A stretch of DNA of 57,456 nucleotides from Candidatus Dojkabacteria bacterium (GTDB lineage Bacteria > Patescibacteriota > Dojkabacteria > B142 > JAFGMG01), in assembly GCA_016927655.1 (NCBI GenBank), contig JAFGMG010000003.1, positions 1-57,456 on the forward strand. The letters run 5' to 3'. Below are positions 1 through 57,456 of the stretch, piece by piece. A program made the position numbers and the translations under genes. Position 1 is the first letter of the stretch, and the number at the start of each line of letters is the position of its first letter. The notes under the pieces were generated by a model. It was not told where the DNA came from, ran no database searches, and was given only the letters and a program-made list of their open reading frames with translations.

Positions 1-132
1 CAGTCCTTCTACTCCATTCTGACTGCTGTATATTTCATAGTCTTCCTCCACCTTTCTGTCCCACGACGCTATCAGGGTCTTGATCCCCTCTCTGATTGCA
101 TAATCGTCGTCTAATAAGACTATTCTTTTCAT
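1..132 (-). CDS. Response regulator receiver domain, N-terminal 44 codons only (gene runs off the left edge)
   Basis: Reverse complement reads ATG at 132..130 then MKRIVLLDDDYAIREGIKTLIASWDRKVEEDYEIYSSQNGVEGL. The hydrophobic strand followed by DDD acidic pocket is typical of CheY-like receivers. Confidence 0.55.
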   Translation of the reverse strand, partial: MKRIVLLDDDYAIREGIKTLIASWDRKVEEDYEIYSSQNGVEGL

Positions 133-241
133 TTCGGGGTGCTAATAATTCAATTATCACAGCTTAGCAGAATCAGTTTAGCTTGTGAATATCATTGCAA
201 GCTATTTGGCAAACAGGCAATTACTCTGCTAAAATACCCTC

Positions 242-1366
242 ATGGCAAAACGAGATTACTACGAAGTGCTTGGAGTCGGGAAAACCGCATCCAAGGCTGA
301 GATCAAAAAGAAATACAGGCAGCTGGCGAAAGAATATCACCCAGACCGCAACAGTGCTTCCGATGCAGAAGAGAAATTTAAAGAAGTAAAAGAAGCTTAC
401 GAAGTGCTTTCAGACGACCAGAAAAGGACTGCATATGATCAATACGGCCACGCTGGCACTCAGGGCTTTGGAGCTGGCGGCAATGGCGGATTCTCCGGAT
501 TCTCAGGTTTTGAGGATATGGGGAATTTAAATGAAATTTTCGAACAGTTTTTCGGTGGAGGATTCAGCGGGTTTGGAGGCCGGGGTTTCAGCTCCCAGGG
601 TTTTAGCGGCCAAGGCTTTGGCAGCAGAGGCCAGACATCGATCAGAGGCGCCGATCTTGAGGTGACCTTGAGAATCTCTTTCAATCACGCTGTCTTTGGA
701 ACAGAAAAAACAATTCTTTACAAAAGGAAAGTTGTCTGCGACAAATGCAAAGGGAAAGGCGCCGAAAAAGAAAGCGATATTGAGACATGCCCAACCTGTA
801 AAGGTTCCGGTCAAATAGTTCGAGTTCAAAGAACGTTTATAGGAAACATTCAAACGGCCGCCAGATGCCCAGAATGTCAAGGCAATGGCAGCATTATCAA
901 AACCAAATGCAGTAAATGCAGAGGCGATGGCCGGATTGAAAAAGAAGAAGATTTTTCCTTAAAGATTCCACCGGGCATTCCAGATGGAGTTACACTAAGA
1001 TTTCGCGACCGCGGGAACGCAGGCCAAGGAGGCGGAAATTATGGAGATTTATTCGTAAATATCGAGGTCGAGCAAAGTGATGAATTTGAAAGACGCGGGA
1101 ATGACATTTATTCAGAAATCACTATTAATCCTGCACAAGCTGTCCTAGGCGACATTATTGCTATAAATACCGTTCATGGAGAAACAAAACTCAAAATTAA
1201 ATCCGGGACACAGCCAAATCATATTTTCCGCCTCTCTGGCAAAGGAGGCCCGCGCTTCAGGGGCAAAGGAAATGGGGATCACTACATTAAAATCAATGTA
1301 GAAATTCCCAAAAAACCGGGACGCAAGGAGCGGAAAATCTGGGAGAAGCTCCGAGATAGCCTATAA
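242..1366 (+). CDS. dnaJ: Molecular chaperone DnaJ (type I Hsp40)
   Basis: J domain DYYEVLGV...YHPDRN with HPD, a G/F-rich linker, four CxxCxGxG zinc-finger repeats ([32 protein letters not shown]) and a C-terminal substrate-binding domain. Confidence 0.95.
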
Positions 1367-1482
1367 ATTCAATATATATCACCCCCTTAAAATGCCCGAA
1401 AATTTGACGAACCGGGATACATGTCCATATAATGGCTTCTAATCCTTCCTGATTTCGAACTAACATATTACGATTCGTCCTG

Positions 1483-2247
1483 ATGGTAGATCTGCAAGAT
1501 GTTTGTTCTTTGCCTATTAGATTCAACTCTGCCACGACGACTTTTGAATTTTCCGATCCGATTAAATGCAGACACTCACAAACTATCAGTCTGCAAAATT
1601 TGATTCCTGCCCTTTTGAATAAAACTCTTCGATATCCTGAAAACGTTTATGAGGAGAATATTGATCTATTCCTATGCAATGACGCAGAAATTTTTGACAG
1701 CGAGAAATTACATTATGAAGTAATAATCCTGCCATCGGGTCTTTTGGGGATCGAATATATCAAATCTCATGTTTATTATTCTCCAAAACATCAAGGCAAA
1801 ACGAGCTCAATTGTTGAATGCCTTTACGGAATTTTGACAATAATTATCCAAAAAAATATGCCTAAAGATGAATTTGACTTTGAAACTACTGTCTCAGAAG
1901 GAATGATGATAAAACTTCGAAGAGGTGAAAAAGTGGAAATCCCGACCGGATATTTCTACACTTTTATCAATACTAGAAGCACTCCCGCAATTTTCTCACG
2001 AACCTACAAAAACAAGGGAATAGTTGATTACGCCATGCTGCAGAATGAGAAAGGTCTAGCGTATTTTGCAATTAGAAAAAATGCACGCGCAGAAATTGTC
2101 TATAACCCTAGATACAAGCATGTCCCAAGGCTCAGTAAATACACGCCAAATTGCGATAAATTCAAATTCGCCTTCCCAAAGATAAGTGTCTATGACGCGG
2201 TCAAGAAAAACACAGGATATTTCATGGATAAGCTACTCGAATTCTAG
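1483..2247 (+). CDS. Cupin-fold protein related to cupin-type phosphoglucose isomerase, metal ligands not conserved
   Basis: By eye, ILPSGLLGIEYIKSHVYY...IVECLYG...VEIPTGYFYTFINTRSTPAIF...VDY...EIVYNPRYK aligns with archaeal cupin PGI (GKEFFFTKGHFH...EVYVAL...VYVPPYWAHRTVN...HDY...VVDNPRWK). Start codon choice is uncertain. Confidence 0.5.
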   Translation: MVDLQDVCSLPIRFNSATTTFEFSDPIKCRHSQTISLQNLIPALLNKTLRYPENVYEENIDLFLCNDAEIFDSEKLHYEVIILPSGLLGIEYIKSHVYYSPKHQGKTSSIVECLYGILTIIIQKNMPKDEFDFETTVSEGMMIKLRRGEKVEIPTGYFYTFINTRSTPAIFSRTYKNKGIVDYAMLQNEKGLAYFAIRKNARAEIVYNPRYKHVPRLSKYTPNCDKFKFAFPKISVYDAVKKNTGYFMDKLLEF

Positions 2248-3560
2248 TTAATAATTTTTTTGCCGACGTATTTCTGTAAGACTTCCGGAACTTTGATGCT
2301 ACCATCTTCCTGTTGATAGTTCTCAAGAATCGCAATTAGTATTCTTGGCGAAGCAATCACCGTATTATTCAGCATATAAGGATAATATTTCTCTCCATTT
2401 TTTGTTTTTACTCTAGTATTTAACCTTCTTGCCTGCCAGTCTAAAAGATTTGAAGCTGAATGTGTCTCACCATATCCCTCCCTACTTGGCATCCACGTTT
2501 CAATGTCATACATTTTATATTTACCTGCTCCCATGTCCCCTGTACAAATCTGCAAAACACGGTATGGAAGTCCAAGGTCTCTCAATACTTCCTCAGCGTA
2601 GCTAAGCATCTGCTGATGCCATTTCTCAGCCTCATTTTTATCGTTTTTGCATATTACAACCTGCTCAATCTTTAAAAATTCGTGAATTCTATAAAGGCCC
2701 TTGGTATCTTTACCATAACTCCCTATTTCACTTCTGTAGCAAGGCGAAAAACCTGCAAATTTGATAGGCAGATTTTCCTCATTTAAAGTTTCATCAGCAT
2801 GATAACCCAATAGTGCAGGCTCGGATGTACCAGCTAAATATTTTCTGGTGCTGGAATCCTGTTCTTCCTCGACATGGGTCATACTATCTACGTAGTAGAT
2901 ATTTCCAGTATCAAAAGGGAAATGCCCGCTTCCAAAAAGCACCTTTTCATTTACTATCGTTGGAGTAACCATCGGAGTAAATCCTTTCTCTATCATTTTG
3001 CTCAAAGCATATTGCATCAACCCAAAATGGAGAAGAACAAGATCATTTTTGAGATAGTATCCTCTAAATCCACTTGTTGTAGCACCCTTTTCGAGATCGA
3101 ATAAATCCAAATCCAGTCCCAGTTGAATGTGATCTTTTATTTTAAAGTTAAATTTCTCCGGATCACCGCCATCACCGCCCTCTTTACTCCATCGCCTCAC
3201 TTCGACATTATTACTTTCATCATTACCGACAGGGGTATCCTCAGAAGGGATCATCGGAACAAATGCCATCAACTCATCAAATTGCGGCTTTATTTGAGAA
3301 GTCTCTTCTAAAATTTTTTGAATTTCCTCTTTAAGTTGGCGGCCTTTATCAATTGCTGCTTGATCGGGTTTCCCCCCGGATTTTTTCATAAGATCGGCAT
3401 TCTCATTTCTTTCTTTTTGTAGCTCATTTAGCCTCTTTTCTAAATTTTTTAACTGGTCATCCAATTCAATAATTTTTATTATATCCACACTCACGTTTTT
3501 ATCCTTTGCAACTTCTTGCAGTCTATCAATATTTTCCCTTATAAATTTAATATCAAGCAT
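2244..3560 (-). CDS. serS: Seryl-tRNA synthetase
   Basis: N-terminal coiled-coil arm beginning MLDIKFIRENIDRL. Class II core motifs are present (FRGYYL, FSPCYRSEIGSYGKDTKGLYRIHEF, GETHSASN, NNTVIASPR). I prefer the ATG at 3560 (MLDIKF) to the tracked start at 3578. Confidence 0.93.
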   Translation of the reverse strand: MLDIKFIRENIDRLQEVAKDKNVSVDIIKIIELDDQLKNLEKRLNELQKERNENADLMKKSGGKPDQAAIDKGRQLKEEIQKILEETSQIKPQFDELMAFVPMIPSEDTPVGNDESNNVEVRRWSKEGGDGGDPEKFNFKIKDHIQLGLDLDLFDLEKGATTSGFRGYYLKNDLVLLHFGLMQYALSKMIEKGFTPMVTPTIVNEKVLFGSGHFPFDTGNIYYVDSMTHVEEEQDSSTRKYLAGTSEPALLGYHADETLNEENLPIKFAGFSPCYRSEIGSYGKDTKGLYRIHEFLKIEQVVICKNDKNEAEKWHQQMLSYAEEVLRDLGLPYRVLQICTGDMGAGKYKMYDIETWMPSREGYGETHSASNLLDWQARRLNTRVKTKNGEKYYPYMLNNTVIASPRILIAILENYQQEDGSIKVPEVLQKYVGKKIIN

Positions 3561-3660
3561 GTGAAAAAGCCTTAACAATAAAGTAATATTAGCACAACTT
3601 TGACCAGCAAGCTAGAAAAACTCATTGACCTGGATTGATAAATTTTGCTAGTATGAGAAT

Positions 3661-3752
3661 GTCTTTCCAATCACAGAGAGAGGCTTATATTGGACAAGTT
3701 TAAAAGTACGCGAACCAATGCTGAAAAGGCCTTATTTGGAAAGACTTTTTTT
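3661..3752 (+). ncRNA. Candidate small structured RNA or regulatory hairpin (strand and function uncertain)
   Basis: GTCTTTCCAA (3661..3670) is perfectly complementary to TTGGAAAGAC (3736..3745) and is followed by a T7 run. TTGACC (3625..3630) and TAGTAT (3649..3654) lie upstream on the same strand. The element sits between two minus-strand genes. Confidence 0.25.
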
Positions 3753-5844
3753 ATTTTGAAGTAAGTATCTCAACTTTGATTTTACCAGCAGAAGGCATCG
3801 ATTTCATAAACCCAGGCAGGAAAAACGGTCCTACAGACAAATTATAATCTTCAACGCCTTCTTTGCTGTTTAAATATTCTTTTGCAGCACCAATTGATTT
3901 ACCGGCAAGCTCATTTGATATCTCCTCTTCGGTGAAATCAGCAGTGATATCCCCCTGTGAATCAATCTGGAATTTTATTTCATTTTCTCCAGGCACGACA
4001 TTGATGATTTCCACATTATCAAGTGCATCCAAATCCACCTCTCCTTCAAATTCACTTTCTGATTTAATAATTTCTGAGACAATCTGCTTCAGCTCAGCCT
4101 CTTTTACAAAATATGCTGTCGCTTCAAGCTCCAGACTTACGGTCACATTGTCGGCTTTTTCGCCGGCCTTGGCATCTGAAGATGATTTCGGCGTTCCATA
4201 AGTTATTGTTTCTTCAAGAAGAACCTCATCATCCGCAACAGAATCCCTGAACTCGTTTAGCAGTCTATTCTTCAGCTCATCGACTAGACCATCTTCCAGA
4301 TCAGTGATGTCTTTTTCACTAACGGCTCTCTCTTCACTCGTGTCCCCGCCCTCAATACTCCCAAAGCTTTTTGCACTTAATTCATCTGTAGTAAAGCCGT
4401 CAAATTTATAGCTTGCAGTTCCGCTGGTATTGTACTTCTCCCCGAAACTATCTGCTTGTATCGAAACATCTTTTTTGACACCAAGATTGAGATTATCCGC
4501 GCCGTCTACAACAGCGGCCGGAACTGCAGTAGCGGCCAACACCCTGTATTTCAAGCCTGTAGAAATATTTTCCATCAAAGCGCCCGCTGGCAGATTTATT
4601 TCCTCTTCTTTTTTGTTATAAATCGTCACAAGACCCTGAGCCCTATTTCCATCTTCGACATTTCCAGTCGTATCCGTCGTATTCGAGCTGCTATCGCTTA
4701 TCTTCAATGGATAAACAGGAATGACCAAATTTTCAACATTTATCTCGCTGCCGCCGATTTCTCCAGTGATCTCTTTGCTCACAGCAACATTTTGAGCTTT
4801 TGTATATATTTTCAAACTTGCAGTATTGAACACAAACATCGATAAGAATATTAAGACCAGGAGAGAAATCCCTGCAGTTACGGCTATTTTCAACCTTGTA
4901 TTACCCGTGCTATAAAACAGCTTGATTCGCTGTAAAGCCCTATTAATTGGATTATCAGCGGGAATGACAGGAGTTTTTGGACCCCTGGAAAAGTCCTGCT
5001 GCATTCTTCTCTTTCTTGGATTCTCCGGCACTATTTTCGAGAGATCTCTTCCAATCAAACTTGCGGTGTCCAACCCCGCTTCTTCTTCAAATTCCTCTTC
5101 CTCTTCAAATTTTTGTTCATTTTTATCTTGCTGTTTTTCCTTTTCTTCTTCTATTTCTTCTTCATTCTCTTTTAAAATATTTTCACTTCTAATATCTACT
5201 TCATCTTTTTTTTCTATTCTCCCATCAAGAACTCCGGGATCTTTTTTTTCTGTCTCCAGAAGTTCTTTTTGGAATTTTTCGTTAATCTCAATATCTCCGC
5301 CAGCCAAGACTTTGATATTTCCAAGATTTACTATTTTTGGGTCCAGTCTTGGTTTCTGGGACATTGGAGGAGTGTAGACAGGCTGGTTTGATAATTGAGC
5401 CTCAGCTTCCTGCTGAGCCTTCTTTGCTTCTTCCTGTCCTTTAGGTGTTTCTTTCGAATTGTTATCGATTATCTGGTAGTTATCTGTTTCCTGTCTGCTG
5501 CTAATAAGCTCATTTTTCAATTTTCTTCTTTCTTCTTGAAACTTCTTTTTCTTTTCTTCTGCCTGGACCCAGACATCAGGACCAATCTGGCTGATTTTTT
5601 CTTTTGAAATCAAACCCGCTTTTTCGGATAGTTTCAATCCAAGTTTATCTTCAGTAACAAGGATAATCAGCTTATTTGACTTGGCGATCTGGCTGGATAG
5701 AAGTTTCAAACTTATCAAACTCGCTACAAGGTTGGCACTTTCAGGTACTACGACTATCACCCTATCACTCGCAGCTTGTGCGATTTTTTCAACTGTAAAA
5801 ACTATTTCCTCATCAAGATCGACGAAGATTTTGTCACTTGCCAT
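3751..5844 (-). CDS. Bitopic membrane protein of unknown function, immediately downstream of the ftsA-like gene
   Basis: 697-aa ORF with four parts: a ~95-aa N-terminal globular domain, a long K/E-rich low-complexity linker, one TM helix (IAVTAGISLLVLIFLSMFVF) and a ~350-aa extracytoplasmic domain. It starts 5 nt after the ftsA-like stop. Confidence 0.7.
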   Translation of the reverse strand: MASDKIFVDLDEEIVFTVEKIAQAASDRVIVVVPESANLVASLISLKLLSSQIAKSNKLIILVTEDKLGLKLSEKAGLISKEKISQIGPDVWVQAEEKKKKFQEERRKLKNELISSRQETDNYQIIDNNSKETPKGQEEAKKAQQEAEAQLSNQPVYTPPMSQKPRLDPKIVNLGNIKVLAGGDIEINEKFQKELLETEKKDPGVLDGRIEKKDEVDIRSENILKENEEEIEEEKEKQQDKNEQKFEEEEEFEEEAGLDTASLIGRDLSKIVPENPRKRRMQQDFSRGPKTPVIPADNPINRALQRIKLFYSTGNTRLKIAVTAGISLLVLIFLSMFVFNTASLKIYTKAQNVAVSKEITGEIGGSEINVENLVIPVYPLKISDSSSNTTDTTGNVEDGNRAQGLVTIYNKKEEEINLPAGALMENISTGLKYRVLAATAVPAAVVDGADNLNLGVKKDVSIQADSFGEKYNTSGTASYKFDGFTTDELSAKSFGSIEGGDTSEERAVSEKDITDLEDGLVDELKNRLLNEFRDSVADDEVLLEETITYGTPKSSSDAKAGEKADNVTVSLELEATAYFVKEAELKQIVSEIIKSESEFEGEVDLDALDNVEIINVVPGENEIKFQIDSQGDITADFTEEEISNELAGKSIGAAKEYLNSKEGVEDYNLSVGPFFLPGFMKSMPSAGKIKVEILTSK

Positions 5845-5849
5845 CTCTT

Positions 5850-7085
5850 TTAGTTTCTAATCATTAAAGCTAAAGCTGCCGGCGCGATATCACTTTGATC
5901 TATGAGCGTTCTGGTTTGATCGTCTATCCCCTCAAGCTGATTTGGGAAAAGATATTCCATTTTTGGAAATTTCGCAAACGGAAGCACTTGCAGCCATGGG
6001 TGTGACATCAAACCTCTTCTAATATCAGGTAAAATACTGCCCCCTCCTGAAAAATACATTTGAGTCGGGAATGTGTCTATTTCCTCAAATTCTGCAAGCG
6101 AAATTTCAACTCCTTCAGTCCAGACGGAGATATCCTTCTGGATACTATCCTGGACTGCTTTTGCCTGTTTCTGTGACAGTTTCTGATTTGAATAGTCAAG
6201 TTTCATTTTTTCCGCTTCTTCGAGCTCCACCTTAAAATCGGTTGCTATCCTCTTGGTGAATACATCTCCGCCAAAAGCGAACATTTTTGTACCCATTACA
6301 GCTCCGTTTTTCACCACTGCAATGTCCGTTGTCCCGCCTCCGACATCAATGAATATCCCTGAGAATGCCTGATCATGGGAGCCTTTTACACTTCTTGCTA
6401 TCGCATAGGGTTCAACAACTACTTCAAGAATTTCCAGACCGAGTTTGTCGGCAAGCTCTTTGAGTGAATTCAAATGTAGACTTGGGGAAAATGTTGTGTA
6501 AATGGAATATTCTGCCTTTGAGCCGGTGAATCCTATCGGATTATCAAGCTTTACATTGTCTAAGTATGTCGCTACAAGGCTCGTCGAGATTTCCTCTATC
6601 TGTGCCTCATTTAGCCCTAATTCTTCAGACATGTCCGCTTTGACTTGATCAAACATCTGGTCTTTGACCTGAGCCATTACATCGTCAATTTCTTTTTGTT
6701 CAATCTTTTTATTTGGCTTCTCCCGGTCGTAGTCTGCTACTATTGTTACCCCTTTGACCAATTCACCAGCAATACCAAGGATAACCTTGTCTGGCAGACC
6801 AAGATCAGTGCCCGCGATTTTGTCTGCGGCACTCAGCGCTCTGCCGATGCAGATATCTGTCGAACTGATCACATTTTGGAGATTGACAATCATAGCGCTG
6901 TGCATGGAGTTGCTCTGCTGCGGAGTTTTTGCGTAGCCTAAAACTTTGACATTTAATCCATCGCGCTTGAATATTACGGCTTTGATAAATCTGGTTCCTA
7001 CATCAAGTGCCAGGAGTATCTCGTCCGTTTCATTCGCTTTTTTCTTTTTTGAAAAGAATGGTATCCTCATAGGAGTCCAAAACAA
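5850..7085 (-). CDS. ftsA: Actin-like ATPase of the FtsA family (cell division protein FtsA-like)
   Basis: Phosphate-1 motif LALDVGTRFIKAV, NPIGFTG, and phosphate-2 FIDVGGGTTDIAVVKNGAV...FAFGGDVFTKRIA. The C-terminal YFSGGGS adenosine motif is also present. Confidence 0.75.
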   Translation of the reverse strand: MFWTPMRIPFFSKKKKANETDEILLALDVGTRFIKAVIFKRDGLNVKVLGYAKTPQQSNSMHSAMIVNLQNVISSTDICIGRALSAADKIAGTDLGLPDKVILGIAGELVKGVTIVADYDREKPNKKIEQKEIDDVMAQVKDQMFDQVKADMSEELGLNEAQIEEISTSLVATYLDNVKLDNPIGFTGSKAEYSIYTTFSPSLHLNSLKELADKLGLEILEVVVEPYAIARSVKGSHDQAFSGIFIDVGGGTTDIAVVKNGAVMGTKMFAFGGDVFTKRIATDFKVELEEAEKMKLDYSNQKLSQKQAKAVQDSIQKDISVWTEGVEISLAEFEEIDTFPTQMYFSGGGSILPDIRRGLMSHPWLQVLPFAKFPKMEYLFPNQLEGIDDQTRTLIDQSDIAPAALALMIRN

Positions 7086-7168
7086 ACACCCATCTTTGAT
7101 TAAGGTGGTAAAATCAGTTTACAGCATATGAAGATTTTTTTCGAGTGGGAAACAAACTTGTGATAAAA

Positions 7169-7197
7169 TTGATAGGATGAGAATAAATTGGTATAAT
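7169..7197 (+). promoter_or_regulatory. Sigma-70-like promoter (TTGATA-17 nt-TATAAT)
   Basis: TTGATA at 7169..7174, a 17-nt spacer, then TATAAT at 7192..7197. This lies 20 nt upstream of the TTG start of the methyltransferase gene. Confidence 0.4.
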
Positions 7198-7217
7198 TAT
7201 ATAATTAATATATTGAC

Positions 7218-7991
7218 TTGTTGGGGACAATATTTAAAATTATAAACAAAAACTACTACACAGACAATCACTTTACACGAGGGGTAATACCAAAGCGGGA
7301 ACCTTTAGGTGGAGATTATTATGACATCGGCTACTATGGAGGTCAGAAACATAATCAGGGAATAAATTATCCGCGAGATGGGTCATATTTAAATCCCGAA
7401 TCTTCGGTCAAATACAAGTTCATTGATCTTAACAAATGGGTTAATAAATATTCCATCAATGGAAAGGTATTGGATATTGGCTCTGGTCCTGGTCACTTTT
7501 GCTATTGGAGTAAAAAACTTCACACAAATTATAAAGTGTTTGGATGTGACATTTCGAAAGAATTGCTAAATCATCCAATAAATAACAATGATGATTACAA
7601 GATTTGTTCCGCCACTTCCTTGGATTATGAAGATAATTCTTTTAATGCAGTTCTTTTATTTGATATCTTGGAACACTTATCGCCAGATGAAGTAGTTCAT
7701 GCTCTTCAAGAAGCCCTCCGAGTACTAAAACCAAATGGCTATATTTTCATTCGTATTCCAAATAGGGAAACTTGGACAAGAGCTACTTGGCGAGATCAAG
7801 CGCACGTATGGCTGCCGAATCTCTCTGAATTAAAAGATGTATTGACCGATAATGGTTTTGAAAGAAAGACGATTCAAAAAACAACAAGAGGGTTTCCTTT
7901 TAGCCCGACATATTACAAAATATTTCATAAGGATTTCCGCTTTCCAGTTTTAGGTAGTTCAATTATGCTCTCTGCCCGCAAAAGCTATTGA
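7218..7991 (+). CDS. Class I SAM-dependent methyltransferase
   Basis: Motif I VLDIGSGPGHF, an acidic residue after strand 2 (FGCDIS), and motif post-II/III LLFDILEHL...LKPNGYIF. The start must be non-ATG (TTG at 7218 or 7221) because no in-frame ATG precedes motif I. Confidence 0.8.
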   Translation: MLGTIFKIINKNYYTDNHFTRGVIPKREPLGGDYYDIGYYGGQKHNQGINYPRDGSYLNPESSVKYKFIDLNKWVNKYSINGKVLDIGSGPGHFCYWSKKLHTNYKVFGCDISKELLNHPINNNDDYKICSATSLDYEDNSFNAVLLFDILEHLSPDEVVHALQEALRVLKPNGYIFIRIPNRETWTRATWRDQAHVWLPNLSELKDVLTDNGFERKTIQKTTRGFPFSPTYYKIFHKDFRFPVLGSSIMLSARKSY

Positions 7992-8044
7992 CTTAATATA
8001 TATAAGGCTATATAATTACTTGCATTATATATTAGTAATCAAAA

Positions 8045-8623
8045 ATGAAAATTTTCTTTCTTGGAGTTCGCGATAGTAGCATGTATCCAGTATACAAAAA
8101 GGTTATCAAAGAGCTAAAAAAATCTGCTCATAGTGTTGATTCAGAATGGATGACAGCAACCAAAGAGGAAGACGCAGAACATTTTGAGAATTCATACAAA
8201 AGGAATATGCAATCTATCAAAAACTGTGATTTTGTAGTAGCAGAAACCAGCTTGATATCAAGCGGCTTGGGCTTTCAAATTGCAACAGCCCTCAATCAAA
8301 AAAAGCCCGTAATTGCCCTGTATAATCCCAAAAAGCAGAATCCTTCAGCTACATTAAAGGGTTCTTCGGATAGAAATAAATACCTTTTTTATGCAGAATA
8401 CAATTCCGACGAAGATATACAGAAATTGCTTGATACTACAATAGCAAAAGTCAAAAGCAGTCTCGACACCAAGTTCATTCTTATCATTCCTTCAGAAATC
8501 GATAGATACCTGGAATGGGCAAGTGACTATAAAAGAATGCACAAAGCACAGCTTGTAAGGCAGGCTATTGAAGACTATATGCAAAGAGATACTGACTGGA
8601 AAGAATTTTTAAGCGAAGAATAA
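8045..8623 (+). CDS. Nucleoside 2-deoxyribosyltransferase-like domain fused to a C-terminal ribbon-helix-helix (CopG-like) domain
   Basis: The N-terminus has a Rossmann-like pattern: MKIFFLG...CDFVVAETSLISSGLGFQIATALNQKKPVIALY. The C-terminus reads KFILIIPSEIDRYLEWASDYKRMHKAQLVRQAIEDYMQR, a beta strand followed by two helices typical of RHH. Confidence 0.55.
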   Translation: MKIFFLGVRDSSMYPVYKKVIKELKKSAHSVDSEWMTATKEEDAEHFENSYKRNMQSIKNCDFVVAETSLISSGLGFQIATALNQKKPVIALYNPKKQNPSATLKGSSDRNKYLFYAEYNSDEDIQKLLDTTIAKVKSSLDTKFILIIPSEIDRYLEWASDYKRMHKAQLVRQAIEDYMQRDTDWKEFLSEE

Positions 8624-8646
8624 AGAGAAAAAACTGGAAAAGGAAT

Positions 8647-9276
8647 TTATCTTGGGAAGCTGCCGCTAATTGACTCTTCCTGCATTTCTATAGTCTGTTT
8701 GACACTATCATCTACCTCCACACCTTCTTTTTGAAGCGCTCGAACCAGTGGATTAAGAGGCAGACCGACAATATTGAAATAACTTCCCTCAATTGATTCT
8801 ACAAACATGCCGCCATCACCCTGAATCGCATAGGCTCCAGCCTTGTCCAATGGCTCTTCAGTAGCAACGTAGTCTTTTATCTGCTTTGGAGTTAATTTTT
8901 TAAATTTTATCGAAGTTCTCTGTGCTCCTTGATATTTCGGCTCACCGTCAATCATCAGCACAACAGAAGAAACCACTTCATGGGCACGCCCGCTCAGCTT
9001 TTTTAAAACTTTTTCTGCATCCTTTGAGTCTTTTGGCTTGCCGATTATATCTCCATCAAGATCAATAACCATGTCATGAGCAACAATAAGTGCCCCTTTA
9101 TTCGTCTTGGAGACTTTCTGGGCTTTCTCAAGCGCCATTCTCCGTACATAATTCTCCGGATTCTCCCCTTTATTCACTTTCTCCTCAATATCTGGGTCCT
9201 CTACATTGAAAACAAGCCCAAGTTTATTCAGAAGACTCTTCTTTTGAGGAGATTTACTAGCAAGAATTAATTTCAT
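8647..9276 (-). CDS. maf: Maf-like nucleoside triphosphate pyrophosphatase
   Basis: MKLILASKSPQKKSLLNKLGL..., ...DGDIIGKP.D...A...L..LSG..H.V.S.V, and AGAYAIQG...F...IEGSYFNIVGLPL. Confidence 0.9.
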   Translation of the reverse strand: MKLILASKSPQKKSLLNKLGLVFNVEDPDIEEKVNKGENPENYVRRMALEKAQKVSKTNKGALIVAHDMVIDLDGDIIGKPKDSKDAEKVLKKLSGRAHEVVSSVVLMIDGEPKYQGAQRTSIKFKKLTPKQIKDYVATEEPLDKAGAYAIQGDGGMFVESIEGSYFNIVGLPLNPLVRALQKEGVEVDDSVKQTIEMQEESISGSFPR

Positions 9277-9347
9277 TTATTTCGCGTAACATCTTTTCGG
9301 GAAGTGTGCCTAATTATAGCATAAAACAGCCACTTTTGCAGTGCGAA

Positions 9348-10493
9348 TCAAGTGTATACATCAATATCCTGGGGGATGAACTCCCTGAAGTTTTGAGGAG
9401 TAATCATAACGGAAGGAGCAATCCCATCAACTATTCTTTTAGCAACTTTTCTTGCAAGCTCCATCAGATTTCTCTCTAATTGTCTGACGCCGGCATCAAA
9501 TCCTAGAGGTCTAATGATCAAGTCCCAGACATCATCGCTGAATTGGAGCTGCGCCTCCGTAAGACCTGTGGCTTTGCGCACTTTTGGCAGGAGATATTTT
9601 TGAGCAATAATTTTCTTGTCATCTAGTGAATAGCTCGAGAATCTGATAATTTCAAGTCTATCCAAAAGTGCGCTTGAAACACCTCCTAGATTATTTGCCG
9701 TGAATATAAAAAGCACTTTTGATAGATCAACCGGATAGTCAATATAGTGATCTCTAAATGTAGAGTTTTGCTCCGGATCCAAAATCTCAAGGAGCGCTGC
9801 CATCACATCGGCTCTTAGACCTGTTTCAGAGCTGACTTTATCGATTTCATCAAGTAATATTACCGGATTCATAACTCTGGTCCTTACAAGCGCTTTCACA
9901 ATTTCCCCGGGTTCAGGGTTTTTGTCAGCCCGGCTTCTTCCTCTAAGCGCAGTAGATTCGCCAAGTGCTCCAAGTGAAATGCGTACAAACTGACGTCCAA
10001 GAGCTGACGCGATTGACCTTGCCATCGAAGTTTTACCAACACCCTGGATACCGACAAAACAAAGAATAGGTGCGTTTGTAGCTATGCTCTTGATCTCAGG
10101 CGCCGTAGCCTCCAACGCAGGATTTTCAGCTGTTTGAGTATTCTGGGTATTGAGTTTCAAAACAGCAAGATATTCTAATAATCTTGCTTTGACATTTTCC
10201 AGACCATAATGACCGGCATTGAGCTTTGCTTCAACATCTTGGATATTAAGATTATCCTCGGTGTAATTGCTCCATGGGATCGCCATTATCCAATCCGCGT
10301 ATTTTTTGATACTTTCAAATTCACTCGAATATACGCCGGATTTGGCTGCTATCACAAGGCGGCTGGCCATTGTCCTGAGTTTCTCTTTTAGTTCATTCGG
10401 GATACTTGCCGAGTTTACCTGATCCAAAAGAGTCTGGATCTCAGGGAGTTGAGAAATGTCAATTTGTGTATTTTGGGCAGGCTGCGTTGACAT
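9348..10493 (-). CDS. Lon-type AAA+ ATPase module without LON N-domain or protease domain
   Basis: HYGLENVKARLLEYLAV; Walker A GIQGVGKTS; LGALGESTALRGRSR (Lon has RGHRRTY); Walker B VILLDEIDK; LLEILDPEQNSTFRDHY; sensor-1 FIFTANN; LLDRLE; DAGVRQLER. The ORF ends about 35 aa after sensor-2. Confidence 0.8.
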   Translation of the reverse strand: MSTQPAQNTQIDISQLPEIQTLLDQVNSASIPNELKEKLRTMASRLVIAAKSGVYSSEFESIKKYADWIMAIPWSNYTEDNLNIQDVEAKLNAGHYGLENVKARLLEYLAVLKLNTQNTQTAENPALEATAPEIKSIATNAPILCFVGIQGVGKTSMARSIASALGRQFVRISLGALGESTALRGRSRADKNPEPGEIVKALVRTRVMNPVILLDEIDKVSSETGLRADVMAALLEILDPEQNSTFRDHYIDYPVDLSKVLFIFTANNLGGVSSALLDRLEIIRFSSYSLDDKKIIAQKYLLPKVRKATGLTEAQLQFSDDVWDLIIRPLGFDAGVRQLERNLMELARKVAKRIVDGIAPSVMITPQNFREFIPQDIDVYT

Positions 10494-10523
10494 CCTTTGT
10501 ATTTCACTTGTTGAATTGTATTA

Positions 10524-11231
10524 TTATTTTTTATCGGCTTCCTCTTCTTGTCCTTCTCCTGCTTCATCTCCCTCTTTCTTCTCACCTTCCACGCCTTCTT
10601 CGCCTTCCTCACCCTTTTCACCTTCCGCGCCCTCTTCGCCTTCTGCTTCTTCAACAACCTCTTCTTCGACAATCTCCTTTTGAGGAGGTGCTATATATGC
10701 AATTGCTGTTGTTAAATCTGCCGTACTCAAAAACTCAACATTTTCAGGTAATTCAACATCTTTTAATGTAATACTATCTCCTATTTCATTCAAATCATCA
10801 ATACTGATTTTGATAAGTTCTGGAATATCTTTAGGAAAACACCTGAGCGTCACTTCATCCATAGGATTTACGAGAAAACCAATGTTGTTCTTTACCGCCA
10901 TAGAAATCCCTGTCAGTTCAATTGGAACTTGAGCTGTAAGTTTCGTATTTTGATCGACTTCATAGAATGAAACATGCAAAAACTGATCTCTGAGAAAATC
11001 TTTCTGGACTTCTTTGATCAAAACAAGAGCGGGTTTTCCTTTTTCAATTTCAAGATTGATCAGCTTATTTTCTCCGGCATCTATATAAACCTGATGAAAT
11101 TCTTTCAAATCCAATACCAAATCTTCCGAATCTCTTTTTGCTCCATAGATAACCGCCGGGACCATACCTTCTTCTCTTAGCGTCTTAACCTTTTTCCCTT
11201 TTAATTCTCTTTTTTTTGCGTTTAATTTCAT
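10524..11231 (-). CDS. rplY: Ribosomal protein L25/Ctc with an acidic C-terminal tail
   Basis: RELKGKKVKTLREEGMVPAVIYG..., ...LINLEI.G....VLIKEVQ.D.....LHV.F, plus the second Ctc domain. The last ~47 aa are E/G-rich. Confidence 0.9.
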   Translation of the reverse strand: MKLNAKKRELKGKKVKTLREEGMVPAVIYGAKRDSEDLVLDLKEFHQVYIDAGENKLINLEIEKGKPALVLIKEVQKDFLRDQFLHVSFYEVDQNTKLTAQVPIELTGISMAVKNNIGFLVNPMDEVTLRCFPKDIPELIKISIDDLNEIGDSITLKDVELPENVEFLSTADLTTAIAYIAPPQKEIVEEEVVEEAEGEEGAEGEKGEEGEEGVEGEKKEGDEAGEGQEEEADKK

Positions 11232-11259
11232 TATTTATGCCTTTAATAAGTTACTAAAT

Positions 11260-11781
11260 TTATCTGGATGGCTTGATGACAACTCTTCTGTCTGAATCCT
11301 CGCCTACACTTTCGCTTTCAATTCTGTCATCCTCGCTAACTGTCAGGTGTACAATTCTTCTTTTAGCAGGATCCATAGGAGGCAATTCAACCGGCTGTCC
11401 GGATTCTAATACCTGATCAATTGCTCGTAGTGCCGTCTGCCTGGCCTGGTCTTCCTGTTTTGTTTTGTAATCATTGATATCAACAAGAATATTTATTCTT
11501 TGTCTTTCCTGTTGCTCAGAATCATCCTTTTTTTCCTGGTTCAAATTCAGGCTCATTATAATAGTTAAATACTGCTGCAAAGCTAAAATTCCCTGCCCTT
11601 TAAATCCAATCAAAAGTCCAAGCTCATCTCCTTCAATGTGAATCTTCAGATAGCTTTTATCATTATCCCCGTCTTCAAGCTCCGCTTTTATCTCGGCCTG
11701 CATATCGAGTTTCTCAATTATCTTCCCAGCTGTTTCTACGATTTGTTTAATACTATTTTCGTCCATTATTTTTTTCGACAA
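11260..11781 (-). CDS. jag: Jag/KhpB-like RNA-binding protein (KH plus R3H domains)
   Basis: A KH-like region (LGLLIGFKGQGILALQ) and a C-terminal R3H-like region (PMDPAKRRIVHLTV). It lies directly downstream of yidC, the usual partner. Confidence 0.85.
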   Translation of the reverse strand: MSKKIMDENSIKQIVETAGKIIEKLDMQAEIKAELEDGDNDKSYLKIHIEGDELGLLIGFKGQGILALQQYLTIIMSLNLNQEKKDDSEQQERQRINILVDINDYKTKQEDQARQTALRAIDQVLESGQPVELPPMDPAKRRIVHLTVSEDDRIESESVGEDSDRRVVIKPSR

Positions 11782-12643
11782 AATATTTCTTTTTTAAATT
11801 CTCTATAATCTTATCCCTTTTGAGAATTCCCTGCTGGATTATAACAAACAAGCTCGTTGTCGCAAAATACAAACTCAGCCCACTTGGGTAATTTAATGAG
11901 AAGAACCCAAGGATAAGCGGGAAAAACATCATCATCTGCCTATTTGTATCCTGGAAAACCTCGCCAAAGCTTGGGACGTCCTCTTCTCCGGCTTTCTTGT
12001 TTTTGGTCTTTTTCTTCTTTGCCAGCTCACGTTTTTTCTCTTCTTCTTTTTTCTGATCTTTAGTTAGTCCAGAAAGTATTTTCATTGAAAAATATTGTGT
12101 CAAAACAAGAAAGCCTGCAATCGCTAAATATGGCCACGAGTCAGCGAAATTCGTCAGCCCCTGATCCCTTGCAGATTCTCCAAGATTTAATACTCCTAGA
12201 AAATGCAGATTAAACTGATAACCTGCGGGGAATTTATCTATAAAACCATAAGCTAGTGTATTGAAACCCTCTGCTCCGTATTTGAGCAAATTCCTAATGA
12301 CGTAATTTATCTGGATAAGAAGAAGTAACTGCAAAATAATTGTAAAGCAGCCGGAAAGCTGTCCGGGGAGATATTCTCCCTGGAGTTTTGCAAGTTCTTT
12401 TGCCTGTTTGTCTTTGTTATTTTTGTATTTACTTTTTACGTCTTCGTACTTTTTCTGGAATTCTTTATTTTTATCGACGTTTTTGAGCTGCTTTACAGTC
12501 AGCGGATAAACAACAATCCTAGATAGCAGTGCGACAGCTATCAAGGCAAGCCCCATATCTTCTCCTAATATTCTGTAAAGAAAGACTAAAGAATTAAAAA
12601 CAAGTTCAAAAAGTGGTGCTACAAATAGAAAACCCCCATCCAT
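11753..12643 (-). CDS. yidC: Membrane protein insertase YidC (short, Gram-positive/Oxa1-like form)
   Basis: Five TM segments; LLSRIVVYPLTVKQ; K..........LQ; C-terminal PSGLSLYFATTSLFVIIQQ. A basic loop rich in K/E is also present. Confidence 0.9.
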   Translation of the reverse strand: MDGGFLFVAPLFELVFNSLVFLYRILGEDMGLALIAVALLSRIVVYPLTVKQLKNVDKNKEFQKKYEDVKSKYKNNKDKQAKELAKLQGEYLPGQLSGCFTIILQLLLLIQINYVIRNLLKYGAEGFNTLAYGFIDKFPAGYQFNLHFLGVLNLGESARDQGLTNFADSWPYLAIAGFLVLTQYFSMKILSGLTKDQKKEEEKKRELAKKKKTKNKKAGEEDVPSFGEVFQDTNRQMMMFFPLILGFFSLNYPSGLSLYFATTSLFVIIQQGILKRDKIIENLKKKYFVEKNNGRK

Positions 12644-12711
12644 AGTTTTTTAGTAATAAATTTCAAATATTATTTGGCCGAACCCTTGGATTTTAACACA
12701 AGAAGCCCGAT

Positions 12712-13071
12712 TTACGTTAATTGCTTCTCCAGTTCGATACCTTTTCTTGCTGCGATCATTGCTTCTTTGAACTTTCTGGCTCTCACAAGCTCAAGCACTT
12801 TATCTTCTATTGTTGCGTGGAGCTTTTTTTCATACTCAGTCATGATCGGCACGACAACGGCAGCCAGCTCTACAAATTCGTCATCTAACTTTGGTATTAC
12901 CTGCATGAGCTCTTGGTAGCTTATCTCTTCTGGCAGTTTTTCAAGAACCATTGCAGCAATCTTCTTGGATCTATCCTGGCTCATCTCACCGGCTTTCAGC
13001 CTTTCGGTTATCAGCCCTACGACTTGGTTTTGGAATTTTTCTCTAATTTGTTTTGCTCTTTCATCGGCCAT
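12712..13071 (-). CDS. Hypothetical small alpha-helical protein
   Basis: 119-aa ORF co-directional with its neighbours. Charged helical composition, with no motif I recognise. Confidence 0.55.
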   Translation of the reverse strand: MADERAKQIREKFQNQVVGLITERLKAGEMSQDRSKKIAAMVLEKLPEEISYQELMQVIPKLDDEFVELAAVVVPIMTEYEKKLHATIEDKVLELVRARKFKEAMIAARKGIELEKQLT

Positions 13072-13089
13072 TTTCTTATTTTGTAATGA

Positions 13090-13443
13090 TTATTTGGTTT
13101 GGATATTTTCTGCATCCATCATACTTTCTTCAAGTTCGTCTGTGTTGCGGTAAATGAGAGAAAGCGCCTGCATGATCTCTTTGAGCCTTATATCTCCATA
13201 CTCAAGCAACTTCCTTGAAGCTGCCACATCTCTCTGGATTTCTGCGAGGTTTTTATCGAATTCTAAAATTTTGCGCTCCATTCCGTCAATTTGCTGAAAA
13301 AGACTTCGGCCTTCTTCTGTGCCTGTTTCCCTAAATATACTACCGACGGCTCGCTCGAGTTTTTCGAATCTATTTATGAACCGGCTAAACTCGCTTGATA
13401 ACCTTTCAATATCGCTTTCAATTTCTTTGTTTGTCGTATCCAA
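13090..13443 (-). CDS. Hypothetical coiled-coil protein
   Basis: 117-aa ORF with heptad-like charged/hydrophobic periodicity. It starts 9 nt downstream of the GIY-YIG gene stop. Confidence 0.55.
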   Translation of the reverse strand: MDTTNKEIESDIERLSSEFSRFINRFEKLERAVGSIFRETGTEEGRSLFQQIDGMERKILEFDKNLAEIQRDVAASRKLLEYGDIRLKEIMQALSLIYRNTDELEESMMDAENIQTK

Positions 13444-13452
13444 TGGATTTAA

Positions 13453-13713
13453 TTAATTGGAAGTATTATACCTTGATAGGTCTAACTTCTCAATTTTTTC
13501 TTTCCTGCTCCAGCTTTTTATTTCTGCCTCCCTCTTTGAAGCGCTTGATTTATCCGGGTGCTTTTCTAAATATTTAAGTTTGAATGGCCGTCTTGAACGG
13601 ACATACTTAGACCCCTTGCCTGCAAGGTGAGTTTTCAGCCGTTTTTCAATATTGTTTGTGATGCCTGTATAGTAAGAATTATCCCGGCATTGAAGAACAT
13701 AAAGGTAGTACAT
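13453..13713 (-). CDS. GIY-YIG domain protein (UPF0213-like small nuclease domain)
   Basis: YYLYVLQCRDNSYYTGITNNIEKRLKTH...G.GSKY (GIY...YTG motifs) plus a conserved downstream E (REAEIK). Confidence 0.85.
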   Translation of the reverse strand: MYYLYVLQCRDNSYYTGITNNIEKRLKTHLAGKGSKYVRSRRPFKLKYLEKHPDKSSASKREAEIKSWSRKEKIEKLDLSRYNTSN

Positions 13714-13821
13714 AAAACGAGTATAGCAAATGTTTTGGCGTGCAATCTAATTTATCTTCATTGACTTTTCTGATCAATTAATTACAATAATGTATCTACT
13801 TAGCTTTATTAGCCTTATTAG

Positions 13822-14913
13822 GTGTTGAAGAAATCTCCTAAAACAAAAGTGATAATTTTTCTGGCTGCTTTTGGTTTATTTTTTGTGTTGTTCTCATTTG
13901 CTTATCTTGCCAATGACGACTTTGAATATAATTTTCAACAAGCGGAGATGTGGGCATCGGATGAATTACCCCAAAAGGAAGTCAATATTCAGGAGAAAGA
14001 GATTCAAGCGGCGGTAAATAGTACAACTATGGTCGGCCTTCATTCCAGCTTCAGTGCGGCAGAATCTGATCTACCCTCTTTTGCTGCTTTAGAAGAAAAT
14101 ATGCTTTCTATCAGCCCGGCACTCGGGGACATTGGGACATATGACATAAGTATTGTGAGCGAGGACGAAGAGGCCCGTTTTGAGTACACTTTTCATATAA
14201 ATGTCACACTTCCGGATATTGATTTTATAGAGCTTAAAACAGAAATTGAGGATATCCTTGGAGATCAAAAATCAAAGTATGCCATTTATGTTTATGATCT
14301 GAAAAGAGAAGAAAGTTTTGGTATCAATGAGGAAAAGATTTTCGCTCCTGGCAGCACATCGAAGCTTCCTTATGCAATTATTACTTTGCGTGACGTGGAT
14401 AAAGGCAAATACAGTCTTTCGTATGTCCGCCCAACTCTTGAAAGGTTGATTATTCATGGAAGCAACACTGCTATGATGGAGCTCGAAGAAATGCTTGGCG
14501 GAAACGCTACTTACAATGCACGGGTAAGAAGCGAACTTGGAGTAGATAATATTATGCGCTCCCCGCATGTTGTGCAGGCCAGTGATCTTGGAAGACTATA
14601 TATTGGGATTTATCATCAGGAGTATCTCTCAAAGGAAACAAATGACTTTTTGCTCTATCTTCTGCTAAATACAGGAGCACATTATGACAACAGGATCAAA
14701 CAGGGCCTTCCAGTTGAGAGGGGAGTGACTTTTGCTCATAAAACGGGCTGGGTGACAACTGACGGCGGCGGCGAAGCTTATAACGATTCAGGAATAGTGT
14801 ACGGCGAGCTGACTGACTATGTGATTGTGGTACTGGATAAAAATACAACACCAAACGAGGCGGTTAAAATGATGAAGCCGATTTCAGAGACTATATACGA
14901 TGCGCTGAACTGA
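13822..14913 (+). CDS. Membrane-anchored serine hydrolase of the class A beta-lactamase fold
   Basis: N-terminal TM helix, SxxK motif (GSTSKLPYA) and KTG motif (HKTGW). GTG start at 13822. Confidence 0.75.
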   Translation: MLKKSPKTKVIIFLAAFGLFFVLFSFAYLANDDFEYNFQQAEMWASDELPQKEVNIQEKEIQAAVNSTTMVGLHSSFSAAESDLPSFAALEENMLSISPALGDIGTYDISIVSEDEEARFEYTFHINVTLPDIDFIELKTEIEDILGDQKSKYAIYVYDLKREESFGINEEKIFAPGSTSKLPYAIITLRDVDKGKYSLSYVRPTLERLIIHGSNTAMMELEEMLGGNATYNARVRSELGVDNIMRSPHVVQASDLGRLYIGIYHQEYLSKETNDFLLYLLLNTGAHYDNRIKQGLPVERGVTFAHKTGWVTTDGGGEAYNDSGIVYGELTDYVIVVLDKNTTPNEAVKMMKPISETIYDALN

Positions 14914-14975
14914 GGAGTAATTTATATCTTTTAACTGTTCATCAAGATGTTAACATATTATTCTGTCTAAATATC

Positions 14976-16073
14976 ATGGCAACACAAGAACAAGAACACA
15001 GTACTCCAGATCTAAGCAACTTATACACACTACGAGACATGGCCCTTGATATACAATACGCCATTGATCCTATGGTCAAAGACTCATGGAATGGTACAGG
15101 AATAGAAGAAAGTGAGCAACTAGATTTGTTGCCAATTATTGCTACTGCTCGAGAGACTCTATATGAATTAGCTGGAAATGACATCGTACATAAAGTCCCA
15201 GAAGTAGAATTTGTAAATACAAGAGGCTTAGAATCCGTATTCAGAGAAACTGGGCAGGCCTTAGTCATACCTATAAGCGAAGTCCATTTATACAGGGGTA
15301 CAGTTATACATGATACAGATGACATACCAACCCGTATAATTGTAAATACCGTCTTATCATCCCCCAATGTTTTAACTGGCAGATTGGATGGTGTAAGACC
15401 GATGACTAGAGAGGAAGCCACTTTTGTTTCGATGCATGAAAGCTCACATGCTGTATGTCAAACCAAAATAATCAAGACAGAATCTCCTGATATCACAATA
15501 AAACAGCATGGCTTTTCTGAGATGAGAATTACAAGAAAGAATAATGAAGCAGAAGAAGAAATAGTAGATACACAAGAACACCATTCGTTGTTTAACGAAT
15601 GGATGACAGATTTTTTTGCCGCTTATAGTATTGATCCAGAAGTTACATCTTTTGAGCAACTTGCTTCAAAAGTACTAGATATACGAAAAGACTCTTATAT
15701 GGCCCGTCCCAGTGCTAGACCATTTAAAGCCTTTGCTAAATTACTTGATGCACTCGCAACCTTCGACCCAGAAACTAGAGATTTTCAAGAAGTAATCGGC
15801 AAAATCTTTAAATTCTATCGACATTCAGACAGAGAAGGATTCCTAGCGCATCTCAGATCTCTTTGTGCTAATGCAGGGCTATCTGGCTATTATTATAGTG
15901 CTCAATTTTCAAATTCGCACAACATATCCTATCTATTAGACTATTTTGAAACGAAGCAGATGACAGGAGTTGAAAATTATGCCAAATTAATTGGTTACCA
16001 TCTAGTAGGCGATGGAGATGCAGCAGAAAGACAAAGAAAAGGCCTAGCACCAGAGGAATTTTGGGCTGAATAA
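14976..16073 (+). CDS. Hypothetical protein with HExxH and downstream NExxxD (possible gluzincin-type metallopeptidase)
   Basis: SMHESSHAV (HExxH), and about 48 aa later SLFNEWMTDFFA, which resembles the thermolysin-type NEAxSD third-ligand helix. No signal peptide is evident. Confidence 0.5.
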   Translation: MATQEQEHSTPDLSNLYTLRDMALDIQYAIDPMVKDSWNGTGIEESEQLDLLPIIATARETLYELAGNDIVHKVPEVEFVNTRGLESVFRETGQALVIPISEVHLYRGTVIHDTDDIPTRIIVNTVLSSPNVLTGRLDGVRPMTREEATFVSMHESSHAVCQTKIIKTESPDITIKQHGFSEMRITRKNNEAEEEIVDTQEHHSLFNEWMTDFFAAYSIDPEVTSFEQLASKVLDIRKDSYMARPSARPFKAFAKLLDALATFDPETRDFQEVIGKIFKFYRHSDREGFLAHLRSLCANAGLSGYYYSAQFSNSHNISYLLDYFETKQMTGVENYAKLIGYHLVGDGDAAERQRKGLAPEEFWAE

Positions 16074-16178
16074 AGCAGAATCAATGGTGGAGCATAGTAT
16101 AGACTATAGAGCCAAGTATACGATGTCGGAACCTCGAGAACAACTAACTGAGAACCAGTTCCAGAGGTCAACAGAAGT

Positions 16179-16651
16179 TGGTGGAGATGGGGGTATTGAA
16201 ACCCCGTTCAAGAAATATTGCTAGTTGCCTCTACATGTGTAGACTATTTGTTTCAGACGGGTCAGGATAAAAATAGTCAAAAACCAAAACCCGACTGTTT
16301 AGATTAGTGCTTCGAAATTATCCCGCTAAACAAACGAAATAATCCCTGCGCCCAGGCTAAATTACGCTTGAAAAATTCCACCTGAGAAGAAAGTTTCAAA
16401 CGGGCTTAAGAGGGAGCCAAGGGCTCAACCGGTTAAGCAGCTACAGAAAATGAATTGAACTGTAGACCAGAGAACATTACTCTAGCTCCAGCAACAATTT
16501 CATTAACTGTATTGGTGATTCTGTTTTTGACGGTTATTTGTGGTCAGTGCCAGAAACGGCACTACTTGCATCTTACATTTACGAGCTGAGATACAAGAAA
16601 AGCTCGACACGCAGCAAAAAACATATATTCCCTGTCAAATCGCGCATCCCC
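16179..16651 (-). ncRNA. ssrA: tmRNA (SsrA), one-piece, about 473 nt
   Basis: On the minus strand the 5' end reads GGGGATGCGCGATTTGACAGGG (compare B. subtilis GGGGACGUUACGGAUUCGACAGGG). The 3' end reads GGGGTTTCAATACCCCCATCTCCACCA, giving a T-arm, acceptor strand, discriminator A and CCA. The acceptor helix GGGGATG/CATCTCC contains the G3-U70 alanine identity pair. An internal reading frame ends ...AAT TCA TTT TCT GTA GCT GCT TAA (..NSFSVAA stop; TAA at 16435..16433). Confidence 0.85.
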
Positions 16652-16772
16652 CGGCAAGATCCAGACAGATCCTCCCGGTGAATCGCGATTTCAAACAAGA
16701 TGTTGTCAAGGTGCTAAAAACTCTTTAAATACGCTATAATTATACCAAATTTGAGCAAATTCAGTCGATAAA

Positions 16773-17885
16773 ATGAAAAACAAGTCGTTACTCGAAAAAA
16801 CCCAACACGAAAGAAACCAGCTTATCAAAATCATCGATAATTCAACCGATGGTCTTCTTGTATTTGAAGACGGGAAATTGATATATGTCAGTCCGAAATT
16901 ATCCGAAATTACCGAATACACAGTTCCAGAGATAGAAGCAAATGAAACGGGGGACTTCTTAATAGCAAATGACGAAGAAAGAGAGAACATGAAAAGAATA
17001 GCAGCTGAAAGAGAAAGACTGAGGAAGAAAAAATCAACATATTTATCGAAACTGAAAACAAAATCAGGAAATATTGTACCGGTGGAAGTAACCACCACAA
17101 CATTCAAGCAAGGAGGAAAAACTCTTATGAATGTTTCATTTCGAGACATCAGCAGAGTAAATGAAGCTATCGAGCAACTTGAAAACATGTATTCAAATCA
17201 AGGTAAATTCTTTTCCGAAATCGCTCATTCACTCAAAACCCCATTTACCGTTATTTACGGCCTGCTTGAACTATATGAACACGGCGACGAAAAATCACGG
17301 GAAGAAAGTGTGCAAGAAATCAGGAAAGAACTGGATCTTGTGAATAAAAAAGTCTCTGATCTTCTAAAAGTTGCAAAGATGGAGATGCTCGATTATCCAT
17401 TAAAGATGCAAGTCATTCCACTTAATGAATTTTTAGAAGCATTTTATGTAAAGGCGAAATCTCTTGGTTACAAATACTGCGATAAAAGCCACAATCACAA
17501 TTGCCCTTGTTTCACTTACTCTAGGATGCAGGAAAAAACTATAATAAAAGCGGATAATGAAGTTTTGATGGATGTTTTAATGACACTAGCAGAGAATTCC
17601 TATGTACATTCACCCAGAAAAGGGCAAAAGCCGGCAATTTCGCTAAAAACTATAATTACAAAAAAACAAGTCAAAATTGTGCTCGAGGACCGGGGAAAAG
17701 GTATTTCCCGCACACAACTTAAAAAGCTTTTCACTCCTTTTGCAAAAAAACTCTTCAAACCAACCGGGCATGGTATTGGACTTCCAATGTGCAAAAAAAT
17801 GATTGGGAAAATGAACGGAGACATAATTGTAAAGAGCAAAGTTGGACAGGGGACAAAATTCATTATATCTTTCCCGATCAATTAA
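16773..17885 (+). CDS. Cytoplasmic PAS-domain sensor histidine kinase
   Basis: PAS-like N-terminus (DGLLVFEDGKLIYVSP...); H-box FFSEIAHSLKTPFTVI; N-box LAENSYVHS; G-boxes EDRGKGI and GHGIGLPMCKKMI. No TM segments. Confidence 0.85.
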   Translation: MKNKSLLEKTQHERNQLIKIIDNSTDGLLVFEDGKLIYVSPKLSEITEYTVPEIEANETGDFLIANDEERENMKRIAAERERLRKKKSTYLSKLKTKSGNIVPVEVTTTTFKQGGKTLMNVSFRDISRVNEAIEQLENMYSNQGKFFSEIAHSLKTPFTVIYGLLELYEHGDEKSREESVQEIRKELDLVNKKVSDLLKVAKMEMLDYPLKMQVIPLNEFLEAFYVKAKSLGYKYCDKSHNHNCPCFTYSRMQEKTIIKADNEVLMDVLMTLAENSYVHSPRKGQKPAISLKTIITKKQVKIVLEDRGKGISRTQLKKLFTPFAKKLFKPTGHGIGLPMCKKMIGKMNGDIIVKSKVGQGTKFIISFPIN

Positions 17886-18565
17886 CCGCGAGCAAACACT
17901 AGTGCATAGATTTTTTTTGTGCCTGCATTTTTCAGGACATACGCACATTCTTCCAGGGTTGTACCCGTAGTCATAACATCATCAATCAAAACTACTCTCT
18001 CGGGGATTTTTTCTTTTGGATTGATCCTGAAGACATCTTCCAAATTTTCGATCCTCTCTTTTCTGCTCATTCCAACCTGGGTTTTTGTGTTTCTGATACG
18101 TACTAAAAGATTTTGGCAATCAATCTCATTTGATACTCGCAGCTTTGATATCAGTTTTTTCGCAATTAATTCTGCTTGATTAAAACCTCTTGATTTGAGC
18201 TTTCTTTTATGGAGCGGGACTGGAACAAGACTTGTCCCTGCCTTATCTCCAGGCAACAGGAGAAATCCTGCCTCATAATATTCTGCCAGATAATTGACAA
18301 TATCTGTATAAAAATTATATTTCAGCTCGGCTATCAAATGCTCGACAGTTTTGTTGTATTTGCAGCAAACTACTACGCCATCAAGCGTGGTCTTTCTTTT
18401 GCAAGCCTTATGAACAAACCCGCCTGCTGTTTCCATTTTGCAAACGTGACATAGTTGAGCAGGTGTACGTTCTAAGTATCTGTACTCGCAAACTTTGCAT
18501 AGATATTCACCAAAGCTTGAACAGCTAATGCATTGTTTTGGAAATAAATAGTTCAATAATTTCAT
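17882..18565 (-). CDS. comF: ComF family protein (phosphoribosyltransferase domain, ComFC-like)
   Basis: N-terminal Cys clusters (CISCSS...CKVC, CHVCK...HKAC), RGFNQAE, and the PRPP-binding loop VVLIDDVMTTGTT. Confidence 0.85.
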   Translation of the reverse strand: MKLLNYLFPKQCISCSSFGEYLCKVCEYRYLERTPAQLCHVCKMETAGGFVHKACKRKTTLDGVVVCCKYNKTVEHLIAELKYNFYTDIVNYLAEYYEAGFLLLPGDKAGTSLVPVPLHKRKLKSRGFNQAELIAKKLISKLRVSNEIDCQNLLVRIRNTKTQVGMSRKERIENLEDVFRINPKEKIPERVVLIDDVMTTGTTLEECAYVLKNAGTKKIYALVFARG

Positions 18566-18567
18566 AA

Positions 18568-19566
18568 ATGCATTATAATGGGCAATTCTTGCGCAATTAT
18601 GGAAAAATTATGAAGGGAAAATGGAAAAAATATTTTGACATCTATGGGTTCGATCTATTCTTTATAGGATGTCTGCTGTTCTCGTTGATTTCTCTTGCCA
18701 GCAGCATTTTCATCCTGGATTTACTCCTAATTGCATCAGGATTATTCGCGCTTCCTGTTTTTATTTATCTGCTATTTAAACCTTTTTCCTATAATCCAAG
18801 AACTACATTTATTAAGATCAGCCACAAGCCTTCTAATTTACGGCTTGTATTTATCACGGACCTGCATTTTCATGAGTTTATGCCAAAGAATTATTACAAA
18901 AAAGCTTTTGAAAAAATAAATACCCTGAAGCCCACGGCAATTCTGTTTGGAGGCGATTTCGTCCACGATAGAAATACGAACTTTAGGCAGCTCGAAGAAC
19001 TGAGAATTTTAAACGCAAAGCACAAAATCGGCATACTTGGAAATCATGACTATGATATTAGAAAAGGAGATTTTCAAAAAGATCTTATTAGAACAGAAAA
19101 CTTCAAATACGGAGATCTGGTTGAAAAAGAACTGGAGAAAAACGGGATAACAATTTTGCGGAACGAAAATTTTGAAATTGGAGGAGTCAATGTATTTGGA
19201 CTTGATTCGCTTTGGGCAAAGAAGAACGACCTTTCAAAATACAAACCCGGAGAATTCAATATAATCCTGGCTCACAATCCAAGACTGGTTGAAGAAATGA
19301 ATGAAGTAAATGCCAAAGGCGTCAATTTTGTCCTTTGCGGCCATAATCATGGCGGCGGGCAGATAAGGCTGAATAAATGGATTTCGGCTCATGTATTGAT
19401 GGGACTTATTCAGCCAATCTGGTTCAAAGCTTTCGGAAGATGGGTGTCTGGGAGCTACAAGAACAAAGCGGGGATAAAGATGTTTCTAAACCGCGGACTT
19501 GGTGTAACTGGTATTTCTGCACGCATCAACTGCCCGCCAGAGATCACAATAATCGACATTAAATAA
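18568..19566 (+). CDS. Membrane-anchored calcineurin-like metallophosphoesterase
   Basis: Two N-terminal TM helices, then FITDLHF, GGDFVHD, GNHDY and CGHNHGG motifs in order. The true start may be the downstream ATG encoding MKGKW. Confidence 0.85.
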   Translation: MHYNGQFLRNYGKIMKGKWKKYFDIYGFDLFFIGCLLFSLISLASSIFILDLLLIASGLFALPVFIYLLFKPFSYNPRTTFIKISHKPSNLRLVFITDLHFHEFMPKNYYKKAFEKINTLKPTAILFGGDFVHDRNTNFRQLEELRILNAKHKIGILGNHDYDIRKGDFQKDLIRTENFKYGDLVEKELEKNGITILRNENFEIGGVNVFGLDSLWAKKNDLSKYKPGEFNIILAHNPRLVEEMNEVNAKGVNFVLCGHNHGGGQIRLNKWISAHVLMGLIQPIWFKAFGRWVSGSYKNKAGIKMFLNRGLGVTGISARINCPPEITIIDIK

Positions 19567-19580
19567 TTCCCTTCTCTCTG

Positions 19581-19589
19581 TGCTATAAT
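19581..19589 (+). promoter_or_regulatory. Extended -10 promoter element (TGCTATAAT) for the valS leader
   Basis: TGC TATAAT at 19581..19589. No good -35 is present, which is usual for extended -10 promoters. Confidence 0.4.
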
Positions 19590-19595
19590 TAAATC

Positions 19596-19800
19596 ACTTC
19601 CGGAAATAACGTCCCCGGATTTGAAGGAGGAAGAACGCAGAGTGTGAAATAATTTTGCAAGTAGAACCTCCCGGGATTAGCTCCGCAAAAAGCTTTTAAT
19701 GAGTGAAACAAAGGGTGGTACCGTCTTAGTTATTTACAAGAGTTTACAAAAGACCCCTGTCAGATCACAATAGTATTTTGTGGTTTGGCAGGGGTTTTTC
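19596..19800 (+). promoter_or_regulatory. T-box riboswitch leader controlling valS (transcription attenuation type)
   Basis: T-box sequence AAAGGGTGGTACCGTC at 19710..19725. The antiterminator can be drawn as GGG(19713-15)/CCC(19755-57) and GTCT(19723-26)/AGAC(19751-54) flanking a 7-nt bulge TGGTACC. A competing terminator follows. In stem I, GGAGG(19626-30) pairs with CCTCC(19667-71), with AGAGTGTGAAA in the apical part and a 3' internal loop AAGTAGAA that contains GTA (19661-63), a Val codon followed by a purine. Confidence 0.8.
19754..19800 (+). terminator. Intrinsic terminator of the valS T-box leader
   Basis: CCCCTG (19754-59) pairs with CAGGGG (19789-94). An inner helix ATCACAA/TTGTGGT extends the stem, and TTTTT follows at 19795-99. 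Confidence 0.7.
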
Positions 19801-19831
19801 ATTTGATATTTTCATGTTAGACTAAAATACA

Positions 19832-22800
19832 ATGCTACCAAAAGGACCATACAATTCCGGAAATACTGAGCCAGAGATTTTGAAATACTGGCTTGATGGG
19901 AAATTTTTTAAACCTGAATATCATCCTGAACGCGGTCTTCTTTCGACGGAAGAAATGAAAACGGATGGCAGAGAGCCGTTTTGCATAGTTAATCCCCCGC
20001 CAAATGCCTATATGAGACCGCATATTGGAAATGTCTCAGGATACGCTTACCAAGATGTCTTCCTCAGGTACAACAGGATGAAAGGCAAAAAAGTCCTTGG
20101 CCAGCCCGGAAAAGATCACGCAGGAATCCAAGGAGAAGTCGTTTTGGAGAAAATTTTCTGGGAAAACAAAAAAAAGACGAAACAGGACATGGGCCGTGAC
20201 AAATTCTACAAGGCTTCATACTCACATTTCCTAAAGCTCATGCCGATGGTAATGGCTGATGAGCAAAGAATCGGATTATCAAGCGATTATGATCGTAATA
20301 TTTTCACACTTGATCCGAAAATCGTAAAAACTGTTTTAGGGACATTTACAAAAATGTTTGAAGACAAGATGGTTTACAAGGGAGTAAGGATTGTAAACTG
20401 GGATCCTATTGCAAAAACCACACTTGCTGACATTGATACGGAACGCGAAGAAAGAGACGGAGAGCTGGTTTATATCAATTATCCTATTGCCGGCGAAAAC
20501 AAAAAGCCAAAAATAAAAACTATTGTTTTTGACATTTACGGAGTTGTTGTAAAGGCAGATGAGCAAAAAACAATTGATCAGGAAATTATCGCGCTCATTA
20601 AAGATTTGAAGCATCAAAATTATAAAATCGGGCTTTTATCAAATACTAAAGAAGAAAATCTTGTTGAGCATGACAGTGATGGCCAATATTTAAAGCTATT
20701 CGATTTCCAGTATTTCGCGGCAGATACAAATAATCCGAAACCAGATCCAAAAGCCTACGAGAAATTTGAAGAAAAGTATAGTTTAAAACCAGAAGAGATT
20801 TTATTTATTGATGATAATATTGAAAATCTTTCGCCTGCAAAAAAACGCGGGTGGATAACTTTTCATTATCAGGATAATACAGAAAATCTGAAAAAATTTA
20901 TCGAGACTGGCCGGGAATACCTAACCGTCGCTACCACCCGCGCAGAAACTATGCTTGGAGATACTGCCGTTGTCATAAATCCAAAGGACGAAAGATACAA
21001 GGATCTAATCGGAAAGAAGTTAATTTTACCGCTCGTTGACCGGGAAATTCCAGTTATCACCTCCCCTCATGTTGATATGGAATTTGGAACAGGTGCTGTC
21101 AAACTTACCCCTGCTCACTCCATGGACGACTACAAAATGATGAATGAATGGAATGTTGAAAATGGTGAAGAAAAAAAAGTCGGATATATAAATGTCATCG
21201 ACAAAGATGCCAAGATGACCGGACCGATTCCTGAAAAATATAAGGGCCTAACTACTGAAGAATGCCGAGAAGAAATTAGCAAAGACCTGGAAAAACAAGG
21301 CTTAATTGTCAAACGCGAGCCGCACAAAATGAACGTCATGATCGGAGAGAGATCAAAAGCCGTAGTTGAGCAGATTATGTCTTCTCAGTGGTTCATTGAT
21401 GTAGAAAAACTAAAGCAGCCTGCAATTGATGCTGTCAAAAATGGCGAAGTGCAGATTCATCCTGATTATATGAAGAAAAAATATCTTCATTGGATGGAAA
21501 ATCTCCATGACTGGCCGGTTTCCAGATCGCTTTGGTGGGGATATAGAATACCGGTTTGGTACAAAGGTGAAGTTAAAGAAGAAGTAAACCAGGAAACGGG
21601 GCAGATTATTGAAACCATCAACGGCGTTCAAGTAGATGGTATTTACGACGCGGTTGCAAAAGGTCTAGCTAAAGTGCAAATCGACGAGCCAGGATCGGAA
21701 AATCGAAAGAATTTATTCTTGATCCCAGGTAAACACGGGTATGCAAATAGGAAGCTCTTTCCAGAAATCAAAAATGAATATCCTCATGCAGCAATTTTGG
21801 ACGTAAAAGGATTAGATGACCCAGAATACAAAAATTATGTCGACGAGTTTAAGAAATATGACTTTGATGAAGCCTCCATCATTGTCGCCCACTCTTTAGG
21901 AACAAGGGCTATTCTAAGGTATTTGCTAGACAATAAAATCAAAGTAAACAGTTTAATAATGCTTGCTCCAGGATGTAGGAAGCCAAGATCAAATGGACGA
22001 GATCAAAAATATCTAGATTTAATCACAAATGCTCACGACTATGACCAATTGAAAGATCTAATTAAAAACATTGACATCGTGTATTCAGATAACGACGAAT
22101 TGATGACCCTGAAAAATTTTGAAGATTTTGTAAAGCTTATCCCTGGAGCAAAGGCCCATTTAGAGAAAAATAAAATGCATTATGCTAGCTCTGACTATGG
22201 GAATAGATCAGAAATAGTTAAAGGACTGCTTAAAGAAAAACTTGATGCGAATATTGAAAACAATTTGACCAAATTCACAGTCGTCCGCCACGCACAGACC
22301 GATCACAACAAAATAAAAGCTTTCTGCGGCTCGCTTGATCCCAAACTCAATAGAACCGGGCAGGTTCAAGCCGAGATGTTTGCCAGGACACTCAAAGAAT
22401 CAAACGAAAAATACGACATGATCATCAGCTCCGATCTGAAACGCGCAAAAGAAACTGCAGAAATTATCGCAAAGGAGCTCAAATTAGAAGTTATCAGTAC
22501 AGAATTGATCAGAGAAAGAGATTTCGGAATTCTTGAAGGGAAAACATGGCAGCAGGTCGAAACAGAATATCCAAAACTCGCAAAGAAAATCGAAGAACAA
22601 TATCAGGAAGAAATTCCTGAAGGAGAAAGTATAAACAAAGTCGAAGACAGGGTGCGAGCATTCCTTGATATGATTCGCAATGATTATTCCGGTAAAAAAA
22701 TTCTTCTTGTCACACACTTTGGAATAATCAGAATCCTAAAAAGAGAATTATTAGGCGAAACTCCAGAAGAATCAAGGAAAGGCCAGATAGACAATCTTCA

Positions 22801-23659
22801 GAGATTTGAGATGAGAATCAAACCAGAATCTGACTGGATTCAGGATCTAGATGTTTTTGATACATGGTTCTCCTCTGGTCAGTGGGCTTACGCGCCCTTG
22901 ATCGCAAATGACTTGATCGATACTTTCTACCCAACAGACATTATGGAGACTATGCATGACATTTTAGAATTGTGGGTAAGCCGGATGATGATGCTAAGTC
23001 TTTATACTCAAAAGAAAATTCCATTTAAACATGTTTATCTGCATGGAATGGTTAAAGCCGCCGATGGACAGAAAATGAGTAAATCTAAAGGGAATGTAGT
23101 TCTTCCCGAAGAAATAATCGAGAAATATGGCGCAGATTCCCTGAGACTAATGTATCTGGTTGGGAATAAAGCCGGAGCAAGCTACCCTGTCAGCTATGAA
23201 AAACTCGAAGGCTATAAAAGATTTCTGAATAAAATCTGGAACGCAAGCAAATTTGTGCTCTCGAACACGGAGAATATCAAACCTTCAGACAAAAGCTCAA
23301 ATAAAGAAGATAAAAAACTACTAAGAGAGCTCATGACACTCAAGCAGACCATTATCAGACATATCGACAATTACCGTATTGGAATGGCAGCAGAGGAGCT
23401 CTACAGCCATTTCTGGCACTATTTCTGTGATGTGTTCCTCGAAGAGGTTAAACCGAGATTGTATACAAAAGACAGGGAAGGTAATCCAATAAATCAAGGA
23501 CCAAAGGAACAGAAATCAAGAAAAGAAGCTCAATCTGTTCTACTTTATGCCCTTAGAGAATACATGAAAATGCTAAATCCTTTCATACCATTTATTACAG
23601 AGAGGATTTGGCAGGAAATTGAGCCTGAAAAAACGATTATGTATGAATCGTGGGTTTAA
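19832..23659 (+). CDS. valS: Valyl-tRNA synthetase with three inserted enzyme-like domains (HAD-like, alpha/beta hydrolase-like, histidine phosphatase-like) and no C-terminal coiled coil
   Basis: ValRS motifs in order: PPPNAYMRPHIGN, GKDHAGIQ, TTRAETMLGDTAVVINP, GTGAVKLTPAH, WPVSRSLWWGYRIPVWY, DVFDTWFSS, KMSKS and an anticodon-binding domain. The extra segments lie at aa 229-360 and aa 624-997. See findings. Confidence 0.9.
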   Translation: MLPKGPYNSGNTEPEILKYWLDGKFFKPEYHPERGLLSTEEMKTDGREPFCIVNPPPNAYMRPHIGNVSGYAYQDVFLRYNRMKGKKVLGQPGKDHAGIQGEVVLEKIFWENKKKTKQDMGRDKFYKASYSHFLKLMPMVMADEQRIGLSSDYDRNIFTLDPKIVKTVLGTFTKMFEDKMVYKGVRIVNWDPIAKTTLADIDTEREERDGELVYINYPIAGENKKPKIKTIVFDIYGVVVKADEQKTIDQEIIALIKDLKHQNYKIGLLSNTKEENLVEHDSDGQYLKLFDFQYFAADTNNPKPDPKAYEKFEEKYSLKPEEILFIDDNIENLSPAKKRGWITFHYQDNTENLKKFIETGREYLTVATTRAETMLGDTAVVINPKDERYKDLIGKKLILPLVDREIPVITSPHVDMEFGTGAVKLTPAHSMDDYKMMNEWNVENGEEKKVGYINVIDKDAKMTGPIPEKYKGLTTEECREEISKDLEKQGLIVKREPHKMNVMIGERSKAVVEQIMSSQWFIDVEKLKQPAIDAVKNGEVQIHPDYMKKKYLHWMENLHDWPVSRSLWWGYRIPVWYKGEVKEEVNQETGQIIETINGVQVDGIYDAVAKGLAKVQIDEPGSENRKNLFLIPGKHGYANRKLFPEIKNEYPHAAILDVKGLDDPEYKNYVDEFKKYDFDEASIIVAHSLGTRAILRYLLDNKIKVNSLIMLAPGCRKPRSNGRDQKYLDLITNAHDYDQLKDLIKNIDIVYSDNDELMTLKNFEDFVKLIPGAKAHLEKNKMHYASSDYGNRSEIVKGLLKEKLDANIENNLTKFTVVRHAQTDHNKIKAFCGSLDPKLNRTGQVQAEMFARTLKESNEKYDMIISSDLKRAKETAEIIAKELKLEVISTELIRERDFGILEGKTWQQVETEYPKLAKKIEEQYQEEIPEGESINKVEDRVRAFLDMIRNDYSGKKILLVTHFGIIRILKRELLGETPEESRKGQIDNLQRFEMRIKPESDWIQDLDVFDTWFSSGQWAYAPLIANDLIDTFYPTDIMETMHDILELWVSRMMMLSLYTQKKIPFKHVYLHGMVKAADGQKMSKSKGNVVLPEEIIEKYGADSLRLMYLVGNKAGASYPVSYEKLEGYKRFLNKIWNASKFVLSNTENIKPSDKSSNKEDKKLLRELMTLKQTIIRHIDNYRIGMAAEELYSHFWHYFCDVFLEEVKPRLYTKDREGNPINQGPKEQKSRKEAQSVLLYALREYMKMLNPFIPFITERIWQEIEPEKTIMYESWV

Positions 23660-24342
23660 ATAATTTTAGCCTCTTCTTGTATGCGTGCCACTACTTCGTC
23701 AGCCTCAGATTGATTGAAAAGTTCTAGATATTTATTTGGGCATCCCACATCGGACAACATAGCAATATTCCCAAAAAGATGATATGCCTTAGCTGCTTTG
23801 GGCCAGATTAATGCATCTTCCGGAAGTTCCTGACTACACAGTATTAAATTTAAATCCCCTTCGGGCAGATCTCTTAACATCCCCCAGTATCCCCCAATGG
23901 TTGTAACATTTCTCAATTCTTCCTCCAGATTCACTCGATTTTGCCCTCCTTGATTGATCTGCGTTTCGAGAAATGCCTTGATAGGAATACTTGTATTTTG
24001 AGCAGCAATCACCCTATGAGGAGCACTTGTGTATTGATTTAAGAGCCTGGTGCGAGTCACGGAAGGCAGGCTGGTTTGACTCACCAGTCTGCCGTTCAAA
24101 TCCAAAATCTCTTCAATGGGCACGCCCATTGCTATACAATTTCCTAACTCTCCTGTGTCAATCTGAATCAATCTATTTACTAGATCATGCGTATTCTTGA
24201 TGGCCTGCGGTAAAACCAAACCATTACCAAGCAATTCTAATACCAATCCAGCTTTTCGCGACGATACTCCATGAAGAGTACTCCCGACAGAAATCAATTC
24301 TGCTGGCCGGAATTGCGGTGATTGCCTAAGCTCTGGAAGCAT
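23656..24342 (-). CDS. Hypothetical protein, translationally coupled to tatD
   Basis: 228-aa ORF whose ATG overlaps the tatD stop (TAATG at 24340-24344). No recognisable motif. By eye the composition is less AT-rich than the neighbours. Confidence 0.55.
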   Translation of the reverse strand: MLPELRQSPQFRPAELISVGSTLHGVSSRKAGLVLELLGNGLVLPQAIKNTHDLVNRLIQIDTGELGNCIAMGVPIEEILDLNGRLVSQTSLPSVTRTRLLNQYTSAPHRVIAAQNTSIPIKAFLETQINQGGQNRVNLEEELRNVTTIGGYWGMLRDLPEGDLNLILCSQELPEDALIWPKAAKAYHLFGNIAMLSDVGCPNKYLELFNQSEADEVVARIQEEAKII

Positions 24343-25211
24343 TAAAGATTTTTAAGCAAATGGCCTAAATTCCCGGGTTCATTTCTCTCCCCTCTTTTTG
24401 GCTCTGGGGCCAAAAAAGGTGCATCTGTTTCAAATATAAATCCTGCCTCATACATTTTCTCCAAATCCCCAAGCTCGAAAAACTTTTTGTAAACATTTCT
24501 AATTATTTTGGCGTTTTTAAAGGTAATTATTCCATTTACTCCGATAAAATAACCCCTTGATAAAATTTCTTCCACCTTCTTACGAAAATTCTCTTCATCA
24601 TCATCAATATCCGGAGTCAAAGAATGAAAAACTGCCGTTTGCTCCGGGATTTTCTCTTCTTGTAGGATTTCCAGACATAAATTGATTGCATTTCTACTAT
24701 GGATTGTCAGTGGCTTTTTTGTCTGTTTACTTAGTTCACAATGCATTTTAAATAAACGCTCCTGTCTTTCAAGTGATTTCTGCGCCTGCACTTCATTCAA
24801 TTCTCCAGCTACAAGAGCCTTTGTGAACCAAAAATTATCCAGCCCGGTCTCCCCTACCATCAGAACTTTTTCATCTTCTGCCAATTCTTCCAAATCACTA
24901 TTCCAATCATCCAGCTGTTTATCAAAATCAGCATCTGAAAGATTAGAAATTTTTTCATCAAACAAATCACTTCCAGGAATGAGGTTTTCTGGATCAATGC
25001 CCACCGAAGCGTAAACCAGTTCGTATTTCTCGGTATTCTGAATAGCTTTTTTGGAAGATTCAATATTTATTCCAATGTCAATTATTACCTCGACACCGGA
25101 AGATTGTGCGCGCTTAACGACGTCATCTCGATCATTATCGAAAGTTGAATCATTTAAATGGCAATGAGAATCAAATAGCGACGCATTTTTGACAATATCA
25201 ATAAACCTCAC
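24342..25211 (-). CDS. tatD: TatD family metal-dependent hydrolase (DNase-like)
   Basis: FDSHCHLND, GETGLD, a histidine in TIHSRNA, and ETDAPFLAP near the C-terminus. Confidence 0.9.
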   Translation of the reverse strand: MRFIDIVKNASLFDSHCHLNDSTFDNDRDDVVKRAQSSGVEVIIDIGINIESSKKAIQNTEKYELVYASVGIDPENLIPGSDLFDEKISNLSDADFDKQLDDWNSDLEELAEDEKVLMVGETGLDNFWFTKALVAGELNEVQAQKSLERQERLFKMHCELSKQTKKPLTIHSRNAINLCLEILQEEKIPEQTAVFHSLTPDIDDDEENFRKKVEEILSRGYFIGVNGIITFKNAKIIRNVYKKFFELGDLEKMYEAGFIFETDAPFLAPEPKRGERNEPGNLGHLLKNL

Positions 25212-25253
25212 AGAATCAATTTAATCCCAGGCATCATAACTACTTCTATGCAA

Positions 25254-27413
25254 TTAGTCAAAGAGTTGCGGGGCCACGTCTATCAATGTTTCTCCAAGAT
25301 TATCCTCTCCAACGGATAATTTATAAATTCCGTTATGATCTGTTCCTATGCCGATTTCATCTTCTGCCAGAATCATACCAGCGGATTCAATTCCCCTTAT
25401 ATTTTTCTTTTCCAGGCGAACTTTCTTTCTTTCATTTAGTAATAATCCAGGAATTAGCTCCCCTTCGCCAAGAAATGGCACGATGTCGCCAACCTCGATA
25501 TTCTCGGCGCCAGTTACGATTGTTTGCTCTTTTTTTCCGTCAGTAACAGCCACAAGAAGCAATCGATCAGCATCAGGATGCTTTTCAATTTTTGTGATTT
25601 TGACAATTTTAATTGGCTTTAGAAGTGCTTCTCTATCGATCTCTTCTCCCTCTTCTTCTAGAATTGGAATATCACTTTCCTCAAATTTTCTAAATAACGG
25701 TCTCACCTCGCCAAGTCTTGGATAGCCGGTAATTGACTCAAATCTAAAAAGATCTTTTCCAACTGCTGGTTCTTCAACATCAACACCCAGCATTTCGGAT
25801 AGTCTTTTAAATGCCTCTGGGAAGAACGGCCTAATGAGAATTCTTAGAGCTTCGACGATATTGAGTAAATTGTACATTTCATTCTCAGCTTTAACCTTAT
25901 CTTCTTTAATCAACTCCCAAATCTTAGAATCGTTGAAATAACTATTCCCCTGGCTGGACAAATTATTCATTAACGTTTCTAGAGCTAATGAAAATTTACA
26001 TTCATCTAAATACTTACCGATTAAATCTATCTTGTTTTTAAATTCAATTTCCAATTCACCTTTCAATTCGCGATTCTCAAAGTTTTTCTTATAAAAAACT
26101 AACGTCCTGTTTATAAAATTTCCCAGATTCGCTACCAGTTCGTTATTATTTGCATCCACGAATCTCTGCCAGGTGAAATTTGATTCTTTATTCTCGGGCA
26201 GATTACTTAAAATATAGTACCTGACAGCATCAGTGCCAAATTTGTCAGCAATTTCTTTAGAATCAACAATATTTCCCCTGCTCTTAGAAAACTTTGCATT
26301 GTTAAAGTTCATAAATTTATTTACAGCCACATTTCGCGGCAGTGTATAGCCTTTCTCAGCCCCTATTAATTGCCCCGGCCACATCAAAGCGTGGAAAACA
26401 AGATTGTCCTGCCCCATGAAATAATAGTGTTCAGACTCCTCATCGAGCCACCATTCTTTCCAGTCCTTTGACTGCCCGGCATATTCGCGGAAAATATAAT
26501 CACCGTTCACATCCTTTTTCATCTCATTCAAAGAACCTTTCGCGTATTCACTCCACTCTTGCGGAGCAGATAAATAACCAGTAACCGCCTCAAACCAGAC
26601 GTAAATTTTCTTTTTGTCAATATTTTCGATTAATTTATCCTGTGGAATTCTATCTTTTGGCAATTCAATCCCCCAATCGATATCACGAGTGATCGCTCTT
26701 TTCTGCATTCCTTCATTGAGCCAGCCAGCAGCTTCTTTGTAAACCCAGTTTCTCCAAACCTCAGACTTCTTCACTCCATCTAGCTTTCCCTCCAGATAAT
26801 CCTCCAATTTCCCTTGAAGTGCTCCAAAATCCAGGAAATAGTGCTCAGTATCTTTCAGTTCGACTTTTTCGCCGGTTTTTCTGCTCACCGGATCAATCAG
26901 CTCCCCATCGTTTAGCCATCTTCCGCAATTCTCACACTGATCAGCCCTTTGCTCTGTTGCTTTGCAATGCGGACAGGTCCCTTCTACGTACCTATCCGGC
27001 AGAAATTCATCATCTTCGGCACTATAATATTGCTTTGTCACATCTTTAATGATGAAGTCATTATTTAGCAGATCAATAAACAAATCTTGAACAACTTTTT
27101 TGTGATTTTCCGTTGTCGTTTTTGTATATAAACTGTAATCCAGATCGTACTGTTCAAAAAGTTCAATGTCTTTTTTGTGATATTTCTCAATAACTTCCTG
27201 CGGAGTTATCCCTTCTTTGTCAGCCTGCACAGTAATAGGTGTGCCGTGACAATCAGAACCCGAGACCATCAGGACATCATTTCCCCGCAGTCTCTGATAT
27301 CTGGAGAATACATCCGCTGGCAACAAGTATCCTGCCAAATGCCCAACGTGAATATTTCCATTTACATAAGGCCATGCGACTGCGATAAGAATTTTCTTTG
27401 ACAAGAGAATCAA
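25254..27413 (-). CDS. metG: Methionyl-tRNA synthetase with a C-terminal tRNA-binding (Trbp111/EMAP-like) domain
   Basis: AWPYVNGNIHVGHLAGY (HIGH); zinc knuckle CPHCKATEQRADQCENCG; KFSKSRGN (KMSKS). The C-terminus has KIEKHPDADRLLLVAV...IRGIESAGMIL. The start appears to be TTG at 27413, as there is no in-frame ATG before HIGH. Confidence 0.93.
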   Translation of the reverse strand: MILLSKKILIAVAWPYVNGNIHVGHLAGYLLPADVFSRYQRLRGNDVLMVSGSDCHGTPITVQADKEGITPQEVIEKYHKKDIELFEQYDLDYSLYTKTTTENHKKVVQDLFIDLLNNDFIIKDVTKQYYSAEDDEFLPDRYVEGTCPHCKATEQRADQCENCGRWLNDGELIDPVSRKTGEKVELKDTEHYFLDFGALQGKLEDYLEGKLDGVKKSEVWRNWVYKEAAGWLNEGMQKRAITRDIDWGIELPKDRIPQDKLIENIDKKKIYVWFEAVTGYLSAPQEWSEYAKGSLNEMKKDVNGDYIFREYAGQSKDWKEWWLDEESEHYYFMGQDNLVFHALMWPGQLIGAEKGYTLPRNVAVNKFMNFNNAKFSKSRGNIVDSKEIADKFGTDAVRYYILSNLPENKESNFTWQRFVDANNNELVANLGNFINRTLVFYKKNFENRELKGELEIEFKNKIDLIGKYLDECKFSLALETLMNNLSSQGNSYFNDSKIWELIKEDKVKAENEMYNLLNIVEALRILIRPFFPEAFKRLSEMLGVDVEEPAVGKDLFRFESITGYPRLGEVRPLFRKFEESDIPILEEEGEEIDREALLKPIKIVKITKIEKHPDADRLLLVAVTDGKKEQTIVTGAENIEVGDIVPFLGEGELIPGLLLNERKKVRLEKKNIRGIESAGMILAEDEIGIGTDHNGIYKLSVGEDNLGETLIDVAPQLFD

Positions 27414-27432
27414 CTAATAGCTATAGACCTGA

Positions 27433-27978
27433 TTATACAGTAACCCCGGACTCTTTCGTAGAGTCTGTTTTTTCAAAAGCAACTTTCTGAACTTCTTCTG
27501 TTTTCTGCTTTCGTGTCCCAAAACTCAAAAAACCTTCAATTATTACAAATAGTAAAATGATCGTACCTGCAATTGCAAGATCAAATCCAAGAAAAACCCT
27601 TAATAAAATCAGACTATCAATCAAGGCTACCACCAGCCCGGATCTTCTGTAAGCTACAAGATAGCGCGGACTCTCATAGAATTTTCTAAAAAACATTTTG
27701 TCCACCATTATTTGAAATGTACTCAATCCCGAGAATATCGCCGCACTAAAGAACGCGCCGACCAGCATCAAATTCGGATAATTAATATAATCAGAAAGAA
27801 TACCCAGCTCAATACTTTCATTAATGTACGCAATAGTTCCAGTTTGTGTATCAATCTCCTCAGAAGCAAGGCCCTCACTTAATTTCTCGAAATCAAGCGG
27901 GGGCTGATTGTCCAGCAGAAAAAAAAAGACAAATCCGAAGAAAACTGTAAGCAGTGCAAAAATTGCGGCAGTTCGCAT
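27433..27978 (-). CDS. Hypothetical integral membrane protein (4 predicted TM segments, no cysteines)
   Basis: Hydrophobic segments are visible in the translation. It starts 6 nt after the DsbA-like gene stop. Confidence 0.6.
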   Translation of the reverse strand: MRTAAIFALLTVFFGFVFFFLLDNQPPLDFEKLSEGLASEEIDTQTGTIAYINESIELGILSDYINYPNLMLVGAFFSAAIFSGLSTFQIMVDKMFFRKFYESPRYLVAYRRSGLVVALIDSLILLRVFLGFDLAIAGTIILLFVIIEGFLSFGTRKQKTEEVQKVAFEKTDSTKESGVTV

Positions 27979-27984
27979 AAGTTT

Positions 27985-28983
27985 TTATTCGATTCCAAAT
28001 AGTAAATTGTGAAATTGCAGAAATTTCCCTTGATCAAATGCGCATTTAGCAGCATTTGCCGCCCTGAATCCCTGCGCTGGCGTTTCCTCCAAAGGAAGCG
28101 ATTTATACACGAAATACAATTCTCCAGTATCAATATAGTTTTGTTTAAGCTGCGGAAGTGTATCTTGAGCAAATGATTGACAGTAGTTGCAATTATCGTA
28201 GTCACTGTATTCAAGCATCACAATAGGCGCTGCAGAATCTCCCAGGTTTATCGAACCATCTATACTATAATCTTTGATCGCATATGACTCGAAGCGAGAC
28301 TCGGCAGCCAGCGCAGATAATTCCGAAATTTCATTTTCTGTAAGATTTTCCCCTGCAAATTGAGTCCGGTATGCATCCTCATATCTTTTAGTCAATTCCT
28401 CAACAGTGCCTAGATTTTCTGTGATAAATTGCTCATGAACGGTATCAACCCCGCTTGTCTTAATTTTCTCAATGACGTCTTGATAATATTCATACCCCTG
28501 CGCCCCGCCAGCATAGAATCCCCTCAATTTCCCGTCACTCATCTCACCAATCACGACTTGCGGAGTTCCTTCGATTCCGTATTCTTTCAAAGCCTCAACA
28601 TCAGCTGTGATCTCATCATAATGTGTCTGATCGTTTAAACACTGCTCAAACTTCGAAAATTTGAGGCCCGTATCTTTGGCGTGCTGCTTGAGACAATCCC
28701 TGCTAAGCGGCTCAAAAGCGCTGCATTGATAATTTTCGGCCCCATTTGTAAGCCCTCCAGTATAAAGCAGGCCAAAAAGCAATCCACAGCTGATAAAAAT
28801 TCCGGCTAAAACTATTGCGACAGGAAGATAGAGCTTTTCAAGATCGGCAACTTTGACTTCCACCTTTGTTGTTTTTATAGGCTTTCTGGATTTCATTGAG
28901 TTTACGGGCTTTTTTACCATCTTTTTCCTTGTTTTTCGTATTTTCCTTGTTTTTCCTGTTTTGGCTATTTTTTTCTCCGCCAT
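27985..28983 (-). CDS. Membrane-anchored DsbA-like thiol:disulfide oxidoreductase with permuted segment order
   Basis: Basic N-terminus and a TM helix. Next comes a DsbA C-terminal-type segment (GLKFSKFEQCLND...EYGIEGTPQVVIG). After that comes the DsbA N-terminal-type segment with the active site (APIVMLEYSDYDNCNYCQSF...AANAAKCAFDQGKFLQFHNLLF). Confidence 0.7.
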   Translation of the reverse strand: MAEKKIAKTGKTRKIRKTRKKMVKKPVNSMKSRKPIKTTKVEVKVADLEKLYLPVAIVLAGIFISCGLLFGLLYTGGLTNGAENYQCSAFEPLSRDCLKQHAKDTGLKFSKFEQCLNDQTHYDEITADVEALKEYGIEGTPQVVIGEMSDGKLRGFYAGGAQGYEYYQDVIEKIKTSGVDTVHEQFITENLGTVEELTKRYEDAYRTQFAGENLTENEISELSALAAESRFESYAIKDYSIDGSINLGDSAAPIVMLEYSDYDNCNYCQSFAQDTLPQLKQNYIDTGELYFVYKSLPLEETPAQGFRAANAAKCAFDQGKFLQFHNLLFGIE

Positions 28984-29012
28984 TTAATTTTTCTAAAGAA
29001 TTAAATATAGGC

Positions 29013-29933
29013 CTACAACTGTTTATAGTACTTTTTCATAAGCATTGCGTCATGTTCGAGATTTGGACTCTCGCAAACAACGATGCCGCCAACTCGTTTT
29101 TCCTTTAATACTTCAAGCAATTCTTTCCACTTGATATCAGCAGGGCCAATTTTTTTGTGTTTGCGGATATCCTCATATGAATGCTCAATTTCTGGTAACT
29201 GCATTCCTTCTTTTATATAATTTTCATACTCTCCGAGTAAAGTCAGATGATTTCTCTCGCCCTTGTCAGAATAATTTATTCCTGAGATGTGAATATGCAT
29301 ATCTTTTAAAAAATCTGCCCCAAGTTCGGTTTTGATCAAGTCCAGCATTTCTCTAAATTCTTTTTTTGAATTGAATCCGCCTCCATCACGTGCGTGTTTA
29401 TGGGCAAAATCGAAACAAAAACCCAATTTTTCACTTTTTAAATCTTTAACAAGCCGGATAAGCTCTTCTAAATCGCCCCATTGACTAGCTTTCCCAGTGA
29501 GTTCCGGCGATATTTTTATACTCAAATCAGCTTTTTCAACTGCTGTTAGTACCTTCCTAACGGCTTTTTTAATTAAATTGTACACTACTTTGTCTTCAAG
29601 ATTTTGCCTGAAACCAGAATGATATGTCAGCGATTTCGCTCCAGCCAAATCGCCAATTTTTGCAGCTTGGAGAATTCTTGAAATACTTGCATGCCATTTT
29701 TTTTCATCAGTACTGGCAAGGTTTATATAGTATGAACCATGTACGGTAAGAGCGACGTTCTCAGCTTCAGCAATTTTTCTGAGGTTTTTTGCTTTTTCTT
29801 TATCAAGAAAAACATTATGTACAAATTCCAGCTCCATAGAATCAAGCCCAAGTTCGTGTATTCGTCTAACGCCTTCTTCCGCGTTCCTGGTTTTTGTTGT
29901 AAGCGGGATTCCTCCCGTGCCGAATCGCAGCAT
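29013..29933 (-). CDS. Xylose isomerase-like TIM-barrel protein, endonuclease IV (AP endonuclease family 2)-like
   Basis: ELEF; VHGSYYINLAS; TYHSGF; ISPELTGK; FCFDFAHKHA; MHIHISG...ERNHLTL. This pattern of metal-binding His/Glu/Asp strands matches the Nfo-like family. Confidence 0.7.
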   Translation of the reverse strand: MLRFGTGGIPLTTKTRNAEEGVRRIHELGLDSMELEFVHNVFLDKEKAKNLRKIAEAENVALTVHGSYYINLASTDEKKWHASISRILQAAKIGDLAGAKSLTYHSGFRQNLEDKVVYNLIKKAVRKVLTAVEKADLSIKISPELTGKASQWGDLEELIRLVKDLKSEKLGFCFDFAHKHARDGGGFNSKKEFREMLDLIKTELGADFLKDMHIHISGINYSDKGERNHLTLLGEYENYIKEGMQLPEIEHSYEDIRKHKKIGPADIKWKELLEVLKEKRVGGIVVCESPNLEHDAMLMKKYYKQL

Positions 29934-29955
29934 AATCTTGTCTGATTCTCAAATA

Positions 29956-31146
29956 TTAATTATTCAAGTAATATTGCTGGCAGCCAGTAACACTTTCACA
30001 TTCAATATCATCAATTTTCCCAAGCTCATCTTTGTCAATATTATACAGCCAGAGGGAATTTCTGCCACTCTGCACAACCGAAAGCAAAATAAAATCTCCG
30101 CTGATTAATTCGATTTTTACACTTGAGCTTGCCGGCAAGTCGCTTAGACTTGTTCGCACCTCATTTTCAAGTCCATACTTTTCAAGAAACACTGGCTCGA
30201 ATTCCTCAAAAAAAGCTGCGTCTCCAGCTTCATTTTGCCTGAAGGATTCCAAATCTCCGGAAATAAAATAGATCTCATTTTTATATCGCATAACCGAACC
30301 AAAATATTTATTCAGCTCGCCCTCAAGTACGATTTTTTCTTCATCTTTTGTCTGTGAAATTATCTTTGCATTTTGCCCGGCTGCAAACCCATCCTCTGCT
30401 GGAGGCTGTGAGAAATATTGCTCGTCCAGCTTGGATGCTTGAAAGCAGTCAATTTCATTAAGTTCCAGATCCTGACACTGCCTAGTGAAAGATTCATACT
30501 GCAGCGAGTATTGCTCCAGATAAATGTTTTCTTTTGTCGAATACTGCCCAATAAGCGGGATTGTAGAAGAATTTCCACTGAGAATCACCTCCAGTTTTTC
30601 TGATTTAAGATCAAATTTAAAAATATCAAAGTCATATCCGCCGCTTTCGATATTTATCAAATAGCTTGTAAATAGGGCCTTCCCATCAAATATTTTCAGA
30701 CCTAGGGCATTTGGAATATCCTTCTGCTCAAAAAGCGTTTTCACTTCTGCATTGGATTCGTTCTTTGCAGTTTTCAAAACAAGATTGTCGTCTTCCTTAG
30801 CAAGGATATAAATCGAATCTTCAACAAGCTCAACGTTTAGTTCTGGTTCACCAACCTGGACATTATCAAAGCCGGCTATTAATTTTTGTCTGCTTGTAGA
30901 TATTTTGTACTGAATTATCTCAAGGCCATTCTCCGAACTTTTTAATAAAAGCAGATCCCCTCCAATACTTTTACCGAGTAAACTGGATAAAGTAATACTT
31001 GAGAAATCATTACTATCTTCGTCTTGATTGTTAGATAGAGACAACGGGAAGACTCCCGAATTAACCAGCCGGAGCAGCCCGAATCCGATTGCTAAAAGTA
31101 ATATAATAAAAATTGTGAAAATAAACGGTGCTTTTATGATTTTCAT
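29956..31146 (-). CDS. Hypothetical N-terminally anchored extracytoplasmic protein
   Basis: N-terminal TM/signal anchor (FIFTIFIILLLAIGFGLL) followed by a beta-rich sequence. No recognised motif. Confidence 0.6.
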   Translation of the reverse strand: MKIIKAPFIFTIFIILLLAIGFGLLRLVNSGVFPLSLSNNQDEDSNDFSSITLSSLLGKSIGGDLLLLKSSENGLEIIQYKISTSRQKLIAGFDNVQVGEPELNVELVEDSIYILAKEDDNLVLKTAKNESNAEVKTLFEQKDIPNALGLKIFDGKALFTSYLINIESGGYDFDIFKFDLKSEKLEVILSGNSSTIPLIGQYSTKENIYLEQYSLQYESFTRQCQDLELNEIDCFQASKLDEQYFSQPPAEDGFAAGQNAKIISQTKDEEKIVLEGELNKYFGSVMRYKNEIYFISGDLESFRQNEAGDAAFFEEFEPVFLEKYGLENEVRTSLSDLPASSSVKIELISGDFILLSVVQSGRNSLWLYNIDKDELGKIDDIECESVTGCQQYYLNN

Positions 31147-31191
31147 AACCTATTCTAATACATATCAAAGATTGTATAAAGCCGGCATTTT

Positions 31192-31200
31192 TGATAGAAT
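31192..31200 (+). promoter_or_regulatory. Extended -10 element (TGATAGAAT) 6 nt upstream of the rpmH ATG
   Basis: TTGTAT (31172-77), a 17-nt spacer, then TAGAAT (31195-31200) preceded by TGA. The ATG is at 31207. Confidence 0.35.
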
Positions 31201-31206
31201 TCACGC

Positions 31207-31392
31207 ATGCCTAAAAGAACATTTCAACCAAAAAAGAAAAGAAGAATCAGAAGACTTGGTTTTCTAAAAAGAATGACCAGCAATGGCGGTAGAAACATTT
31301 TGAAGAGAAAAAGAGCGAAAGGCAGAAAAAGCCTATCGGCTTCTGATGAGGTTCGAGCTGACAAGAACAAGAAATTCTCAAGAAGAAGATAA
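31207..31392 (+). CDS. rpmH: Ribosomal protein L34 with a ~15-aa C-terminal extension
   Basis: [44 protein letters not shown] matches the L34 consensus. The extra tail is [17 protein letters not shown]. Confidence 0.9.
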
Positions 31393-31753
31393 TTTGCTTC
31401 CCAAAAAACACAGACTAAAAACTAAAGCCGATTTTGACCGAGTTTACAAACAAGGCAGAAAATATTATTCGAAAAACTTCCAGCTGATTGTTGCTTCAAG
31501 AAGCAAGGATACACTTCCAGAGGTTTTTAAATTGCCTAGATTTGGATTTGTAGCCAGCAAAAAGGTGGGCAAGGCAGTCAGCAGGAATAAGGCTAAAAGA
31601 ATGCTTAGAGAGGTTGTTCAGGCCGAATTTGAGGGGCTCAAAAACACTTTTGAAGCTGTTTTTGTTGCTTTCAACACTCTACCAGAGCAGGACATCGAAA
31701 CTATTAGAAATGAGGTTTTGGATGTTTTAAAAAAAGCTGAGCTTTACCACTGA
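31346..31753 (+). CDS. rnpA: Ribonuclease P protein component
   Basis: [28 protein letters not shown]...[23 protein letters not shown] (RNR-like motif). The tracked ATG at 31346 overlaps rpmH by 47 nt. TTG at 31394, just after the rpmH stop, is an alternative start. Confidence 0.85.
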
Positions 31754-32214
31754 AAATGAGCGAAAGCTCTGTTGGCTTCGGCCATTTTCTCAACATCTTC
31801 TTTCTTTTTGTAAGCAGCACCCTCTTTTTTCGTTGAGGCAACGAGTTCTCTTGCTAGTGTGTCTGCGAAAGTATTGCTGCCTCTGCTTATTCTGGAAGCG
31901 GCAATTAACCACCTTAGAGCCAAAGTAAGCTGTCTATCTTCAGAAACAGGAACGGGAACCTGATAATTTGATCCGCCGACTCTTCTGGATTTAACTTCAA
32001 TTTTTGGTTTTATATTTGAAAGTGCTGCCTCAAGCGCTTCAACCGGCTTCATTTTTAGTTGTTTGCCGGCTTCATCGATTGCCCCATAAACAATTTCGGC
32101 TGATCTCTTTCTTTTTCCATCCTTCATCAAATAATTGACGAACTTGGTCACAACCAAACTATTGTATTTGTTATCTGGCTTTAATTCTCTTCGTTTTGCT
32201 TTTTTACCTCGCAT
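31744..32214 (-). CDS. rpsG: Ribosomal protein S7
   Basis: D.KYNS.LV.KF.N..M.DGKK..AE.IVY.A and VEVKSRRVGGSNYQVPV. The C-terminus reads ...[21 protein letters not shown]. Confidence 0.95.
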   Translation of the reverse strand: MRGKKAKRRELKPDNKYNSLVVTKFVNYLMKDGKRKRSAEIVYGAIDEAGKQLKMKPVEALEAALSNIKPKIEVKSRRVGGSNYQVPVPVSEDRQLTLALRWLIAASRISRGSNTFADTLARELVASTKKEGAAYKKKEDVEKMAEANRAFAHFQW

Positions 32215-32236
32215 TTTTTTTGTAAATCTAAACTAA

Positions 32237-32680
32237 TTATTTAGGTTTTTTCGCACCATATCTGCTTCTTGATTGCATTCTGCCTTCTACAGCCCCAGTA
32301 TCATAGACACCTCTTACAATTTGATAATTCACTCCAGGCAAGTCAGGTTTTCTACCTGCTCTTACGAGAACAACCGAATGCTCTTGCAGATTGTGTCCTT
32401 CTCCCGGGATGTACGCTGTAACTTCCTGCTTATTAGAAAGCCTTACTTTTGCAACTTTTCGAAGTGCTGAGTTCGGTTTTTTCGGTGTCCTTGTAAATAC
32501 TGCTACGCAAACTCCCCTTTTTACAGGATTTGTTTTCATATAGTATTTATTCTTGATGCTGTTGTAATTGAAATGCATTGCCTTGTATTTCATCGTCTCA
32601 GCAAAAGCCAGACCCTTGAATTTAACAATGCCTCTTTTCTTTTTTCTTCCTGATTTTACAAGTTGTGATACTCTTGCCAT
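32237..32680 (-). CDS. rpsL: Ribosomal protein S12 with an N-proximal insertion
   Basis: RGVC.....[53 protein letters not shown]. About 25 extra residues lie between the basic N-terminus and the KRGVC strand. Confidence 0.95.
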
Positions 32681-32703
32681 AATTTTTCAAAAATTGATAA
32701 ATT

Positions 32704-35700
32704 TTAACTTTTCATTTCTTTCCCAAGCGGTACTGGACGCCCGATTATAACATTTTCCTTCAATCCTCTCAAATCATCTACTTTTCCGACCAAGGCTGCA
32801 TCTGTAAGTACTCTGACTTGTTCCTGGAACGATGCTGCCGACAGGAAACTCTCGGTATTTAGCGATGCTGCAGTTATTCCAAGCAGCACTCTTGTGTACT
32901 TGATTGTCTGCTTCCCATCCTTTTTCAGCTCTTTGTTCTCTTTTTCAAGCTGAATATAATTCACGAAATCTCCAGGCAAATAGGTGCTGTCTCCTGCTTG
33001 AGTAACTCTTGCAAGTCTGAGCATCTGCCTGACTATAATTTCAACATGCTTATCGTTAATTGCAATACCCTGGATACCATACGTTTCCTGAATATTGTCA
33101 ATAATATAGCTTTGTGTTCCTTCAATACCAGTCAAATCCATTAATTCTTTTGGTGCTAGAGAACCTATTGTCAATGGAGTTCCTTTATCTACTTCCTGCT
33201 TGTCTTTTACATTAATCCTGTCTTCAGGATTCACCTCATATTCTTTTTCTATTTCCCGGTCAACTTCAAGCACAATCGTTTTCTCATCGAGTTTTTTGAC
33301 CTGTCCTTCATATTCAGCTTCAACTTTTGTCCCGTCTTCTCTTGTCAGGATAACCTCACCTTTTTTGAGTGCTTTTGATCTCTTGAATGAAAGCTTGTCT
33401 CCTGATTTAATTTCAATTTCTTTCTTGAATTTTTTGTGATCTGAGATAATAATCTGCACAACCTCTCCATCTTTATTTTCAACAAGTTTTACCTTGCCTC
33501 CAATTTCAGCAAGAGTTGCTTTTCCTTTTGGAGTTCTTGCTTCAAAAAGTTCAGCAACACGAGGAAGACCCTGTGTAATATCAGTACCAGCACGTCCTGC
33601 AAGATGTTTTGTATTTAGAGTAAGCTGAGTTGCCGCTTCTCCCATAGCCTGTGCTGCAATCACTCCGACCGCCACACCCTTTTCAACTGTTTTTTGAGTC
33701 CCGAGATTTAAGCCGTAACATTTCTGGCAGACCCCTTCCACAGCTTTACAGCCGATGACTGATCTGACAAGAACTTCCTGAATATTTTCATTTCCCGCAA
33801 TCTGGGCTGCAATTTCTTCCGAAATCTCATCTCCTGCTTTGACGAATACCTCACCGGTTTTTGGATCGGAAATATTTTTAGCTGCAAATCTGCCGATAAT
33901 TCTTTCGTCAAAACCAAGCATTCTTTTTTCTTCTTTTCGAATGATGATTCCATCCGTCGATCCGCAATCTTCCTCTCTTGTTATCACATCTTGTGCAACA
34001 TCAACAAGTTTTCTGGTCAAATACCCGGATTCCGCAGTCTTTAGAGCAGTATCTGCGAGACCTTTTCTAGTACCTCTTGCTGCAACAAAGTATTCCAAAG
34101 TTGGAAGTCCTTCTTTGTAATTTGACCGTAATGGCAATTCAACAATATTTCCCAGCGGATCAAGAATCAAACCCTTTACACCGGCAATCTGCCTGATTGG
34201 GTTTGCAATTGGCAATGCTCCGGAATTTTCGAAAGCATTAAGCGGATTGAGCGGGTCATTGTACTGCTCCCAAGTGACTTCCGCGATTTTATCAATTGCC
34301 TCCATCCAGGTTTCTTCAATAAGTCTTTTCTTCTCAGCAAGAGTCAAAAGTCCATTGTAGTAATCTTGTGTGAGCTGCTCTTCCTTTTCTTCGACTCCAG
34401 CTATGATTTTCTTTGTCTCATCGCTTACCTTGAAATCTTCTGTTGAAGTTGAATATCCAGACTTTGTCGCATATTTAAACCCAATCGTTTCGACCTTATC
34501 TAGAAAATCAATCGTTTTTTCACTATCAAAGTTTCTCAAGATTTTCGCTGCAAATTTCCCAATATGTTTTTTGCCCACCTGCTCGTTTACATAATCAAAT
34601 TCCTTTGGAAGAAGCTCATTAAATTTGATTCTTCCTGGTGTTGTGATTATAAATTCGTGAGCTTTGTTTAGAACTTTCACTTTATCTCGAAGTTTAATTT
34701 CTCCTCTTTCATAAGCTCCAACTGCTCTATCAAATGTCGCAAATACTCTGATATCTTTTTCTTTCTGATCAAAATTTTCTCCAGTTAAATAATAGACTCC
34801 AAGTGCCATATCTTTTTGTACTCCAATAACCGGAGATCCATCTGCAAGAAGTAGCAGGTTTGAATCTGCAAACATTTTTTCAAGCACTTCTTCAATAGCT
34901 TTATCTGATAACGGCAGATGAACTGCCATTTGATCTCCATCAAAGTCAGCATTGAATCCTTTACAAACCATTGGGTGGACAGAAATTGCATTTCCCTCAG
35001 TCAATACCGGAAAAAATGCCTGAATACCCTGCTTATGAAGTGTAGGTGCTCTATTTAGCAGCACAGGTCTATCTTGAATCACTCTTTCCAAAATATCCCA
35101 GACATTATCTGATTTTGAATCAAAATAATGTTTAGCACTTTTTATATTTGGGGCAAGTCCTTCTGCAATAATCTCTCTAATTACAAATGGTTTGAATAAT
35201 TCAAGAGCAATCGTTTTTGGCAGACCACACTGATAAACACTCAATTCAGGTCCTGCAATAATAACAGCTCTTCCGGAATAATCGACTCTTTTTCCAAGTA
35301 GGTTTTGTCTAAATCTTCCCTGTTTTCCGCGAAGCATATCTGAAAGTGACTTGTATGGCTGCTGTTTCGAGTTTTGTACTGCATTCCCCGGTCTATGGCT
35401 ATTATCAATCAAAGCGTCAACTGCTTCTTGAAGCATTCTTTTCTCATTTCTTAAAATTATCTCCGGTGCTCCCAGTCCCATCAATCTTTTTAGTCTATTA
35501 TTTCTATTGATAACTCTTCTATACAGATCATTTAGATCTGATGTTGCAAATCTTCCTCCCGGAAGCTGAATGATAGGCCTTAATTCCGGCGGAATAACCG
35601 GAAGGATTTTAAGAACCAGCCATGAAGGATCAAGGTCATTCTTCTCCATTCCTTCGATGATTCTCAATCTTTGAATATATTTTGCCCTTTTAGTCTGGGA

Positions 35701-36570
35701 TTTAGTTTTTGCTTGCTCCTCTTTTAAATTTTTTACTTCGGCAGAAAGATCAACCTTTTTTAATAATTCTTCTATTGCCTCAGCTCCCATCCCAATTTTA
35801 TAGAAATCAACATCATACTCACTAAGTGCACTTACATCATCCTCGGAAAGCGTGATACCAATTTTAATACTTTTTACAAGATTTAATTTCTCATTGATTT
35901 TATCTTTTAAAGTTTTTTCTTTTTGTGTAAAGATTGACTTCAATTTTGCGATTTCCTTTTTCTTCTTCCCCTCAAGGGTGTTTAGCTGCATTTCAAGCTT
36001 TTTCTTGTCTTTTTCTTTTGATTTTTTCTCTTTTTCCTGCGCTTTGTATAAATCTTCAATTTCTTTTACTTTTGCCTTCAAATCGTCATTGATTCCCTTT
36101 AATTCAGAGTCCAGATCAGCTTTGATTTTCGCTACTGCATCTTCCCTCCCCTGCTCGTCAAATTCTGTGACAATATATCTGGCAAAGTAAATAACCGTTT
36201 CGAGTTTCTTTTGAGGTACGCCAAGTATTAAAGATAATTTATTTGGGACGCCGTGAGAAAACCAGACGTGCGTAACTGGAGAAGCAAGTTTGATATGCCC
36301 CATTCTTTCTCTTCTGACTCTTTTGTGCGTGACTTCAACTCCGCATTTATCGCAGACAATTCCCTTGTATCTGATTTTTTTGTATTTACCGCAATAACAT
36401 TCAAAATTCTTGGTAGGACCGAAAATCTTTTCACACATCAACCCATCCACCTCTGCAGTGTGCGTTCTGTAATTGATCGTCTCCGCCTTTTTCACTTCCC
36501 CATGTGACCAGCCCATAACCTGCTGTGGTGAAGCGACTGTTATTTGCAAGGCTTTAAAATCTTTTATCAT
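32704..36570 (-). CDS. rpoC: DNA-directed RNA polymerase subunit beta prime
   Basis: Zinc-binding CYCGKYK...CDKCGVEV, the catalytic NADFDGDQMAVH, and bridge-helix/trigger-loop region motifs (GLADTALKTAESGYLTR). Confidence 0.97.
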   Translation of the reverse strand: MIKDFKALQITVASPQQVMGWSHGEVKKAETINYRTHTAEVDGLMCEKIFGPTKNFECYCGKYKKIRYKGIVCDKCGVEVTHKRVRRERMGHIKLASPVTHVWFSHGVPNKLSLILGVPQKKLETVIYFARYIVTEFDEQGREDAVAKIKADLDSELKGINDDLKAKVKEIEDLYKAQEKEKKSKEKDKKKLEMQLNTLEGKKKKEIAKLKSIFTQKEKTLKDKINEKLNLVKSIKIGITLSEDDVSALSEYDVDFYKIGMGAEAIEELLKKVDLSAEVKNLKEEQAKTKSQTKRAKYIQRLRIIEGMEKNDLDPSWLVLKILPVIPPELRPIIQLPGGRFATSDLNDLYRRVINRNNRLKRLMGLGAPEIILRNEKRMLQEAVDALIDNSHRPGNAVQNSKQQPYKSLSDMLRGKQGRFRQNLLGKRVDYSGRAVIIAGPELSVYQCGLPKTIALELFKPFVIREIIAEGLAPNIKSAKHYFDSKSDNVWDILERVIQDRPVLLNRAPTLHKQGIQAFFPVLTEGNAISVHPMVCKGFNADFDGDQMAVHLPLSDKAIEEVLEKMFADSNLLLLADGSPVIGVQKDMALGVYYLTGENFDQKEKDIRVFATFDRAVGAYERGEIKLRDKVKVLNKAHEFIITTPGRIKFNELLPKEFDYVNEQVGKKHIGKFAAKILRNFDSEKTIDFLDKVETIGFKYATKSGYSTSTEDFKVSDETKKIIAGVEEKEEQLTQDYYNGLLTLAEKKRLIEETWMEAIDKIAEVTWEQYNDPLNPLNAFENSGALPIANPIRQIAGVKGLILDPLGNIVELPLRSNYKEGLPTLEYFVAARGTRKGLADTALKTAESGYLTRKLVDVAQDVITREEDCGSTDGIIIRKEEKRMLGFDERIIGRFAAKNISDPKTGEVFVKAGDEISEEIAAQIAGNENIQEVLVRSVIGCKAVEGVCQKCYGLNLGTQKTVEKGVAVGVIAAQAMGEAATQLTLNTKHLAGRAGTDITQGLPRVAELFEARTPKGKATLAEIGGKVKLVENKDGEVVQIIISDHKKFKKEIEIKSGDKLSFKRSKALKKGEVILTREDGTKVEAEYEGQVKKLDEKTIVLEVDREIEKEYEVNPEDRINVKDKQEVDKGTPLTIGSLAPKELMDLTGIEGTQSYIIDNIQETYGIQGIAINDKHVEIIVRQMLRLARVTQAGDSTYLPGDFVNYIQLEKENKELKKDGKQTIKYTRVLLGITAASLNTESFLSAASFQEQVRVLTDAALVGKVDDLRGLKENVIIGRPVPLGKEMKS

Positions 36571-36614
36571 TTTTACTAGTTAATAGTTAGTAGTAATTAT
36601 TGATTTATTAGTAA

Positions 36615-39600
36615 TTATTCGTCGCCTTTCATCTCTCCCATTGAATCAGGTTTTCCCGGTTCTTTAATCTCAAAGTCTGTACTCTCGTCTTCAATTACAT
36701 CTTCTTCCCTTTCACTTGCGATATCCTCGTCAGTTTCAGTTGATTCAGTTTGATCCGCAAGATCCTCGTCAACCACACCTTCTACAAGGGCTGCCTCATC
36801 TACATTGTCTTCGTCTGCTTCAATCATTTGAAGGTTGAGTCCAAGAGATCTAAGCTCAGAAACCAATACCCTAAAACCTTCCGGGATATTTGGCGACTCA
36901 ATCTTCTCTCCTTGAATGATTGATTTGTATGCTGCTGCTCTTCCGATTACGTCATCTGATTTAATTGTCAGCATTTCATGAAGTACGTTTGGTACAGCAT
37001 GTGCTTCAAGTGCCCAGACTTCCATTTCTCCAAATCTCTGACCTCCAAATTGTGCTTTTCCTCCAAGCGGCTGCTGCGTGACCATGGTGTAAGCTCCTGT
37101 GCTTCTTGCATGGATTTTATCTGAAGACAAGTGGTTCAATTTAAGGACGTATCTTGGTCCAACAACGATTGGGCTGTCGAACTGCTCCCCGGTTCTTCCA
37201 TCATAAAGCACAATTTTTTCAGTAAATTTCTTGCCTTTTGCAGCGAGTTTTTTGTCCAGCTGATCAAGATCAAGTTCTGCAAATGGCGGTACAACAACCT
37301 TCTCTCCGATTGCTTTCGCTTTCGCGGCAACTTCCATCTCACGGATCTGCCCGACATTCATACGTTTTACAAACATAGGGCTTAAGATGATATCAATAGG
37401 AGTCCCATTTGCTAAAAATGGCATGTCTTCTTCAGGTAGAATTTTTGCGATAACTCCCTTGTCTCCATGAAGCCCGGTTAATTTGTCTCCAACCTGGAGT
37501 TTGCTTGTTTTCGCAACCCATACTTTGACCTGCCTTAAAACTCCAGGATTCAATTTATCGCCATTTTCTTTGCTCAAAACCTGGACACCAATCACAATCC
37601 CCTTATCTCCATGAGGGACTCTAAGCGAGTTGTCTCTAACATCTCTTGCGTACTCTCCAAATATCGCTCTTAAAAGTTTTTCTTCAGCGGTAAGTTCAGT
37701 TTCTCCTTTTGGAGCAATAATTCCAACCAATATGTCCTGTGCTTCAACACTTGCTCCCACCCGGACAATCCCGCGATCATCCAGATTTCTAAGTGCATAC
37801 TCTCCGACGTTTGGAATGTCTCTTGTGATCTGCTCGTCTCCCAGTTTTGTTTCTCTAATATCCTGGATGTATTCTTTAATATGAATTGATGTGAAAACAT
37901 CGTCTTTAACAAGTCTTTCTGAGACAACAATTCCATCATCATAATTGTATCCTTCGTAGCTCATGAAAGCTGCCAGGACGTTTTTACCAAGTGCAAGTTC
38001 GCCATTATCCATTGAAGGACCGTCGATCAATACATCACCTTTTTTGAATTTTTCCTTAGTTTTTACAAGTACTGTCTGACTGAATGCGGTGTTTTGGTTA
38101 GTTCTAATGTATTTTTCCGCCTCATATTCGACCTTCTTTCCTGTTTTGTATTTGACAATCAATTTTGTCGAATCGGCTTCGATGACTACTCCGTCATCAT
38201 CTGCAAGAACAACTCTTCCCGATGCATTTGCAATTATCTTCTCATATCCTGTCCCGACAATTGCAGATTCAGGCTTTAAAAGCGGAACAGCTTGACGCTG
38301 CATGTTTGAAGCCATCAAAGATCTGGTCGGATCATCATTGAAAGAAAAAGGAATTAGTGAAAAACTAACTCCTCCGATTTGACCAGGATTGATGTCTATA
38401 TGTGTAATCTGATTTGCAGGAACTCTAGCGTACGTACCAGCATTTCTGACAAATACCGTATCATTAAGAATGTTATTGTATTCATCTTTATCAACTCTTG
38501 CCGGTGCGATGAAATATTCCATTTCATCATCAGCATCAAGATAAATGACCTCATTTGTCACAAACGGCTTTACTTTTACAATAGCTTCAGCCTTGATAAG
38601 CTTGTCGATATCAGCCTTTTTGGTAAGCTGGATTCCCTTTTTGACAATTACTTTGCCAGCTTTGTTTTTTGCATTTTCTTCAAGAATTCTATTCTCCAAT
38701 AATTTCACGTTTGATTTTTGAGCTTTTATCTCAGAGAACACCCTGAAATATGGAGCTTCCAAGAAACCGTAATCATTGATCCTTGCATAAACAGACATAT
38801 GAGAAACAACCCCGATTGATGGACCTTCAGGAGTCGTTACCATGCAAAGTTTGGAATAGTGTGAACTATGAACATCACGGACCGAGAAAGTTGCTCTTTC
38901 TTTTGTAAGACCTCCAGGTCCACCGGCCGTGATTCTTCTTTTAGTTTCAAGTTCTGAAAGGACATTTTCCTGATCCATGTATCTAGACACAGCGCTTGAT
39001 CCGAAGAACTGATCTACTGCTGCAATTATCGGCCTTGTATTTACTATAACTGATGGCGTTACAAGTTCGTCCGCGCTATAAGATCCCATTCTGTCTTTTA
39101 TATTTTTTTCAACTCTTAAAACTCCAATTCTCATTCTATCCGCGATCAATTCTCCAACCCCTCTGATTCTCCTGTTTGCTAGATGATCAACATCATCTGG
39201 CGGGATCGTCCCATTATTTAATTTGATAACCGCCTTGATAACCTCAACAATGTCTTCTTTTCGAAGCATATAATTTTTTGGTTCAATCGCAAGGTCAATT
39301 CCAAGTTTTTTATTAAGTTTATATCGGCCGATTCTTCCCAGGTAAAACCTTCTTTTGTCAAAAAATATCCCATTTAGAAATTCCTGTGCGCTTTCAAGAC
39401 TGATCGAATCTTCCGGTCTGAGTTTTCTATAGATATTAAGAAGTGCTTCTTCCGTGGATCTGGTCGGATCTTTTCGAAGCGTATTTTCTAAATATTTCGT
39501 TTCTCCTGTGTCTATGTTTGCTAGGAGTTCATTGATCTGCGCATCTGAAGAATACCCAAGAGCTCGAAGAAGTTCTGTAAGCAGAACTTTCGGCCTTTTA

Positions 39601-40145
39601 TCAAACAATTTTACTGACATCACCCCATGCTTATTGACTTCAAAATCAAACCATCTGCCTCTTGTAGGCATAAGTTTGACAGCGTAGAGAGGCTTTGCTG
39701 AAGCTTTACTTGCTTTAGACTCTGTGAAAAGTACTCCTTCGCCTCTTACAATCTGCATGACAACTACCCTCTCGTTTCCATTGACTACGAAAGTACCCCT
39801 GCTGCTCATCATCGGAATGTCAGCGACAAATATCTTCTGCTTTTTTATTTCTCCTGTTTTTTTGTTTTTAAGGGTTGTTTGGACGTAAAGAGGCTTATCG
39901 TATGAAAGCCCAAGTTTTTGTGCTTCTCTAAAAGTGTGCTTTGGTTCTCCCCATTCAATTTCTTTAAACTCCAGCTGCCAGCTCTCACCCGTATAATCTT
40001 CTATCGGATTGATTTCATCAAACAACTCACGAATAGATGCATCCAGGAAAATATGGAATGACTTGGTCTGCGCCTCGATTAGATCTACATCGATGTGATC
40101 AAGGCTATGTTTATTTAGATGAAGCCTGTCAATATATTTGGCCAC
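36615..40145 (-). CDS. rpoB: DNA-directed RNA polymerase subunit beta (GTG start, acidic C-terminal tail)
   Basis: Rif-region QFFGSS..SRYMDQ.N.LSE..TKRR; GGPGGL; C-terminal GGQRFGEMEVWALEAH. The last ~70 aa are D/E-rich. Confidence 0.97.
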   Translation of the reverse strand: MAKYIDRLHLNKHSLDHIDVDLIEAQTKSFHIFLDASIRELFDEINPIEDYTGESWQLEFKEIEWGEPKHTFREAQKLGLSYDKPLYVQTTLKNKKTGEIKKQKIFVADIPMMSSRGTFVVNGNERVVVMQIVRGEGVLFTESKASKASAKPLYAVKLMPTRGRWFDFEVNKHGVMSVKLFDKRPKVLLTELLRALGYSSDAQINELLANIDTGETKYLENTLRKDPTRSTEEALLNIYRKLRPEDSISLESAQEFLNGIFFDKRRFYLGRIGRYKLNKKLGIDLAIEPKNYMLRKEDIVEVIKAVIKLNNGTIPPDDVDHLANRRIRGVGELIADRMRIGVLRVEKNIKDRMGSYSADELVTPSVIVNTRPIIAAVDQFFGSSAVSRYMDQENVLSELETKRRITAGGPGGLTKERATFSVRDVHSSHYSKLCMVTTPEGPSIGVVSHMSVYARINDYGFLEAPYFRVFSEIKAQKSNVKLLENRILEENAKNKAGKVIVKKGIQLTKKADIDKLIKAEAIVKVKPFVTNEVIYLDADDEMEYFIAPARVDKDEYNNILNDTVFVRNAGTYARVPANQITHIDINPGQIGGVSFSLIPFSFNDDPTRSLMASNMQRQAVPLLKPESAIVGTGYEKIIANASGRVVLADDDGVVIEADSTKLIVKYKTGKKVEYEAEKYIRTNQNTAFSQTVLVKTKEKFKKGDVLIDGPSMDNGELALGKNVLAAFMSYEGYNYDDGIVVSERLVKDDVFTSIHIKEYIQDIRETKLGDEQITRDIPNVGEYALRNLDDRGIVRVGASVEAQDILVGIIAPKGETELTAEEKLLRAIFGEYARDVRDNSLRVPHGDKGIVIGVQVLSKENGDKLNPGVLRQVKVWVAKTSKLQVGDKLTGLHGDKGVIAKILPEEDMPFLANGTPIDIILSPMFVKRMNVGQIREMEVAAKAKAIGEKVVVPPFAELDLDQLDKKLAAKGKKFTEKIVLYDGRTGEQFDSPIVVGPRYVLKLNHLSSDKIHARSTGAYTMVTQQPLGGKAQFGGQRFGEMEVWALEAHAVPNVLHEMLTIKSDDVIGRAAAYKSIIQGEKIESPNIPEGFRVLVSELRSLGLNLQMIEADEDNVDEAALVEGVVDEDLADQTESTETDEDIASEREEDVIEDESTDFEIKEPGKPDSMGEMKGDE

Positions 40146-40181
40146 GAGTTATTCTTTAATATTTATTATTCCTTAGCAAGC

Positions 40182-40217
40182 AAAAACACGCACTTTATAA
40201 CCCAAGTGCGTTTTTAT
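40182..40217 (-). terminator. Stem-loop with flanking A/T runs in the rpoB leader (terminator or attenuator candidate)
   Basis: On the minus strand, AAAAACGCACTT GGGTTATA AAGTGCGTGTTTTT forms an 8-bp stem (40188-95 / 40204-11) followed by a T run. It lies 35-70 nt upstream of the rpoB GTG and downstream of a TTGACA at about 40303. Confidence 0.4.
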
Positions 40218-40354
40218 TTACAAAGCTTATTGTATATTAGAGTTCTTGCGCAATTAAATATGATTCCAAGAAGTTGTGCGTTATCTATATCATATATTGT
40301 GGTGTAATGTCAACACCACTTATACGTTATTAGCCGATCTGCAATTTAAAATTT

Positions 40355-40531
40355 CTACTGATTTGCTTGCAGATACTCTAAGACTTCGTCCCCAAAGTCT
40401 GGGTTGATGTTATCTACTTGATAATTCGCCTTCTGCGTTCCGCCGGTAATCGATTGAAAAAGCTGTACCCCGGTTAGCCCGACAAGGATAATGATTGCTA
40501 TACCTACCAGATAAATCCAGCTCTTTGACAT
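40355..40531 (-). CDS. Small single-pass membrane protein (58 aa), below the ORF-track length cutoff
   Basis: My translation is MSKSWIYLVGIAIIILVGLTGVQLFQSITGGTQKANYQVDNINPDFGDEVLEYLQANQ. The ATG overlaps the stop of the PilO-like gene (TAATG), which suggests translational coupling. Confidence 0.5.
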   Translation of the reverse strand: MSKSWIYLVGIAIIILVGLTGVQLFQSITGGTQKANYQVDNINPDFGDEVLEYLQANQ

Positions 40532-41142
40532 TATGGTTGTTCGTAATAATAAATTTCAAATACTATCTCAGCGTCACTTACTTTGCTTGTATTCCCCTGC
40601 TCATCAATCCTGGAGCTGACCCCAATCTTCTGCAGATTTGCGATTCTGTTCATTTTCTCAAGATCGTCAACTAAGTTCCAGATATTGCTGCGTTCTCCAT
40701 TTACAACAAGTGTAATGATCGAATGTTTCGTATTGACATCAAGATCTGTGTCAATATTGGGCTTTTCTTCCGGACTGGCCATATCAATCGAGGTAAGTTC
40801 AAGCCTGTTCGACTTTACCAGAGCTGTTAAAACATTGATCATTTCATCTTCCCGTCTTGATTCCGGGAAGGCATCATCCAATAGTTCAAGCTGCGCAGCC
40901 TGCTGCGTCTCCTTATTGGTCAGACTCACCAGGTTTGCCTGCTTCTGCTCCATTTTGGCAATAAATTCACGCTTATCCTCATTTTCATTTAGTCTGTCAA
41001 AAACCGAGGCTATTGATGGACGGATTGCAAAAAACACTAGCAAAACTATCACCACGATAGTTACGACAGCAACAGTGTATGTCCTGCTTTCAGGAGTCGC
41101 AGTGAGCTTCTTGAATTGTGGATTTGTCAGACTAAGTGCCAT
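40531..41142 (-). CDS. PilO-like type IV pilus assembly protein
   Basis: Short cytoplasmic N-terminus, one TM helix, a coiled-coil segment, then an alpha/beta core. The size and topology fit PilO, and the gene overlaps the PilN-like gene by 11 nt. Confidence 0.5.
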   Translation of the reverse strand: MALSLTNPQFKKLTATPESRTYTVAVVTIVVIVLLVFFAIRPSIASVFDRLNENEDKREFIAKMEQKQANLVSLTNKETQQAAQLELLDDAFPESRREDEMINVLTALVKSNRLELTSIDMASPEEKPNIDTDLDVNTKHSIITLVVNGERSNIWNLVDDLEKMNRIANLQKIGVSSRIDEQGNTSKVSDAEIVFEIYYYEQP

Positions 41143-41701
41143 TTTCCTCTATTGTTCGACTATTATAATTTTCAATAATTGCGCGAATTCCAAAATCTGC
41201 CCTCCTTGAGCCTTCTTCCTGGGCATTCAAATCATAAACTTCGACATTTCTCAAGTAATTTGAAGCTTTCAAAGACTCCTCCAGCGAGGAAATTCTAGAA
41301 ACATCACCTTCGCCTCTAATTGTCAACTCATCTTCAGTGATATAAATTGATAAACCTGTGAAATTTGCGCCAAGATAATTTTCAAGTTCAGAAAGCATGG
41401 CAGAATAATTTGAAGATTTTTCATAAATATTTTTGTATTCGGAAGTCCTTGACTGGATAGTTCGATAGCGTGTTTCGCTTTCTGAAAATGCACCCAAAGT
41501 GTTTTGCTGTTTTTCGACTTCTTTATCAAGCCTGGAAGAAATGGTATCCACTGCAACTCGAATTCCGAATGATATGACAACGACGATCTCCACCATGATC
41601 ACAAGAACTCTGGCAGTTCCAAGTACCCAGGTGTATATTTTTTCCCACAAGGTGGGCGGTATTTTCTGTTTTTTCAGTAAATTAAACCCTTGTAGTGACA
41701 T
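41132..41701 (-). CDS. PilN-like type IV pilus assembly protein
   Basis: The N-terminal GFNLLKK resembles the conserved PilN INLLP motif. This is followed by a TM helix (VLVIMVEIVVVISFGI), a coiled coil and a ferredoxin-like C-terminal domain. Confidence 0.55.
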   Translation of the reverse strand: MSLQGFNLLKKQKIPPTLWEKIYTWVLGTARVLVIMVEIVVVISFGIRVAVDTISSRLDKEVEKQQNTLGAFSESETRYRTIQSRTSEYKNIYEKSSNYSAMLSELENYLGANFTGLSIYITEDELTIRGEGDVSRISSLEESLKASNYLRNVEVYDLNAQEEGSRRADFGIRAIIENYNSRTIEENGT

Positions 41702-41716
41702 AAAATCAGTATACAG

Positions 41717-41722
41717 TATAAT
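41717..41722 (+). promoter_or_regulatory. TATAAT box 5 nt upstream of the M23 peptidase ATG (leaderless candidate)
   Basis: TATAAT at 41717-22, then GACTT, then ATG at 41728. The whole divergent intergenic region is only 26 nt. Confidence 0.35.
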
Positions 41723-41727
41723 GACTT

Positions 41728-42540
41728 ATGCTTAAACAATCCCGGCTTATAAAACTAAATCTAGGACTTCTTCTAGTTATTCTTTTTGTATTAACTTTCG
41801 AAGCAGGGATGTATTTTTCACAGAAAAGATACAGAGGCCAGTTAAATAATACTTTCAATATTTACCAAGCAGAAATTATTCAGCTTGAAAGTTCGCTTGG
41901 GATCAAAGATCACAAAATCTCAAATTTGACATCGCAGCTGCAAGACTCTTTAAATGACAAAAATTCCCTTGCTATGAATAATGACGAGCTGAAAGAACAA
42001 ATTAAAGGACTAAGTACCAAAAACGACTTTCCTTTTGGTGTGCCGAGCACTGGTGTGATCGGCACTTATAATGGCACTTTTGGCGGGAATATGAATGGTT
42101 TCAGGCATCTTGGGGTTGATATTTGGACGACTACGGATAATAACGGGAGAATTTCTTCGCACAAAGGAAACGAAGTTTTCGCAGCCTGCGATGGAAAAGT
42201 GACCCGTATTGATTCGGATAATGGCGCGATTACGATTGCCTGCGACAGGATCCCTGATAATTTTGATGTGCCGGAGCGTGAAGTCTATACGCATTATGCG
42301 CATCTTGGTAATGCAGAGACTAAAGAATTGTATATTTCGGTTGCCAGGAACCAACGTGTCAAAAAAGGCGACCTTCTTGGTTTTCAGGGAGATCTTAGTT
42401 CATATTTTCCCGAAATGAGAAATGTGCATCTGCATTTTTCGGTGTTTACCGGATTATCAGAAACTGACAAAAGCGGCGGAGCACTGAATCCCTGTCTATA
42501 TATCGGCGGTGATTGCTCAAGGAGAGGAGCTGGTTTCTAA
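41728..42540 (+). CDS. M23 family (LytM-type) metallopeptidase with an N-terminal anchor and coiled coil
   Basis: HLGVDIW (HxxxD), HYAHLG, and HLHFSV (HxH). Confidence 0.85.
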   Translation: MLKQSRLIKLNLGLLLVILFVLTFEAGMYFSQKRYRGQLNNTFNIYQAEIIQLESSLGIKDHKISNLTSQLQDSLNDKNSLAMNNDELKEQIKGLSTKNDFPFGVPSTGVIGTYNGTFGGNMNGFRHLGVDIWTTTDNNGRISSHKGNEVFAACDGKVTRIDSDNGAITIACDRIPDNFDVPEREVYTHYAHLGNAETKELYISVARNQRVKKGDLLGFQGDLSSYFPEMRNVHLHFSVFTGLSETDKSGGALNPCLYIGGDCSRRGAGF

Positions 42541-42564
42541 AAGGAAGTGGGATAGATATTTTAT

Positions 42565-43065
42565 CTATATTTTCCTGCTATCATACGCCCAATGCAATAA
42601 GGCCTGTCTCTGTTTTCTCCGACAATTCAAGTCTCCAGGAAAACAATTATTTTTTATCTGAGCAATATGTCTTTTGATTGCTTTCCATCTTTTTATCTGT
42701 CTTAAATCATCTTCGTGCCTTCTTCCCATAAAATACCGGCAGTACCATTGGAACCAACCCCTTGGGTCATCCGGATGAATCCATCCTTTTTTACGCCAGA
42801 CAGATAAAGGTTGACTTGCGTTCACCTCGAAAAAATTCAATTTTGGATCATGTATTTTACTGTTAAGTTTGGCTTCTTTAAACCATTTCTTTGAAAATTC
42901 GGCCTTACAGTCAGTCATATATTTCCCGCCAAACACACCCAGCTGAAGCATTTCCTTTGGAGTTAATTCAGGTTTAAAATCAGGGTGAAAATTTCTTCCT
43001 TCGGATTCGGTTAAAAAGTATGTGTACTTTTTTTGCATTTTATCATTGACAATAACCTTTCTCAT
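42565..43065 (-). CDS. Conserved hypothetical protein (166 aa)
   Basis: The ORF is taken from the internal ATG at 43065 (MRKVIVND...). The tracked 221-aa version runs through the tRNA-Ser gene. A W/R-rich segment GWIHPDDPRGWFQWYCRYFMGRR is present, and I do not recognise the family. Confidence 0.6.
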   Translation of the reverse strand: MRKVIVNDKMQKKYTYFLTESEGRNFHPDFKPELTPKEMLQLGVFGGKYMTDCKAEFSKKWFKEAKLNSKIHDPKLNFFEVNASQPLSVWRKKGWIHPDDPRGWFQWYCRYFMGRRHEDDLRQIKRWKAIKRHIAQIKNNCFPGDLNCRRKQRQALLHWAYDSRKI

Positions 43066-43185
43066 TCTATTTTGCTTAGTTGATAATGGCAAAAAAATTT
43101 GAAAGATCAGAAATTTCGATTTGCGCTTAAAATGGGCTGGCAAGCCCTCAAGAGAGGCAACGAGCCAACAAAGACGTTTCCGAAA

Positions 43186-43273
43186 TGGCGGAGAGGGTGG
43201 GATTCGAACCCGCGGTACCCGAAGGTACACCTCGTTAGCAGTGAGGCGCTTTCGACCACTCAGCCACCTCTCC
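43186..43273 (-). tRNA. tRNA-Ser (anticodon GCU), type II with long variable arm, CCA encoded
   Basis: Minus strand: GGAGAGG...anticodon loop CTGCTAA...variable arm GTGTACCTTCGGGTACC...GGGTTCGAATCCC...CCTCTCC G CCA. Length 88 nt, discriminator G. Confidence 0.9.
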
Positions 43274-43360
43274 GTCGTTATTGATTATAGCTTATTGGGG
43301 CTGTTATGCTCAAGTTTGTGTAGAAGTTGCCTTATAAGTCAAAAATCTCTAATATGAACT

Positions 43361-44059
43361 ATGGCAACAAAAGAAAGTGATCCAAAATCTTCCGAGCCGG
43401 ATGTCTCAGGACTTCGAGCAGAGATTGACCGACTTGAGGCGAAAATCCGCGCGGCAGAAATGGCTGCAAATGCACAGCTTGAAGAAGCCGCTCCTCTTCA
43501 GACACTACTAAAATGGAAGGCACCAGAACGACTTTATACACAAAGAGGGAGGCCATGGTACGTAACCGTTGCGTTTATTACAGTTATTATAATCGCCTAC
43601 TCTGCTCTTACCGGCAACTATCTTTTGATTGTCGCCTTGATAACCCTACTGATATTGCTTTATGCAATGAACGCACTCCCTCCAAGGGTAATTGAGCACG
43701 AAATAACGAATAAGGGCCTAAAAACTTTCGATAAGATCTATACATGGAACAAAATCGAAGGATTCTGGGTAAGTAAAAGAGCTGGACAATTTGTTATGAA
43801 TATTGATCTTTTTGATGAATCGATTGGGCGGATGATTTTACTACTTGATCCAAAGCAGGCAAGTGAAATTGTAGGGGAACTTGTGAAAAGAGTTGACTAT
43901 ATAAATCCAGGAGGAACAGGACAGGATATAATTTCAAAATTGACCGAAGGCAAACATGTTCCTATTACAGAGTTTCTAGATATCTACGGCGAAAGTGAAA
44001 AACTCGATAAAGAAGTAAAAAATCCCCAAGCACCACAGCCTGCCCCAAAAGCAAAATAG
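43361..44059 (+). CDS. Hypothetical membrane protein (two TM helices, bPH-like C-terminal domain?)
   Basis: 232-aa ORF with an N-terminal coiled coil, a hydrophobic hairpin (VTVAFITVIIIAYSALTGNYLLIVALITLLILLYA) and a P/A/K-rich tail. Confidence 0.6.
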   Translation: MATKESDPKSSEPDVSGLRAEIDRLEAKIRAAEMAANAQLEEAAPLQTLLKWKAPERLYTQRGRPWYVTVAFITVIIIAYSALTGNYLLIVALITLLILLYAMNALPPRVIEHEITNKGLKTFDKIYTWNKIEGFWVSKRAGQFVMNIDLFDESIGRMILLLDPKQASEIVGELVKRVDYINPGGTGQDIISKLTEGKHVPITEFLDIYGESEKLDKEVKNPQAPQPAPKAK

Positions 44060-44098
44060 TCCCCAATCTGTTAAAATTACATTGATTTTCTAGACGAC

Positions 44099-44171
44099 GC
44101 GCTTGTAGCTCAATGGATAGAGCACTTCTTTGCGGAAGAAGAGGTTGTGGGTTCGAGTCCCGCCAAGCGCA
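44099..44171 (+). tRNA. tRNA-Arg (anticodon GCG)
   Basis: The cloverleaf folds by hand: acceptor GCGCTTG/CAAGCGC, D arm GCTC/GAGC, anticodon stem CTTCT/AGAAG with loop TTGCGGA, and T arm GTGGG TTCGAGT CCCGC. Discriminator A, no encoded CCA. Confidence 0.9.
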
Positions 44172-44180
44172 CTTTTCTGC

Positions 44181-44267
44181 GGAGAGATGCCTGAGTGGTT
44201 GAAAGGGCCGCTCTCGAAAAGCGGTGTCCCGCTTGCGGGACCCAGGGTTCGAATCCCTGTCTCTCCG
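44181..44267 (+). tRNA. tRNA-Ser (anticodon CGA), type II
   Basis: Acceptor GGAGAGA/TCTCTCC; anticodon stem CCGCT/AGCGG with loop CTCGAAA; long variable arm GTGTCCCGCTTGCGGGACC; T loop GGGTTCGAATCCC. Discriminator G, no encoded CCA. Confidence 0.9.
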
Positions 44268-44288
44268 TTTTTAAACTAGAAAATTCTA

Positions 44289-44846
44289 TTATCTTGGGCT
44301 AAATAACCCCTTCTCCCTTGCAATTGTCAGAAAGGCAATTGTATCTGATTGGAAGACTCCACCATTTTCTACCATTTCAAATGCTTTTTCCGGCATTATT
44401 TTTACAATTTCGATGTCCTCATTAGATTCCAGATTTTGTTTTGAATTAAACTCCACATTTTTCAAGGCAAAACCAAATACAGTCATATCTACTTTGTGAG
44501 GAATTGGGGTGGTTTTGCCAAGAGGAATTAACTGATCTTGACTGACCCTGATCCCGATCTCTTCCTCAAGCTCTGCAACTGCAACTTCCTCTACACTCCT
44601 CCCACCATCAACCATTCCGGCAGGAAGTTCCAGCATAATTTGCTTTGTAGCATGCCTGTACTGCCTGATAAACACAATTTCACCAGTTTTCAATACCGGC
44701 AGCATTATTGCGATCTCGCCAAGTCTGCTATAGTAAAAATCATCTATAACCTGGCCATTATCAAGTTTCACTTTGTCTCTAAATACTGGAAACCACCTTT
44801 TGTGAGGAGAAACATCTTCAGTTTCTAAAACTTTCCATTTGTTCAT
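44289..44846 (-). CDS. NUDIX hydrolase (ADP-ribose pyrophosphatase-like)
   Basis: Nudix box LPAGMVDGGRSVEEVAVAELEEEIGI (GX5EX7REUXEEXGU pattern). Confidence 0.85.
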   Translation of the reverse strand: MNKWKVLETEDVSPHKRWFPVFRDKVKLDNGQVIDDFYYSRLGEIAIMLPVLKTGEIVFIRQYRHATKQIMLELPAGMVDGGRSVEEVAVAELEEEIGIRVSQDQLIPLGKTTPIPHKVDMTVFGFALKNVEFNSKQNLESNEDIEIVKIMPEKAFEMVENGGVFQSDTIAFLTIAREKGLFSPR

Positions 44847-44879
44847 GAGTACTTGAAAAAATATAGACTAATTATAACT

Positions 44880-45758
44880 CTAAAAAACCGAAAGCGAAAT
44901 TATCCCGCCAATCACCAATGCAATCGCAAAATACTGCTTGAGTGATAATTTCTCAGCAAAGAACATCCAGGCTGCAATTACTGCCACAAGAGGTGATGCA
45001 CCTGAGATAGCGCCAACAATTCCAGCATTACCAATCGTATATGCTTGTGTCACAGCAAGTCCTCCAATCACAGAAGAAATGCTAATCATCAAAATTCCCC
45101 AACCATTTACTTTGAATTCTTCCTTGTCTAGCTTTAAAGCTTTTCCTGATGATTTTGTCTGAATCATACCCTCCGTCCACACGATTAATTCTGTGAAAAA
45201 TGTAAAGAATACGACTCCAAGTCTTTCCCCAAAATACCCGAAGAATGGCAATGTAGCTCCCCAGAAAACCGCCGCAAGAAGCGCATAGGGGATTCCACTA
45301 CTCAATTTGAAAATATCCGAATTCTTTAACTGCCCAAAGTCTAGAGAAAGCAGTGCAACGCCAGAAAATATAATCACTATTGCAAAGATTTGGAATAAAT
45401 TTAGGGTGTCATCAAGCAAACTTACTGCAACAAAGGCGGAAACCAATATTCTGGCTGCTGATACTGGGACAACAATACCAACTTTTCCAGCTTCAACTGA
45501 TTTATTAAAAAACATTAACCCAAGATAGCTCACAGCAATCAGCGCCCCACCCTTCAGTAGATTTGTTTTATCAAGCGTTGTTTGATTTAGAAAAAACAAC
45601 AAAATTATAGAAAGAAAGACTACATTCAAAAATCCTCGATAAACGAGCAGTCTAACTGCTCCGAGATTCATGGCATACTTTTTCGTAACTGCATTTCCGT
45701 ATCCAAACATGAACATCGCAACCAAGGACAGGACAAATGCCAGAAGATTATCACTCAT
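44880..45758 (-). CDS. EamA/DMT superfamily transporter
   Basis: Ten hydrophobic segments arranged as two 5-TM halves, typical of EamA repeats. Confidence 0.75.
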   Translation of the reverse strand: MSDNLLAFVLSLVAMFMFGYGNAVTKKYAMNLGAVRLLVYRGFLNVVFLSIILLFFLNQTTLDKTNLLKGGALIAVSYLGLMFFNKSVEAGKVGIVVPVSAARILVSAFVAVSLLDDTLNLFQIFAIVIIFSGVALLSLDFGQLKNSDIFKLSSGIPYALLAAVFWGATLPFFGYFGERLGVVFFTFFTELIVWTEGMIQTKSSGKALKLDKEEFKVNGWGILMISISSVIGGLAVTQAYTIGNAGIVGAISGASPLVAVIAAWMFFAEKLSLKQYFAIALVIGGIISLSVF

Positions 45759-46896
45759 TGTGCCTAAATAAAGCTAAACCGCTGAATAATAACAAAACAA
45801 CTGCGGAAAAAATATAAATTCCTTCAAATGTGCTGATTTGAATTATCAGGCCGAAAATTAGAAAATAACCAATTCCAAAAATATGTTTCAAGAAATTTGA
45901 GAACGAAATGACCGTTGCCCTACTTTGCCCGACTATTTCATGCTGAATTCTGCCATCAATTAATACACTCAAAGGCGCGATCACAATGTATGAAAAAATA
46001 AGTGTAATTAACGTTGGTATTGAAGGAAGTAGCCCGGAAATTAGGAGAAGTGCTGCACTGATTAGTGGCAGTAATACGAAAACGAGTCGATTCCCTTTTA
46101 ATTTGTAACTCAATCCCTCTACAATTGCAGCACCCATAAATGGAATAAAGGCAATCACACCAAAAAATGCCACAGGAAGATCAACAAGCTTGAAGTATAA
46201 TTGATCGTATTCTTCTATATTTCCATATATACTCAAAACAACTAGACTAAAAAACAAAAACCTGATTATTTTTGATGATCGAATAAAATTAATAGCATCT
46301 TTGATATATTCCAAATACTTTATCTCCTCGGACTGTTTTTTCGCTCGTACTTCAACGAAACTCAAAGCTATTAACGTGCCAAAAATCAATGGGAAGATAG
46401 AAGCTATCATCACCAGTTCAATCGAAATTGAAGCTATCAGTCCTCCAAATATTAGTCCCAAAGACACACCAAATTTCTTTGAGAAATTCACACCGCTGAT
46501 TACTTTTTCGTAAGCATCTTGCATTTTGTCTCTGGCAAGAACATCGTAAATATACGCCTGGTAAGTTCCCGTAAGTAGTGTACTTGCCAATCCCCAGATT
46601 AGAAATCCGAGCGCGTAGAGTAAAAAACTACCAGTTAATGCTCCCCACAGAAGGAAGGCAATAGCTTTTAAAACTGGCGCTGCCACGATGAGCCACTTTC
46701 TATTCACCTTATCTGCTAAAACACCAGACGGAATTTCAAAAACTACCGCCACAAAAGCCCACCAACCAAGCAATATACTGATTTCTACATTGTTCAATCC
46801 GTTGTTTGAAAACAGCAGATTGTAAACAGCATAAGCGAAGGTCAGATCGTAAAGAAGTGCATAGGCATAAATTTTTGCAAGAAATTTACTATTCAT
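45751..46896 (-). CDS. MFS-type transporter
   Basis: About 11-12 TM segments. The loop 2-3 motif GVLADKVNRKW resembles the MFS signature G-x-L-x-D-R/K-x-G-R-R/K. Confidence 0.7.
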   Translation of the reverse strand: MNSKFLAKIYAYALLYDLTFAYAVYNLLFSNNGLNNVEISILLGWWAFVAVVFEIPSGVLADKVNRKWLIVAAPVLKAIAFLLWGALTGSFLLYALGFLIWGLASTLLTGTYQAYIYDVLARDKMQDAYEKVISGVNFSKKFGVSLGLIFGGLIASISIELVMIASIFPLIFGTLIALSFVEVRAKKQSEEIKYLEYIKDAINFIRSSKIIRFLFFSLVVLSIYGNIEEYDQLYFKLVDLPVAFFGVIAFIPFMGAAIVEGLSYKLKGNRLVFVLLPLISAALLLISGLLPSIPTLITLIFSYIVIAPLSVLIDGRIQHEIVGQSRATVISFSNFLKHIFGIGYFLIFGLIIQISTFEGIYIFSAVVLLLFSGLALFRHNE

Positions 46897-46936
46897 ATCA
46901 TTCTTATTCTATCAGAGTTTGAAATCACTTACGAAA

Positions 46937-46945
46937 TGCTATAAT
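46937..46945 (+). promoter_or_regulatory. Extended -10 element (TGCTATAAT) 6 nt upstream of the RodZ-like ATG (leaderless candidate)
   Basis: TGC TATAAT at 46937-45, then AAGCCC, then ATG at 46952. Confidence 0.35.
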
Positions 46946-46951
46946 AAGCCC

Positions 46952-47743
46952 ATGATCAACTCCACTTTCAAAATACAAACCATTGGAGAATTGCTCAAAG
47001 AGAAGCGGGCAAAAAAAGGCCTGAGCCTCAGGCAGATCTCGGAAATCACCAAAATCCGCGTTGAATACCTGCAGGCACTGGAAGATGGCCGCTATAGTGC
47101 GTTCCCTTCTGAGGTTTACCTCAAAGGATTTCTCAAGAATTATGCCAAATTCCTAGGTATCGACAAAGAGCGATCACTAGCACTCTATAGAAGAGAAAAT
47201 AAAATTTTAGAAAAAGAGCAGCTCAAACAATCAACAGGTCCTGGAAGCAAGGTCAGTTTCAATACACTGCTTACTCCGGAAAGAATCATAATTGCGATAG
47301 TAGCAATAATTTCAGGACTAATCGGATATTATATCGTCAATCAAATCGGAGTGGTTTTGGAAAATCCAGAATTACAGATCAACACACCAGTACTGGCTGA
47401 ACGCGGTGAAACAAAAGAAATGGAAACAGAAGATGAGACGATAAATTTTTCAGGGATAATTGCCCCAAATGCAAGCCTAAGTATAAACGGAGATCCAGTC
47501 ACTACAAATAATTTAAATAGATTTGAAATAGTTGATTTAAACCTGAATGAAGGCAGAAATGAATTTGTGATAGTAGCCGAAAGTCAATTTGGGCGAAGAA
47601 GCGAGATTGTTTTGATTGTAAACCGGATAGTAATTAACGAAACAACCGATCAAACAGTAGAAAAACCCGCAGATCTTAACGGGGAACCAGTTTTGACACC
47701 AGACGGCACACCAGGCTCAAGCGGCGAAACCGCGCCAATTTGA
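46952..47743 (+). CDS. rodZ: RodZ-like cytoskeleton protein (HTH_25 domain plus TM plus extracytoplasmic domain)
   Basis: IGELLKEKRAKKGLSLRQISEITKIRVEYLQALEDGRYSAFPSEVYLKGFLKNYAKFLGID, then a TM helix (IIIAIVAIISGLIGYYIV). ATG at 46952 is preferred over the tracked TTG at 46919. Confidence 0.75.
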   Translation: MINSTFKIQTIGELLKEKRAKKGLSLRQISEITKIRVEYLQALEDGRYSAFPSEVYLKGFLKNYAKFLGIDKERSLALYRRENKILEKEQLKQSTGPGSKVSFNTLLTPERIIIAIVAIISGLIGYYIVNQIGVVLENPELQINTPVLAERGETKEMETEDETINFSGIIAPNASLSINGDPVTTNNLNRFEIVDLNLNEGRNEFVIVAESQFGRRSEIVLIVNRIVINETTDQTVEKPADLNGEPVLTPDGTPGSSGETAPI

Positions 47744-47789
47744 TCTTTCGGCTTGAATTCGGTATACTCAGATCAATCGCAATAAAGAT

Positions 47790-48401
47790 ATGTATAAAAC
47801 TCTTACAAAGCGTCAAAAAGAAATTCTAGACTATATTGATAATTACGCAGAAGTTAAAGGTTACGCACCCTCTCTGGAAGAGGTAAAAAAGCATTTCAGA
47901 CTCAAAGCCGTCTCCACAGTCCACGAACACATAGAGAATCTAAAAAAGAAGGGTTATCTCAAAAAGGAAATAAATCAGGCACGAGGAATTGAGGTAATAG
48001 ATCCTACCCTAGATGAGAATAATTTTGCACAGATTCAAAATCTTGGGACTATCACAGCGGGAGAACCTATCGAGGCAGTCGAAGATCCGGAGCCGCTTTT
48101 AGTGAGCAAAGAATTACTATCTGCAAATGGGACATATTATGCGCTTACAGTAAAAGGCGATAGTATGGTTGAAGAAGGTATTCTGGATGGAGACATTGTA
48201 GTCGTAAGACAGCAAAAAACAGCAGATAACGGAGAGGCTGTGATTGCAGTGCTGCAAGACAATCTGGCCACTCTTAAGAAATTTTATAAGGAGAAAAACC
48301 GAGTGTGTCTCCAGCCTGCAAATGACGCACTTAAACCTAAGTATTACCGAAATATCGAAATCCGCGGCAAAGTCGTCAGTTTGATTAGAAAGTTTAAATA
48401 A
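47790..48401 (+). CDS. lexA: LexA repressor (S24 peptidase)
   Basis: Winged-helix N-terminus (LTKRQKEILDYI...GYAPSLEEV), a cleavage region AG, the catalytic Ser in VKGDSM, and a Lys in LKKF... Confidence 0.9.
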   Translation: MYKTLTKRQKEILDYIDNYAEVKGYAPSLEEVKKHFRLKAVSTVHEHIENLKKKGYLKKEINQARGIEVIDPTLDENNFAQIQNLGTITAGEPIEAVEDPEPLLVSKELLSANGTYYALTVKGDSMVEEGILDGDIVVVRQQKTADNGEAVIAVLQDNLATLKKFYKEKNRVCLQPANDALKPKYYRNIEIRGKVVSLIRKFK

Positions 48402-48420
48402 GCTTTGAGTTTTTCAAAGT

Positions 48421-49020
48421 ATGAACAAAAACCAACTCCAGGAATTTTTAACCGCAATTTCCGACCCCATAAGATTCAAACTTCTCTTGAAAATTTTTGA
48501 AGCATTTCTTTTGTATAATCCGAGCGACAAGCCGGCCTATAGAGGAAATTGCGTCACAAATCTAAAAAAGCTAACCGATTTGAGTCAACCGACAATTTCT
48601 CATCATTTAAAGATTCTCGAAGATGCAAGAGTGATAATTGCCGAAAGACAGGGGAAATGGATCCATTATCTGCCAAATACCGAATATATTGATAGATTTA
48701 AAGAAGAAATCGATTCGATTTTCTCTTTTGAAAAGCCAAAGCAGACACATCTTGATGCAGTCCGTTTTGACGCAGACGATAGAAAACTTAGATCACTTAT
48801 AGATCTTCTTAGAAACCACGATATTGCGCTCAAACACTACACTAAGAGGAAAACTACCTCAAGCATATATATTGAAGACAAAAGCAGCAAAGATTTATTT
48901 TTACTGCTTTATAACAATACAACAAATATCTTGACAATCAGGCTGATTGGAGAATCAAATATGATATCTGCCAGTCAGCTTATTCCGCTTATCAAAAGAT
49001 ATATACAGAGTTTGAATTGA
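48421..49020 (+). CDS. ArsR/SmtB-family winged-helix regulator with an extra C-terminal domain
   Basis: ISDPIRFKLLLKI...LSQPTISHHLKILEDARVIIAERQGKWIHY. Confidence 0.7.
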   Translation: MNKNQLQEFLTAISDPIRFKLLLKIFEAFLLYNPSDKPAYRGNCVTNLKKLTDLSQPTISHHLKILEDARVIIAERQGKWIHYLPNTEYIDRFKEEIDSIFSFEKPKQTHLDAVRFDADDRKLRSLIDLLRNHDIALKHYTKRKTTSSIYIEDKSSKDLFLLLYNNTTNILTIRLIGESNMISASQLIPLIKRYIQSLN

Positions 49021-49039
49021 GTTTAAATCAAGATTATTA

Positions 49040-50278
49040 CTAGACTACCCCCTTTGCTCTTGCTGAATCCAATACTTTCTTAATCGCAAGTGCATATACA
49101 GCTGCTCTGAAATTTATTTTCAGTCTCTCCATTTCATCAAAAGATTGATTGAATGCGTCAACAATTTTCTTCTGCAGTTTTTCATTCACTTCATCCTCCT
49201 GCCAATAGTACCCCTCCCTATTTTGCACCCATTCAAAGTATGAAACTGTTACTCCACCCGAATTTGCAAGCACATCGGGAACTACCAGCACGCCATTTTC
49301 ATTAAGCACCTCTTCTGCTTCCGGTGTAATCGGCCCATTGGCCATTTCAATTATATATTTAGCTTTCACATCCTCAACATTTTTCTCATTTATTGCATTT
49401 TCCAAAGCTGCAGGGGCCAAAATATCCACTACTAGTTCGAGAATTTTATCCCCTTCAATATTTTTTGCCCCTTCAAAGTCCTTTACGCTGCCTCCAGCAT
49501 TTTTGTGGCTCATTACTTTTTCAATATTGAGCCCGCTTTCTTTGTATATCCCGCCTTTTGAATCACTTACTGCGACAACTTTGAAGCCAAGTTCTTCTGC
49601 AATCAAAGCAAAATAATAGCCGACATTCCCAAAACCCTGGACAGCTATTGAAGTATCTTTTGGCTTCATTCCTTTCTTTTTAGCGAGCTGCTCTAAAATG
49701 TAAACGCCACCCCTTCCAGTAGCCTCAGTTCGACCCAGAGAACCCCCAAAGTCTACCGGTTTGCCTGTGATGACTCCGAGTTCCTGCCTGCCAACCAAAG
49801 TATTGTATTCATCTACCATCCATGCCATTATCTGTCCATCAGTATTTACATCTGGAGCTGGGACATCAACATCGATTCCAATATCTTTATAAATTGCTCT
49901 GATATATCCTCTTGAGAGTCTTTCTAATTCTCCTTGTGATAATTCTTCCGGATTTACAATTATACCTCCCTTTCCTCCTCCAAATGGAATATCCGCAATG
50001 GCACATTTCCATGTCATCCACATACTAAGCGCTTTTACCTCTGGAATTGAGACGTTTTGATGATACCTGATCCCTCCTTTGAAAGGCCCCCGATCATCAT
50101 TAAACTGAGACCTGAACCCGGAAAACATCTTGGTACTGCCATCGTCCATTTTCAAAGGGATACTTACTACAATAAATTTCTTTGGTTCTGAAAGATATTC
50201 TAATTCCTGATCATTCAAATCCAGGACTTTTGCCACATTATAAAGCTGCTGCTTTGCATTTTTGAAAGGATCGGACAT
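49040..50278 (-). CDS. gdhA: Glutamate dehydrogenase
   Basis: GPFKGGIRYH, PFGGGKGG, GRTEATGRG, Rossmann motif VQGFGNVG, and the C-terminal pattern PDVLANSGGVTVSYFEWVQN. Confidence 0.93.
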   Translation of the reverse strand: MSDPFKNAKQQLYNVAKVLDLNDQELEYLSEPKKFIVVSIPLKMDDGSTKMFSGFRSQFNDDRGPFKGGIRYHQNVSIPEVKALSMWMTWKCAIADIPFGGGKGGIIVNPEELSQGELERLSRGYIRAIYKDIGIDVDVPAPDVNTDGQIMAWMVDEYNTLVGRQELGVITGKPVDFGGSLGRTEATGRGGVYILEQLAKKKGMKPKDTSIAVQGFGNVGYYFALIAEELGFKVVAVSDSKGGIYKESGLNIEKVMSHKNAGGSVKDFEGAKNIEGDKILELVVDILAPAALENAINEKNVEDVKAKYIIEMANGPITPEAEEVLNENGVLVVPDVLANSGGVTVSYFEWVQNREGYYWQEDEVNEKLQKKIVDAFNQSFDEMERLKINFRAAVYALAIKKVLDSARAKGVV

Positions 50279-50314
50279 TATTTTTCCAACTAAAAAGTAA
50301 TCTAGAAGAAACTA

Positions 50315-51247
50315 TTATTCTTGGGATCTAAGCCAGGCATCCAGGTCCATCGCTGCTCTACAGCCATCACCAGCCGCAACTACGGCCTGGCGGTATTTGA
50401 AATCCTCAGCGTCGCCTGCGACAAACACACCCTCAACGCTCGTTTTTGAATCGTCAAATTTCTTGATATAACCCATCTCATCCAAATCAACTTGACCTTT
50501 AAAAACATCTGTTGTCGGGATATAACCGATAGCGACAAAAACGCCATCGAGGTCGATTTTCTTGCATTTCAATTCACCTTCTGCTGCAGAAGATTTTTTG
50601 AGTTTCAAGCCTGTTACTTGTTTATCGCCCACAATTTCCTCTACTTCTGCGTTCAAAATAAATTCAATTTTTGGATTTGCTTTCGCCTTTTCGATCAATA
50701 CTCTTTCGGCCTTAAATTCTTCTCTTCTATGAATCAAATATACTTTTTTTGCATGATTTGTGAGATAGATCGCATCTTCAAATGCTACGCTTCCACCGCC
50801 GACAACTGCTGCGACCTTATCTTTGTAAAAAGCTCCATCACAAGTCGCACATGAACTGACTCCTTTGCCCCAGAATTTCATTTCTGAATTTATCCCGAGT
50901 TTTTTTGGAATTGCACCAGTTGCGATTATCACACTTTCAGCCTCATATTCTGAGCTTCCGGCCTTAATTTTAAACGGTTTGCTTTTGAAATCAACCTCAC
51001 TCACAACTTCGTATTTCAATTCCGCACCCATATTTTTAGCCTGCTCAAGCATGTTCTTCATTAGTTCGGGTCCATTTATACCCTTTGCAAATCCCGGATA
51101 ATTCTCAACTAGAGTGGTTTGCATCAGCTGACCGCCGATATTTGTACCTGCGAAAATAACCGGCTTGAGTGCTGCTCTAGAAGCATATATAGCTGCTGTT
51201 AAACCTGCTGGGCCGGAACCGATAATTGCTACTTGGATCTTTTGCAT
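50315..51247 (-). CDS. trxB: Thioredoxin-disulfide reductase
   Basis: FAD motif VAIIGSGPAGLTAAIYA, redox-active CATCDG, NADPH motif VVGGGSVAFEDA, and C-terminal VFVAGD. Confidence 0.93.
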   Translation of the reverse strand: MQKIQVAIIGSGPAGLTAAIYASRAALKPVIFAGTNIGGQLMQTTLVENYPGFAKGINGPELMKNMLEQAKNMGAELKYEVVSEVDFKSKPFKIKAGSSEYEAESVIIATGAIPKKLGINSEMKFWGKGVSSCATCDGAFYKDKVAAVVGGGSVAFEDAIYLTNHAKKVYLIHRREEFKAERVLIEKAKANPKIEFILNAEVEEIVGDKQVTGLKLKKSSAAEGELKCKKIDLDGVFVAIGYIPTTDVFKGQVDLDEMGYIKKFDDSKTSVEGVFVAGDAEDFKYRQAVVAAGDGCRAAMDLDAWLRSQE

Positions 51248-51318
51248 TTTGAAACTTGTTTAATAGAAAATATATTGAATACTCCCCGGGGGTATATTAG
51301 CACGCAAAGGGATGACTT

Positions 51319-51612
51319 TCAAGACTCGTTCCTTTTTAGGCTAAATTCGTCTGGTACCAGATCTGCTCCCGGTTTTGAGAATGGGTTACACCGAATGATC
51401 CTTGCCACTCCCATTAGACCGCCCCTTATCACCCCAAATTTATCTATTGCCTGATAAGTATACTCAGAGCAGCTTGGATGAAAGATGCAGACTCTAAACT
51501 TTGCTGGATTTGCCCAAAAAGCGTGATCAAATGAGAATAATTTCTGATATATGCGAATCATCGCTTTTGCGATTTCCTTTGGAATATTTGTGACAATACG
51601 GTATAGATTCAT
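51319..51612 (-). CDS. yidD: Membrane protein insertion efficiency factor YidD
   Basis: IRIYQKLFS....CIFHPSCSEYTYQAIDKFGVIRGGLMGVARIIRCNPF. The start could be 51612 or the tracked 51636. Confidence 0.85.
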   Translation of the reverse strand: MNLYRIVTNIPKEIAKAMIRIYQKLFSFDHAFWANPAKFRVCIFHPSCSEYTYQAIDKFGVIRGGLMGVARIIRCNPFSKPGADLVPDEFSLKRNES

Positions 51613-51643
51613 ATATAATTCTAACACATTACACACTATATTT

Positions 51644-52033
51644 ATGATAATTCTTTCGATTGATTATGGAACGAGACATGTAGGACTTGCAATCAGCGAT
51701 GAGCGTGAGATCGTTGCAATGCGCCTTCCGAGCCTTACTATCAAAAGACCAAATGATCTAATAGAAGGCTTGAAAGCTTTAAGAAAAAATATAGTCTTTG
51801 AAAAAATACTTCTTGGCCTACCGGATAAAGGTGAAAATAGAGGGAAAATCCAAGAAATTGCAAAAACTATCCAAAAAGAATTAGATATTCCAGTTGAATT
51901 CTGGAATGAGGACTTCTCTTCTAAATCTGCTGAAAAAGGCACAAGCAAAAAATTCAAGAAAGAAAAAGCACACTCCGAGGCTGCTAGAATATTTCTTCAG
52001 GAATATCTGGAAGACCGCTCAAGTGAGTCTTAA
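51644..52033 (+). CDS. ruvX: YqgF/RuvX-like putative pre-16S rRNA nuclease (Holliday junction resolvase-like)
   Basis: MIILSIDYGTRHVGLAISD at the internal ATG 51644. The tracked start at 51551 would overlap yidD and add a hydrophobic non-homologous extension. C-terminal DE.FSS..A motif. Confidence 0.85.
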   Translation: MIILSIDYGTRHVGLAISDEREIVAMRLPSLTIKRPNDLIEGLKALRKNIVFEKILLGLPDKGENRGKIQEIAKTIQKELDIPVEFWNEDFSSKSAEKGTSKKFKKEKAHSEAARIFLQEYLEDRSSES

Positions 52034-55000
52034 TTGACATATTTTCTCAAATCCTTCGTTCTGATTCTATTGAAAATAAATATTGTAACCAGGAAGTACA
52101 ATATGAGACCAAGTGTGGTGGCTTGAAGTGCCTTATTGATTCCTCCGCTGCCTGCATCCGCAACCATAATAGAAATTGAGTCAGGATCAATTATATTACC
52201 TCCTTCGGTTGTACTAAATTTATGCCAGGCATCATAGACATAGTTATTCCCATTACTCATCACTTCATAATAGTATTCCTGCCCAGGTTCAAGATCAGTA
52301 ATAATTACCTGATGAACTTTTGTTTTCCTGTCATATTCAACCGACTCGCCATAATCAAGTGAATCACCGTAATTAACTTTGCTTGTTGCCAAGTGATTAG
52401 TTTTCCATTCAATCACAGCATAATTATCACCCTTCTCGACAACTTGAACATCAGAGATCGCTGTAGCTTCTTTATCAAACCATAAATCCCAAATTGCCAC
52501 GACCTTACTATACGAATCTGCAAAAAGCGGTCTAACCACATTTTCATTTATACCCCGATTTATATCGGCTGCCACTTCTGGCACATGTGTTAAAACAAAA
52601 TTGCCGAGTGTATTTGCTATGACCTCTGCATTATTTGCCAGTTCATTTGCGGCATACCTAATGAGGTCCAATAAACCACTTCTCAGTCCCCTACTAAAAC
52701 CAAACAAATTATTCTGCAAATCAACCAGATAGTTTACGGAGCCTCCAATAACACCACCTAAATTTTCGCTTATTATCTTTAATCCTTCGCTTACAACTCC
52801 GCGTACACCCTGTACAACGTTTTGCAAAATTCCACCTTCATTGCTGCTATCTAGATTGTTTATTAAATCAGACGCATTATCATTATTAATTATAATTTCC
52901 TCTAATTCATCCACATTAAGATCCGTAATATCACCCACAATCTCCAAAGTTTTAGTTGTTTCAGTTATGTTCCCTAATTTGTCATATGCTTTTAAAATAA
53001 TCTGGTATTCACCTGCCTCAAAACTTTCGGAAGGACTGAATGAGAAATCGGCATATTTATCACTGACATTGAGCGTATTATCCGTTATTATATTCTCATT
53101 GTAACTCCAATAAATGTCTGGGAAATTATTTACGGCAGTAAGTATTGTAGTTGTGCTGCCGCCTTGTAATTTGTTTATTGTCATAACAACTTTCAGCGGA
53201 CCGACAGCAGCTTTTTCCCCAGATCCGGATAGTTGATCGACAACCCTACCACTTATTGAGATACTAGTATCCAAAGTCTTTGAACTTGAATCAGTGGAAC
53301 CGTTTATTTTGACATCTTGGAGAGATGGAGCATGAAAATCCGCAAAGAACTCAACTTCTGTTGAGCTGAAATTCCCCACACCATCATAGGCAATAACCTC
53401 AAGACTGTTGATTCCTTCTGATAAATTCCCATTGTTGCGACCTGCACCCCAATTCGAAGAAGATTTCGTACTTAAGCTAATAATATCATTTAGAGGATCA
53501 GGGTCATTAAAATTTGAATAATATATATTGTACTTGTCAGTATTTACCGTAGAAGCAGCATAGCTATTGACTGGATAGACTTCTATTGCCGAATTTAAGG
53601 TAAATCTATATCTTATTACGTCATCTGAGTACCTTGAAAACCAAGAGAAACTAGGACGTGGATTATTCATATATGTTTTTGAAGCCGGATTAATTATTGC
53701 AGGGAGTTCCGGATCACTAAGATCTATCCTGACTTCACCAAGTTCAGAAAAACCTGACTGCACTCCAAGCTCGCTTACCACCGAAAGCCTTGCATACCAG
53801 GTCCCTTCGACCAGATCAATAAGATGAGTATAAGTCAGCTCTGATACTAGGATAGTATTACTTTCACATCCTGAGAAATTCGAATTATCACACCATTCAA
53901 ACTTATACTGATAAGTTATGCCTGATTCACCAGAAAATTCATTCCAAATCCAAATTGGCTTTGTGTCACTTGTAGGTGTTTCAGTAACCGGGACATCTGG
54001 GACTCCTTCAATTTCAGCATCAAGAACAAGCGAACCTGTGTTTGAATATTCTGAATAATTTCCCGCTATATCCCTTGCTCTCACTCTTGCATACCATGTT
54101 CCATCTGCCAGATTACTAGTATGAGTATATGTTGGAGTGTCAGAATTTGCGGCCGAAACACCCGAACTGAATGTCTGACTCTGCGACCACTCCAATCTGT
54201 AATAATCAATGTCAACGGCCGTTGCCGCTTCCCACTCCCAAGTTGGTGTTTTATCCATGGTAGGACTGTCTGCTATTGGGGTGCCAGGAATATCAGGGTC
54301 TGAAATATCAATCGTTATGTCTGATGAAACCGAATAATCAGATTCCAATAAAGCTCTGTCAACACCTTTCACCCTTATATAGTAAGTACCTTCAGAACTT
54401 TCCGGCAAGGTGAAGTTATTTACACTTCTGTTTGAAATATTTGCATCACATCCGGTATAAGCTTCATTGTCACACCATTGAACTATATACGCATTAATCC
54501 CGGACCCTCCACTATCACTAGCTCCACTCCAATCCCATCTTGGAGTAGTATCATGAGTAGGGGTTGTTCTGGTAAAACTCGTTGGGGGCGTTGGCGGAAC
54601 GGTATCGATTATGGCTCTTGCATAATCACTGTAATACGATTCATTTCCGACACTATCAATTGCTTTTACTTTCACATACCACGAACCATCAGCAAGAGGT
54701 GACCCCGGAGTATACGAATTTGTAACTACATTAGTTTTGTTTGCATCACAATCCAGAAAATCTGACGCATCACACCACCAAATTTCATAATTTGAAATAT
54801 ATGCAGCATCTCCATCATCATAAACCGCATCCCACTCCCAAGTTGGTGTTGTGTCCTGTGTATAAGCATCAACCGTGACATTTGTTGGTGTGTCAGGGAG
54901 ATCAGTATCAATAATAACCGTCCCATAATCTGAATAGGCTGATTCATTACCAACTTTGTCAACTGCCTTTACTTTATAATACCAGGTTCCATCTGCTAGA

Positions 55001-57456
55001 TCTGTTAAGAATGTGTAACTACTAACAGATGAAGTATCAATATAAGAATCACAATCTGGAGATGGGAACGTATTGTCTGTACACCATTGTATTGTGTAAG
55101 GGATTGTAGCCAATCCAGAACCGTCAGTATTGTCACTAACTGAGTTCCAGTCAATAAAAGGTGTGGCATCATTAGTTGGCGACAATGCTGTTGTTGGAGT
55201 GGAAGGGACACCTGGCGCAGTATTATCCACAACAACTGATCCGGTATTAGAATAACTTGATTGATTACCCAAACTGTCAAAAGCGTACACTCTGAAATAC
55301 CATCTATCATCTGCAAGATCCACAGAATGCGTGTAACTTGTAGTATTTGTAGTATCCGTCGTTGGACTTGTAAAATTAGAACTCGTACTCCATTGGACCG
55401 TATACTCTGCAACAGGCACACCATCATCTAAAGACTGTGTCCACTCCCAAGTCGGTTTCCTATCTGTTCTTGGTGTGGTAGTCGAAGGAGTCCCTGGTTT
55501 CGTAGGACCCGTGCTATCAATCTCAACTACAGCATAGTTTGAATACTCAGATATATTTCCGGCATTATCGCTTGCTTTTACTCTGAAATACCAGATTCCA
55601 TCGGAAAGGGAAATCCCATGCGTATATGAATTAGTATCGACCGAGGCTGAATTTCCATCGCAATCAGGTGACGGAAAAGAATTATTACCACACCATTGAA
55701 CGTTATAGGGAAGAATAGCCAATCCGGAATCGGAATCAGTTGATTCTGCCCAGCTCCAGGTTGGAGTATTATCAGTAGTTGGTGTGGTAGTTGAAGGGTC
55801 TCCAGGCACACTTGGCGGCTGCGTATCCAATATAAACGCAATTTCTCCATTATTTGCAGTTGTATATCCGCTCGATCCGCCTGCATCACTAGATTCTACC
55901 CTCCAATAATAACTATCATCAGACAAAGTCTGACTTTCCGAACCAGCATCATAAGTTCCATCTCCAGCAGCTTGTCCAACTGTAAAAGAATATTCTCCGG
56001 AACTCAAGCTTCCAAGAGTATAGTCCACTACCGCTGAATCAAATCCAACACTATTGTCAATTTGTATATGATAACTAAGAGGGTCTCCTTCTGAGTCATT
56101 TATTGTAAATACAAAAGTCGGAGTATTGTCATTTGTATAACTCCCATCGGTCAGATTCGTTGGGAGCAGATTTGATACCTCGTCTGGATTTGCATTAAAA
56201 GTAGACTCATAAACAGTTCCTCCCTCAGCTCCCACCCCGCCGCTTCCATACAATGCCTCAATAGCCCCATCATATGTTTTCGAAGAATATTGAACAGAGA
56301 CTCTTCCACCTCCACCTCCTGCACTGCAAGTAGCACCAGTTGCATTTCCTCCGTTCGCCTGTATGTATCCGCCTGAACCAGCTGAGCCAAAAACTCCATT
56401 TGAAATAAGTTTCACGCTTCCTCCGGAACCTGCTCCAGAATTGATTGTAGAAATACTCGCACCATTTGCCGAAATCGTCCCATCTACAGTTACATCTCCC
56501 ACACTTTCAATCATTACAACGCCTCCGCCAGCTCCTCCTGTCCCTCCGCCACCACTTCCAAGGTCTTGAGGATCTGATTCAGAACCATATTTACTTCCAA
56601 GTCCAGTTGAACATCCACCACTTCCCTGTGCTCCATATCCAGCGTATGTTCCTCCGGTTGCCGTCGTCCCGGCACCAGTCCCGGCTCCAGCAGCATACCC
56701 ATAAGAATTACTTTCAATCACTCCACCTGTCTTCACATCCAAGGAACTCACCTGCAGATCAACCCCGTAGTCATTCTCATAATTAGCATCACCATTATTA
56801 TAAGGCACCAAAGACAAATTCCCTCCATCTTCTACAATCAAATTTCCAAAATTATATTGGTTTATTGGATCTAAGGCCTTTGCAATTCTAACCGCTGTAT
56901 TTGCATATATAGTTAAATTCGAATTACTACCTAAAGTTACATCGCTTGAATTCGGACTAAAATCACCGGTTGCATTAATATTCAAACCAGCTATTGTTGT
57001 TCCACCACTCAATGAAATATCTCCTTCCGCGGTGAAAATTGCGGAATCATCACCACTCAAAGAATTACCTGGAAGAATGTTTAAAACACTGGCCGATCCT
57101 AAAATTCTGAGATTGCCTTTACCTGTCAAAACTATTTCCTTAAATGTATATGTCCCGCTTGTAAGAACTGCATCAAAATTTGATGGATGATCTCCTACAT
57201 TATCTACCAGCAGAGTCCCCTGATTCGACGTATCTACTCCTTCGTGTTCGATATATACTGTTCCTGCTCCTGCGTATGATATTAAAGAGTCATTATTGTC
57301 CAAAATTCCACCATTTGCATGTACTTTAGGGTCTGCCTCACCAATCGAACTGATTATTGAAGAATTGTCTGTACCATAATATATCGCTATTCTTCCTCCA
57401 CTCCCTGTCTCACTTTCGTCTCCTGGCGAATCTCCTCCATTCGCCTCTATAATCCC
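52030..57456 (-). CDS. Giant cell-surface protein (more than 1808 aa, N-terminus outside the window). It has a Gly-rich beta-helix-like region, 8 tandem ~100-aa Ig/FN3-like repeats, further beta domains, an FN3-like domain and a C-terminal TM anchor
   Basis: The frame stays open from 57303 to the window edge (51 further codons, no stop), so the tracked TTG start is not the real one. The C-terminus TTLGLILYFLVTIFIFNRIRTKDLRKYVN is a TM helix with a basic tail. Confidence 0.85.
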   Translation of the reverse strand, partial: GIIEANGGDSPGDESETGSGGRIAIYYGTDNSSIISSIGEADPKVHANGGILDNNDSLISYAGAGTVYIEHEGVDTSNQGTLLVDNVGDHPSNFDAVLTSGTYTFKEIVLTGKGNLRILGSASVLNILPGNSLSGDDSAIFTAEGDISLSGGTTIAGLNINATGDFSPNSSDVTLGSNSNLTIYANTAVRIAKALDPINQYNFGNLIVEDGGNLSLVPYNNGDANYENDYGVDLQVSSLDVKTGGVIESNSYGYAAGAGTGAGTTATGGTYAGYGAQGSGGCSTGLGSKYGSESDPQDLGSGGGGTGGAGGGVVMIESVGDVTVDGTISANGASISTINSGAGSGGSVKLISNGVFGSAGSGGYIQANGGNATGATCSAGGGGGRVSVQYSSKTYDGAIEALYGSGGVGAEGGTVYESTFNANPDEVSNLLPTNLTDGSYTNDNTPTFVFTINDSEGDPLSYHIQIDNSVGFDSAVVDYTLGSLSSGEYSFTVGQAAGDGTYDAGSESQTLSDDSYYWRVESSDAGGSSGYTTANNGEIAFILDTQPPSVPGDPSTTTPTTDNTPTWSWAESTDSDSGLAILPYNVQWCGNNSFPSPDCDGNSASVDTNSYTHGISLSDGIWYFRVKASDNAGNISEYSNYAVVEIDSTGPTKPGTPSTTTPRTDRKPTWEWTQSLDDGVPVAEYTVQWSTSSNFTSPTTDTTNTTSYTHSVDLADDRWYFRVYAFDSLGNQSSYSNTGSVVVDNTAPGVPSTPTTALSPTNDATPFIDWNSVSDNTDGSGLATIPYTIQWCTDNTFPSPDCDSYIDTSSVSSYTFLTDLADGTWYYKVKAVDKVGNESAYSDYGTVIIDTDLPDTPTNVTVDAYTQDTTPTWEWDAVYDDGDAAYISNYEIWWCDASDFLDCDANKTNVVTNSYTPGSPLADGSWYVKVKAIDSVGNESYYSDYARAIIDTVPPTPPTSFTRTTPTHDTTPRWDWSGASDSGGSGINAYIVQWCDNEAYTGCDANISNRSVNNFTLPESSEGTYYIRVKGVDRALLESDYSVSSDITIDISDPDIPGTPIADSPTMDKTPTWEWEAATAVDIDYYRLEWSQSQTFSSGVSAANSDTPTYTHTSNLADGTWYARVRARDIAGNYSEYSNTGSLVLDAEIEGVPDVPVTETPTSDTKPIWIWNEFSGESGITYQYKFEWCDNSNFSGCESNTILVSELTYTHLIDLVEGTWYARLSVVSELGVQSGFSELGEVRIDLSDPELPAIINPASKTYMNNPRPSFSWFSRYSDDVIRYRFTLNSAIEVYPVNSYAASTVNTDKYNIYYSNFNDPDPLNDIISLSTKSSSNWGAGRNNGNLSEGINSLEVIAYDGVGNFSSTEVEFFADFHAPSLQDVKINGSTDSSSKTLDTSISISGRVVDQLSGSGEKAAVGPLKVVMTINKLQGGSTTTILTAVNNFPDIYWSYNENIITDNTLNVSDKYADFSFSPSESFEAGEYQIILKAYDKLGNITETTKTLEIVGDITDLNVDELEEIIINNDNASDLINNLDSSNEGGILQNVVQGVRGVVSEGLKIISENLGGVIGGSVNYLVDLQNNLFGFSRGLRSGLLDLIRYAANELANNAEVIANTLGNFVLTHVPEVAADINRGINENVVRPLFADSYSKVVAIWDLWFDKEATAISDVQVVEKGDNYAVIEWKTNHLATSKVNYGDSLDYGESVEYDRKTKVHQVIITDLEPGQEYYYEVMSNGNNYVYDAWHKFSTTEGGNIIDPDSISIMVADAGSGGINKALQATTLGLILYFLVTIFIFNRIRTKDLRKYVN
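53640..55830 (-). repeat. In-frame tandem coding repeats, 8 units of about 300 bp
   Basis: The unit consensus at protein level is roughly D..PP.P..P...TPT.D.TPTW.W....D..SG...Y..QWC....F....CD......SYT....L.DG.WY..VKA.D..GN.S.YS....V.ID. TPTWxW-type codons recur at about 53945, 54240, 54540, 54845, 55150, 55450 and 55760. A 20-nt exact DNA repeat, CCCACTCCCAAGTTGGTGTT, occurs at 54231-50 and 54831-50. Confidence 0.7.

What the first reader, a model, noticed from the sequence alone, without database searches (positions are those of the whole stretch)
19832..23659. Valyl-tRNA synthetase interrupted by three unrelated, apparently intact enzyme domains
This is one uninterrupted 1275-codon frame. 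ValRS-diagnostic motifs occur in canonical order:
- PPPNAYMRPHIGN (aa 55-67), then GKDHAGIQ.
- TTRAET (368-373) and GTGAVKLTPAH (419-429) of the CP1 editing domain.
- WPVSRSLWWGYRIPVWY (561-577).
- DVFDTWFSS (1007-1015).
- KMSKS (1081-1085).
- Anticodon-binding helices running to the C-terminus.

This order is broken by a ~132-aa HAD-like module. It is broken again by a ~375-aa block, an alpha/beta serine-hydrolase-like module followed by a histidine-phosphatase-like module. All three keep their superfamily catalytic signatures, so they do not look like decayed filler.

Removing them leaves a ValRS core of about 760 aa. I am not aware of a described ValRS with this architecture. Possible meanings (inference) are coupling of aminoacylation or editing to hydrolysis of a phospho- or acyl-compound, or gene-fusion economy in a reduced genome.
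Basis: partly seen in the sequence, partly recalled or inferred. Interest (0 to 1): 0.85.

Follow-up and report, generated by a model that had tools for sequence, protein, structure and literature searches.

The report
ValRS carrying three nested hydrolase domains
An essential valyl-tRNA synthetase of an uncultivated Dojkabacteria (CPR) bacterium has three folded hydrolase domains nested in two surface hairpins, and one of them, a histidine phosphatase, recurs next to or inside ValRS, IleRS and the CCA-adding enzyme, which suggests an undescribed activity at the tRNA 3' end.

Summary
Window 19832-23659 (+) is one 1275-codon frame that scores as valS above NCBI's equivalog cut-offs. Three extra Pfam domains interrupt it, all above cut-off: HAD (aa 222-362), YdeN/RBBP9-type Ser hydrolase (621-811) and His_Phos_1 (812-1000). 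An AlphaFold model (pLDDT 89) folds all three confidently. The organism is a Candidatus Dojkabacteria (CPR) bacterium. It is not an assembly artefact, because an orthologue with the same layout is recovered identically from four independent assemblies in conserved synteny.

The inserts sit in two beta-hairpin turns that are insertion hot spots in this clade, and close relatives carry different module combinations. Catalytic residues of the Ser hydrolase and His phosphatase are conserved although the modules diverge fast. The window's HAD has lost its cap.

The phosphatase subfamily also occurs free just downstream of valS, nested in IleRS, and nested beside the HD domain of Dojkabacteria CCA-adding enzymes. 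All of these are tRNA 3'-end enzymes. I therefore infer, without a test, a tRNA 3'-end function for the phosphatase and an aminoacyl-ester hydrolase role for the RBBP9-like domain. No paper in the searched library describes this. Verdict: new variant of a known kind, high interest.

The parts
19832..20494 (+). ValRS core segment 1 (aa 1-221). It covers the first half of the Rossmann fold with an HIGN variant of the HIGH motif (H64-N67), and the beta-strand entering CP1.
   Evidence: Pfam tRNA-synt_1. It aligns to T. thermophilus ValRS residues 31-206. P55-N58, H64 and G66 are invariant in 68 relatives.
20495..20917 (+). Nested module 1 at site A (aa 222-362): a cap-less HAD-IA domain of YihX / sEH-N-terminal phosphatase type. 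Its motifs are nucleophile D234 (with Y236 at Asp+2), motif II S270, motif III K303 and motif IV D327-D328. It ends 6 residues before the threonine-rich editing motif TTRAET.
   Evidence: HAD_2 E 6e-16 when scanned alone. The best PDB sequence hits are the sEH phosphatase domain and YihX. The comparison with 5 relatives shows the cap deletion and which motifs are conserved. The closest free HADs have DxGGV in motif I. Model pLDDT here is 76-92.
20918..21691 (+). ValRS core segment 2 (aa 363-620): the CP1 editing domain (TTRAET 368-373, GTGAVKLTPAH 419-429, D433), the WWGYRIP motif (568-574) and the native CP-loop hairpin up to ...KVQIDEPG.
   Evidence: It aligns to T. thermophilus ValRS residues 206-419 and to the isolated editing domain 1WKA.
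21692..22264 (+). Nested module 2 at site B (aa 621-811): an alpha/beta serine hydrolase of the YdeN/RBBP9 family (PF06821) with triad S688-D755-H783.
   Evidence: Pfam Ser_hydrolase E 1e-9 when scanned alone. A profile of the modules hits YdeN 1UXO (E 4e-9) and RBBP9 2QS9 (E 4e-5). The triad is conserved in at least 95% of 31 embedded copies. Model pLDDT is mostly 80-96.
22265..22831 (+). Nested module 3 at site B (aa 812-1000): a branch-1 histidine phosphatase with R819, H820, R871, E895 and H962.
   Evidence: His_Phos_1 E 4e-48. The catalytic residues are conserved in 30-32 of 32 embedded copies. The best PDB sequence hit is phosphoserine phosphatase 4IJ5. The subfamily also occurs free next to valS and nested in IleRS and in the CCA-adding enzyme.
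22832..23659 (+). ValRS core segment 3 (aa 1001-1275 plus the stop codon): DVFDTWFSS (1007-1015), KMSKS (1081-1085) and the anticodon-binding helical domain. It ends at T. thermophilus residue ~705, so there is no C-terminal coiled-coil.
   Evidence: It aligns to 1GAX residues 448-705. Pfam Anticodon_1 covers 1160-1274.

Best explanation
This is the working valS gene of a Candidatus Dojkabacteria (CPR/Patescibacteria) bacterium. Its ValRS core is intact: the synthetic site, the CP1 editing site and the anticodon-binding domain.

Three independently folding hydrolase domains are nested in two surface beta-hairpin turns:
- A cap-less HAD sits in the hairpin just before the threonine-rich editing motif.
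- A YdeN/RBBP9-type serine hydrolase followed by a histidine phosphatase sits in the loop between WWGYRIP and DVFDTWFSS.

This much is shown.
- Both turns are clade-wide insertion hot spots where different modules are gained, lost and stacked.
- The phosphatase and serine-hydrolase modules keep their catalytic residues while the rest of their sequence drifts.
- The phosphatase belongs to a subfamily that is free immediately downstream of valS in some relatives, and nested in ValRS, in IleRS, or next to the HD domain of the CCA-adding enzyme in others.

This much is inferred.
- What all these hosts share is the tRNA 3' end. The phosphatase most likely acts there, for example by removing a 2'/3'-terminal phosphate so that a damaged tRNA can be repaired or charged.
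- The RBBP9-like hydrolase most likely cleaves alpha-aminoacyl esters. That would make it an extra deacylase for (mis)acylated tRNA-Val or aminoacyl-adenylate.
- The HAD's activity is uncertain.

On this reading the polypeptide is a ValRS with an on-board tRNA-end conditioning and quality-control kit.
For: ValRS identity and integrity:
- Equivalog cut-offs are passed.
- The motifs are in place.
- About 100 core positions are invariant across 68 relatives, including the editing residues K424, T426 and D433.
- The best structural match is 1GAX.

Nested, folded modules:
- Pfam hits.
- Model pLDDT 89.3, pTM 0.73, no segment below 50.

Exact hairpin-turn junctions: insert-less P0021 reads ...VQVESPG-EGWIQD... 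and YPLVGEDGSITVATTRPET. These map to 1GAX G206 and residues 419-448.

Hot spots and mosaicism:
- Site A is occupied in 61 of 120 relatives and site B in 52 of 120, by HAD, ASCH-like, X2, Ham1p, GNAT, Ser hydrolase and His phosphatase modules.
- Presence and absence are patchy among relatives that share about 80% core identity.

Selection on catalysis:
- Modules are only about 35-45% identical where cores are 50-82% identical.
- Even so, S688/D755/H783 and R819/H820/R871/E895/H962 are at least 94% conserved.

Real gene: P0003 is recovered identically in 4 independent assemblies in the same synteny.

Phosphatase association with tRNA 3'-end enzymes:
- Of the 150 closest representatives among 1.84 billion proteins, every heterologous host except one NUDIX fusion is a ValRS (3), an IleRS-type enzyme (9) or a CCA-adding enzyme (1).
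- The CCA-enzyme architecture recurs in at least 14 clusters whose insert-less relatives are annotated Dojkabacteria. The insert lies directly after the HD domain.
- A free 186-187-aa copy lies 43-255 nt downstream of valS on the same strand in L012, L014 and L015. The L012 copy is 45-50% identical to embedded copies.

Precedents:
- The HD domain of E. coli CCA enzyme has 2',3'-cyclic phosphodiesterase, 2'-nucleotidase and phosphatase activities. The citation (Yakunin 2004, J Biol Chem 279:36819) is listed in PMC2190708, where its title is cut short. The activities are stated from my own knowledge of that paper.
- RBBP9 activates valacyclovir (Shenoy 2020, cited in PMC7730578). Valacyclovir is an L-valyl ester of a nucleoside analogue (my own knowledge).
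Against: - No biochemical evidence exists, and the substrates are inferred only from association and family precedent.
- The histidine phosphatase superfamily has no characterised RNA-3'-end phosphatase that I know of.
- The module scores below the cut-offs of every specific NCBIfam equivalog, including CobC, PspA and GpmB.
- Modules are dispensable. Close relatives have insert-less ValRS, and two of the four relatives examined that lack a site-B insert have no free phosphatase gene beside valS (L013 and L016).
- Some module types at the same hot spots, such as Ham1p/ITPase, do not fit a tRNA-end theme.
- The Ser hydrolase was found only in ValRS hosts, so it has no independent association evidence.
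- The window's HAD lacks both cap and Asp+2 and may be inactive.
- I had no model coordinates, so I could not check whether the module active sites face the tRNA path.
Confidence: 0.5

Rival explanations
1. Hitchhiker enzymes, or fusion economy. The three modules are ordinary small-molecule hydrolases (two phosphatases and an esterase/aminopeptidase) with no role in tRNA biology. They became nested in permissive surface loops of an essential, constitutively expressed protein. This saves promoters and ribosome-binding sites in a genome of about 1 Mb. ValRS only provides expression and a scaffold.
For: - Presence and absence are patchy among close relatives, and insert-less ValRS are fully viable.
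- Chemically unrelated modules (GNAT, ITPase, ASCH-like, HAD) occupy the same two turns.
- Modules evolve much faster than the core.
- aaRS are known preferred hosts for domain insertion in general (PMC13114784).
- The nearest characterised relatives of the modules are metabolite enzymes: phosphoserine phosphatase, CobC, YihX and the sEH phosphatase domain.
Against: - It does not explain why one phosphatase subfamily is captured by three different tRNA 3'-end enzymes (ValRS, IleRS and the CCA-adding enzyme) and by almost no other host among its 150 closest relatives.
- It does not explain why the free form sits in an apparent operon with valS.
- The MetRS in the same window, also a class I enzyme, has no such insert.
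Confidence: 0.3
2. Product removal. The phosphatase modules hydrolyse a small product common to aminoacylation and CCA addition. That product could be pyrophosphate, or AMP or another nucleotide. Hydrolysis at the site of production would pull these ATP-dependent reactions forward.
For: - ValRS, IleRS and the CCA-adding enzyme all consume ATP and release PPi, so this explains the same host range.
- One relative is fused to a NUDIX domain, a nucleotide-diphosphate hydrolase.
- Some HAD members are pyrophosphatases (my own knowledge).
Against: - Branch-1 histidine phosphatases characteristically act on phosphomonoesters.
- PPi is made by many other enzymes that are not hosts.
- I did not test whether these genomes lack a conventional pyrophosphatase.
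Confidence: 0.12
3. Inactive or structural filler. The modules are former enzymes now kept only as spacers. Alternatively they serve as extra tRNA-binding surfaces that compensate for the missing C-terminal coiled-coil of this ValRS clade.
For: - The HAD has lost its cap and lacks Asp+2.
- The ValRS core ends at T. thermophilus residue ~705 and lacks the coiled-coil that binds the tRNA elbow.
- Relatives carry an ASCH-like module, a putative RNA-binding fold, at site A.
- A few embedded phosphatase copies have lost a catalytic residue.
Against: - Near-complete conservation of five phosphatase and three hydrolase catalytic residues, against about 35-45% overall module identity, indicates selection for catalysis.
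- In the HAD, the nucleophile Asp, motif II Ser, motif III Lys and motif IV DD are conserved in 6 of 6 copies.
- The lack of Asp+2 is a trait of the parent subfamily (DxGGV) and does not indicate decay.
Confidence: 0.06
4. Assembly or sequencing artefact. On this reading a chimeric contig or a missed frameshift joins separate genes.
For: Nothing positive. Reads for this contig could not be examined.
Against: - The ValRS core continues in frame on both sides of each insert.
- An orthologue with the same three inserts is identical in 4 independent assemblies from ENA and JGI, in the same HisKA-PRTase-valS...TatD synteny.
- Dozens of relatives share subsets of the inserts at exactly the same junctions.
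- GC3 of the inserts lies within the window's normal range.
Confidence: 0.02

Closest known systems
Canonical bacterial valyl-tRNA synthetase (T. thermophilus ValRS, PDB 1GAX/1IVS; NCBIfam NF004349, TIGR00422)
   Same: Class Ia Rossmann core with a HIGH-type motif and KMSKS, a CP1 editing domain with the threonine-rich motif and conserved Asp, and an Anticodon_1 helical domain. It scores above the equivalog cut-offs.
   Different: It has 510 extra residues as three nested enzyme domains at 1GAX positions G206 and 419-448. It has no C-terminal coiled-coil, since it ends at residue ~705 of 862. Its HIGH motif reads HIGN.
IleRS with an N-acetyltransferase domain (NCBIfam NF040702 'ileS_w_GNAT'), and the IleRS proteins with nested His_Phos_1 found here (P0207, P0211, P0213; P0205 from Candidatus Peribacteria)
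   Same: A class Ia editing synthetase that carries an additional catalytic domain. The IleRS found here carry the same phosphatase subfamily, and one of their insertion sites is the homologous loop.
   Different: The host enzyme differs. The IleRS carry 2-4 phosphatase copies and no HAD or Ser hydrolase. The window protein scores far below the NF040702 cut-off (169 against 1999). I found no publication on either architecture in the library searched.
Multifunctional CCA-adding/repair enzyme (E. coli Cca with its HD domain), and the Dojkabacteria CCA enzymes with nested His_Phos_1 (P0236, P0360-P0370)
   Same: A tRNA 3'-end enzyme that combines its main activity with phosphoesterase chemistry in one polypeptide. 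The Dojkabacteria CCA enzymes carry a module 42-47% identical to ValRS-embedded copies.
   Different: In E. coli the HD domain itself supplies the phosphatase activities. Here a histidine phosphatase is added, and in the window it sits in a synthetase, not in the CCA enzyme.
YdeN (B. subtilis, 1UXO) and RBBP9 (human, 2QS9), Pfam PF06821
   Same: A small alpha/beta hydrolase with a Ser-Asp-His triad. The module profile hits both. RBBP9 cleaves off single amino acids with a free alpha-amine and activates a valyl-ester prodrug.
   Different: Both are free-standing proteins of about 190 aa. Sequence identity is low. No family member is known to act on aminoacyl-tRNA.
Free-standing trans-editing deacylases (AlaX, YbaK/ProX, D-Tyr-tRNA deacylase) and appended aaRS domains of eukaryotes
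   Same: The concept of adding extra hydrolytic or accessory domains to the aminoacylation machinery (my own knowledge).
   Different: Those belong to different folds. They are either separate proteins or terminal appendages. None is an alpha/beta hydrolase, HAD or histidine phosphatase nested inside the catalytic core.
Rv2228c-type bifunctional RNase H / acid phosphatase (NCBIfam NF005567)
   Same: A CobC-like branch-1 histidine phosphatase fused to a nucleic-acid enzyme. The window module matches its phosphatase half (126.6 bits).
   Different: That fusion is terminal, not nested, and its partner is RNase H. The window score is below the 326-bit cut-off.

Membership tests
Valine--tRNA ligase (NCBIfam NF004349 / TIGR00422) | Whole-protein score above the curated equivalog cut-off | tested here: met
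   740.1 bits against 704, and 698.8 against 612.1, despite the inserts.
Valine--tRNA ligase (NCBIfam NF004349 / TIGR00422) | Class I signature motifs (HIGH-type and KMSKS) in canonical order | tested here: met
   HIGN at 64-67 (H64 and G66 invariant) and KMSKS at 1081-1085.
Valine--tRNA ligase (NCBIfam NF004349 / TIGR00422) | CP1 editing domain with the threonine-rich motif and the conserved Asp/Lys of the editing pocket | tested here: met
   TTRAET 368-373 and GTGAVKLTPAH 419-429. K424, T426, H429 and D433 are invariant in 68 relatives. It aligns to the isolated editing domain 1WKA.
Valine--tRNA ligase (NCBIfam NF004349 / TIGR00422) | C-terminal coiled-coil tRNA-binding domain of typical bacterial ValRS | tested here: not met
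   The alignment to 1GAX ends at residue 705 of 862, and there is no PF10458 hit. The whole Dojkabacteria clade shares this. It is not required by the equivalog models.
Valine--tRNA ligase (NCBIfam NF004349 / TIGR00422) | Valine-specific aminoacylation of tRNA-Val, as the only valS of the genome | not testable with these tools
   Only 57 kb of the genome is available. There is no second valS-like gene in the window.
Histidine phosphatase superfamily branch 1 (PF00300) | Pfam gathering score, and the catalytic core RHG-His, second His, two Arg and Glu | tested here: met
   163.5 bits against 21.7. R819, H820, R871, E895 and H962 are present and conserved in 30-32 of 32 embedded copies.
Specific histidine phosphatases (CobC TIGR03162, PspA NF045917, GpmB NF002901) | Score above the equivalog cut-off | tested here: not met
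   128.2 against 162.9, 108.5 against 350, and 78.7 against 261. The module should not be named after any of these.
Ser_hydrolase / YdeN-RBBP9 family (PF06821) | Pfam gathering score, the Ser-Asp-His triad and the nucleophile elbow | tested here: met
   34.5 bits (39 when scanned alone) against 22. The elbow is AHSLG with S688, plus D755 and H783, conserved in at least 95% of 31 copies. The profile hits 1UXO and 2QS9.
Ser_hydrolase / YdeN-RBBP9 family (PF06821) | Alpha-aminoacyl (ester or amide) hydrolase activity as shown for RBBP9 | not testable with these tools
   The precedent is literature only. The counterpart of the RBBP9 alpha-amine anchor Glu108 could not be assigned reliably from the alignment.
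HAD superfamily phosphatase (PF13419 / PF00702) | Pfam gathering score and motifs I (nucleophile Asp), II (Ser/Thr), III (Lys) and IV (DD) | tested here: met
   56.9 bits against 23.8. D234, S270, K303 and D327-D328 are present, and conserved in 6 of 6 embedded copies.
HAD superfamily phosphatase (PF13419 / PF00702) | Asp+2 general acid/base of motif I (DxD) | tested here: not met
   The window has Y236, and relatives have N, S or H. The closest free relatives have DxGGV, with Gly in 45 of 62, so this is a subfamily trait.
HAD superfamily phosphatase (PF13419 / PF00702) | C1 cap domain between motifs I and II (subfamily IA) | tested here: not met
   A helical cap of about 68 aa is present in P0002-P0006 and cleanly absent from the window copy.
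Intein or other self-splicing / mobile insertion | Hint/intein splicing domain or a homing endonuclease within the insert | tested here: not met
   Pfam shows no such hit in the protein. All inserted sequence is accounted for by the three hydrolase domains.
tRNA 3'-end healing systems (HD domain of the CCA enzyme, Pnkp-type phosphatases) | Physical or genomic association with enzymes that bind the tRNA 3' end | tested here: met
   The phosphatase subfamily is nested in ValRS, IleRS and the CCA-adding enzyme, and is free just downstream of valS.
tRNA 3'-end healing systems (HD domain of the CCA enzyme, Pnkp-type phosphatases) | Phosphomonoesterase or cyclic phosphodiesterase activity on RNA 3' termini | not testable with these tools
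   This needs enzyme assays. The claim here is 'may work like', not membership.

The most novel reading that the evidence does not exclude
The nested domains form a cis-acting tRNA 3'-end repair and proofreading kit, with two parts.

1. A previously unrecognised subfamily of histidine phosphatases acts as a tRNA 3'-terminal phosphatase. CPR bacteria deliver it to the tRNA by embedding it in ValRS, IleRS or the CCA-adding enzyme, or by co-transcribing it with valS.
2. An RBBP9-type serine hydrolase acts as a second editing (aminoacyl-ester hydrolase) domain, of a fold never seen before in aaRS proofreading.

The two hairpin turns would then be a natural 'plug-in socket' system for tRNA-directed enzymes.
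Probability: 0.3. Interest if true: 0.85.

Novelty: new variant of a known kind. Interest (0 to 1): 0.72.

Why it matters
Aminoacyl-tRNA synthetases are among the most conserved enzymes known. Bacterial ones are regarded as architecturally stable, and extra domains are mostly a eukaryotic, terminal phenomenon.

- **An evolutionary case.** Here an essential bacterial ValRS tolerates three catalytic domains, 510 residues, inside its catalytic and editing body. A whole phylum swaps at least seven module types in and out of the same two hairpin turns. That makes it a natural experiment in domain insertion.
- **A ready-made engineering scaffold.** The two turns are mapped sites where foreign domains can be plugged into a class Ia synthetase.
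- **A testable functional prediction.** One phosphatase subfamily is repeatedly captured by ValRS, IleRS and the CCA-adding enzyme. This 'Rosetta-stone' signal predicts a new tRNA-end activity in organisms whose biology is largely unknown and which cannot yet be cultured alone. If the RBBP9-like domain is a deacylase, it would be a new kind of aaRS editing domain, and it would hint at the native chemistry of the poorly understood YdeN/RBBP9 family.

Tried and rejected
- **Chimeric assembly or frameshift: rejected.** The orthologue P0003 is identical in four assemblies with matching synteny, and junctions are shared across dozens of relatives.
- **Intein or mobile element: rejected.** There are no splicing or endonuclease domains.
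- **Recent foreign origin judged from composition: rejected.** HAD GC3 is 0.277 and Ser-hydrolase GC3 is 0.327, against 0.41 for the core. However, 11% and 41% of 140-codon windows in the contig are as low or lower, and P0003 shows the same pattern.
- **A second canonical valS in the same genome: not resolved.** P0045 (with insert) and P0069 (without) come from contigs of nearly equal length, 1,140,724 and 1,140,820 bp, but these proved to be different samples and loci. The question stays open for the window's own genome.
- **Genome-contig scan with the full protein:** only one true relative was found (L005), so it was not informative about taxonomy or copy number.
- **Host census for the Ser hydrolase:**
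  - The first alignment (A3) was too divergent for pattern design.
  - The narrower one (A4) found only three loci, all ValRS.
  - There is therefore no independent association evidence for this module.
- **Context of the closest free HAD (L017):** it lies next to an intein-containing ATPase and has no tRNA link.
- **Neighbourhood of the CCA-HisPhos gene (L018):** no valS lies within 10 kb.
- **Free phosphatase gene beside valS:** not universal. It is absent in L013 and L016.
- **Fold search of the 1200-aa model:** it returned only synthetase hosts.
- **Literature:** eight searches found no description of this architecture. The library is limited to open-access papers and bioRxiv.

Full report
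**1. The observation**

Window 19832-23659 (+) is a single ATG-initiated frame of 1275 codons with no internal stop.

Pfam splits tRNA-synt_1 into pieces and finds Anticodon_1 at the C-terminus. It also finds three extra domains above their gathering scores:
- HAD_2 at 227-340 (E 4e-15)
- Ser_hydrolase PF06821 at 629-770 (E 2e-8)
- His_Phos_1 at 817-1000 (E 6e-48)

Scanned in isolation, the three inserts give the same families. Despite 510 inserted residues, the protein passes NCBI's two valS equivalog cut-offs (740.1 against 704, and 698.8 against 612.1).

**2. Organism and genuineness**

The closest named relatives are 'Candidatus Dojkabacteria' / 'candidate division WS6', a CPR/Patescibacteria lineage. 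The window is ordinary chromosomal DNA with a tmRNA, three tRNAs and MetRS.

An orthologue with all three inserts (P0003) occurs, identical in sequence, in four independent ENA and JGI assemblies. Its order HisKA-kinase, PRTase, valS ... TatD matches the window. Other relatives share subsets of the inserts at identical junctions. Codon-position GC of the inserts lies within the contig's normal range. An assembly artefact is therefore very unlikely. Reads could not be examined.

**3. Anatomy**

The insertion points, aligned to T. thermophilus ValRS (1GAX), are as follows.
- **Site A** falls exactly at G206, the turn of the beta-hairpin that precedes the threonine-rich editing motif.
  - Insert-less relatives read YPLVGEDGSITVATTRPET.
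  - The window has 141 residues in that turn, ending 6 residues before TTRAET.
- **Site B** lies between 1GAX residues 419 and 448.
  - Insert-less P0021 reads ...VQVESPG-EGWIQDPDVFDTWF.
  - The window has about 380 residues between PG and WIQD.

An AlphaFold2 model of aa 1-1200, built with 68 relatives, has mean pLDDT 89.3 and pTM 0.73, with no segment below 50. All three inserts fold as compact alpha/beta domains. The best structural match of the whole model is 1GAX.

The core is under strong constraint. About 100 positions are invariant in 68 relatives, including the editing-pocket residues K424, T426, H429 and D433 and the KMSKS loop. The protein ends at 1GAX residue ~705, so the clade lacks the C-terminal coiled-coil.

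**4. The modules**

- **His phosphatase (aa 812-1000).**
  - R819, H820, R871, E895 and H962 are present and conserved in 30-32 of 32 embedded copies.
  - It scores below the cut-offs of CobC, PspA and GpmB, so it should not be given a specific name.
- **Ser hydrolase (aa 621-811).**
  - The triad S688/D755/H783 is conserved in at least 95% of 31 copies.
  - A profile of the modules hits B. subtilis YdeN (E 4e-9) and human RBBP9 (E 4e-5).
- **HAD (aa 222-362).**
  - The nucleophile D234, S270, K303 and D327-D328 are conserved in all six embedded copies.
  - The Asp+2 position is Y, N, S or H.
  - The window copy has a clean deletion of the helical cap of about 68 aa that the other five keep.
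  - The closest free HADs, 'epoxide-hydrolase-like predicted phosphatases' of about 200 aa with PDB neighbours sEH-N and YihX, have DxGGV. The missing Asp+2 is therefore a subfamily trait, not decay. The cap loss is specific to this lineage, and it leaves the HAD's activity in doubt.

**5. A phylum-wide mosaic**

Among the 120 best relatives, site A carries at least 40 extra residues in 61 proteins and site B carries at least 60 extra residues in 52.

| Site | Modules found |
|---|---|
| A | HAD (6 proteins), an ASCH-like domain of about 130 aa (weak Pfam hit, E 9e-4), an unknown module of about 120 aa, Ham1p/ITPase |
| B | GNAT, one or two Ser hydrolases, His phosphatase |

Modules are also stacked in tandem. 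On a tree of the 707 core columns, the window's own subclade has about 75-82% core identity, yet it contains every combination from no insert to all three.

Modules are only about 35-45% identical where cores are 50-82% identical. They evolve fast except at their catalytic residues, which is the signature of active, accessory enzymes.

**6. The key comparative result**

I searched the phosphatase module against 1.84 billion representative proteins. Its 150 closest relatives fall into four groups:
- Free proteins of about 186 aa.
- Free tandem doubles.
- One NUDIX fusion.
- Nested copies in only three kinds of host: ValRS (3), IleRS-type synthetases (9, with two to four copies) and a CCA-adding enzyme (1).

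Further detail on the hosts:
- Two of the IleRS hosts pass the ileS equivalog cut-off (857 and 830 bits against 621). One is annotated Candidatus Peribacteria.
- The CCA-enzyme architecture is not a singleton.
  - At least 14 clusters from NCBI, JGI, ENA and Logan share it.
  - Their insert-less nearest relatives are annotated Dojkabacteria.
  - The insert sits directly after the HD domain.
- In relatives whose ValRS lacks a site-B insert, a free 186-187-aa His_Phos_1 gene lies 43-255 nt downstream of valS on the same strand, in the same syntenic block (L012, L014 and L015).
  - The L012 copy is 45-50% identical to embedded copies, as close as those are to each other.
  - The adjacency is absent in two other relatives (L013 and L016).
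- Contigs of identical length suggest that genomes with a ValRS-embedded phosphatase have an insert-less CCA enzyme (P0094/P0440 and P0039/P0447). This is an inference from contig length only.

**7. Mechanism**

- **Shown:** a functional-looking ValRS that carries two catalytically intact accessory hydrolases and one doubtful one, at two hot-spot turns.
- **Inferred for the phosphatase.**
  - The one thing ValRS, IleRS and the CCA-adding enzyme share is the tRNA acceptor end, together with ATP and PPi.
  - The E. coli CCA enzyme's HD domain has 2',3'-cyclic phosphodiesterase, 2'-nucleotidase and phosphatase activities. The citation (Yakunin 2004) is listed in PMC2190708, and the activities are stated from my own knowledge of that paper.
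  - A histidine phosphatase placed next to that HD domain, or on a synthetase, most economically acts on a terminal 2'/3'-phosphate of tRNA, that is, end healing.
- **Inferred for the Ser hydrolase.**
  - It also activates valacyclovir (reference in PMC7730578). Valacyclovir is an L-valyl ester of a nucleoside analogue (my own knowledge).
  - An aminoacyl-ester hydrolase nested in ValRS would be an extra deacylase. This step rests on analogy only.
- **Rivals:** autonomous hitchhiker enzymes (fusion economy), local removal of PPi or nucleotide products, and inactive or structural filler. I rate the tRNA-end reading at about 0.5 and the hitchhiker reading at about 0.3.

**8. Comparison with what is known, and novelty**

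The protein is a member of the ValRS family by every sequence criterion tested, except the optional coiled-coil. The modules are members of PF00300, PF06821 and the HAD superfamily, the last with two canonical HAD features not met.

Extra domains on synthetases are a known theme, and NCBI even curates an IleRS-with-GNAT model. Synthetases are also recognised as frequent hosts for domain insertion (PMC13114784).

Eight full-text searches found no description of any of the following:
- a ValRS with nested HAD, Ser-hydrolase or His-phosphatase domains
- the Dojkabacteria insertion hot spots
- histidine phosphatases nested in IleRS or in the CCA-adding enzyme

I therefore class the finding as a new variant of a known kind, with a realistic chance (about 0.3) that it hides a new tRNA-end activity.

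**9. Verdict**

The finding is more general than one gene, since it belongs to a clade-wide mosaic. Interest 0.72.

Noticed in passing
window 16179-16651 (-): The Rfam tmRNA hit (85 bits) spans 473 nt for a 374-position model, which implies an insertion of about 100 nt. ARAGORN did not call a tmRNA here.
   Followed up: no
window 25254-27413 (-): MetRS is 719 aa with a C-terminal tRNA_bind (PF01588) domain. The syntenic MetRS of relatives (L012-L016) are 580-590 aa and have no PF01588 hit on record. So a second synthetase in this contig differs from its relatives by a whole domain, this time a terminal one.
   Followed up: partly
window 18568-19566 (+): A calcineurin-like metallophosphoesterase gene (Metallophos, E 3e-13) lies directly upstream of valS on the same strand, with a 265-nt gap. 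Relatives have a Bro-N gene or nothing at this position. The same superfamily includes RNA end-healing phosphatases such as CthPnkp.
   Followed up: no
window 22832-23659 (+), and relatives P0021-P0120: ValRS of this clade ends at T. thermophilus residue ~705 of 862, so it has no C-terminal coiled-coil tRNA-binding domain. Its HIGH motif reads HIGN.
   Followed up: partly
relatives P0022, P0052, P0060, P0078, P0091, P0118, P0010: Other modules are nested at the same two ValRS turns in relatives: an ASCH-like domain (GxKxxETR motif, Pfam E 9e-4), an unknown module of about 120 aa ending in GAHIILF...YTNGFI, Ham1p/ITPase, GNAT, and two tandem Ser hydrolases.
   Followed up: partly
P0236, P0360-P0370, P0372, P0375; locus L018 10001-12085: Dojkabacteria CCA-adding enzymes carry a histidine phosphatase nested immediately after the HD domain (about aa 355-562 of P0236). 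At least 14 distinct clusters share this architecture.
   Followed up: partly
P0205, P0207, P0210, P0211, P0213, P0219, P0235, P0241, P0299: IleRS-type synthetases carry two to four nested histidine phosphatase domains. One of them (P0205) is annotated Candidatus Peribacteria. In P0207 the two copies sit at two different sites, one of them after the KMSKS region.
   Followed up: partly
L014 10735-11298 (+), L012 12929-13489 (+), L015 6189-6752 (+): A free 186-187-aa His_Phos_1 gene lies just downstream of valS. The L014 copy reads CHGET instead of RHGET, so it lacks one phosphate-pocket arginine.
   Followed up: partly
window 23656-24342 (-) and 52030-57303 (-): A 228-aa ORF with no Pfam hit overlaps the valS stop codon by 4 nt on the opposite strand. 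A 1757-aa ORF near the end of the window was not examined.
   Followed up: no

What the first reader, a model, noticed from the sequence alone, without database searches (positions are those of the whole stretch)
21701..22822. Tandem alpha/beta serine-hydrolase-like and histidine-phosphatase-like modules inserted between the ValRS WWGYRIPVWY and DVFDTWFSS motifs
In E. coli ValRS about 45 residues separate RIPAWY from DVLDTWFSS. Here the gap is about 430 residues.

The first module (aa ~624-810) resembles YdeN/RBBP9-type serine hydrolases:
- LFLIPGKHG.
- Nucleophile elbow IIVAHSLGT (Ser688).
- IVYSDNDELM (Asp).
- KMHYASS (His783).

The second module (aa ~812-997) resembles the phosphoglycerate-mutase/histidine-phosphatase superfamily:
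- FTVVRHAQTDHN (the RHG-type motif, Arg819-His820).
- ISSDLKRAKETAEII.
- ERDFGILEG.
- LLVTHFGIIR (His962).

Two complete catalytic modules in the connective-peptide region of a class I synthetase is very unusual.
Basis: partly seen in the sequence, partly recalled or inferred. Interest (0 to 1): 0.75.

Follow-up and report, generated by a model that had tools for sequence, protein, structure and literature searches.

The report
Enzyme domains nested inside valyl-tRNA synthetase
The valyl-tRNA synthetase of this tiny uncultured (Dojkabacteria/CPR) bacterium carries a complete serine esterase and a complete histidine phosphatase spliced in-frame into one surface loop. This is one case of an apparently undescribed habit of CPR Val/Leu/Ile synthetases of hosting small hydrolase domains.

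Summary
Observation confirmed. ORF 19832-23659 (+, 1275 aa) is a valS equivalog. In insert-free relatives 53 residues separate WWGYRIP from DVFDTWFSS; here 432 do. The extra 378 aa (S622-E999, nt 21695-22828) sit at the tip of a native hairpin.

They form two confidently folded modules:
- A YdeN/RBBP9-type serine hydrolase (PF06821; triad S688/D755/H783).
- A branch-1 histidine phosphatase (PF00300, E=6e-48; R819/H820/R871/E895/H962).

The catalytic residues are at least 90 % conserved over 32 embedded copies of each module. A third guest, a cap-less HAD domain, sits at the start of the editing domain.

The gene is the syntenic housekeeping valS of a Candidatus Dojkabacteria bacterium. Its relatives show two insertion hot spots. 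Their cargo varies among Ser hydrolase, His phosphatase, GNAT, HAD and Ham1, and is gained, lost and swapped between close relatives.

The nearest relatives of the Ser-hydrolase module are almost all embedded in ValRS, LeuRS or IleRS, with one in UvrB. MetRS from the same genomes carries none.

Best reading: these are tethered, active accessory hydrolases, dispensable for aminoacylation and probably tied to Val/Leu/Ile-synthetase chemistry. Their substrates are unknown. I found no description in the literature searched.

The parts
19832..23659 (+). valS: single ORF of 1275 aa, the housekeeping valine--tRNA ligase that hosts three guest domains
   Evidence: ORF. NCBIfam valS equivalogs are above cut-off. 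PHIGN starts at aa 63, KMSKS at 1081, and the editing motifs TTRAET at 368 and GTGAVK/TPAHS at 419/426. The synteny PRTase-Metallophos-valS-x-TatD-metG is shared with the insert-free orthologue P0021 and the insert-bearing P0007.
19832..20494 (+). ValRS core, N-terminal half of the Rossmann fold (aa 1-221)
   Evidence: Aligns to T. thermophilus ValRS residues 31-206 and to core-HMM positions 2-227.
20507..20902 (+). Guest 1 at site A, the start of the CP1 editing domain: a cap-less HAD-like domain, aa 226-357
   Evidence: Pfam HAD_2 E=3.8e-15 and Hydrolase E=4.1e-12. The closest solved relatives are the soluble-epoxide-hydrolase N-terminal phosphatase and YihX, matching only their core after the cap. 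Motif I is D234-x-Y236, motif III is K303, motif IV is D327-D328.
20909..21694 (+). ValRS CP1 editing domain, the following core, and the native hairpin up to P620-G621 (aa 360-621)
   Evidence: Aligns to 1gax residues 206-419. The editing residues are nearly invariant across guest-bearing relatives.
21695..22828 (+). Site-B insertion, aa 622-999 (378 aa): the tandem guest cassette of the finding
   Evidence: Boundaries come from comparison with the insert-free relatives P0021, P0047 and P0061 and from the core HMM. AlphaFold2 of aa 585-1010 gives pLDDT 92.0 and pTM 0.77.
21707..22264 (+). Guest 2: YdeN/RBBP9-type serine hydrolase (PF06821), aa ~626-811. Triad codons: S688 at 21893-21895, D755 at 22094-22096, H783 at 22178-22180
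   Evidence: Pfam 34.5 bits against GA 22. AF2 pLDDT 94.2, pTM 0.91. Foldseek: YdeN 1uxo TM 0.83/0.85, RBBP9 0.71-0.79. Profile against PDB: YdeN E=5e-11, RBBP9 E=1.5e-5, with the triad aligned. S688, D755 and H783 are invariant in the alignments of embedded copies.
22265..22825 (+). Guest 3: branch-1 histidine phosphatase (PF00300), aa 812-998. Catalytic codons: R819-H820 at 22286-22291, R871 at 22442-22444, E895 at 22514-22516, H962 at 22715-22717
   Evidence: Pfam E=6.1e-48. PDB phmmer: PspA 4ij5 E=2.3e-22, with catalytic residues aligned. Foldseek top hits are 4ij6, 4ij5, 9mmh and GpgP. Catalytic residues are at least 94 % conserved in 32 embedded copies.
22829..23656 (+). ValRS core C-terminal part: second half of the Rossmann fold (DVFDTWFSS, KMSKS) and the anticodon-binding domain, aa 1000-1275
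   Evidence: Aligns to 1gax residues 448-705. Pfam Anticodon_1 covers aa 1160-1274.

Best explanation
SHOWN
- This is the organism's ordinary, syntenic valyl-tRNA synthetase (Candidatus Dojkabacteria, CPR/Patescibacteria). Its synthetic, editing and anticodon-binding parts are intact.
- At the tip of a native surface hairpin between WWGYRIP and DVFDTWFSS, a 378-aa cassette is translated in frame. In T. thermophilus ValRS this position begins with a Cys-x-x-Cys.
- The cassette is a lid-less YdeN/RBBP9-type serine hydrolase whose C-terminal helix runs straight into a PhoE/PspA/CobC-like histidine phosphatase.
- Both modules fold as complete globular domains and keep every catalytic residue.
- Their chain ends meet again at the hairpin, so the host fold is not interrupted.
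- Orthologues without the cassette exist, so it is not needed for aminoacylation.

INFERRED
- The modules are not excised. They work as active enzymes tethered to the synthetase.
- By analogy with RBBP9, the serine hydrolase cleaves an alpha-aminoacyl ester, thioester or amide that has a free alpha-amine. RBBP9 is an aminopeptidase that requires a free alpha-amine, and a paper title cites it as a valacyclovir-activating enzyme.
- The phosphatase removes a phosphomonoester through a phospho-His820 intermediate.
- They sit in ValRS because of a functional tie to the chemistry of the editing class Ia synthetases (Val/Leu/Ile). That tie would be clearing, or supplying, aminoacyl and nucleotide small molecules made or used next to the enzyme. 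I think this more likely than pure accident.

LIKELIHOODS
- Anatomy and identity of the parts: about 0.95.
- The modules are catalytically active: about 0.8.
- A functional link to Val/Leu/Ile-synthetase chemistry rather than mere hitch-hiking: about 0.45-0.5.
- The actual substrates are unknown.
For: Identity and integrity:
- valS equivalog scores, core motifs and alignment to 1gax.
- Synteny with insert-free and insert-bearing orthologues.
- No second ValRS and no module paralogue in the 57 kb window.
- A second assembly of the same organism is 100 % identical over 22.9 kb.

Folds:
- Two-module model: pLDDT 92.0, pTM 0.77. Ser-hydrolase model: pLDDT 94.2, pTM 0.91.
- Foldseek finds PspA, HFP and GpgP for the phosphatase, and YdeN and RBBP9 for the hydrolase.

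Selection for activity:
- R819, H820, R871, E895 and H962, and S688, D755 and H783, are at least 90 % conserved across 32 embedded copies of each module.
- Those copies are otherwise only 31-49 % identical to the window's.

Host specificity:
- An exhaustive phmmer of the Ser-hydrolase module against 1.84 billion representative proteins gave 150 hits.
- I Pfam-scanned 20 of the hits longer than a free-standing copy. 19 are ValRS, LeuRS or IleRS (whole or fragments) and 1 is UvrB.
- Two further hits, P0044 and P0073, were already known as ValRS from the first search, so 21 of 22 hosts are these synthetases.
- The 120 nearest MetRS relatives carry no guest catalytic domain. Many come from contigs of the same length as guest-bearing valS contigs.
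- Among the 120 nearest ValRS clusters, 52 carry a guest at site B.

Repeated assembly:
- Two deeply separated Ser-hydrolase clades occupy the same position upstream of the phosphatase in closely related ValRS. Core identity is 66-84 % but module identity only 33-38 %.
- The embedded phosphatase clade has its own conserved residues that are absent from free-standing CPR relatives: R896, W906, Q925, V937, R967, R971, L973 and R982.

Chemistry of the family:
- RBBP9 requires a free alpha-amine (PMC8866121).
- The reference 'RBBP9 as a valacyclovir-activating enzyme' is cited in PMC7730578.
- The CP1 editing motifs stay nearly invariant in guest-bearing ValRS, so the guest adds to editing rather than replacing it.
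Against: - No activity, substrate or expression data exist.
- The guest repertoire is chemically heterogeneous: esterase, two kinds of phosphatase, Ham1, NUDIX and GNAT. This looks more like a general set of small house-cleaning enzymes than one pathway.
- Presence and absence are patchy between near-identical cores. The function is therefore dispensable, or supplied otherwise.
- The guests evolve much faster than the host: 33-49 % identity against 66-84 %.
- One Ser-hydrolase guest sits in UvrB, which has nothing to do with aminoacyl chemistry.
- The nearest free-standing phosphatases are generic CPR 'broad specificity phosphatase PhoE'-type proteins at 35-42 % identity.
- The host bias could instead reflect unusual tolerance of the connective-peptide loops shared by Val/Leu/Ile synthetases.
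- I could not obtain model coordinates, so nothing is known about where the active sites point relative to the tRNA or the synthetic and editing sites.
Confidence: 0.5

Rival explanations
1. Pure hitch-hiking. The modules are ordinary, autonomous house-cleaning or scavenging enzymes with no functional relation to ValRS. They became nested in a long, essential, constitutively expressed gene whose connective-peptide loops tolerate insertions. Nesting gives them expression without their own promoter. It also protects them from the deletion bias of a reduced genome, because only a precise in-frame deletion is viable.
For: - The guests are heterogeneous: HAD, Ham1, NUDIX, GNAT, Ser hydrolase and His phosphatase.
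- Gain and loss are patchy on the ValRS tree.
- The modules evolve fast.
- GC3 is lower in the HAD (0.26) and Ser-hydrolase (0.33) modules than in the core (0.41). This suggests later acquisition or weaker codon constraint.
- There is a UvrB host.
- The free-standing CPR phosphatases are nearly as similar (35-42 %) as the embedded copies (42-49 %).
Against: - The host bias is strong: 21 of 22 identified hosts are Val/Leu/Ile synthetases.
- MetRS relatives, many from contigs of the same length as guest-bearing valS contigs, have 0 of 120 with a guest.
- RpoB and RpoC in the window show no guest families.
- The same Ser-hydrolase-then-phosphatase order was assembled with two different Ser-hydrolase clades.
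- The embedded phosphatases carry clade-specific conserved arginines.
Confidence: 0.3
2. The modules act on the tRNA itself. The serine hydrolase would be an extra aminoacyl-tRNA deacylase, a second editing site, for example for mischarged or D-aminoacyl-tRNA. The histidine phosphatase, and the cap-less HAD domain, would remove a 3'- or 2'-phosphate left on damaged tRNA ends so that the CCA end can be recharged.
For: - An aminoacyl-tRNA is an alpha-aminoacyl ester with a free amine, the substrate type of RBBP9.
- The hosts are the three editing class Ia synthetases.
- In LeuRS the guests flank the editing domain, according to the Pfam coordinates.
- The HAD guest has lost its cap. From my own knowledge, cap-less HAD enzymes tend to take macromolecular substrates.
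- The embedded phosphatase clade has extra conserved arginines.
Against: - The CP1 editing site is fully conserved, so there is no obvious need for a second one.
- The modules are not basic: pI 7.0 and 8.0, with net charge about 0.
- I know of no member of PF06821 or branch-1 His_Phos that acts on tRNA.
- Ham1, NUDIX and GNAT guests do not fit a tRNA-end repair scheme.
- The UvrB host does not fit.
- The geometry is untested.
Confidence: 0.12
3. The modules are inert decoration. They would be former enzymes that now serve only as bulk, solubility tags or interaction surfaces.
For: - They are dispensable in orthologues.
- Their sequences drift fast.
- The HAD guest has Tyr in place of the general acid/base Asp of motif I.
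Against: All catalytic residues of both site-B modules are at least 90 % conserved across 32 copies that are otherwise 31-49 % identical. Neutral decay of a catalytic apparatus would not produce this.
Confidence: 0.04
4. The insert is not part of the mature protein or is not real. It would be an assembly chimera, an intein-like element removed after translation, or an intron removed from the mRNA.
For: The distribution resembles that of inteins: essential host genes, conserved sites, patchy presence, and a guest that evolves faster than its host.
Against: - No Hint/intein or endonuclease domain was found.
- The junctions are G621|S622 and E999|S1000, with no C-terminal His-Asn, and there is no Cys at either junction.
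- No Rfam intron or ribozyme lies in the gene.
- The frame is continuous.
- The same architecture occurs in many independent metagenomes from JGI, ENA, NCBI and Logan.
- A second assembly gives an identical sequence.
Confidence: 0.02

Closest known systems
Bacterial valine--tRNA ligase (class Ia; T. thermophilus ValRS, PDB 1gax/1ivs)
   Same: - Full catalytic core, CP1 editing domain with its conserved Thr-rich and GTG/TPAH..D motifs, KMSKS and the anticodon-binding domain.
- Equivalog-level NCBIfam scores.
   Different: - Three complete guest domains totalling about 510 aa, at two loop positions.
- The hairpin that hosts the tandem has no Cys. T. thermophilus has a Cys-x-x-Cys at its start.
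- HIGH reads HIGN, as in all relatives of this family.
- There is no long C-terminal extension: 1gax aligns only up to its residue 705 of 862.
YdeN (B. subtilis, 1uxo) / RBBP9 (human, 2qs9, 7oex): Pfam PF06821 lid-less serine hydrolases
   Same: - Size of about 190 aa and an alpha/beta-hydrolase fold without a lid.
- Ser-Asp-His triad in the canonical positions, with an xHSxG nucleophile elbow.
- TM 0.83/0.85 to YdeN and 0.71-0.79 to RBBP9.
   Different: - Only 15-20 % identical to the solved members.
- Embedded inside another enzyme rather than free-standing.
- The residues RBBP9 uses to hold the alpha-amine (S76, Y99, E108) are not demonstrably conserved. S76 corresponds to L689, and the E108 region is a variable loop.
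- Substrate unknown.
PspA-type phosphoserine phosphatase / PhoE / CobC-like branch-1 histidine phosphatases (4ij5, 9mmh, 4pz9)
   Same: - The fold and the complete catalytic set: Arg-His nucleophile motif, second Arg, Glu proton donor and second His.
- 34 % identity to 4ij5.
- Short form without the C-terminal tail of dPGM mutases.
   Different: - Below the equivalog cut-off of every named NCBIfam subfamily: CobC 128.2 against 162.9, PspA 108.5 against 350, GpmB 78.7 against 261.
- The motif is RHA rather than RHG.
- It has clade-specific conserved residues.
- It is embedded.
Synthetases with extra catalytic or accessory domains: NCBIfam NF040702 'isoleucine--tRNA ligase, N-acetyltransferase domain-containing'; from my own knowledge, the ProRS INS domain and appended domains of eukaryotic synthetases
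   Same: A class I synthetase carries an additional enzyme domain in one polypeptide. The NF040702 model exists in NCBIfam and matched this protein only through its synthetase core.
   Different: - Here the guests are nested inside loops of the catalytic and editing body, up to three per protein.
- They come from a varied set of hydrolase families and are swapped between close relatives.
- I found no paper describing this.
Inteins (in-frame selfish insertions in essential genes)
   Same: In-frame insertion at conserved sites of essential genes, patchy distribution, and a guest that evolves faster than its host.
   Different: No Hint domain, no splicing junction residues and no homing endonuclease. 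The guests are ordinary enzyme folds with conserved active sites and are presumably retained in the mature protein.

Membership tests
Valine--tRNA ligase (class Ia aminoacyl-tRNA synthetase) | Scores above the curated equivalog cut-off of the valS models | tested here: met
   NF004349 scores 740.1 bits against a cut-off of 704. TIGR00422 scores 698.8 against 612.1.
Valine--tRNA ligase (class Ia aminoacyl-tRNA synthetase) | Class I signature motifs HIGH and KMSKS | tested here: met
   KMSKS starts at aa 1081. HIGH reads P-H-I-G-N, starting at aa 63, a variant shared by all relatives of this family.
Valine--tRNA ligase (class Ia aminoacyl-tRNA synthetase) | CP1 editing domain with the Thr-rich motif and the GTG...TPAH..D motif | tested here: met
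   TTRAET at 368 and GTGAVK/TPAHS at 419/426. These residues are nearly invariant in guest-bearing relatives. The region aligns to the isolated T. thermophilus editing domain 1wka/1wk9.
Valine--tRNA ligase (class Ia aminoacyl-tRNA synthetase) | It is the organism's housekeeping copy (orthologous locus, sole copy) | tested here: inconclusive
   Synteny with insert-free and insert-bearing orthologues is conserved, and there is no second ValRS in the 57 kb window. The rest of the genome could not be searched.
Histidine phosphatase superfamily, branch 1 (Pfam PF00300) | Pfam score above the gathering threshold over the whole domain | tested here: met
   163.5 bits against 21.7; aa 817-1000 match profile positions 3-185 of 194.
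Histidine phosphatase superfamily, branch 1 (Pfam PF00300) | Catalytic core: Arg-His(-Gly) with the nucleophilic His, a second Arg, a Glu proton donor and a second His | tested here: met
   R819-H820-A821, R871, E895 and H962 align with the corresponding residues of PspA 4ij5. They are 94-100 % conserved in 32 embedded copies. The third motif position is Ala, not Gly.
Histidine phosphatase superfamily, branch 1 (Pfam PF00300) | The fold | tested here: met
   AF2 pLDDT is mostly 92-98 over the module. Foldseek against 4ij5/4ij6 gives E about 1e-14, TM(target) 0.76-0.80 and rmsd 2.3-3.6 A.
Named phosphatase subfamilies (CobC alpha-ribazole phosphatase, PspA phosphoserine phosphatase, GpmB, dPGM) | Score above the curated equivalog cut-off | tested here: not met
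   CobC scores 128.2 against 162.9, PspA 108.5 against 350, GpmB 78.7 against 261, and dPGM-type models 57-63 against 81.7-316. No substrate can be assigned.
YdeN/RBBP9 serine hydrolases (Pfam PF06821) | Pfam score above the gathering threshold | tested here: met
   34.5 bits against 22, E=2.4e-8. A profile of embedded copies against the PDB gives YdeN E=5.2e-11 and RBBP9 E=1.5e-5.
YdeN/RBBP9 serine hydrolases (Pfam PF06821) | Lid-less alpha/beta-hydrolase fold of about 190 residues | tested here: met
   AF2 pLDDT 94.2 and pTM 0.91. The top nine Foldseek hits are YdeN, RBBP9 and a YdeN-like hydrolase, with TM 0.71-0.85. Hydrolases with lids score lower.
YdeN/RBBP9 serine hydrolases (Pfam PF06821) | Ser-Asp-His triad at the canonical positions: elbow after beta5, acid after beta7, His after beta8 | tested here: met
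   S688/D755/H783 align with RBBP9 S75/D138/H165. In the model they lie directly after strands 683-687, 744-752 and 774-778. They are invariant in the alignments.
YdeN/RBBP9 serine hydrolases (Pfam PF06821) | Hydrolysis of alpha-aminoacyl substrates with a free amine (the RBBP9 activity) | not testable with these tools
   Only literature on RBBP9 is available. Its amine-binding residues are not clearly conserved here.
HAD superfamily phosphatases (guest 1, outside the finding) | Four motifs: I DxD, II S/T, III K, IV DD/ED | tested here: inconclusive
   Pfam HAD_2 scores 56.9 bits against 23.8. Motifs II (LLSNT), III (K303) and IV (D327-D328) are present. Motif I is D234-x-Y236, so the Asp+2 acid/base is replaced by Tyr, conserved in all 6 HAD guests. 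The cap is missing.
Inteins | Hint domain; Cys/Ser/Thr at the N-terminal junction; His-Asn followed by Cys/Ser/Thr at the C-terminal junction | tested here: not met
   There is no Hint or endonuclease Pfam hit. The insert ends ...IKPE999 and is followed by S1000, with no His-Asn. The whole insert is accounted for by two enzyme folds.

The most novel reading that the evidence does not exclude
CPR bacteria have turned their editing class Ia synthetases (ValRS, LeuRS, IleRS) into modular clean-up stations.

- Exchangeable guest cassettes (aminoacyl-ester hydrolase, phosphatases, Ham1/NUDIX pyrophosphatases, GNAT) are plugged into two or three permissive loops.
- They act on aminoacyl or nucleotide species generated by, or aimed at, these enzymes.
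- Candidate substrates are released non-cognate aminoacyl-adenylates or esters, homocysteine-thiolactone-type editing products, and aminoacyl-nucleotide antibiotics from host or competitor bacteria.
- The guests would form an extra, evolvable layer of quality control or self-protection beyond the classical double sieve.
Probability: 0.2. Interest if true: 0.9.

Novelty: new variant of a known kind. Interest (0 to 1): 0.72.

Why it matters
Bacterial aminoacyl-tRNA synthetases are regarded as architecturally conservative. Extra catalytic domains are rare, and they are usually editing modules.

Here a single ValRS carries three complete foreign enzyme domains nested in loops of its catalytic and editing body. 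The survey shows this is systematic:
- There are two insertion hot spots in Dojkabacteria ValRS.
- The same guest families occur in LeuRS and IleRS of CPR bacteria, those that carry a name being Gracilibacteria.
- Cassettes are swapped between close relatives.
- The neighbouring MetRS carries none.

If the guests are functionally coupled to the synthetase, this would be a new, modular form of translational quality control or self-defence in organisms with minimal genomes. If they are hitch-hikers, it is a clear natural example of how reduced genomes keep and express accessory enzymes by nesting them in essential genes. It would also give a map of insertion-tolerant sites in class Ia synthetases that protein engineers could use.

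Either way, the proteins are currently annotated only as 'valine--tRNA ligase' or 'class I tRNA ligase family protein'. Their extra enzymes are therefore invisible to metabolic reconstructions of CPR genomes.

Tried and rejected
1. Intein, intron or assembly artefact: rejected. There is no Hint domain, no junction residues, no Rfam hit and no frame break. The architecture recurs in many metagenomes. The 'second' contig L003 is 100 % identical, so it is only a second assembly of the same organism, not an independent population.

2. The Ser hydrolase as a replacement for a decayed CP1 editing site: rejected. The editing motifs are nearly invariant in guest-bearing ValRS.

3. A named substrate class for the phosphatase: not possible. 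It is below every equivalog cut-off.

4. The GNAT guests as MccE/RimL- or TacT-like enzymes that acetylate aminoacyl-nucleotides or aminoacyl-tRNA. This would have supported the inhibitor-detoxification idea. There is no support: the closest solved relatives of the P0078 GNAT are PaiA-type and unnamed acetyltransferases, E about 2e-5.

5. Looking for free-standing copies or a second valS in the same genome:
- The window has none.
- The genome-collection scan with the whole insert found nothing.
- The first alignment was too divergent to scan.
- A narrower alignment found only two loci, both embedded in large ORFs.
- Whole genomes could not be searched.

6. Position of the modules relative to the tRNA: not obtainable. 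The structure tools return no coordinates, and the full protein (1275 aa) exceeds the 1200-aa limit.

7. Literature: seven searches on synthetases combined with CPR, Dojkabacteria, Patescibacteria, insertions, histidine phosphatase, GNAT or PF06821 found no description of these architectures. One further search failed on syntax.

8. The word-index homology search with the phosphatase module returned only 35 free-standing proteins and missed the embedded copies. It cannot be used to count hosts of that module.

9. The ASCH assignment of the commonest ~120-aa site-A guest is only sub-threshold: E 0.003-0.03, below the gathering score.

Full report
THE OBSERVATION

The window carries one uninterrupted ORF at 19832..23659 (+) of 1275 aa. 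It is a valine--tRNA ligase:
- It passes both NCBIfam valS equivalog cut-offs, 740.1 against 704 bits and 698.8 against 612.1.
- It has PHIGN starting at aa 63, KMSKS at 1081, and the editing motifs TTRAET at 368 and GTGAVK/TPAHS at 419/426.
- It aligns with T. thermophilus ValRS (1gax) in three blocks: query 45-221, 360-580 and 1004-1274. The stretches 222-359 and 581-1003 are left unaligned.

WWGYRIP starts at aa 568 and DVFDTWFSS at aa 1007. That leaves 432 residues between them, against 49-53 in insert-free close relatives. Those relatives read ..VQxxSPG|EGWxQDxDVFDTW. The window reads ..VQIDEPG621|S622 ... E999|S1000-D-W-IQDLDVFDTW.

The native hairpin is therefore intact, and a 378-aa cassette (nt 21695-22828) sits exactly at its tip.

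WHAT THE TWO MODULES ARE

Pfam gives His_Phos_1 at aa 817-1000 (E=6.1e-48) and Ser_hydrolase PF06821 at aa 629-770 (E=2.4e-8, 34.5 bits against a gathering score of 22).

AlphaFold2 of aa 585-1010, with an alignment of 51 sequences, gives mean pLDDT 92.0 and pTM 0.77. The high pTM for a two-domain segment suggests a fairly fixed tandem. So does the way the last helix of the first module runs directly into the first strand of the second.

The histidine phosphatase:
- Foldseek against the PDB returns PspA phosphoserine phosphatase (4ij5/4ij6, TM-target 0.76-0.80), the riboflavin-pathway histidine-family phosphatase 9mmh, and glucosyl-3-phosphoglycerate phosphatases.
- The phmmer alignment to 4ij5 (E=2.3e-22) lines up R819-H820, R871, E895 and H962 with its catalytic residues.
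- It falls below every subfamily equivalog cut-off (CobC, PspA, GpmB, dPGM). It is a generic short-form phosphatase of unknown substrate.

The serine hydrolase:
- Modelled alone, it gives pLDDT 94.2 and pTM 0.91.
- Its nine best fold matches are YdeN (1uxo, TM 0.83/0.85, rmsd 2.3 A), RBBP9 (TM 0.71-0.79) and a YdeN-like hydrolase. Lidded alpha/beta hydrolases follow at lower scores.
- A profile of embedded copies hits YdeN at E=5e-11 and RBBP9 at E=1.5e-5.
- That alignment places S688, D755 and H783 on RBBP9 S75, D138 and H165.
- In the model the three residues lie right after the expected strands.

Over 32 embedded copies of each module, the catalytic residues are at least 90 % conserved, and S688, D755 and H783 are invariant. 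The copies are otherwise only 31-49 % identical to the window's. This is the signature of enzymes kept active.

A THIRD GUEST

The unaligned stretch 222-359 is a HAD-like domain (HAD_2 E=3.8e-15). It is inserted at the start of the CP1 editing domain.
- It matches only the post-cap core of the soluble-epoxide-hydrolase N-terminal phosphatase and of YihX.
- Its motif I is D234-x-Y236 instead of DxD. Motifs II-IV are normal.

NOT AN ARTEFACT AND NOT REMOVED

- There is no Hint/intein or endonuclease domain.
- There are no intein junction residues.
- No Rfam intron or ribozyme lies in the gene.
- There is no frame break.
- The same architecture occurs in clusters from JGI, ENA, NCBI and Logan assemblies.
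- A Logan contig is 100 % identical to window 9832-32773. This is a second assembly of the same organism rather than an independent population.

WHOSE GENE IT IS

Named relatives are Candidatus Dojkabacteria (candidate division WS6), a CPR/Patescibacteria lineage.

The gene order ComF-like PRTase, Metallophos, valS, x, TatD, metG is shared by the window, the insert-bearing P0007 and the insert-free P0021. This is therefore the orthologous housekeeping valS. The window holds no second ValRS and no paralogue of any module.

THE WIDER PATTERN IN ValRS

I mapped the 120 closest ValRS clusters onto a core HMM built from insert-free members. Two hot spots emerged.

Site A lies at core position about 225-230, the start of CP1. 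It is occupied in 61 of the 120 clusters by:
- HAD (6 clusters);
- Ham1 (2 clusters);
- at least two other ~100-125-aa domains with no significant Pfam hit. The commonest is weakly ASCH-like.

Site B is the hairpin of the finding. It is occupied in 52 of the 120 clusters by:
- His phosphatase alone (19);
- Ser hydrolase alone (17);
- Ser hydrolase + His phosphatase (12, including the window);
- Ser hydrolase twice (P0010);
- GNAT alone (P0078);
- GNAT + His phosphatase (P0094);
- GNAT + Ser hydrolase (P0118).

On a neighbour-joining tree of the core, presence and absence are patchy down to sister sequences.

The embedded phosphatases form one clade apart from 35 free-standing CPR relatives. 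That clade has its own conserved residues: R896, W906, Q925, V937, R967, R971, L973 and R982.

The embedded Ser hydrolases fall into two deep clades with different motifs. P0005 and P0007 have cores 66-84 % identical to the window's. Yet they carry the other clade at the same position upstream of the phosphatase, with module identity of only 33-38 %. The same tandem was therefore assembled, or its first half replaced, at least twice.

Module composition also differs. GC3 is 0.41 in the core, 0.40 in the phosphatase, 0.33 in the Ser hydrolase and 0.26 in the HAD domain. This is consistent with the phosphatase being the oldest guest.

BEYOND ValRS

An exhaustive phmmer of the Ser-hydrolase module against 1.84 billion representative proteins gave 150 hits at E<=1e-3.
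- Only 5 hits reach E<=1e-10, and all 5 are embedded in ValRS.
- Free-standing proteins of about 180-196 aa are only about 20-38 % identical.
- I Pfam-scanned 20 hits that are longer than a free-standing copy. Six are ValRS, ten LeuRS and three IleRS, counting fragments; one is UvrB. The two unnamed class I fragments (P0194, P0266) are counted with ValRS.
- One LeuRS has two hydrolase domains plus NUDIX, and another has Ham1 plus Ser hydrolase.
- Two of the IleRS (those with DUF5915) combine a His phosphatase with the Ser hydrolase.
- The UvrB has the module between its helicase lobes.
- Two further hits, P0044 and P0073, were already known as ValRS.
- The named examples are Candidatus Gracilibacteria.

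As a control I searched the window's MetRS. None of its 120 nearest relatives carries a guest catalytic domain. Many of them come from contigs of the same length as guest-bearing valS contigs, for example 58224, 49173, 61815, 31076 and 603881. Given the conserved valS-metG synteny, these are presumably the same contigs. RpoB and RpoC in the window also show only their own domains.

The guests are therefore concentrated in the three editing class Ia synthetases. They are not spread over large essential proteins in general.

HOW IT MOST LIKELY WORKS

Shown:
- The cassette is translated within ValRS.
- It is built of two complete, catalytically equipped folds.
- It enters and leaves at one point of a surface hairpin.
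- It is absent from functional orthologues, so it is not part of the aminoacylation mechanism.

Inferred:
- Both modules are active while tethered.
- For the Ser hydrolase, the best-studied family member is RBBP9. It is an aminopeptidase that strictly needs a free alpha-amine (PMC8866121). A paper title cited in PMC7730578 names it a valacyclovir-activating enzyme. From my own knowledge, valacyclovir is the L-valyl ester of a nucleoside analogue. An alpha-aminoacyl ester, thioester or amide is therefore the most plausible substrate type.
- The phosphatase should hydrolyse a phosphomonoester through phospho-His820.

I think a functional tie to Val/Leu/Ile-synthetase chemistry is somewhat more likely (about 0.45-0.5) than pure hitch-hiking (about 0.3). 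The tie would be clearing or supplying aminoacyl and nucleotide small molecules. My reasons are the host bias, the repeated assembly of the same tandem and the clade-specific conserved residues.

Against a tie stand:
- the chemical heterogeneity of the guests;
- their dispensability and fast evolution;
- the UvrB case;
- the possibility that the shared connective-peptide loops of these paralogous enzymes are simply unusually permissive.

Action on tRNA itself, as a second deacylase or as 3'-end phosphate removal, is possible. It is less likely (about 0.12): CP1 editing is intact, the modules are not basic (pI 7.0 and 8.0), and no family precedent is known to me. Inert decoration and excision are essentially excluded.

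COMPARISON WITH WHAT IS KNOWN

- The host is a bona fide ValRS.
- The guests are bona fide members of PF06821 and PF00300. The phosphatase belongs to no named subfamily.
- Synthetases with an added enzyme domain are known in annotation resources. NCBIfam NF040702 is an IleRS with an N-acetyltransferase domain.
- I found no paper describing hydrolase domains nested in ValRS, LeuRS or IleRS of CPR bacteria. Seven full-text searches returned nothing relevant.
- I therefore rate this a new variant of a known kind: an aminoacyl-tRNA synthetase with accessory domains. What is unusual is that the domains are nested, multiple and cassette-like.

LIMITS

- The trees are neighbour-joining trees without support values.
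- No model coordinates were available, so the geometry relative to the tRNA is unknown.
- The full protein exceeds the size limit of the structure predictor.
- Whole genomes could not be scanned for free-standing copies or a second valS.
- Nothing is known about expression or activity.

Noticed in passing
window 20507-20902 (aa 226-357 of valS): A third guest in the same ValRS: a cap-less HAD-like domain at the start of the CP1 editing domain. Motif I is D234-x-Y236 (Asp+2 replaced by Tyr, conserved in all 6 HAD guests). Motifs II-IV are normal. The closest solved relatives are the sEH N-terminal phosphatase and YihX.
   Followed up: partly
relatives P0011-P0016, P0022-P0027, P0030, P0050-P0058 and others, at the position equivalent to window aa ~225: Site A of Dojkabacteria ValRS also carries at least two other ~100-125-aa guest types with no significant Pfam hit. 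One has the motif 'G.KTIETRALNPEEP.RYFGDIK.GD' and is weakly ASCH-like (E 0.003-0.03, below the gathering score). The other has the motif 'ERNKTKDGK..LPF.FG...VIGIGY...VIGIQMRLDK.FRLVV'.
   Followed up: partly
proteins P0159, P0161, P0170, P0175, P0286 (LeuRS); P0177, P0209, P0303 (IleRS); P0181 (UvrB): The same guest families are nested in other proteins. LeuRS carries Ser hydrolase, NUDIX and Ham1 guests, before and after its editing domain. IleRS carries His phosphatase plus Ser hydrolase. One UvrB has a Ser hydrolase between its helicase lobes. The named examples are Candidatus Gracilibacteria.
   Followed up: partly
proteins P0005, P0007 and P0010 compared with window aa 626-811: There are two deeply separated clades of embedded Ser hydrolase: 'IPGKHGY...APGxR' and 'PGRxAPE...YPWAQI...SPSN..GFW'. 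Close core relatives of the window carry the other clade at the same site. P0010 carries one of each in tandem.
   Followed up: yes
window 19832-23659: GC3 differs between the parts of the gene: core 0.41, His phosphatase 0.40, Ser hydrolase 0.33, HAD 0.26. This suggests different ages of acquisition or weaker codon constraint in the guests.
   Followed up: no
window 25254-27413 (-): The neighbouring MetRS has a C-terminal tRNA_bind (Trbp111-like) domain but no guest enzyme. The public gene call starts later, giving 671 aa against the 719-aa ORF from TTG. None of its 120 nearest relatives has a guest domain.
   Followed up: yes
window 16179-16651 (-): A tmRNA gene matches the full 374-position Rfam model but spans 473 nt, so it carries about 100 nt of extra sequence. 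ARAGORN did not report it.
   Followed up: no
window 52030-57303 (-): A 1757-aa ORF has Big_13 and fibronectin-III-like domains, probably a large surface protein. The 697-aa ORF at 3751-5844 and the 228-aa ORF at 23656-24342, directly downstream of valS, have no Pfam hit at E<=1e-5.
   Followed up: no
window aa 63-67 of valS (nt 20018-20032): The class I HIGH signature reads H-I-G-N. The His and Gly are nearly invariant and the consensus reads RPHIGNVSGYAYQD in this ValRS family.
   Followed up: no
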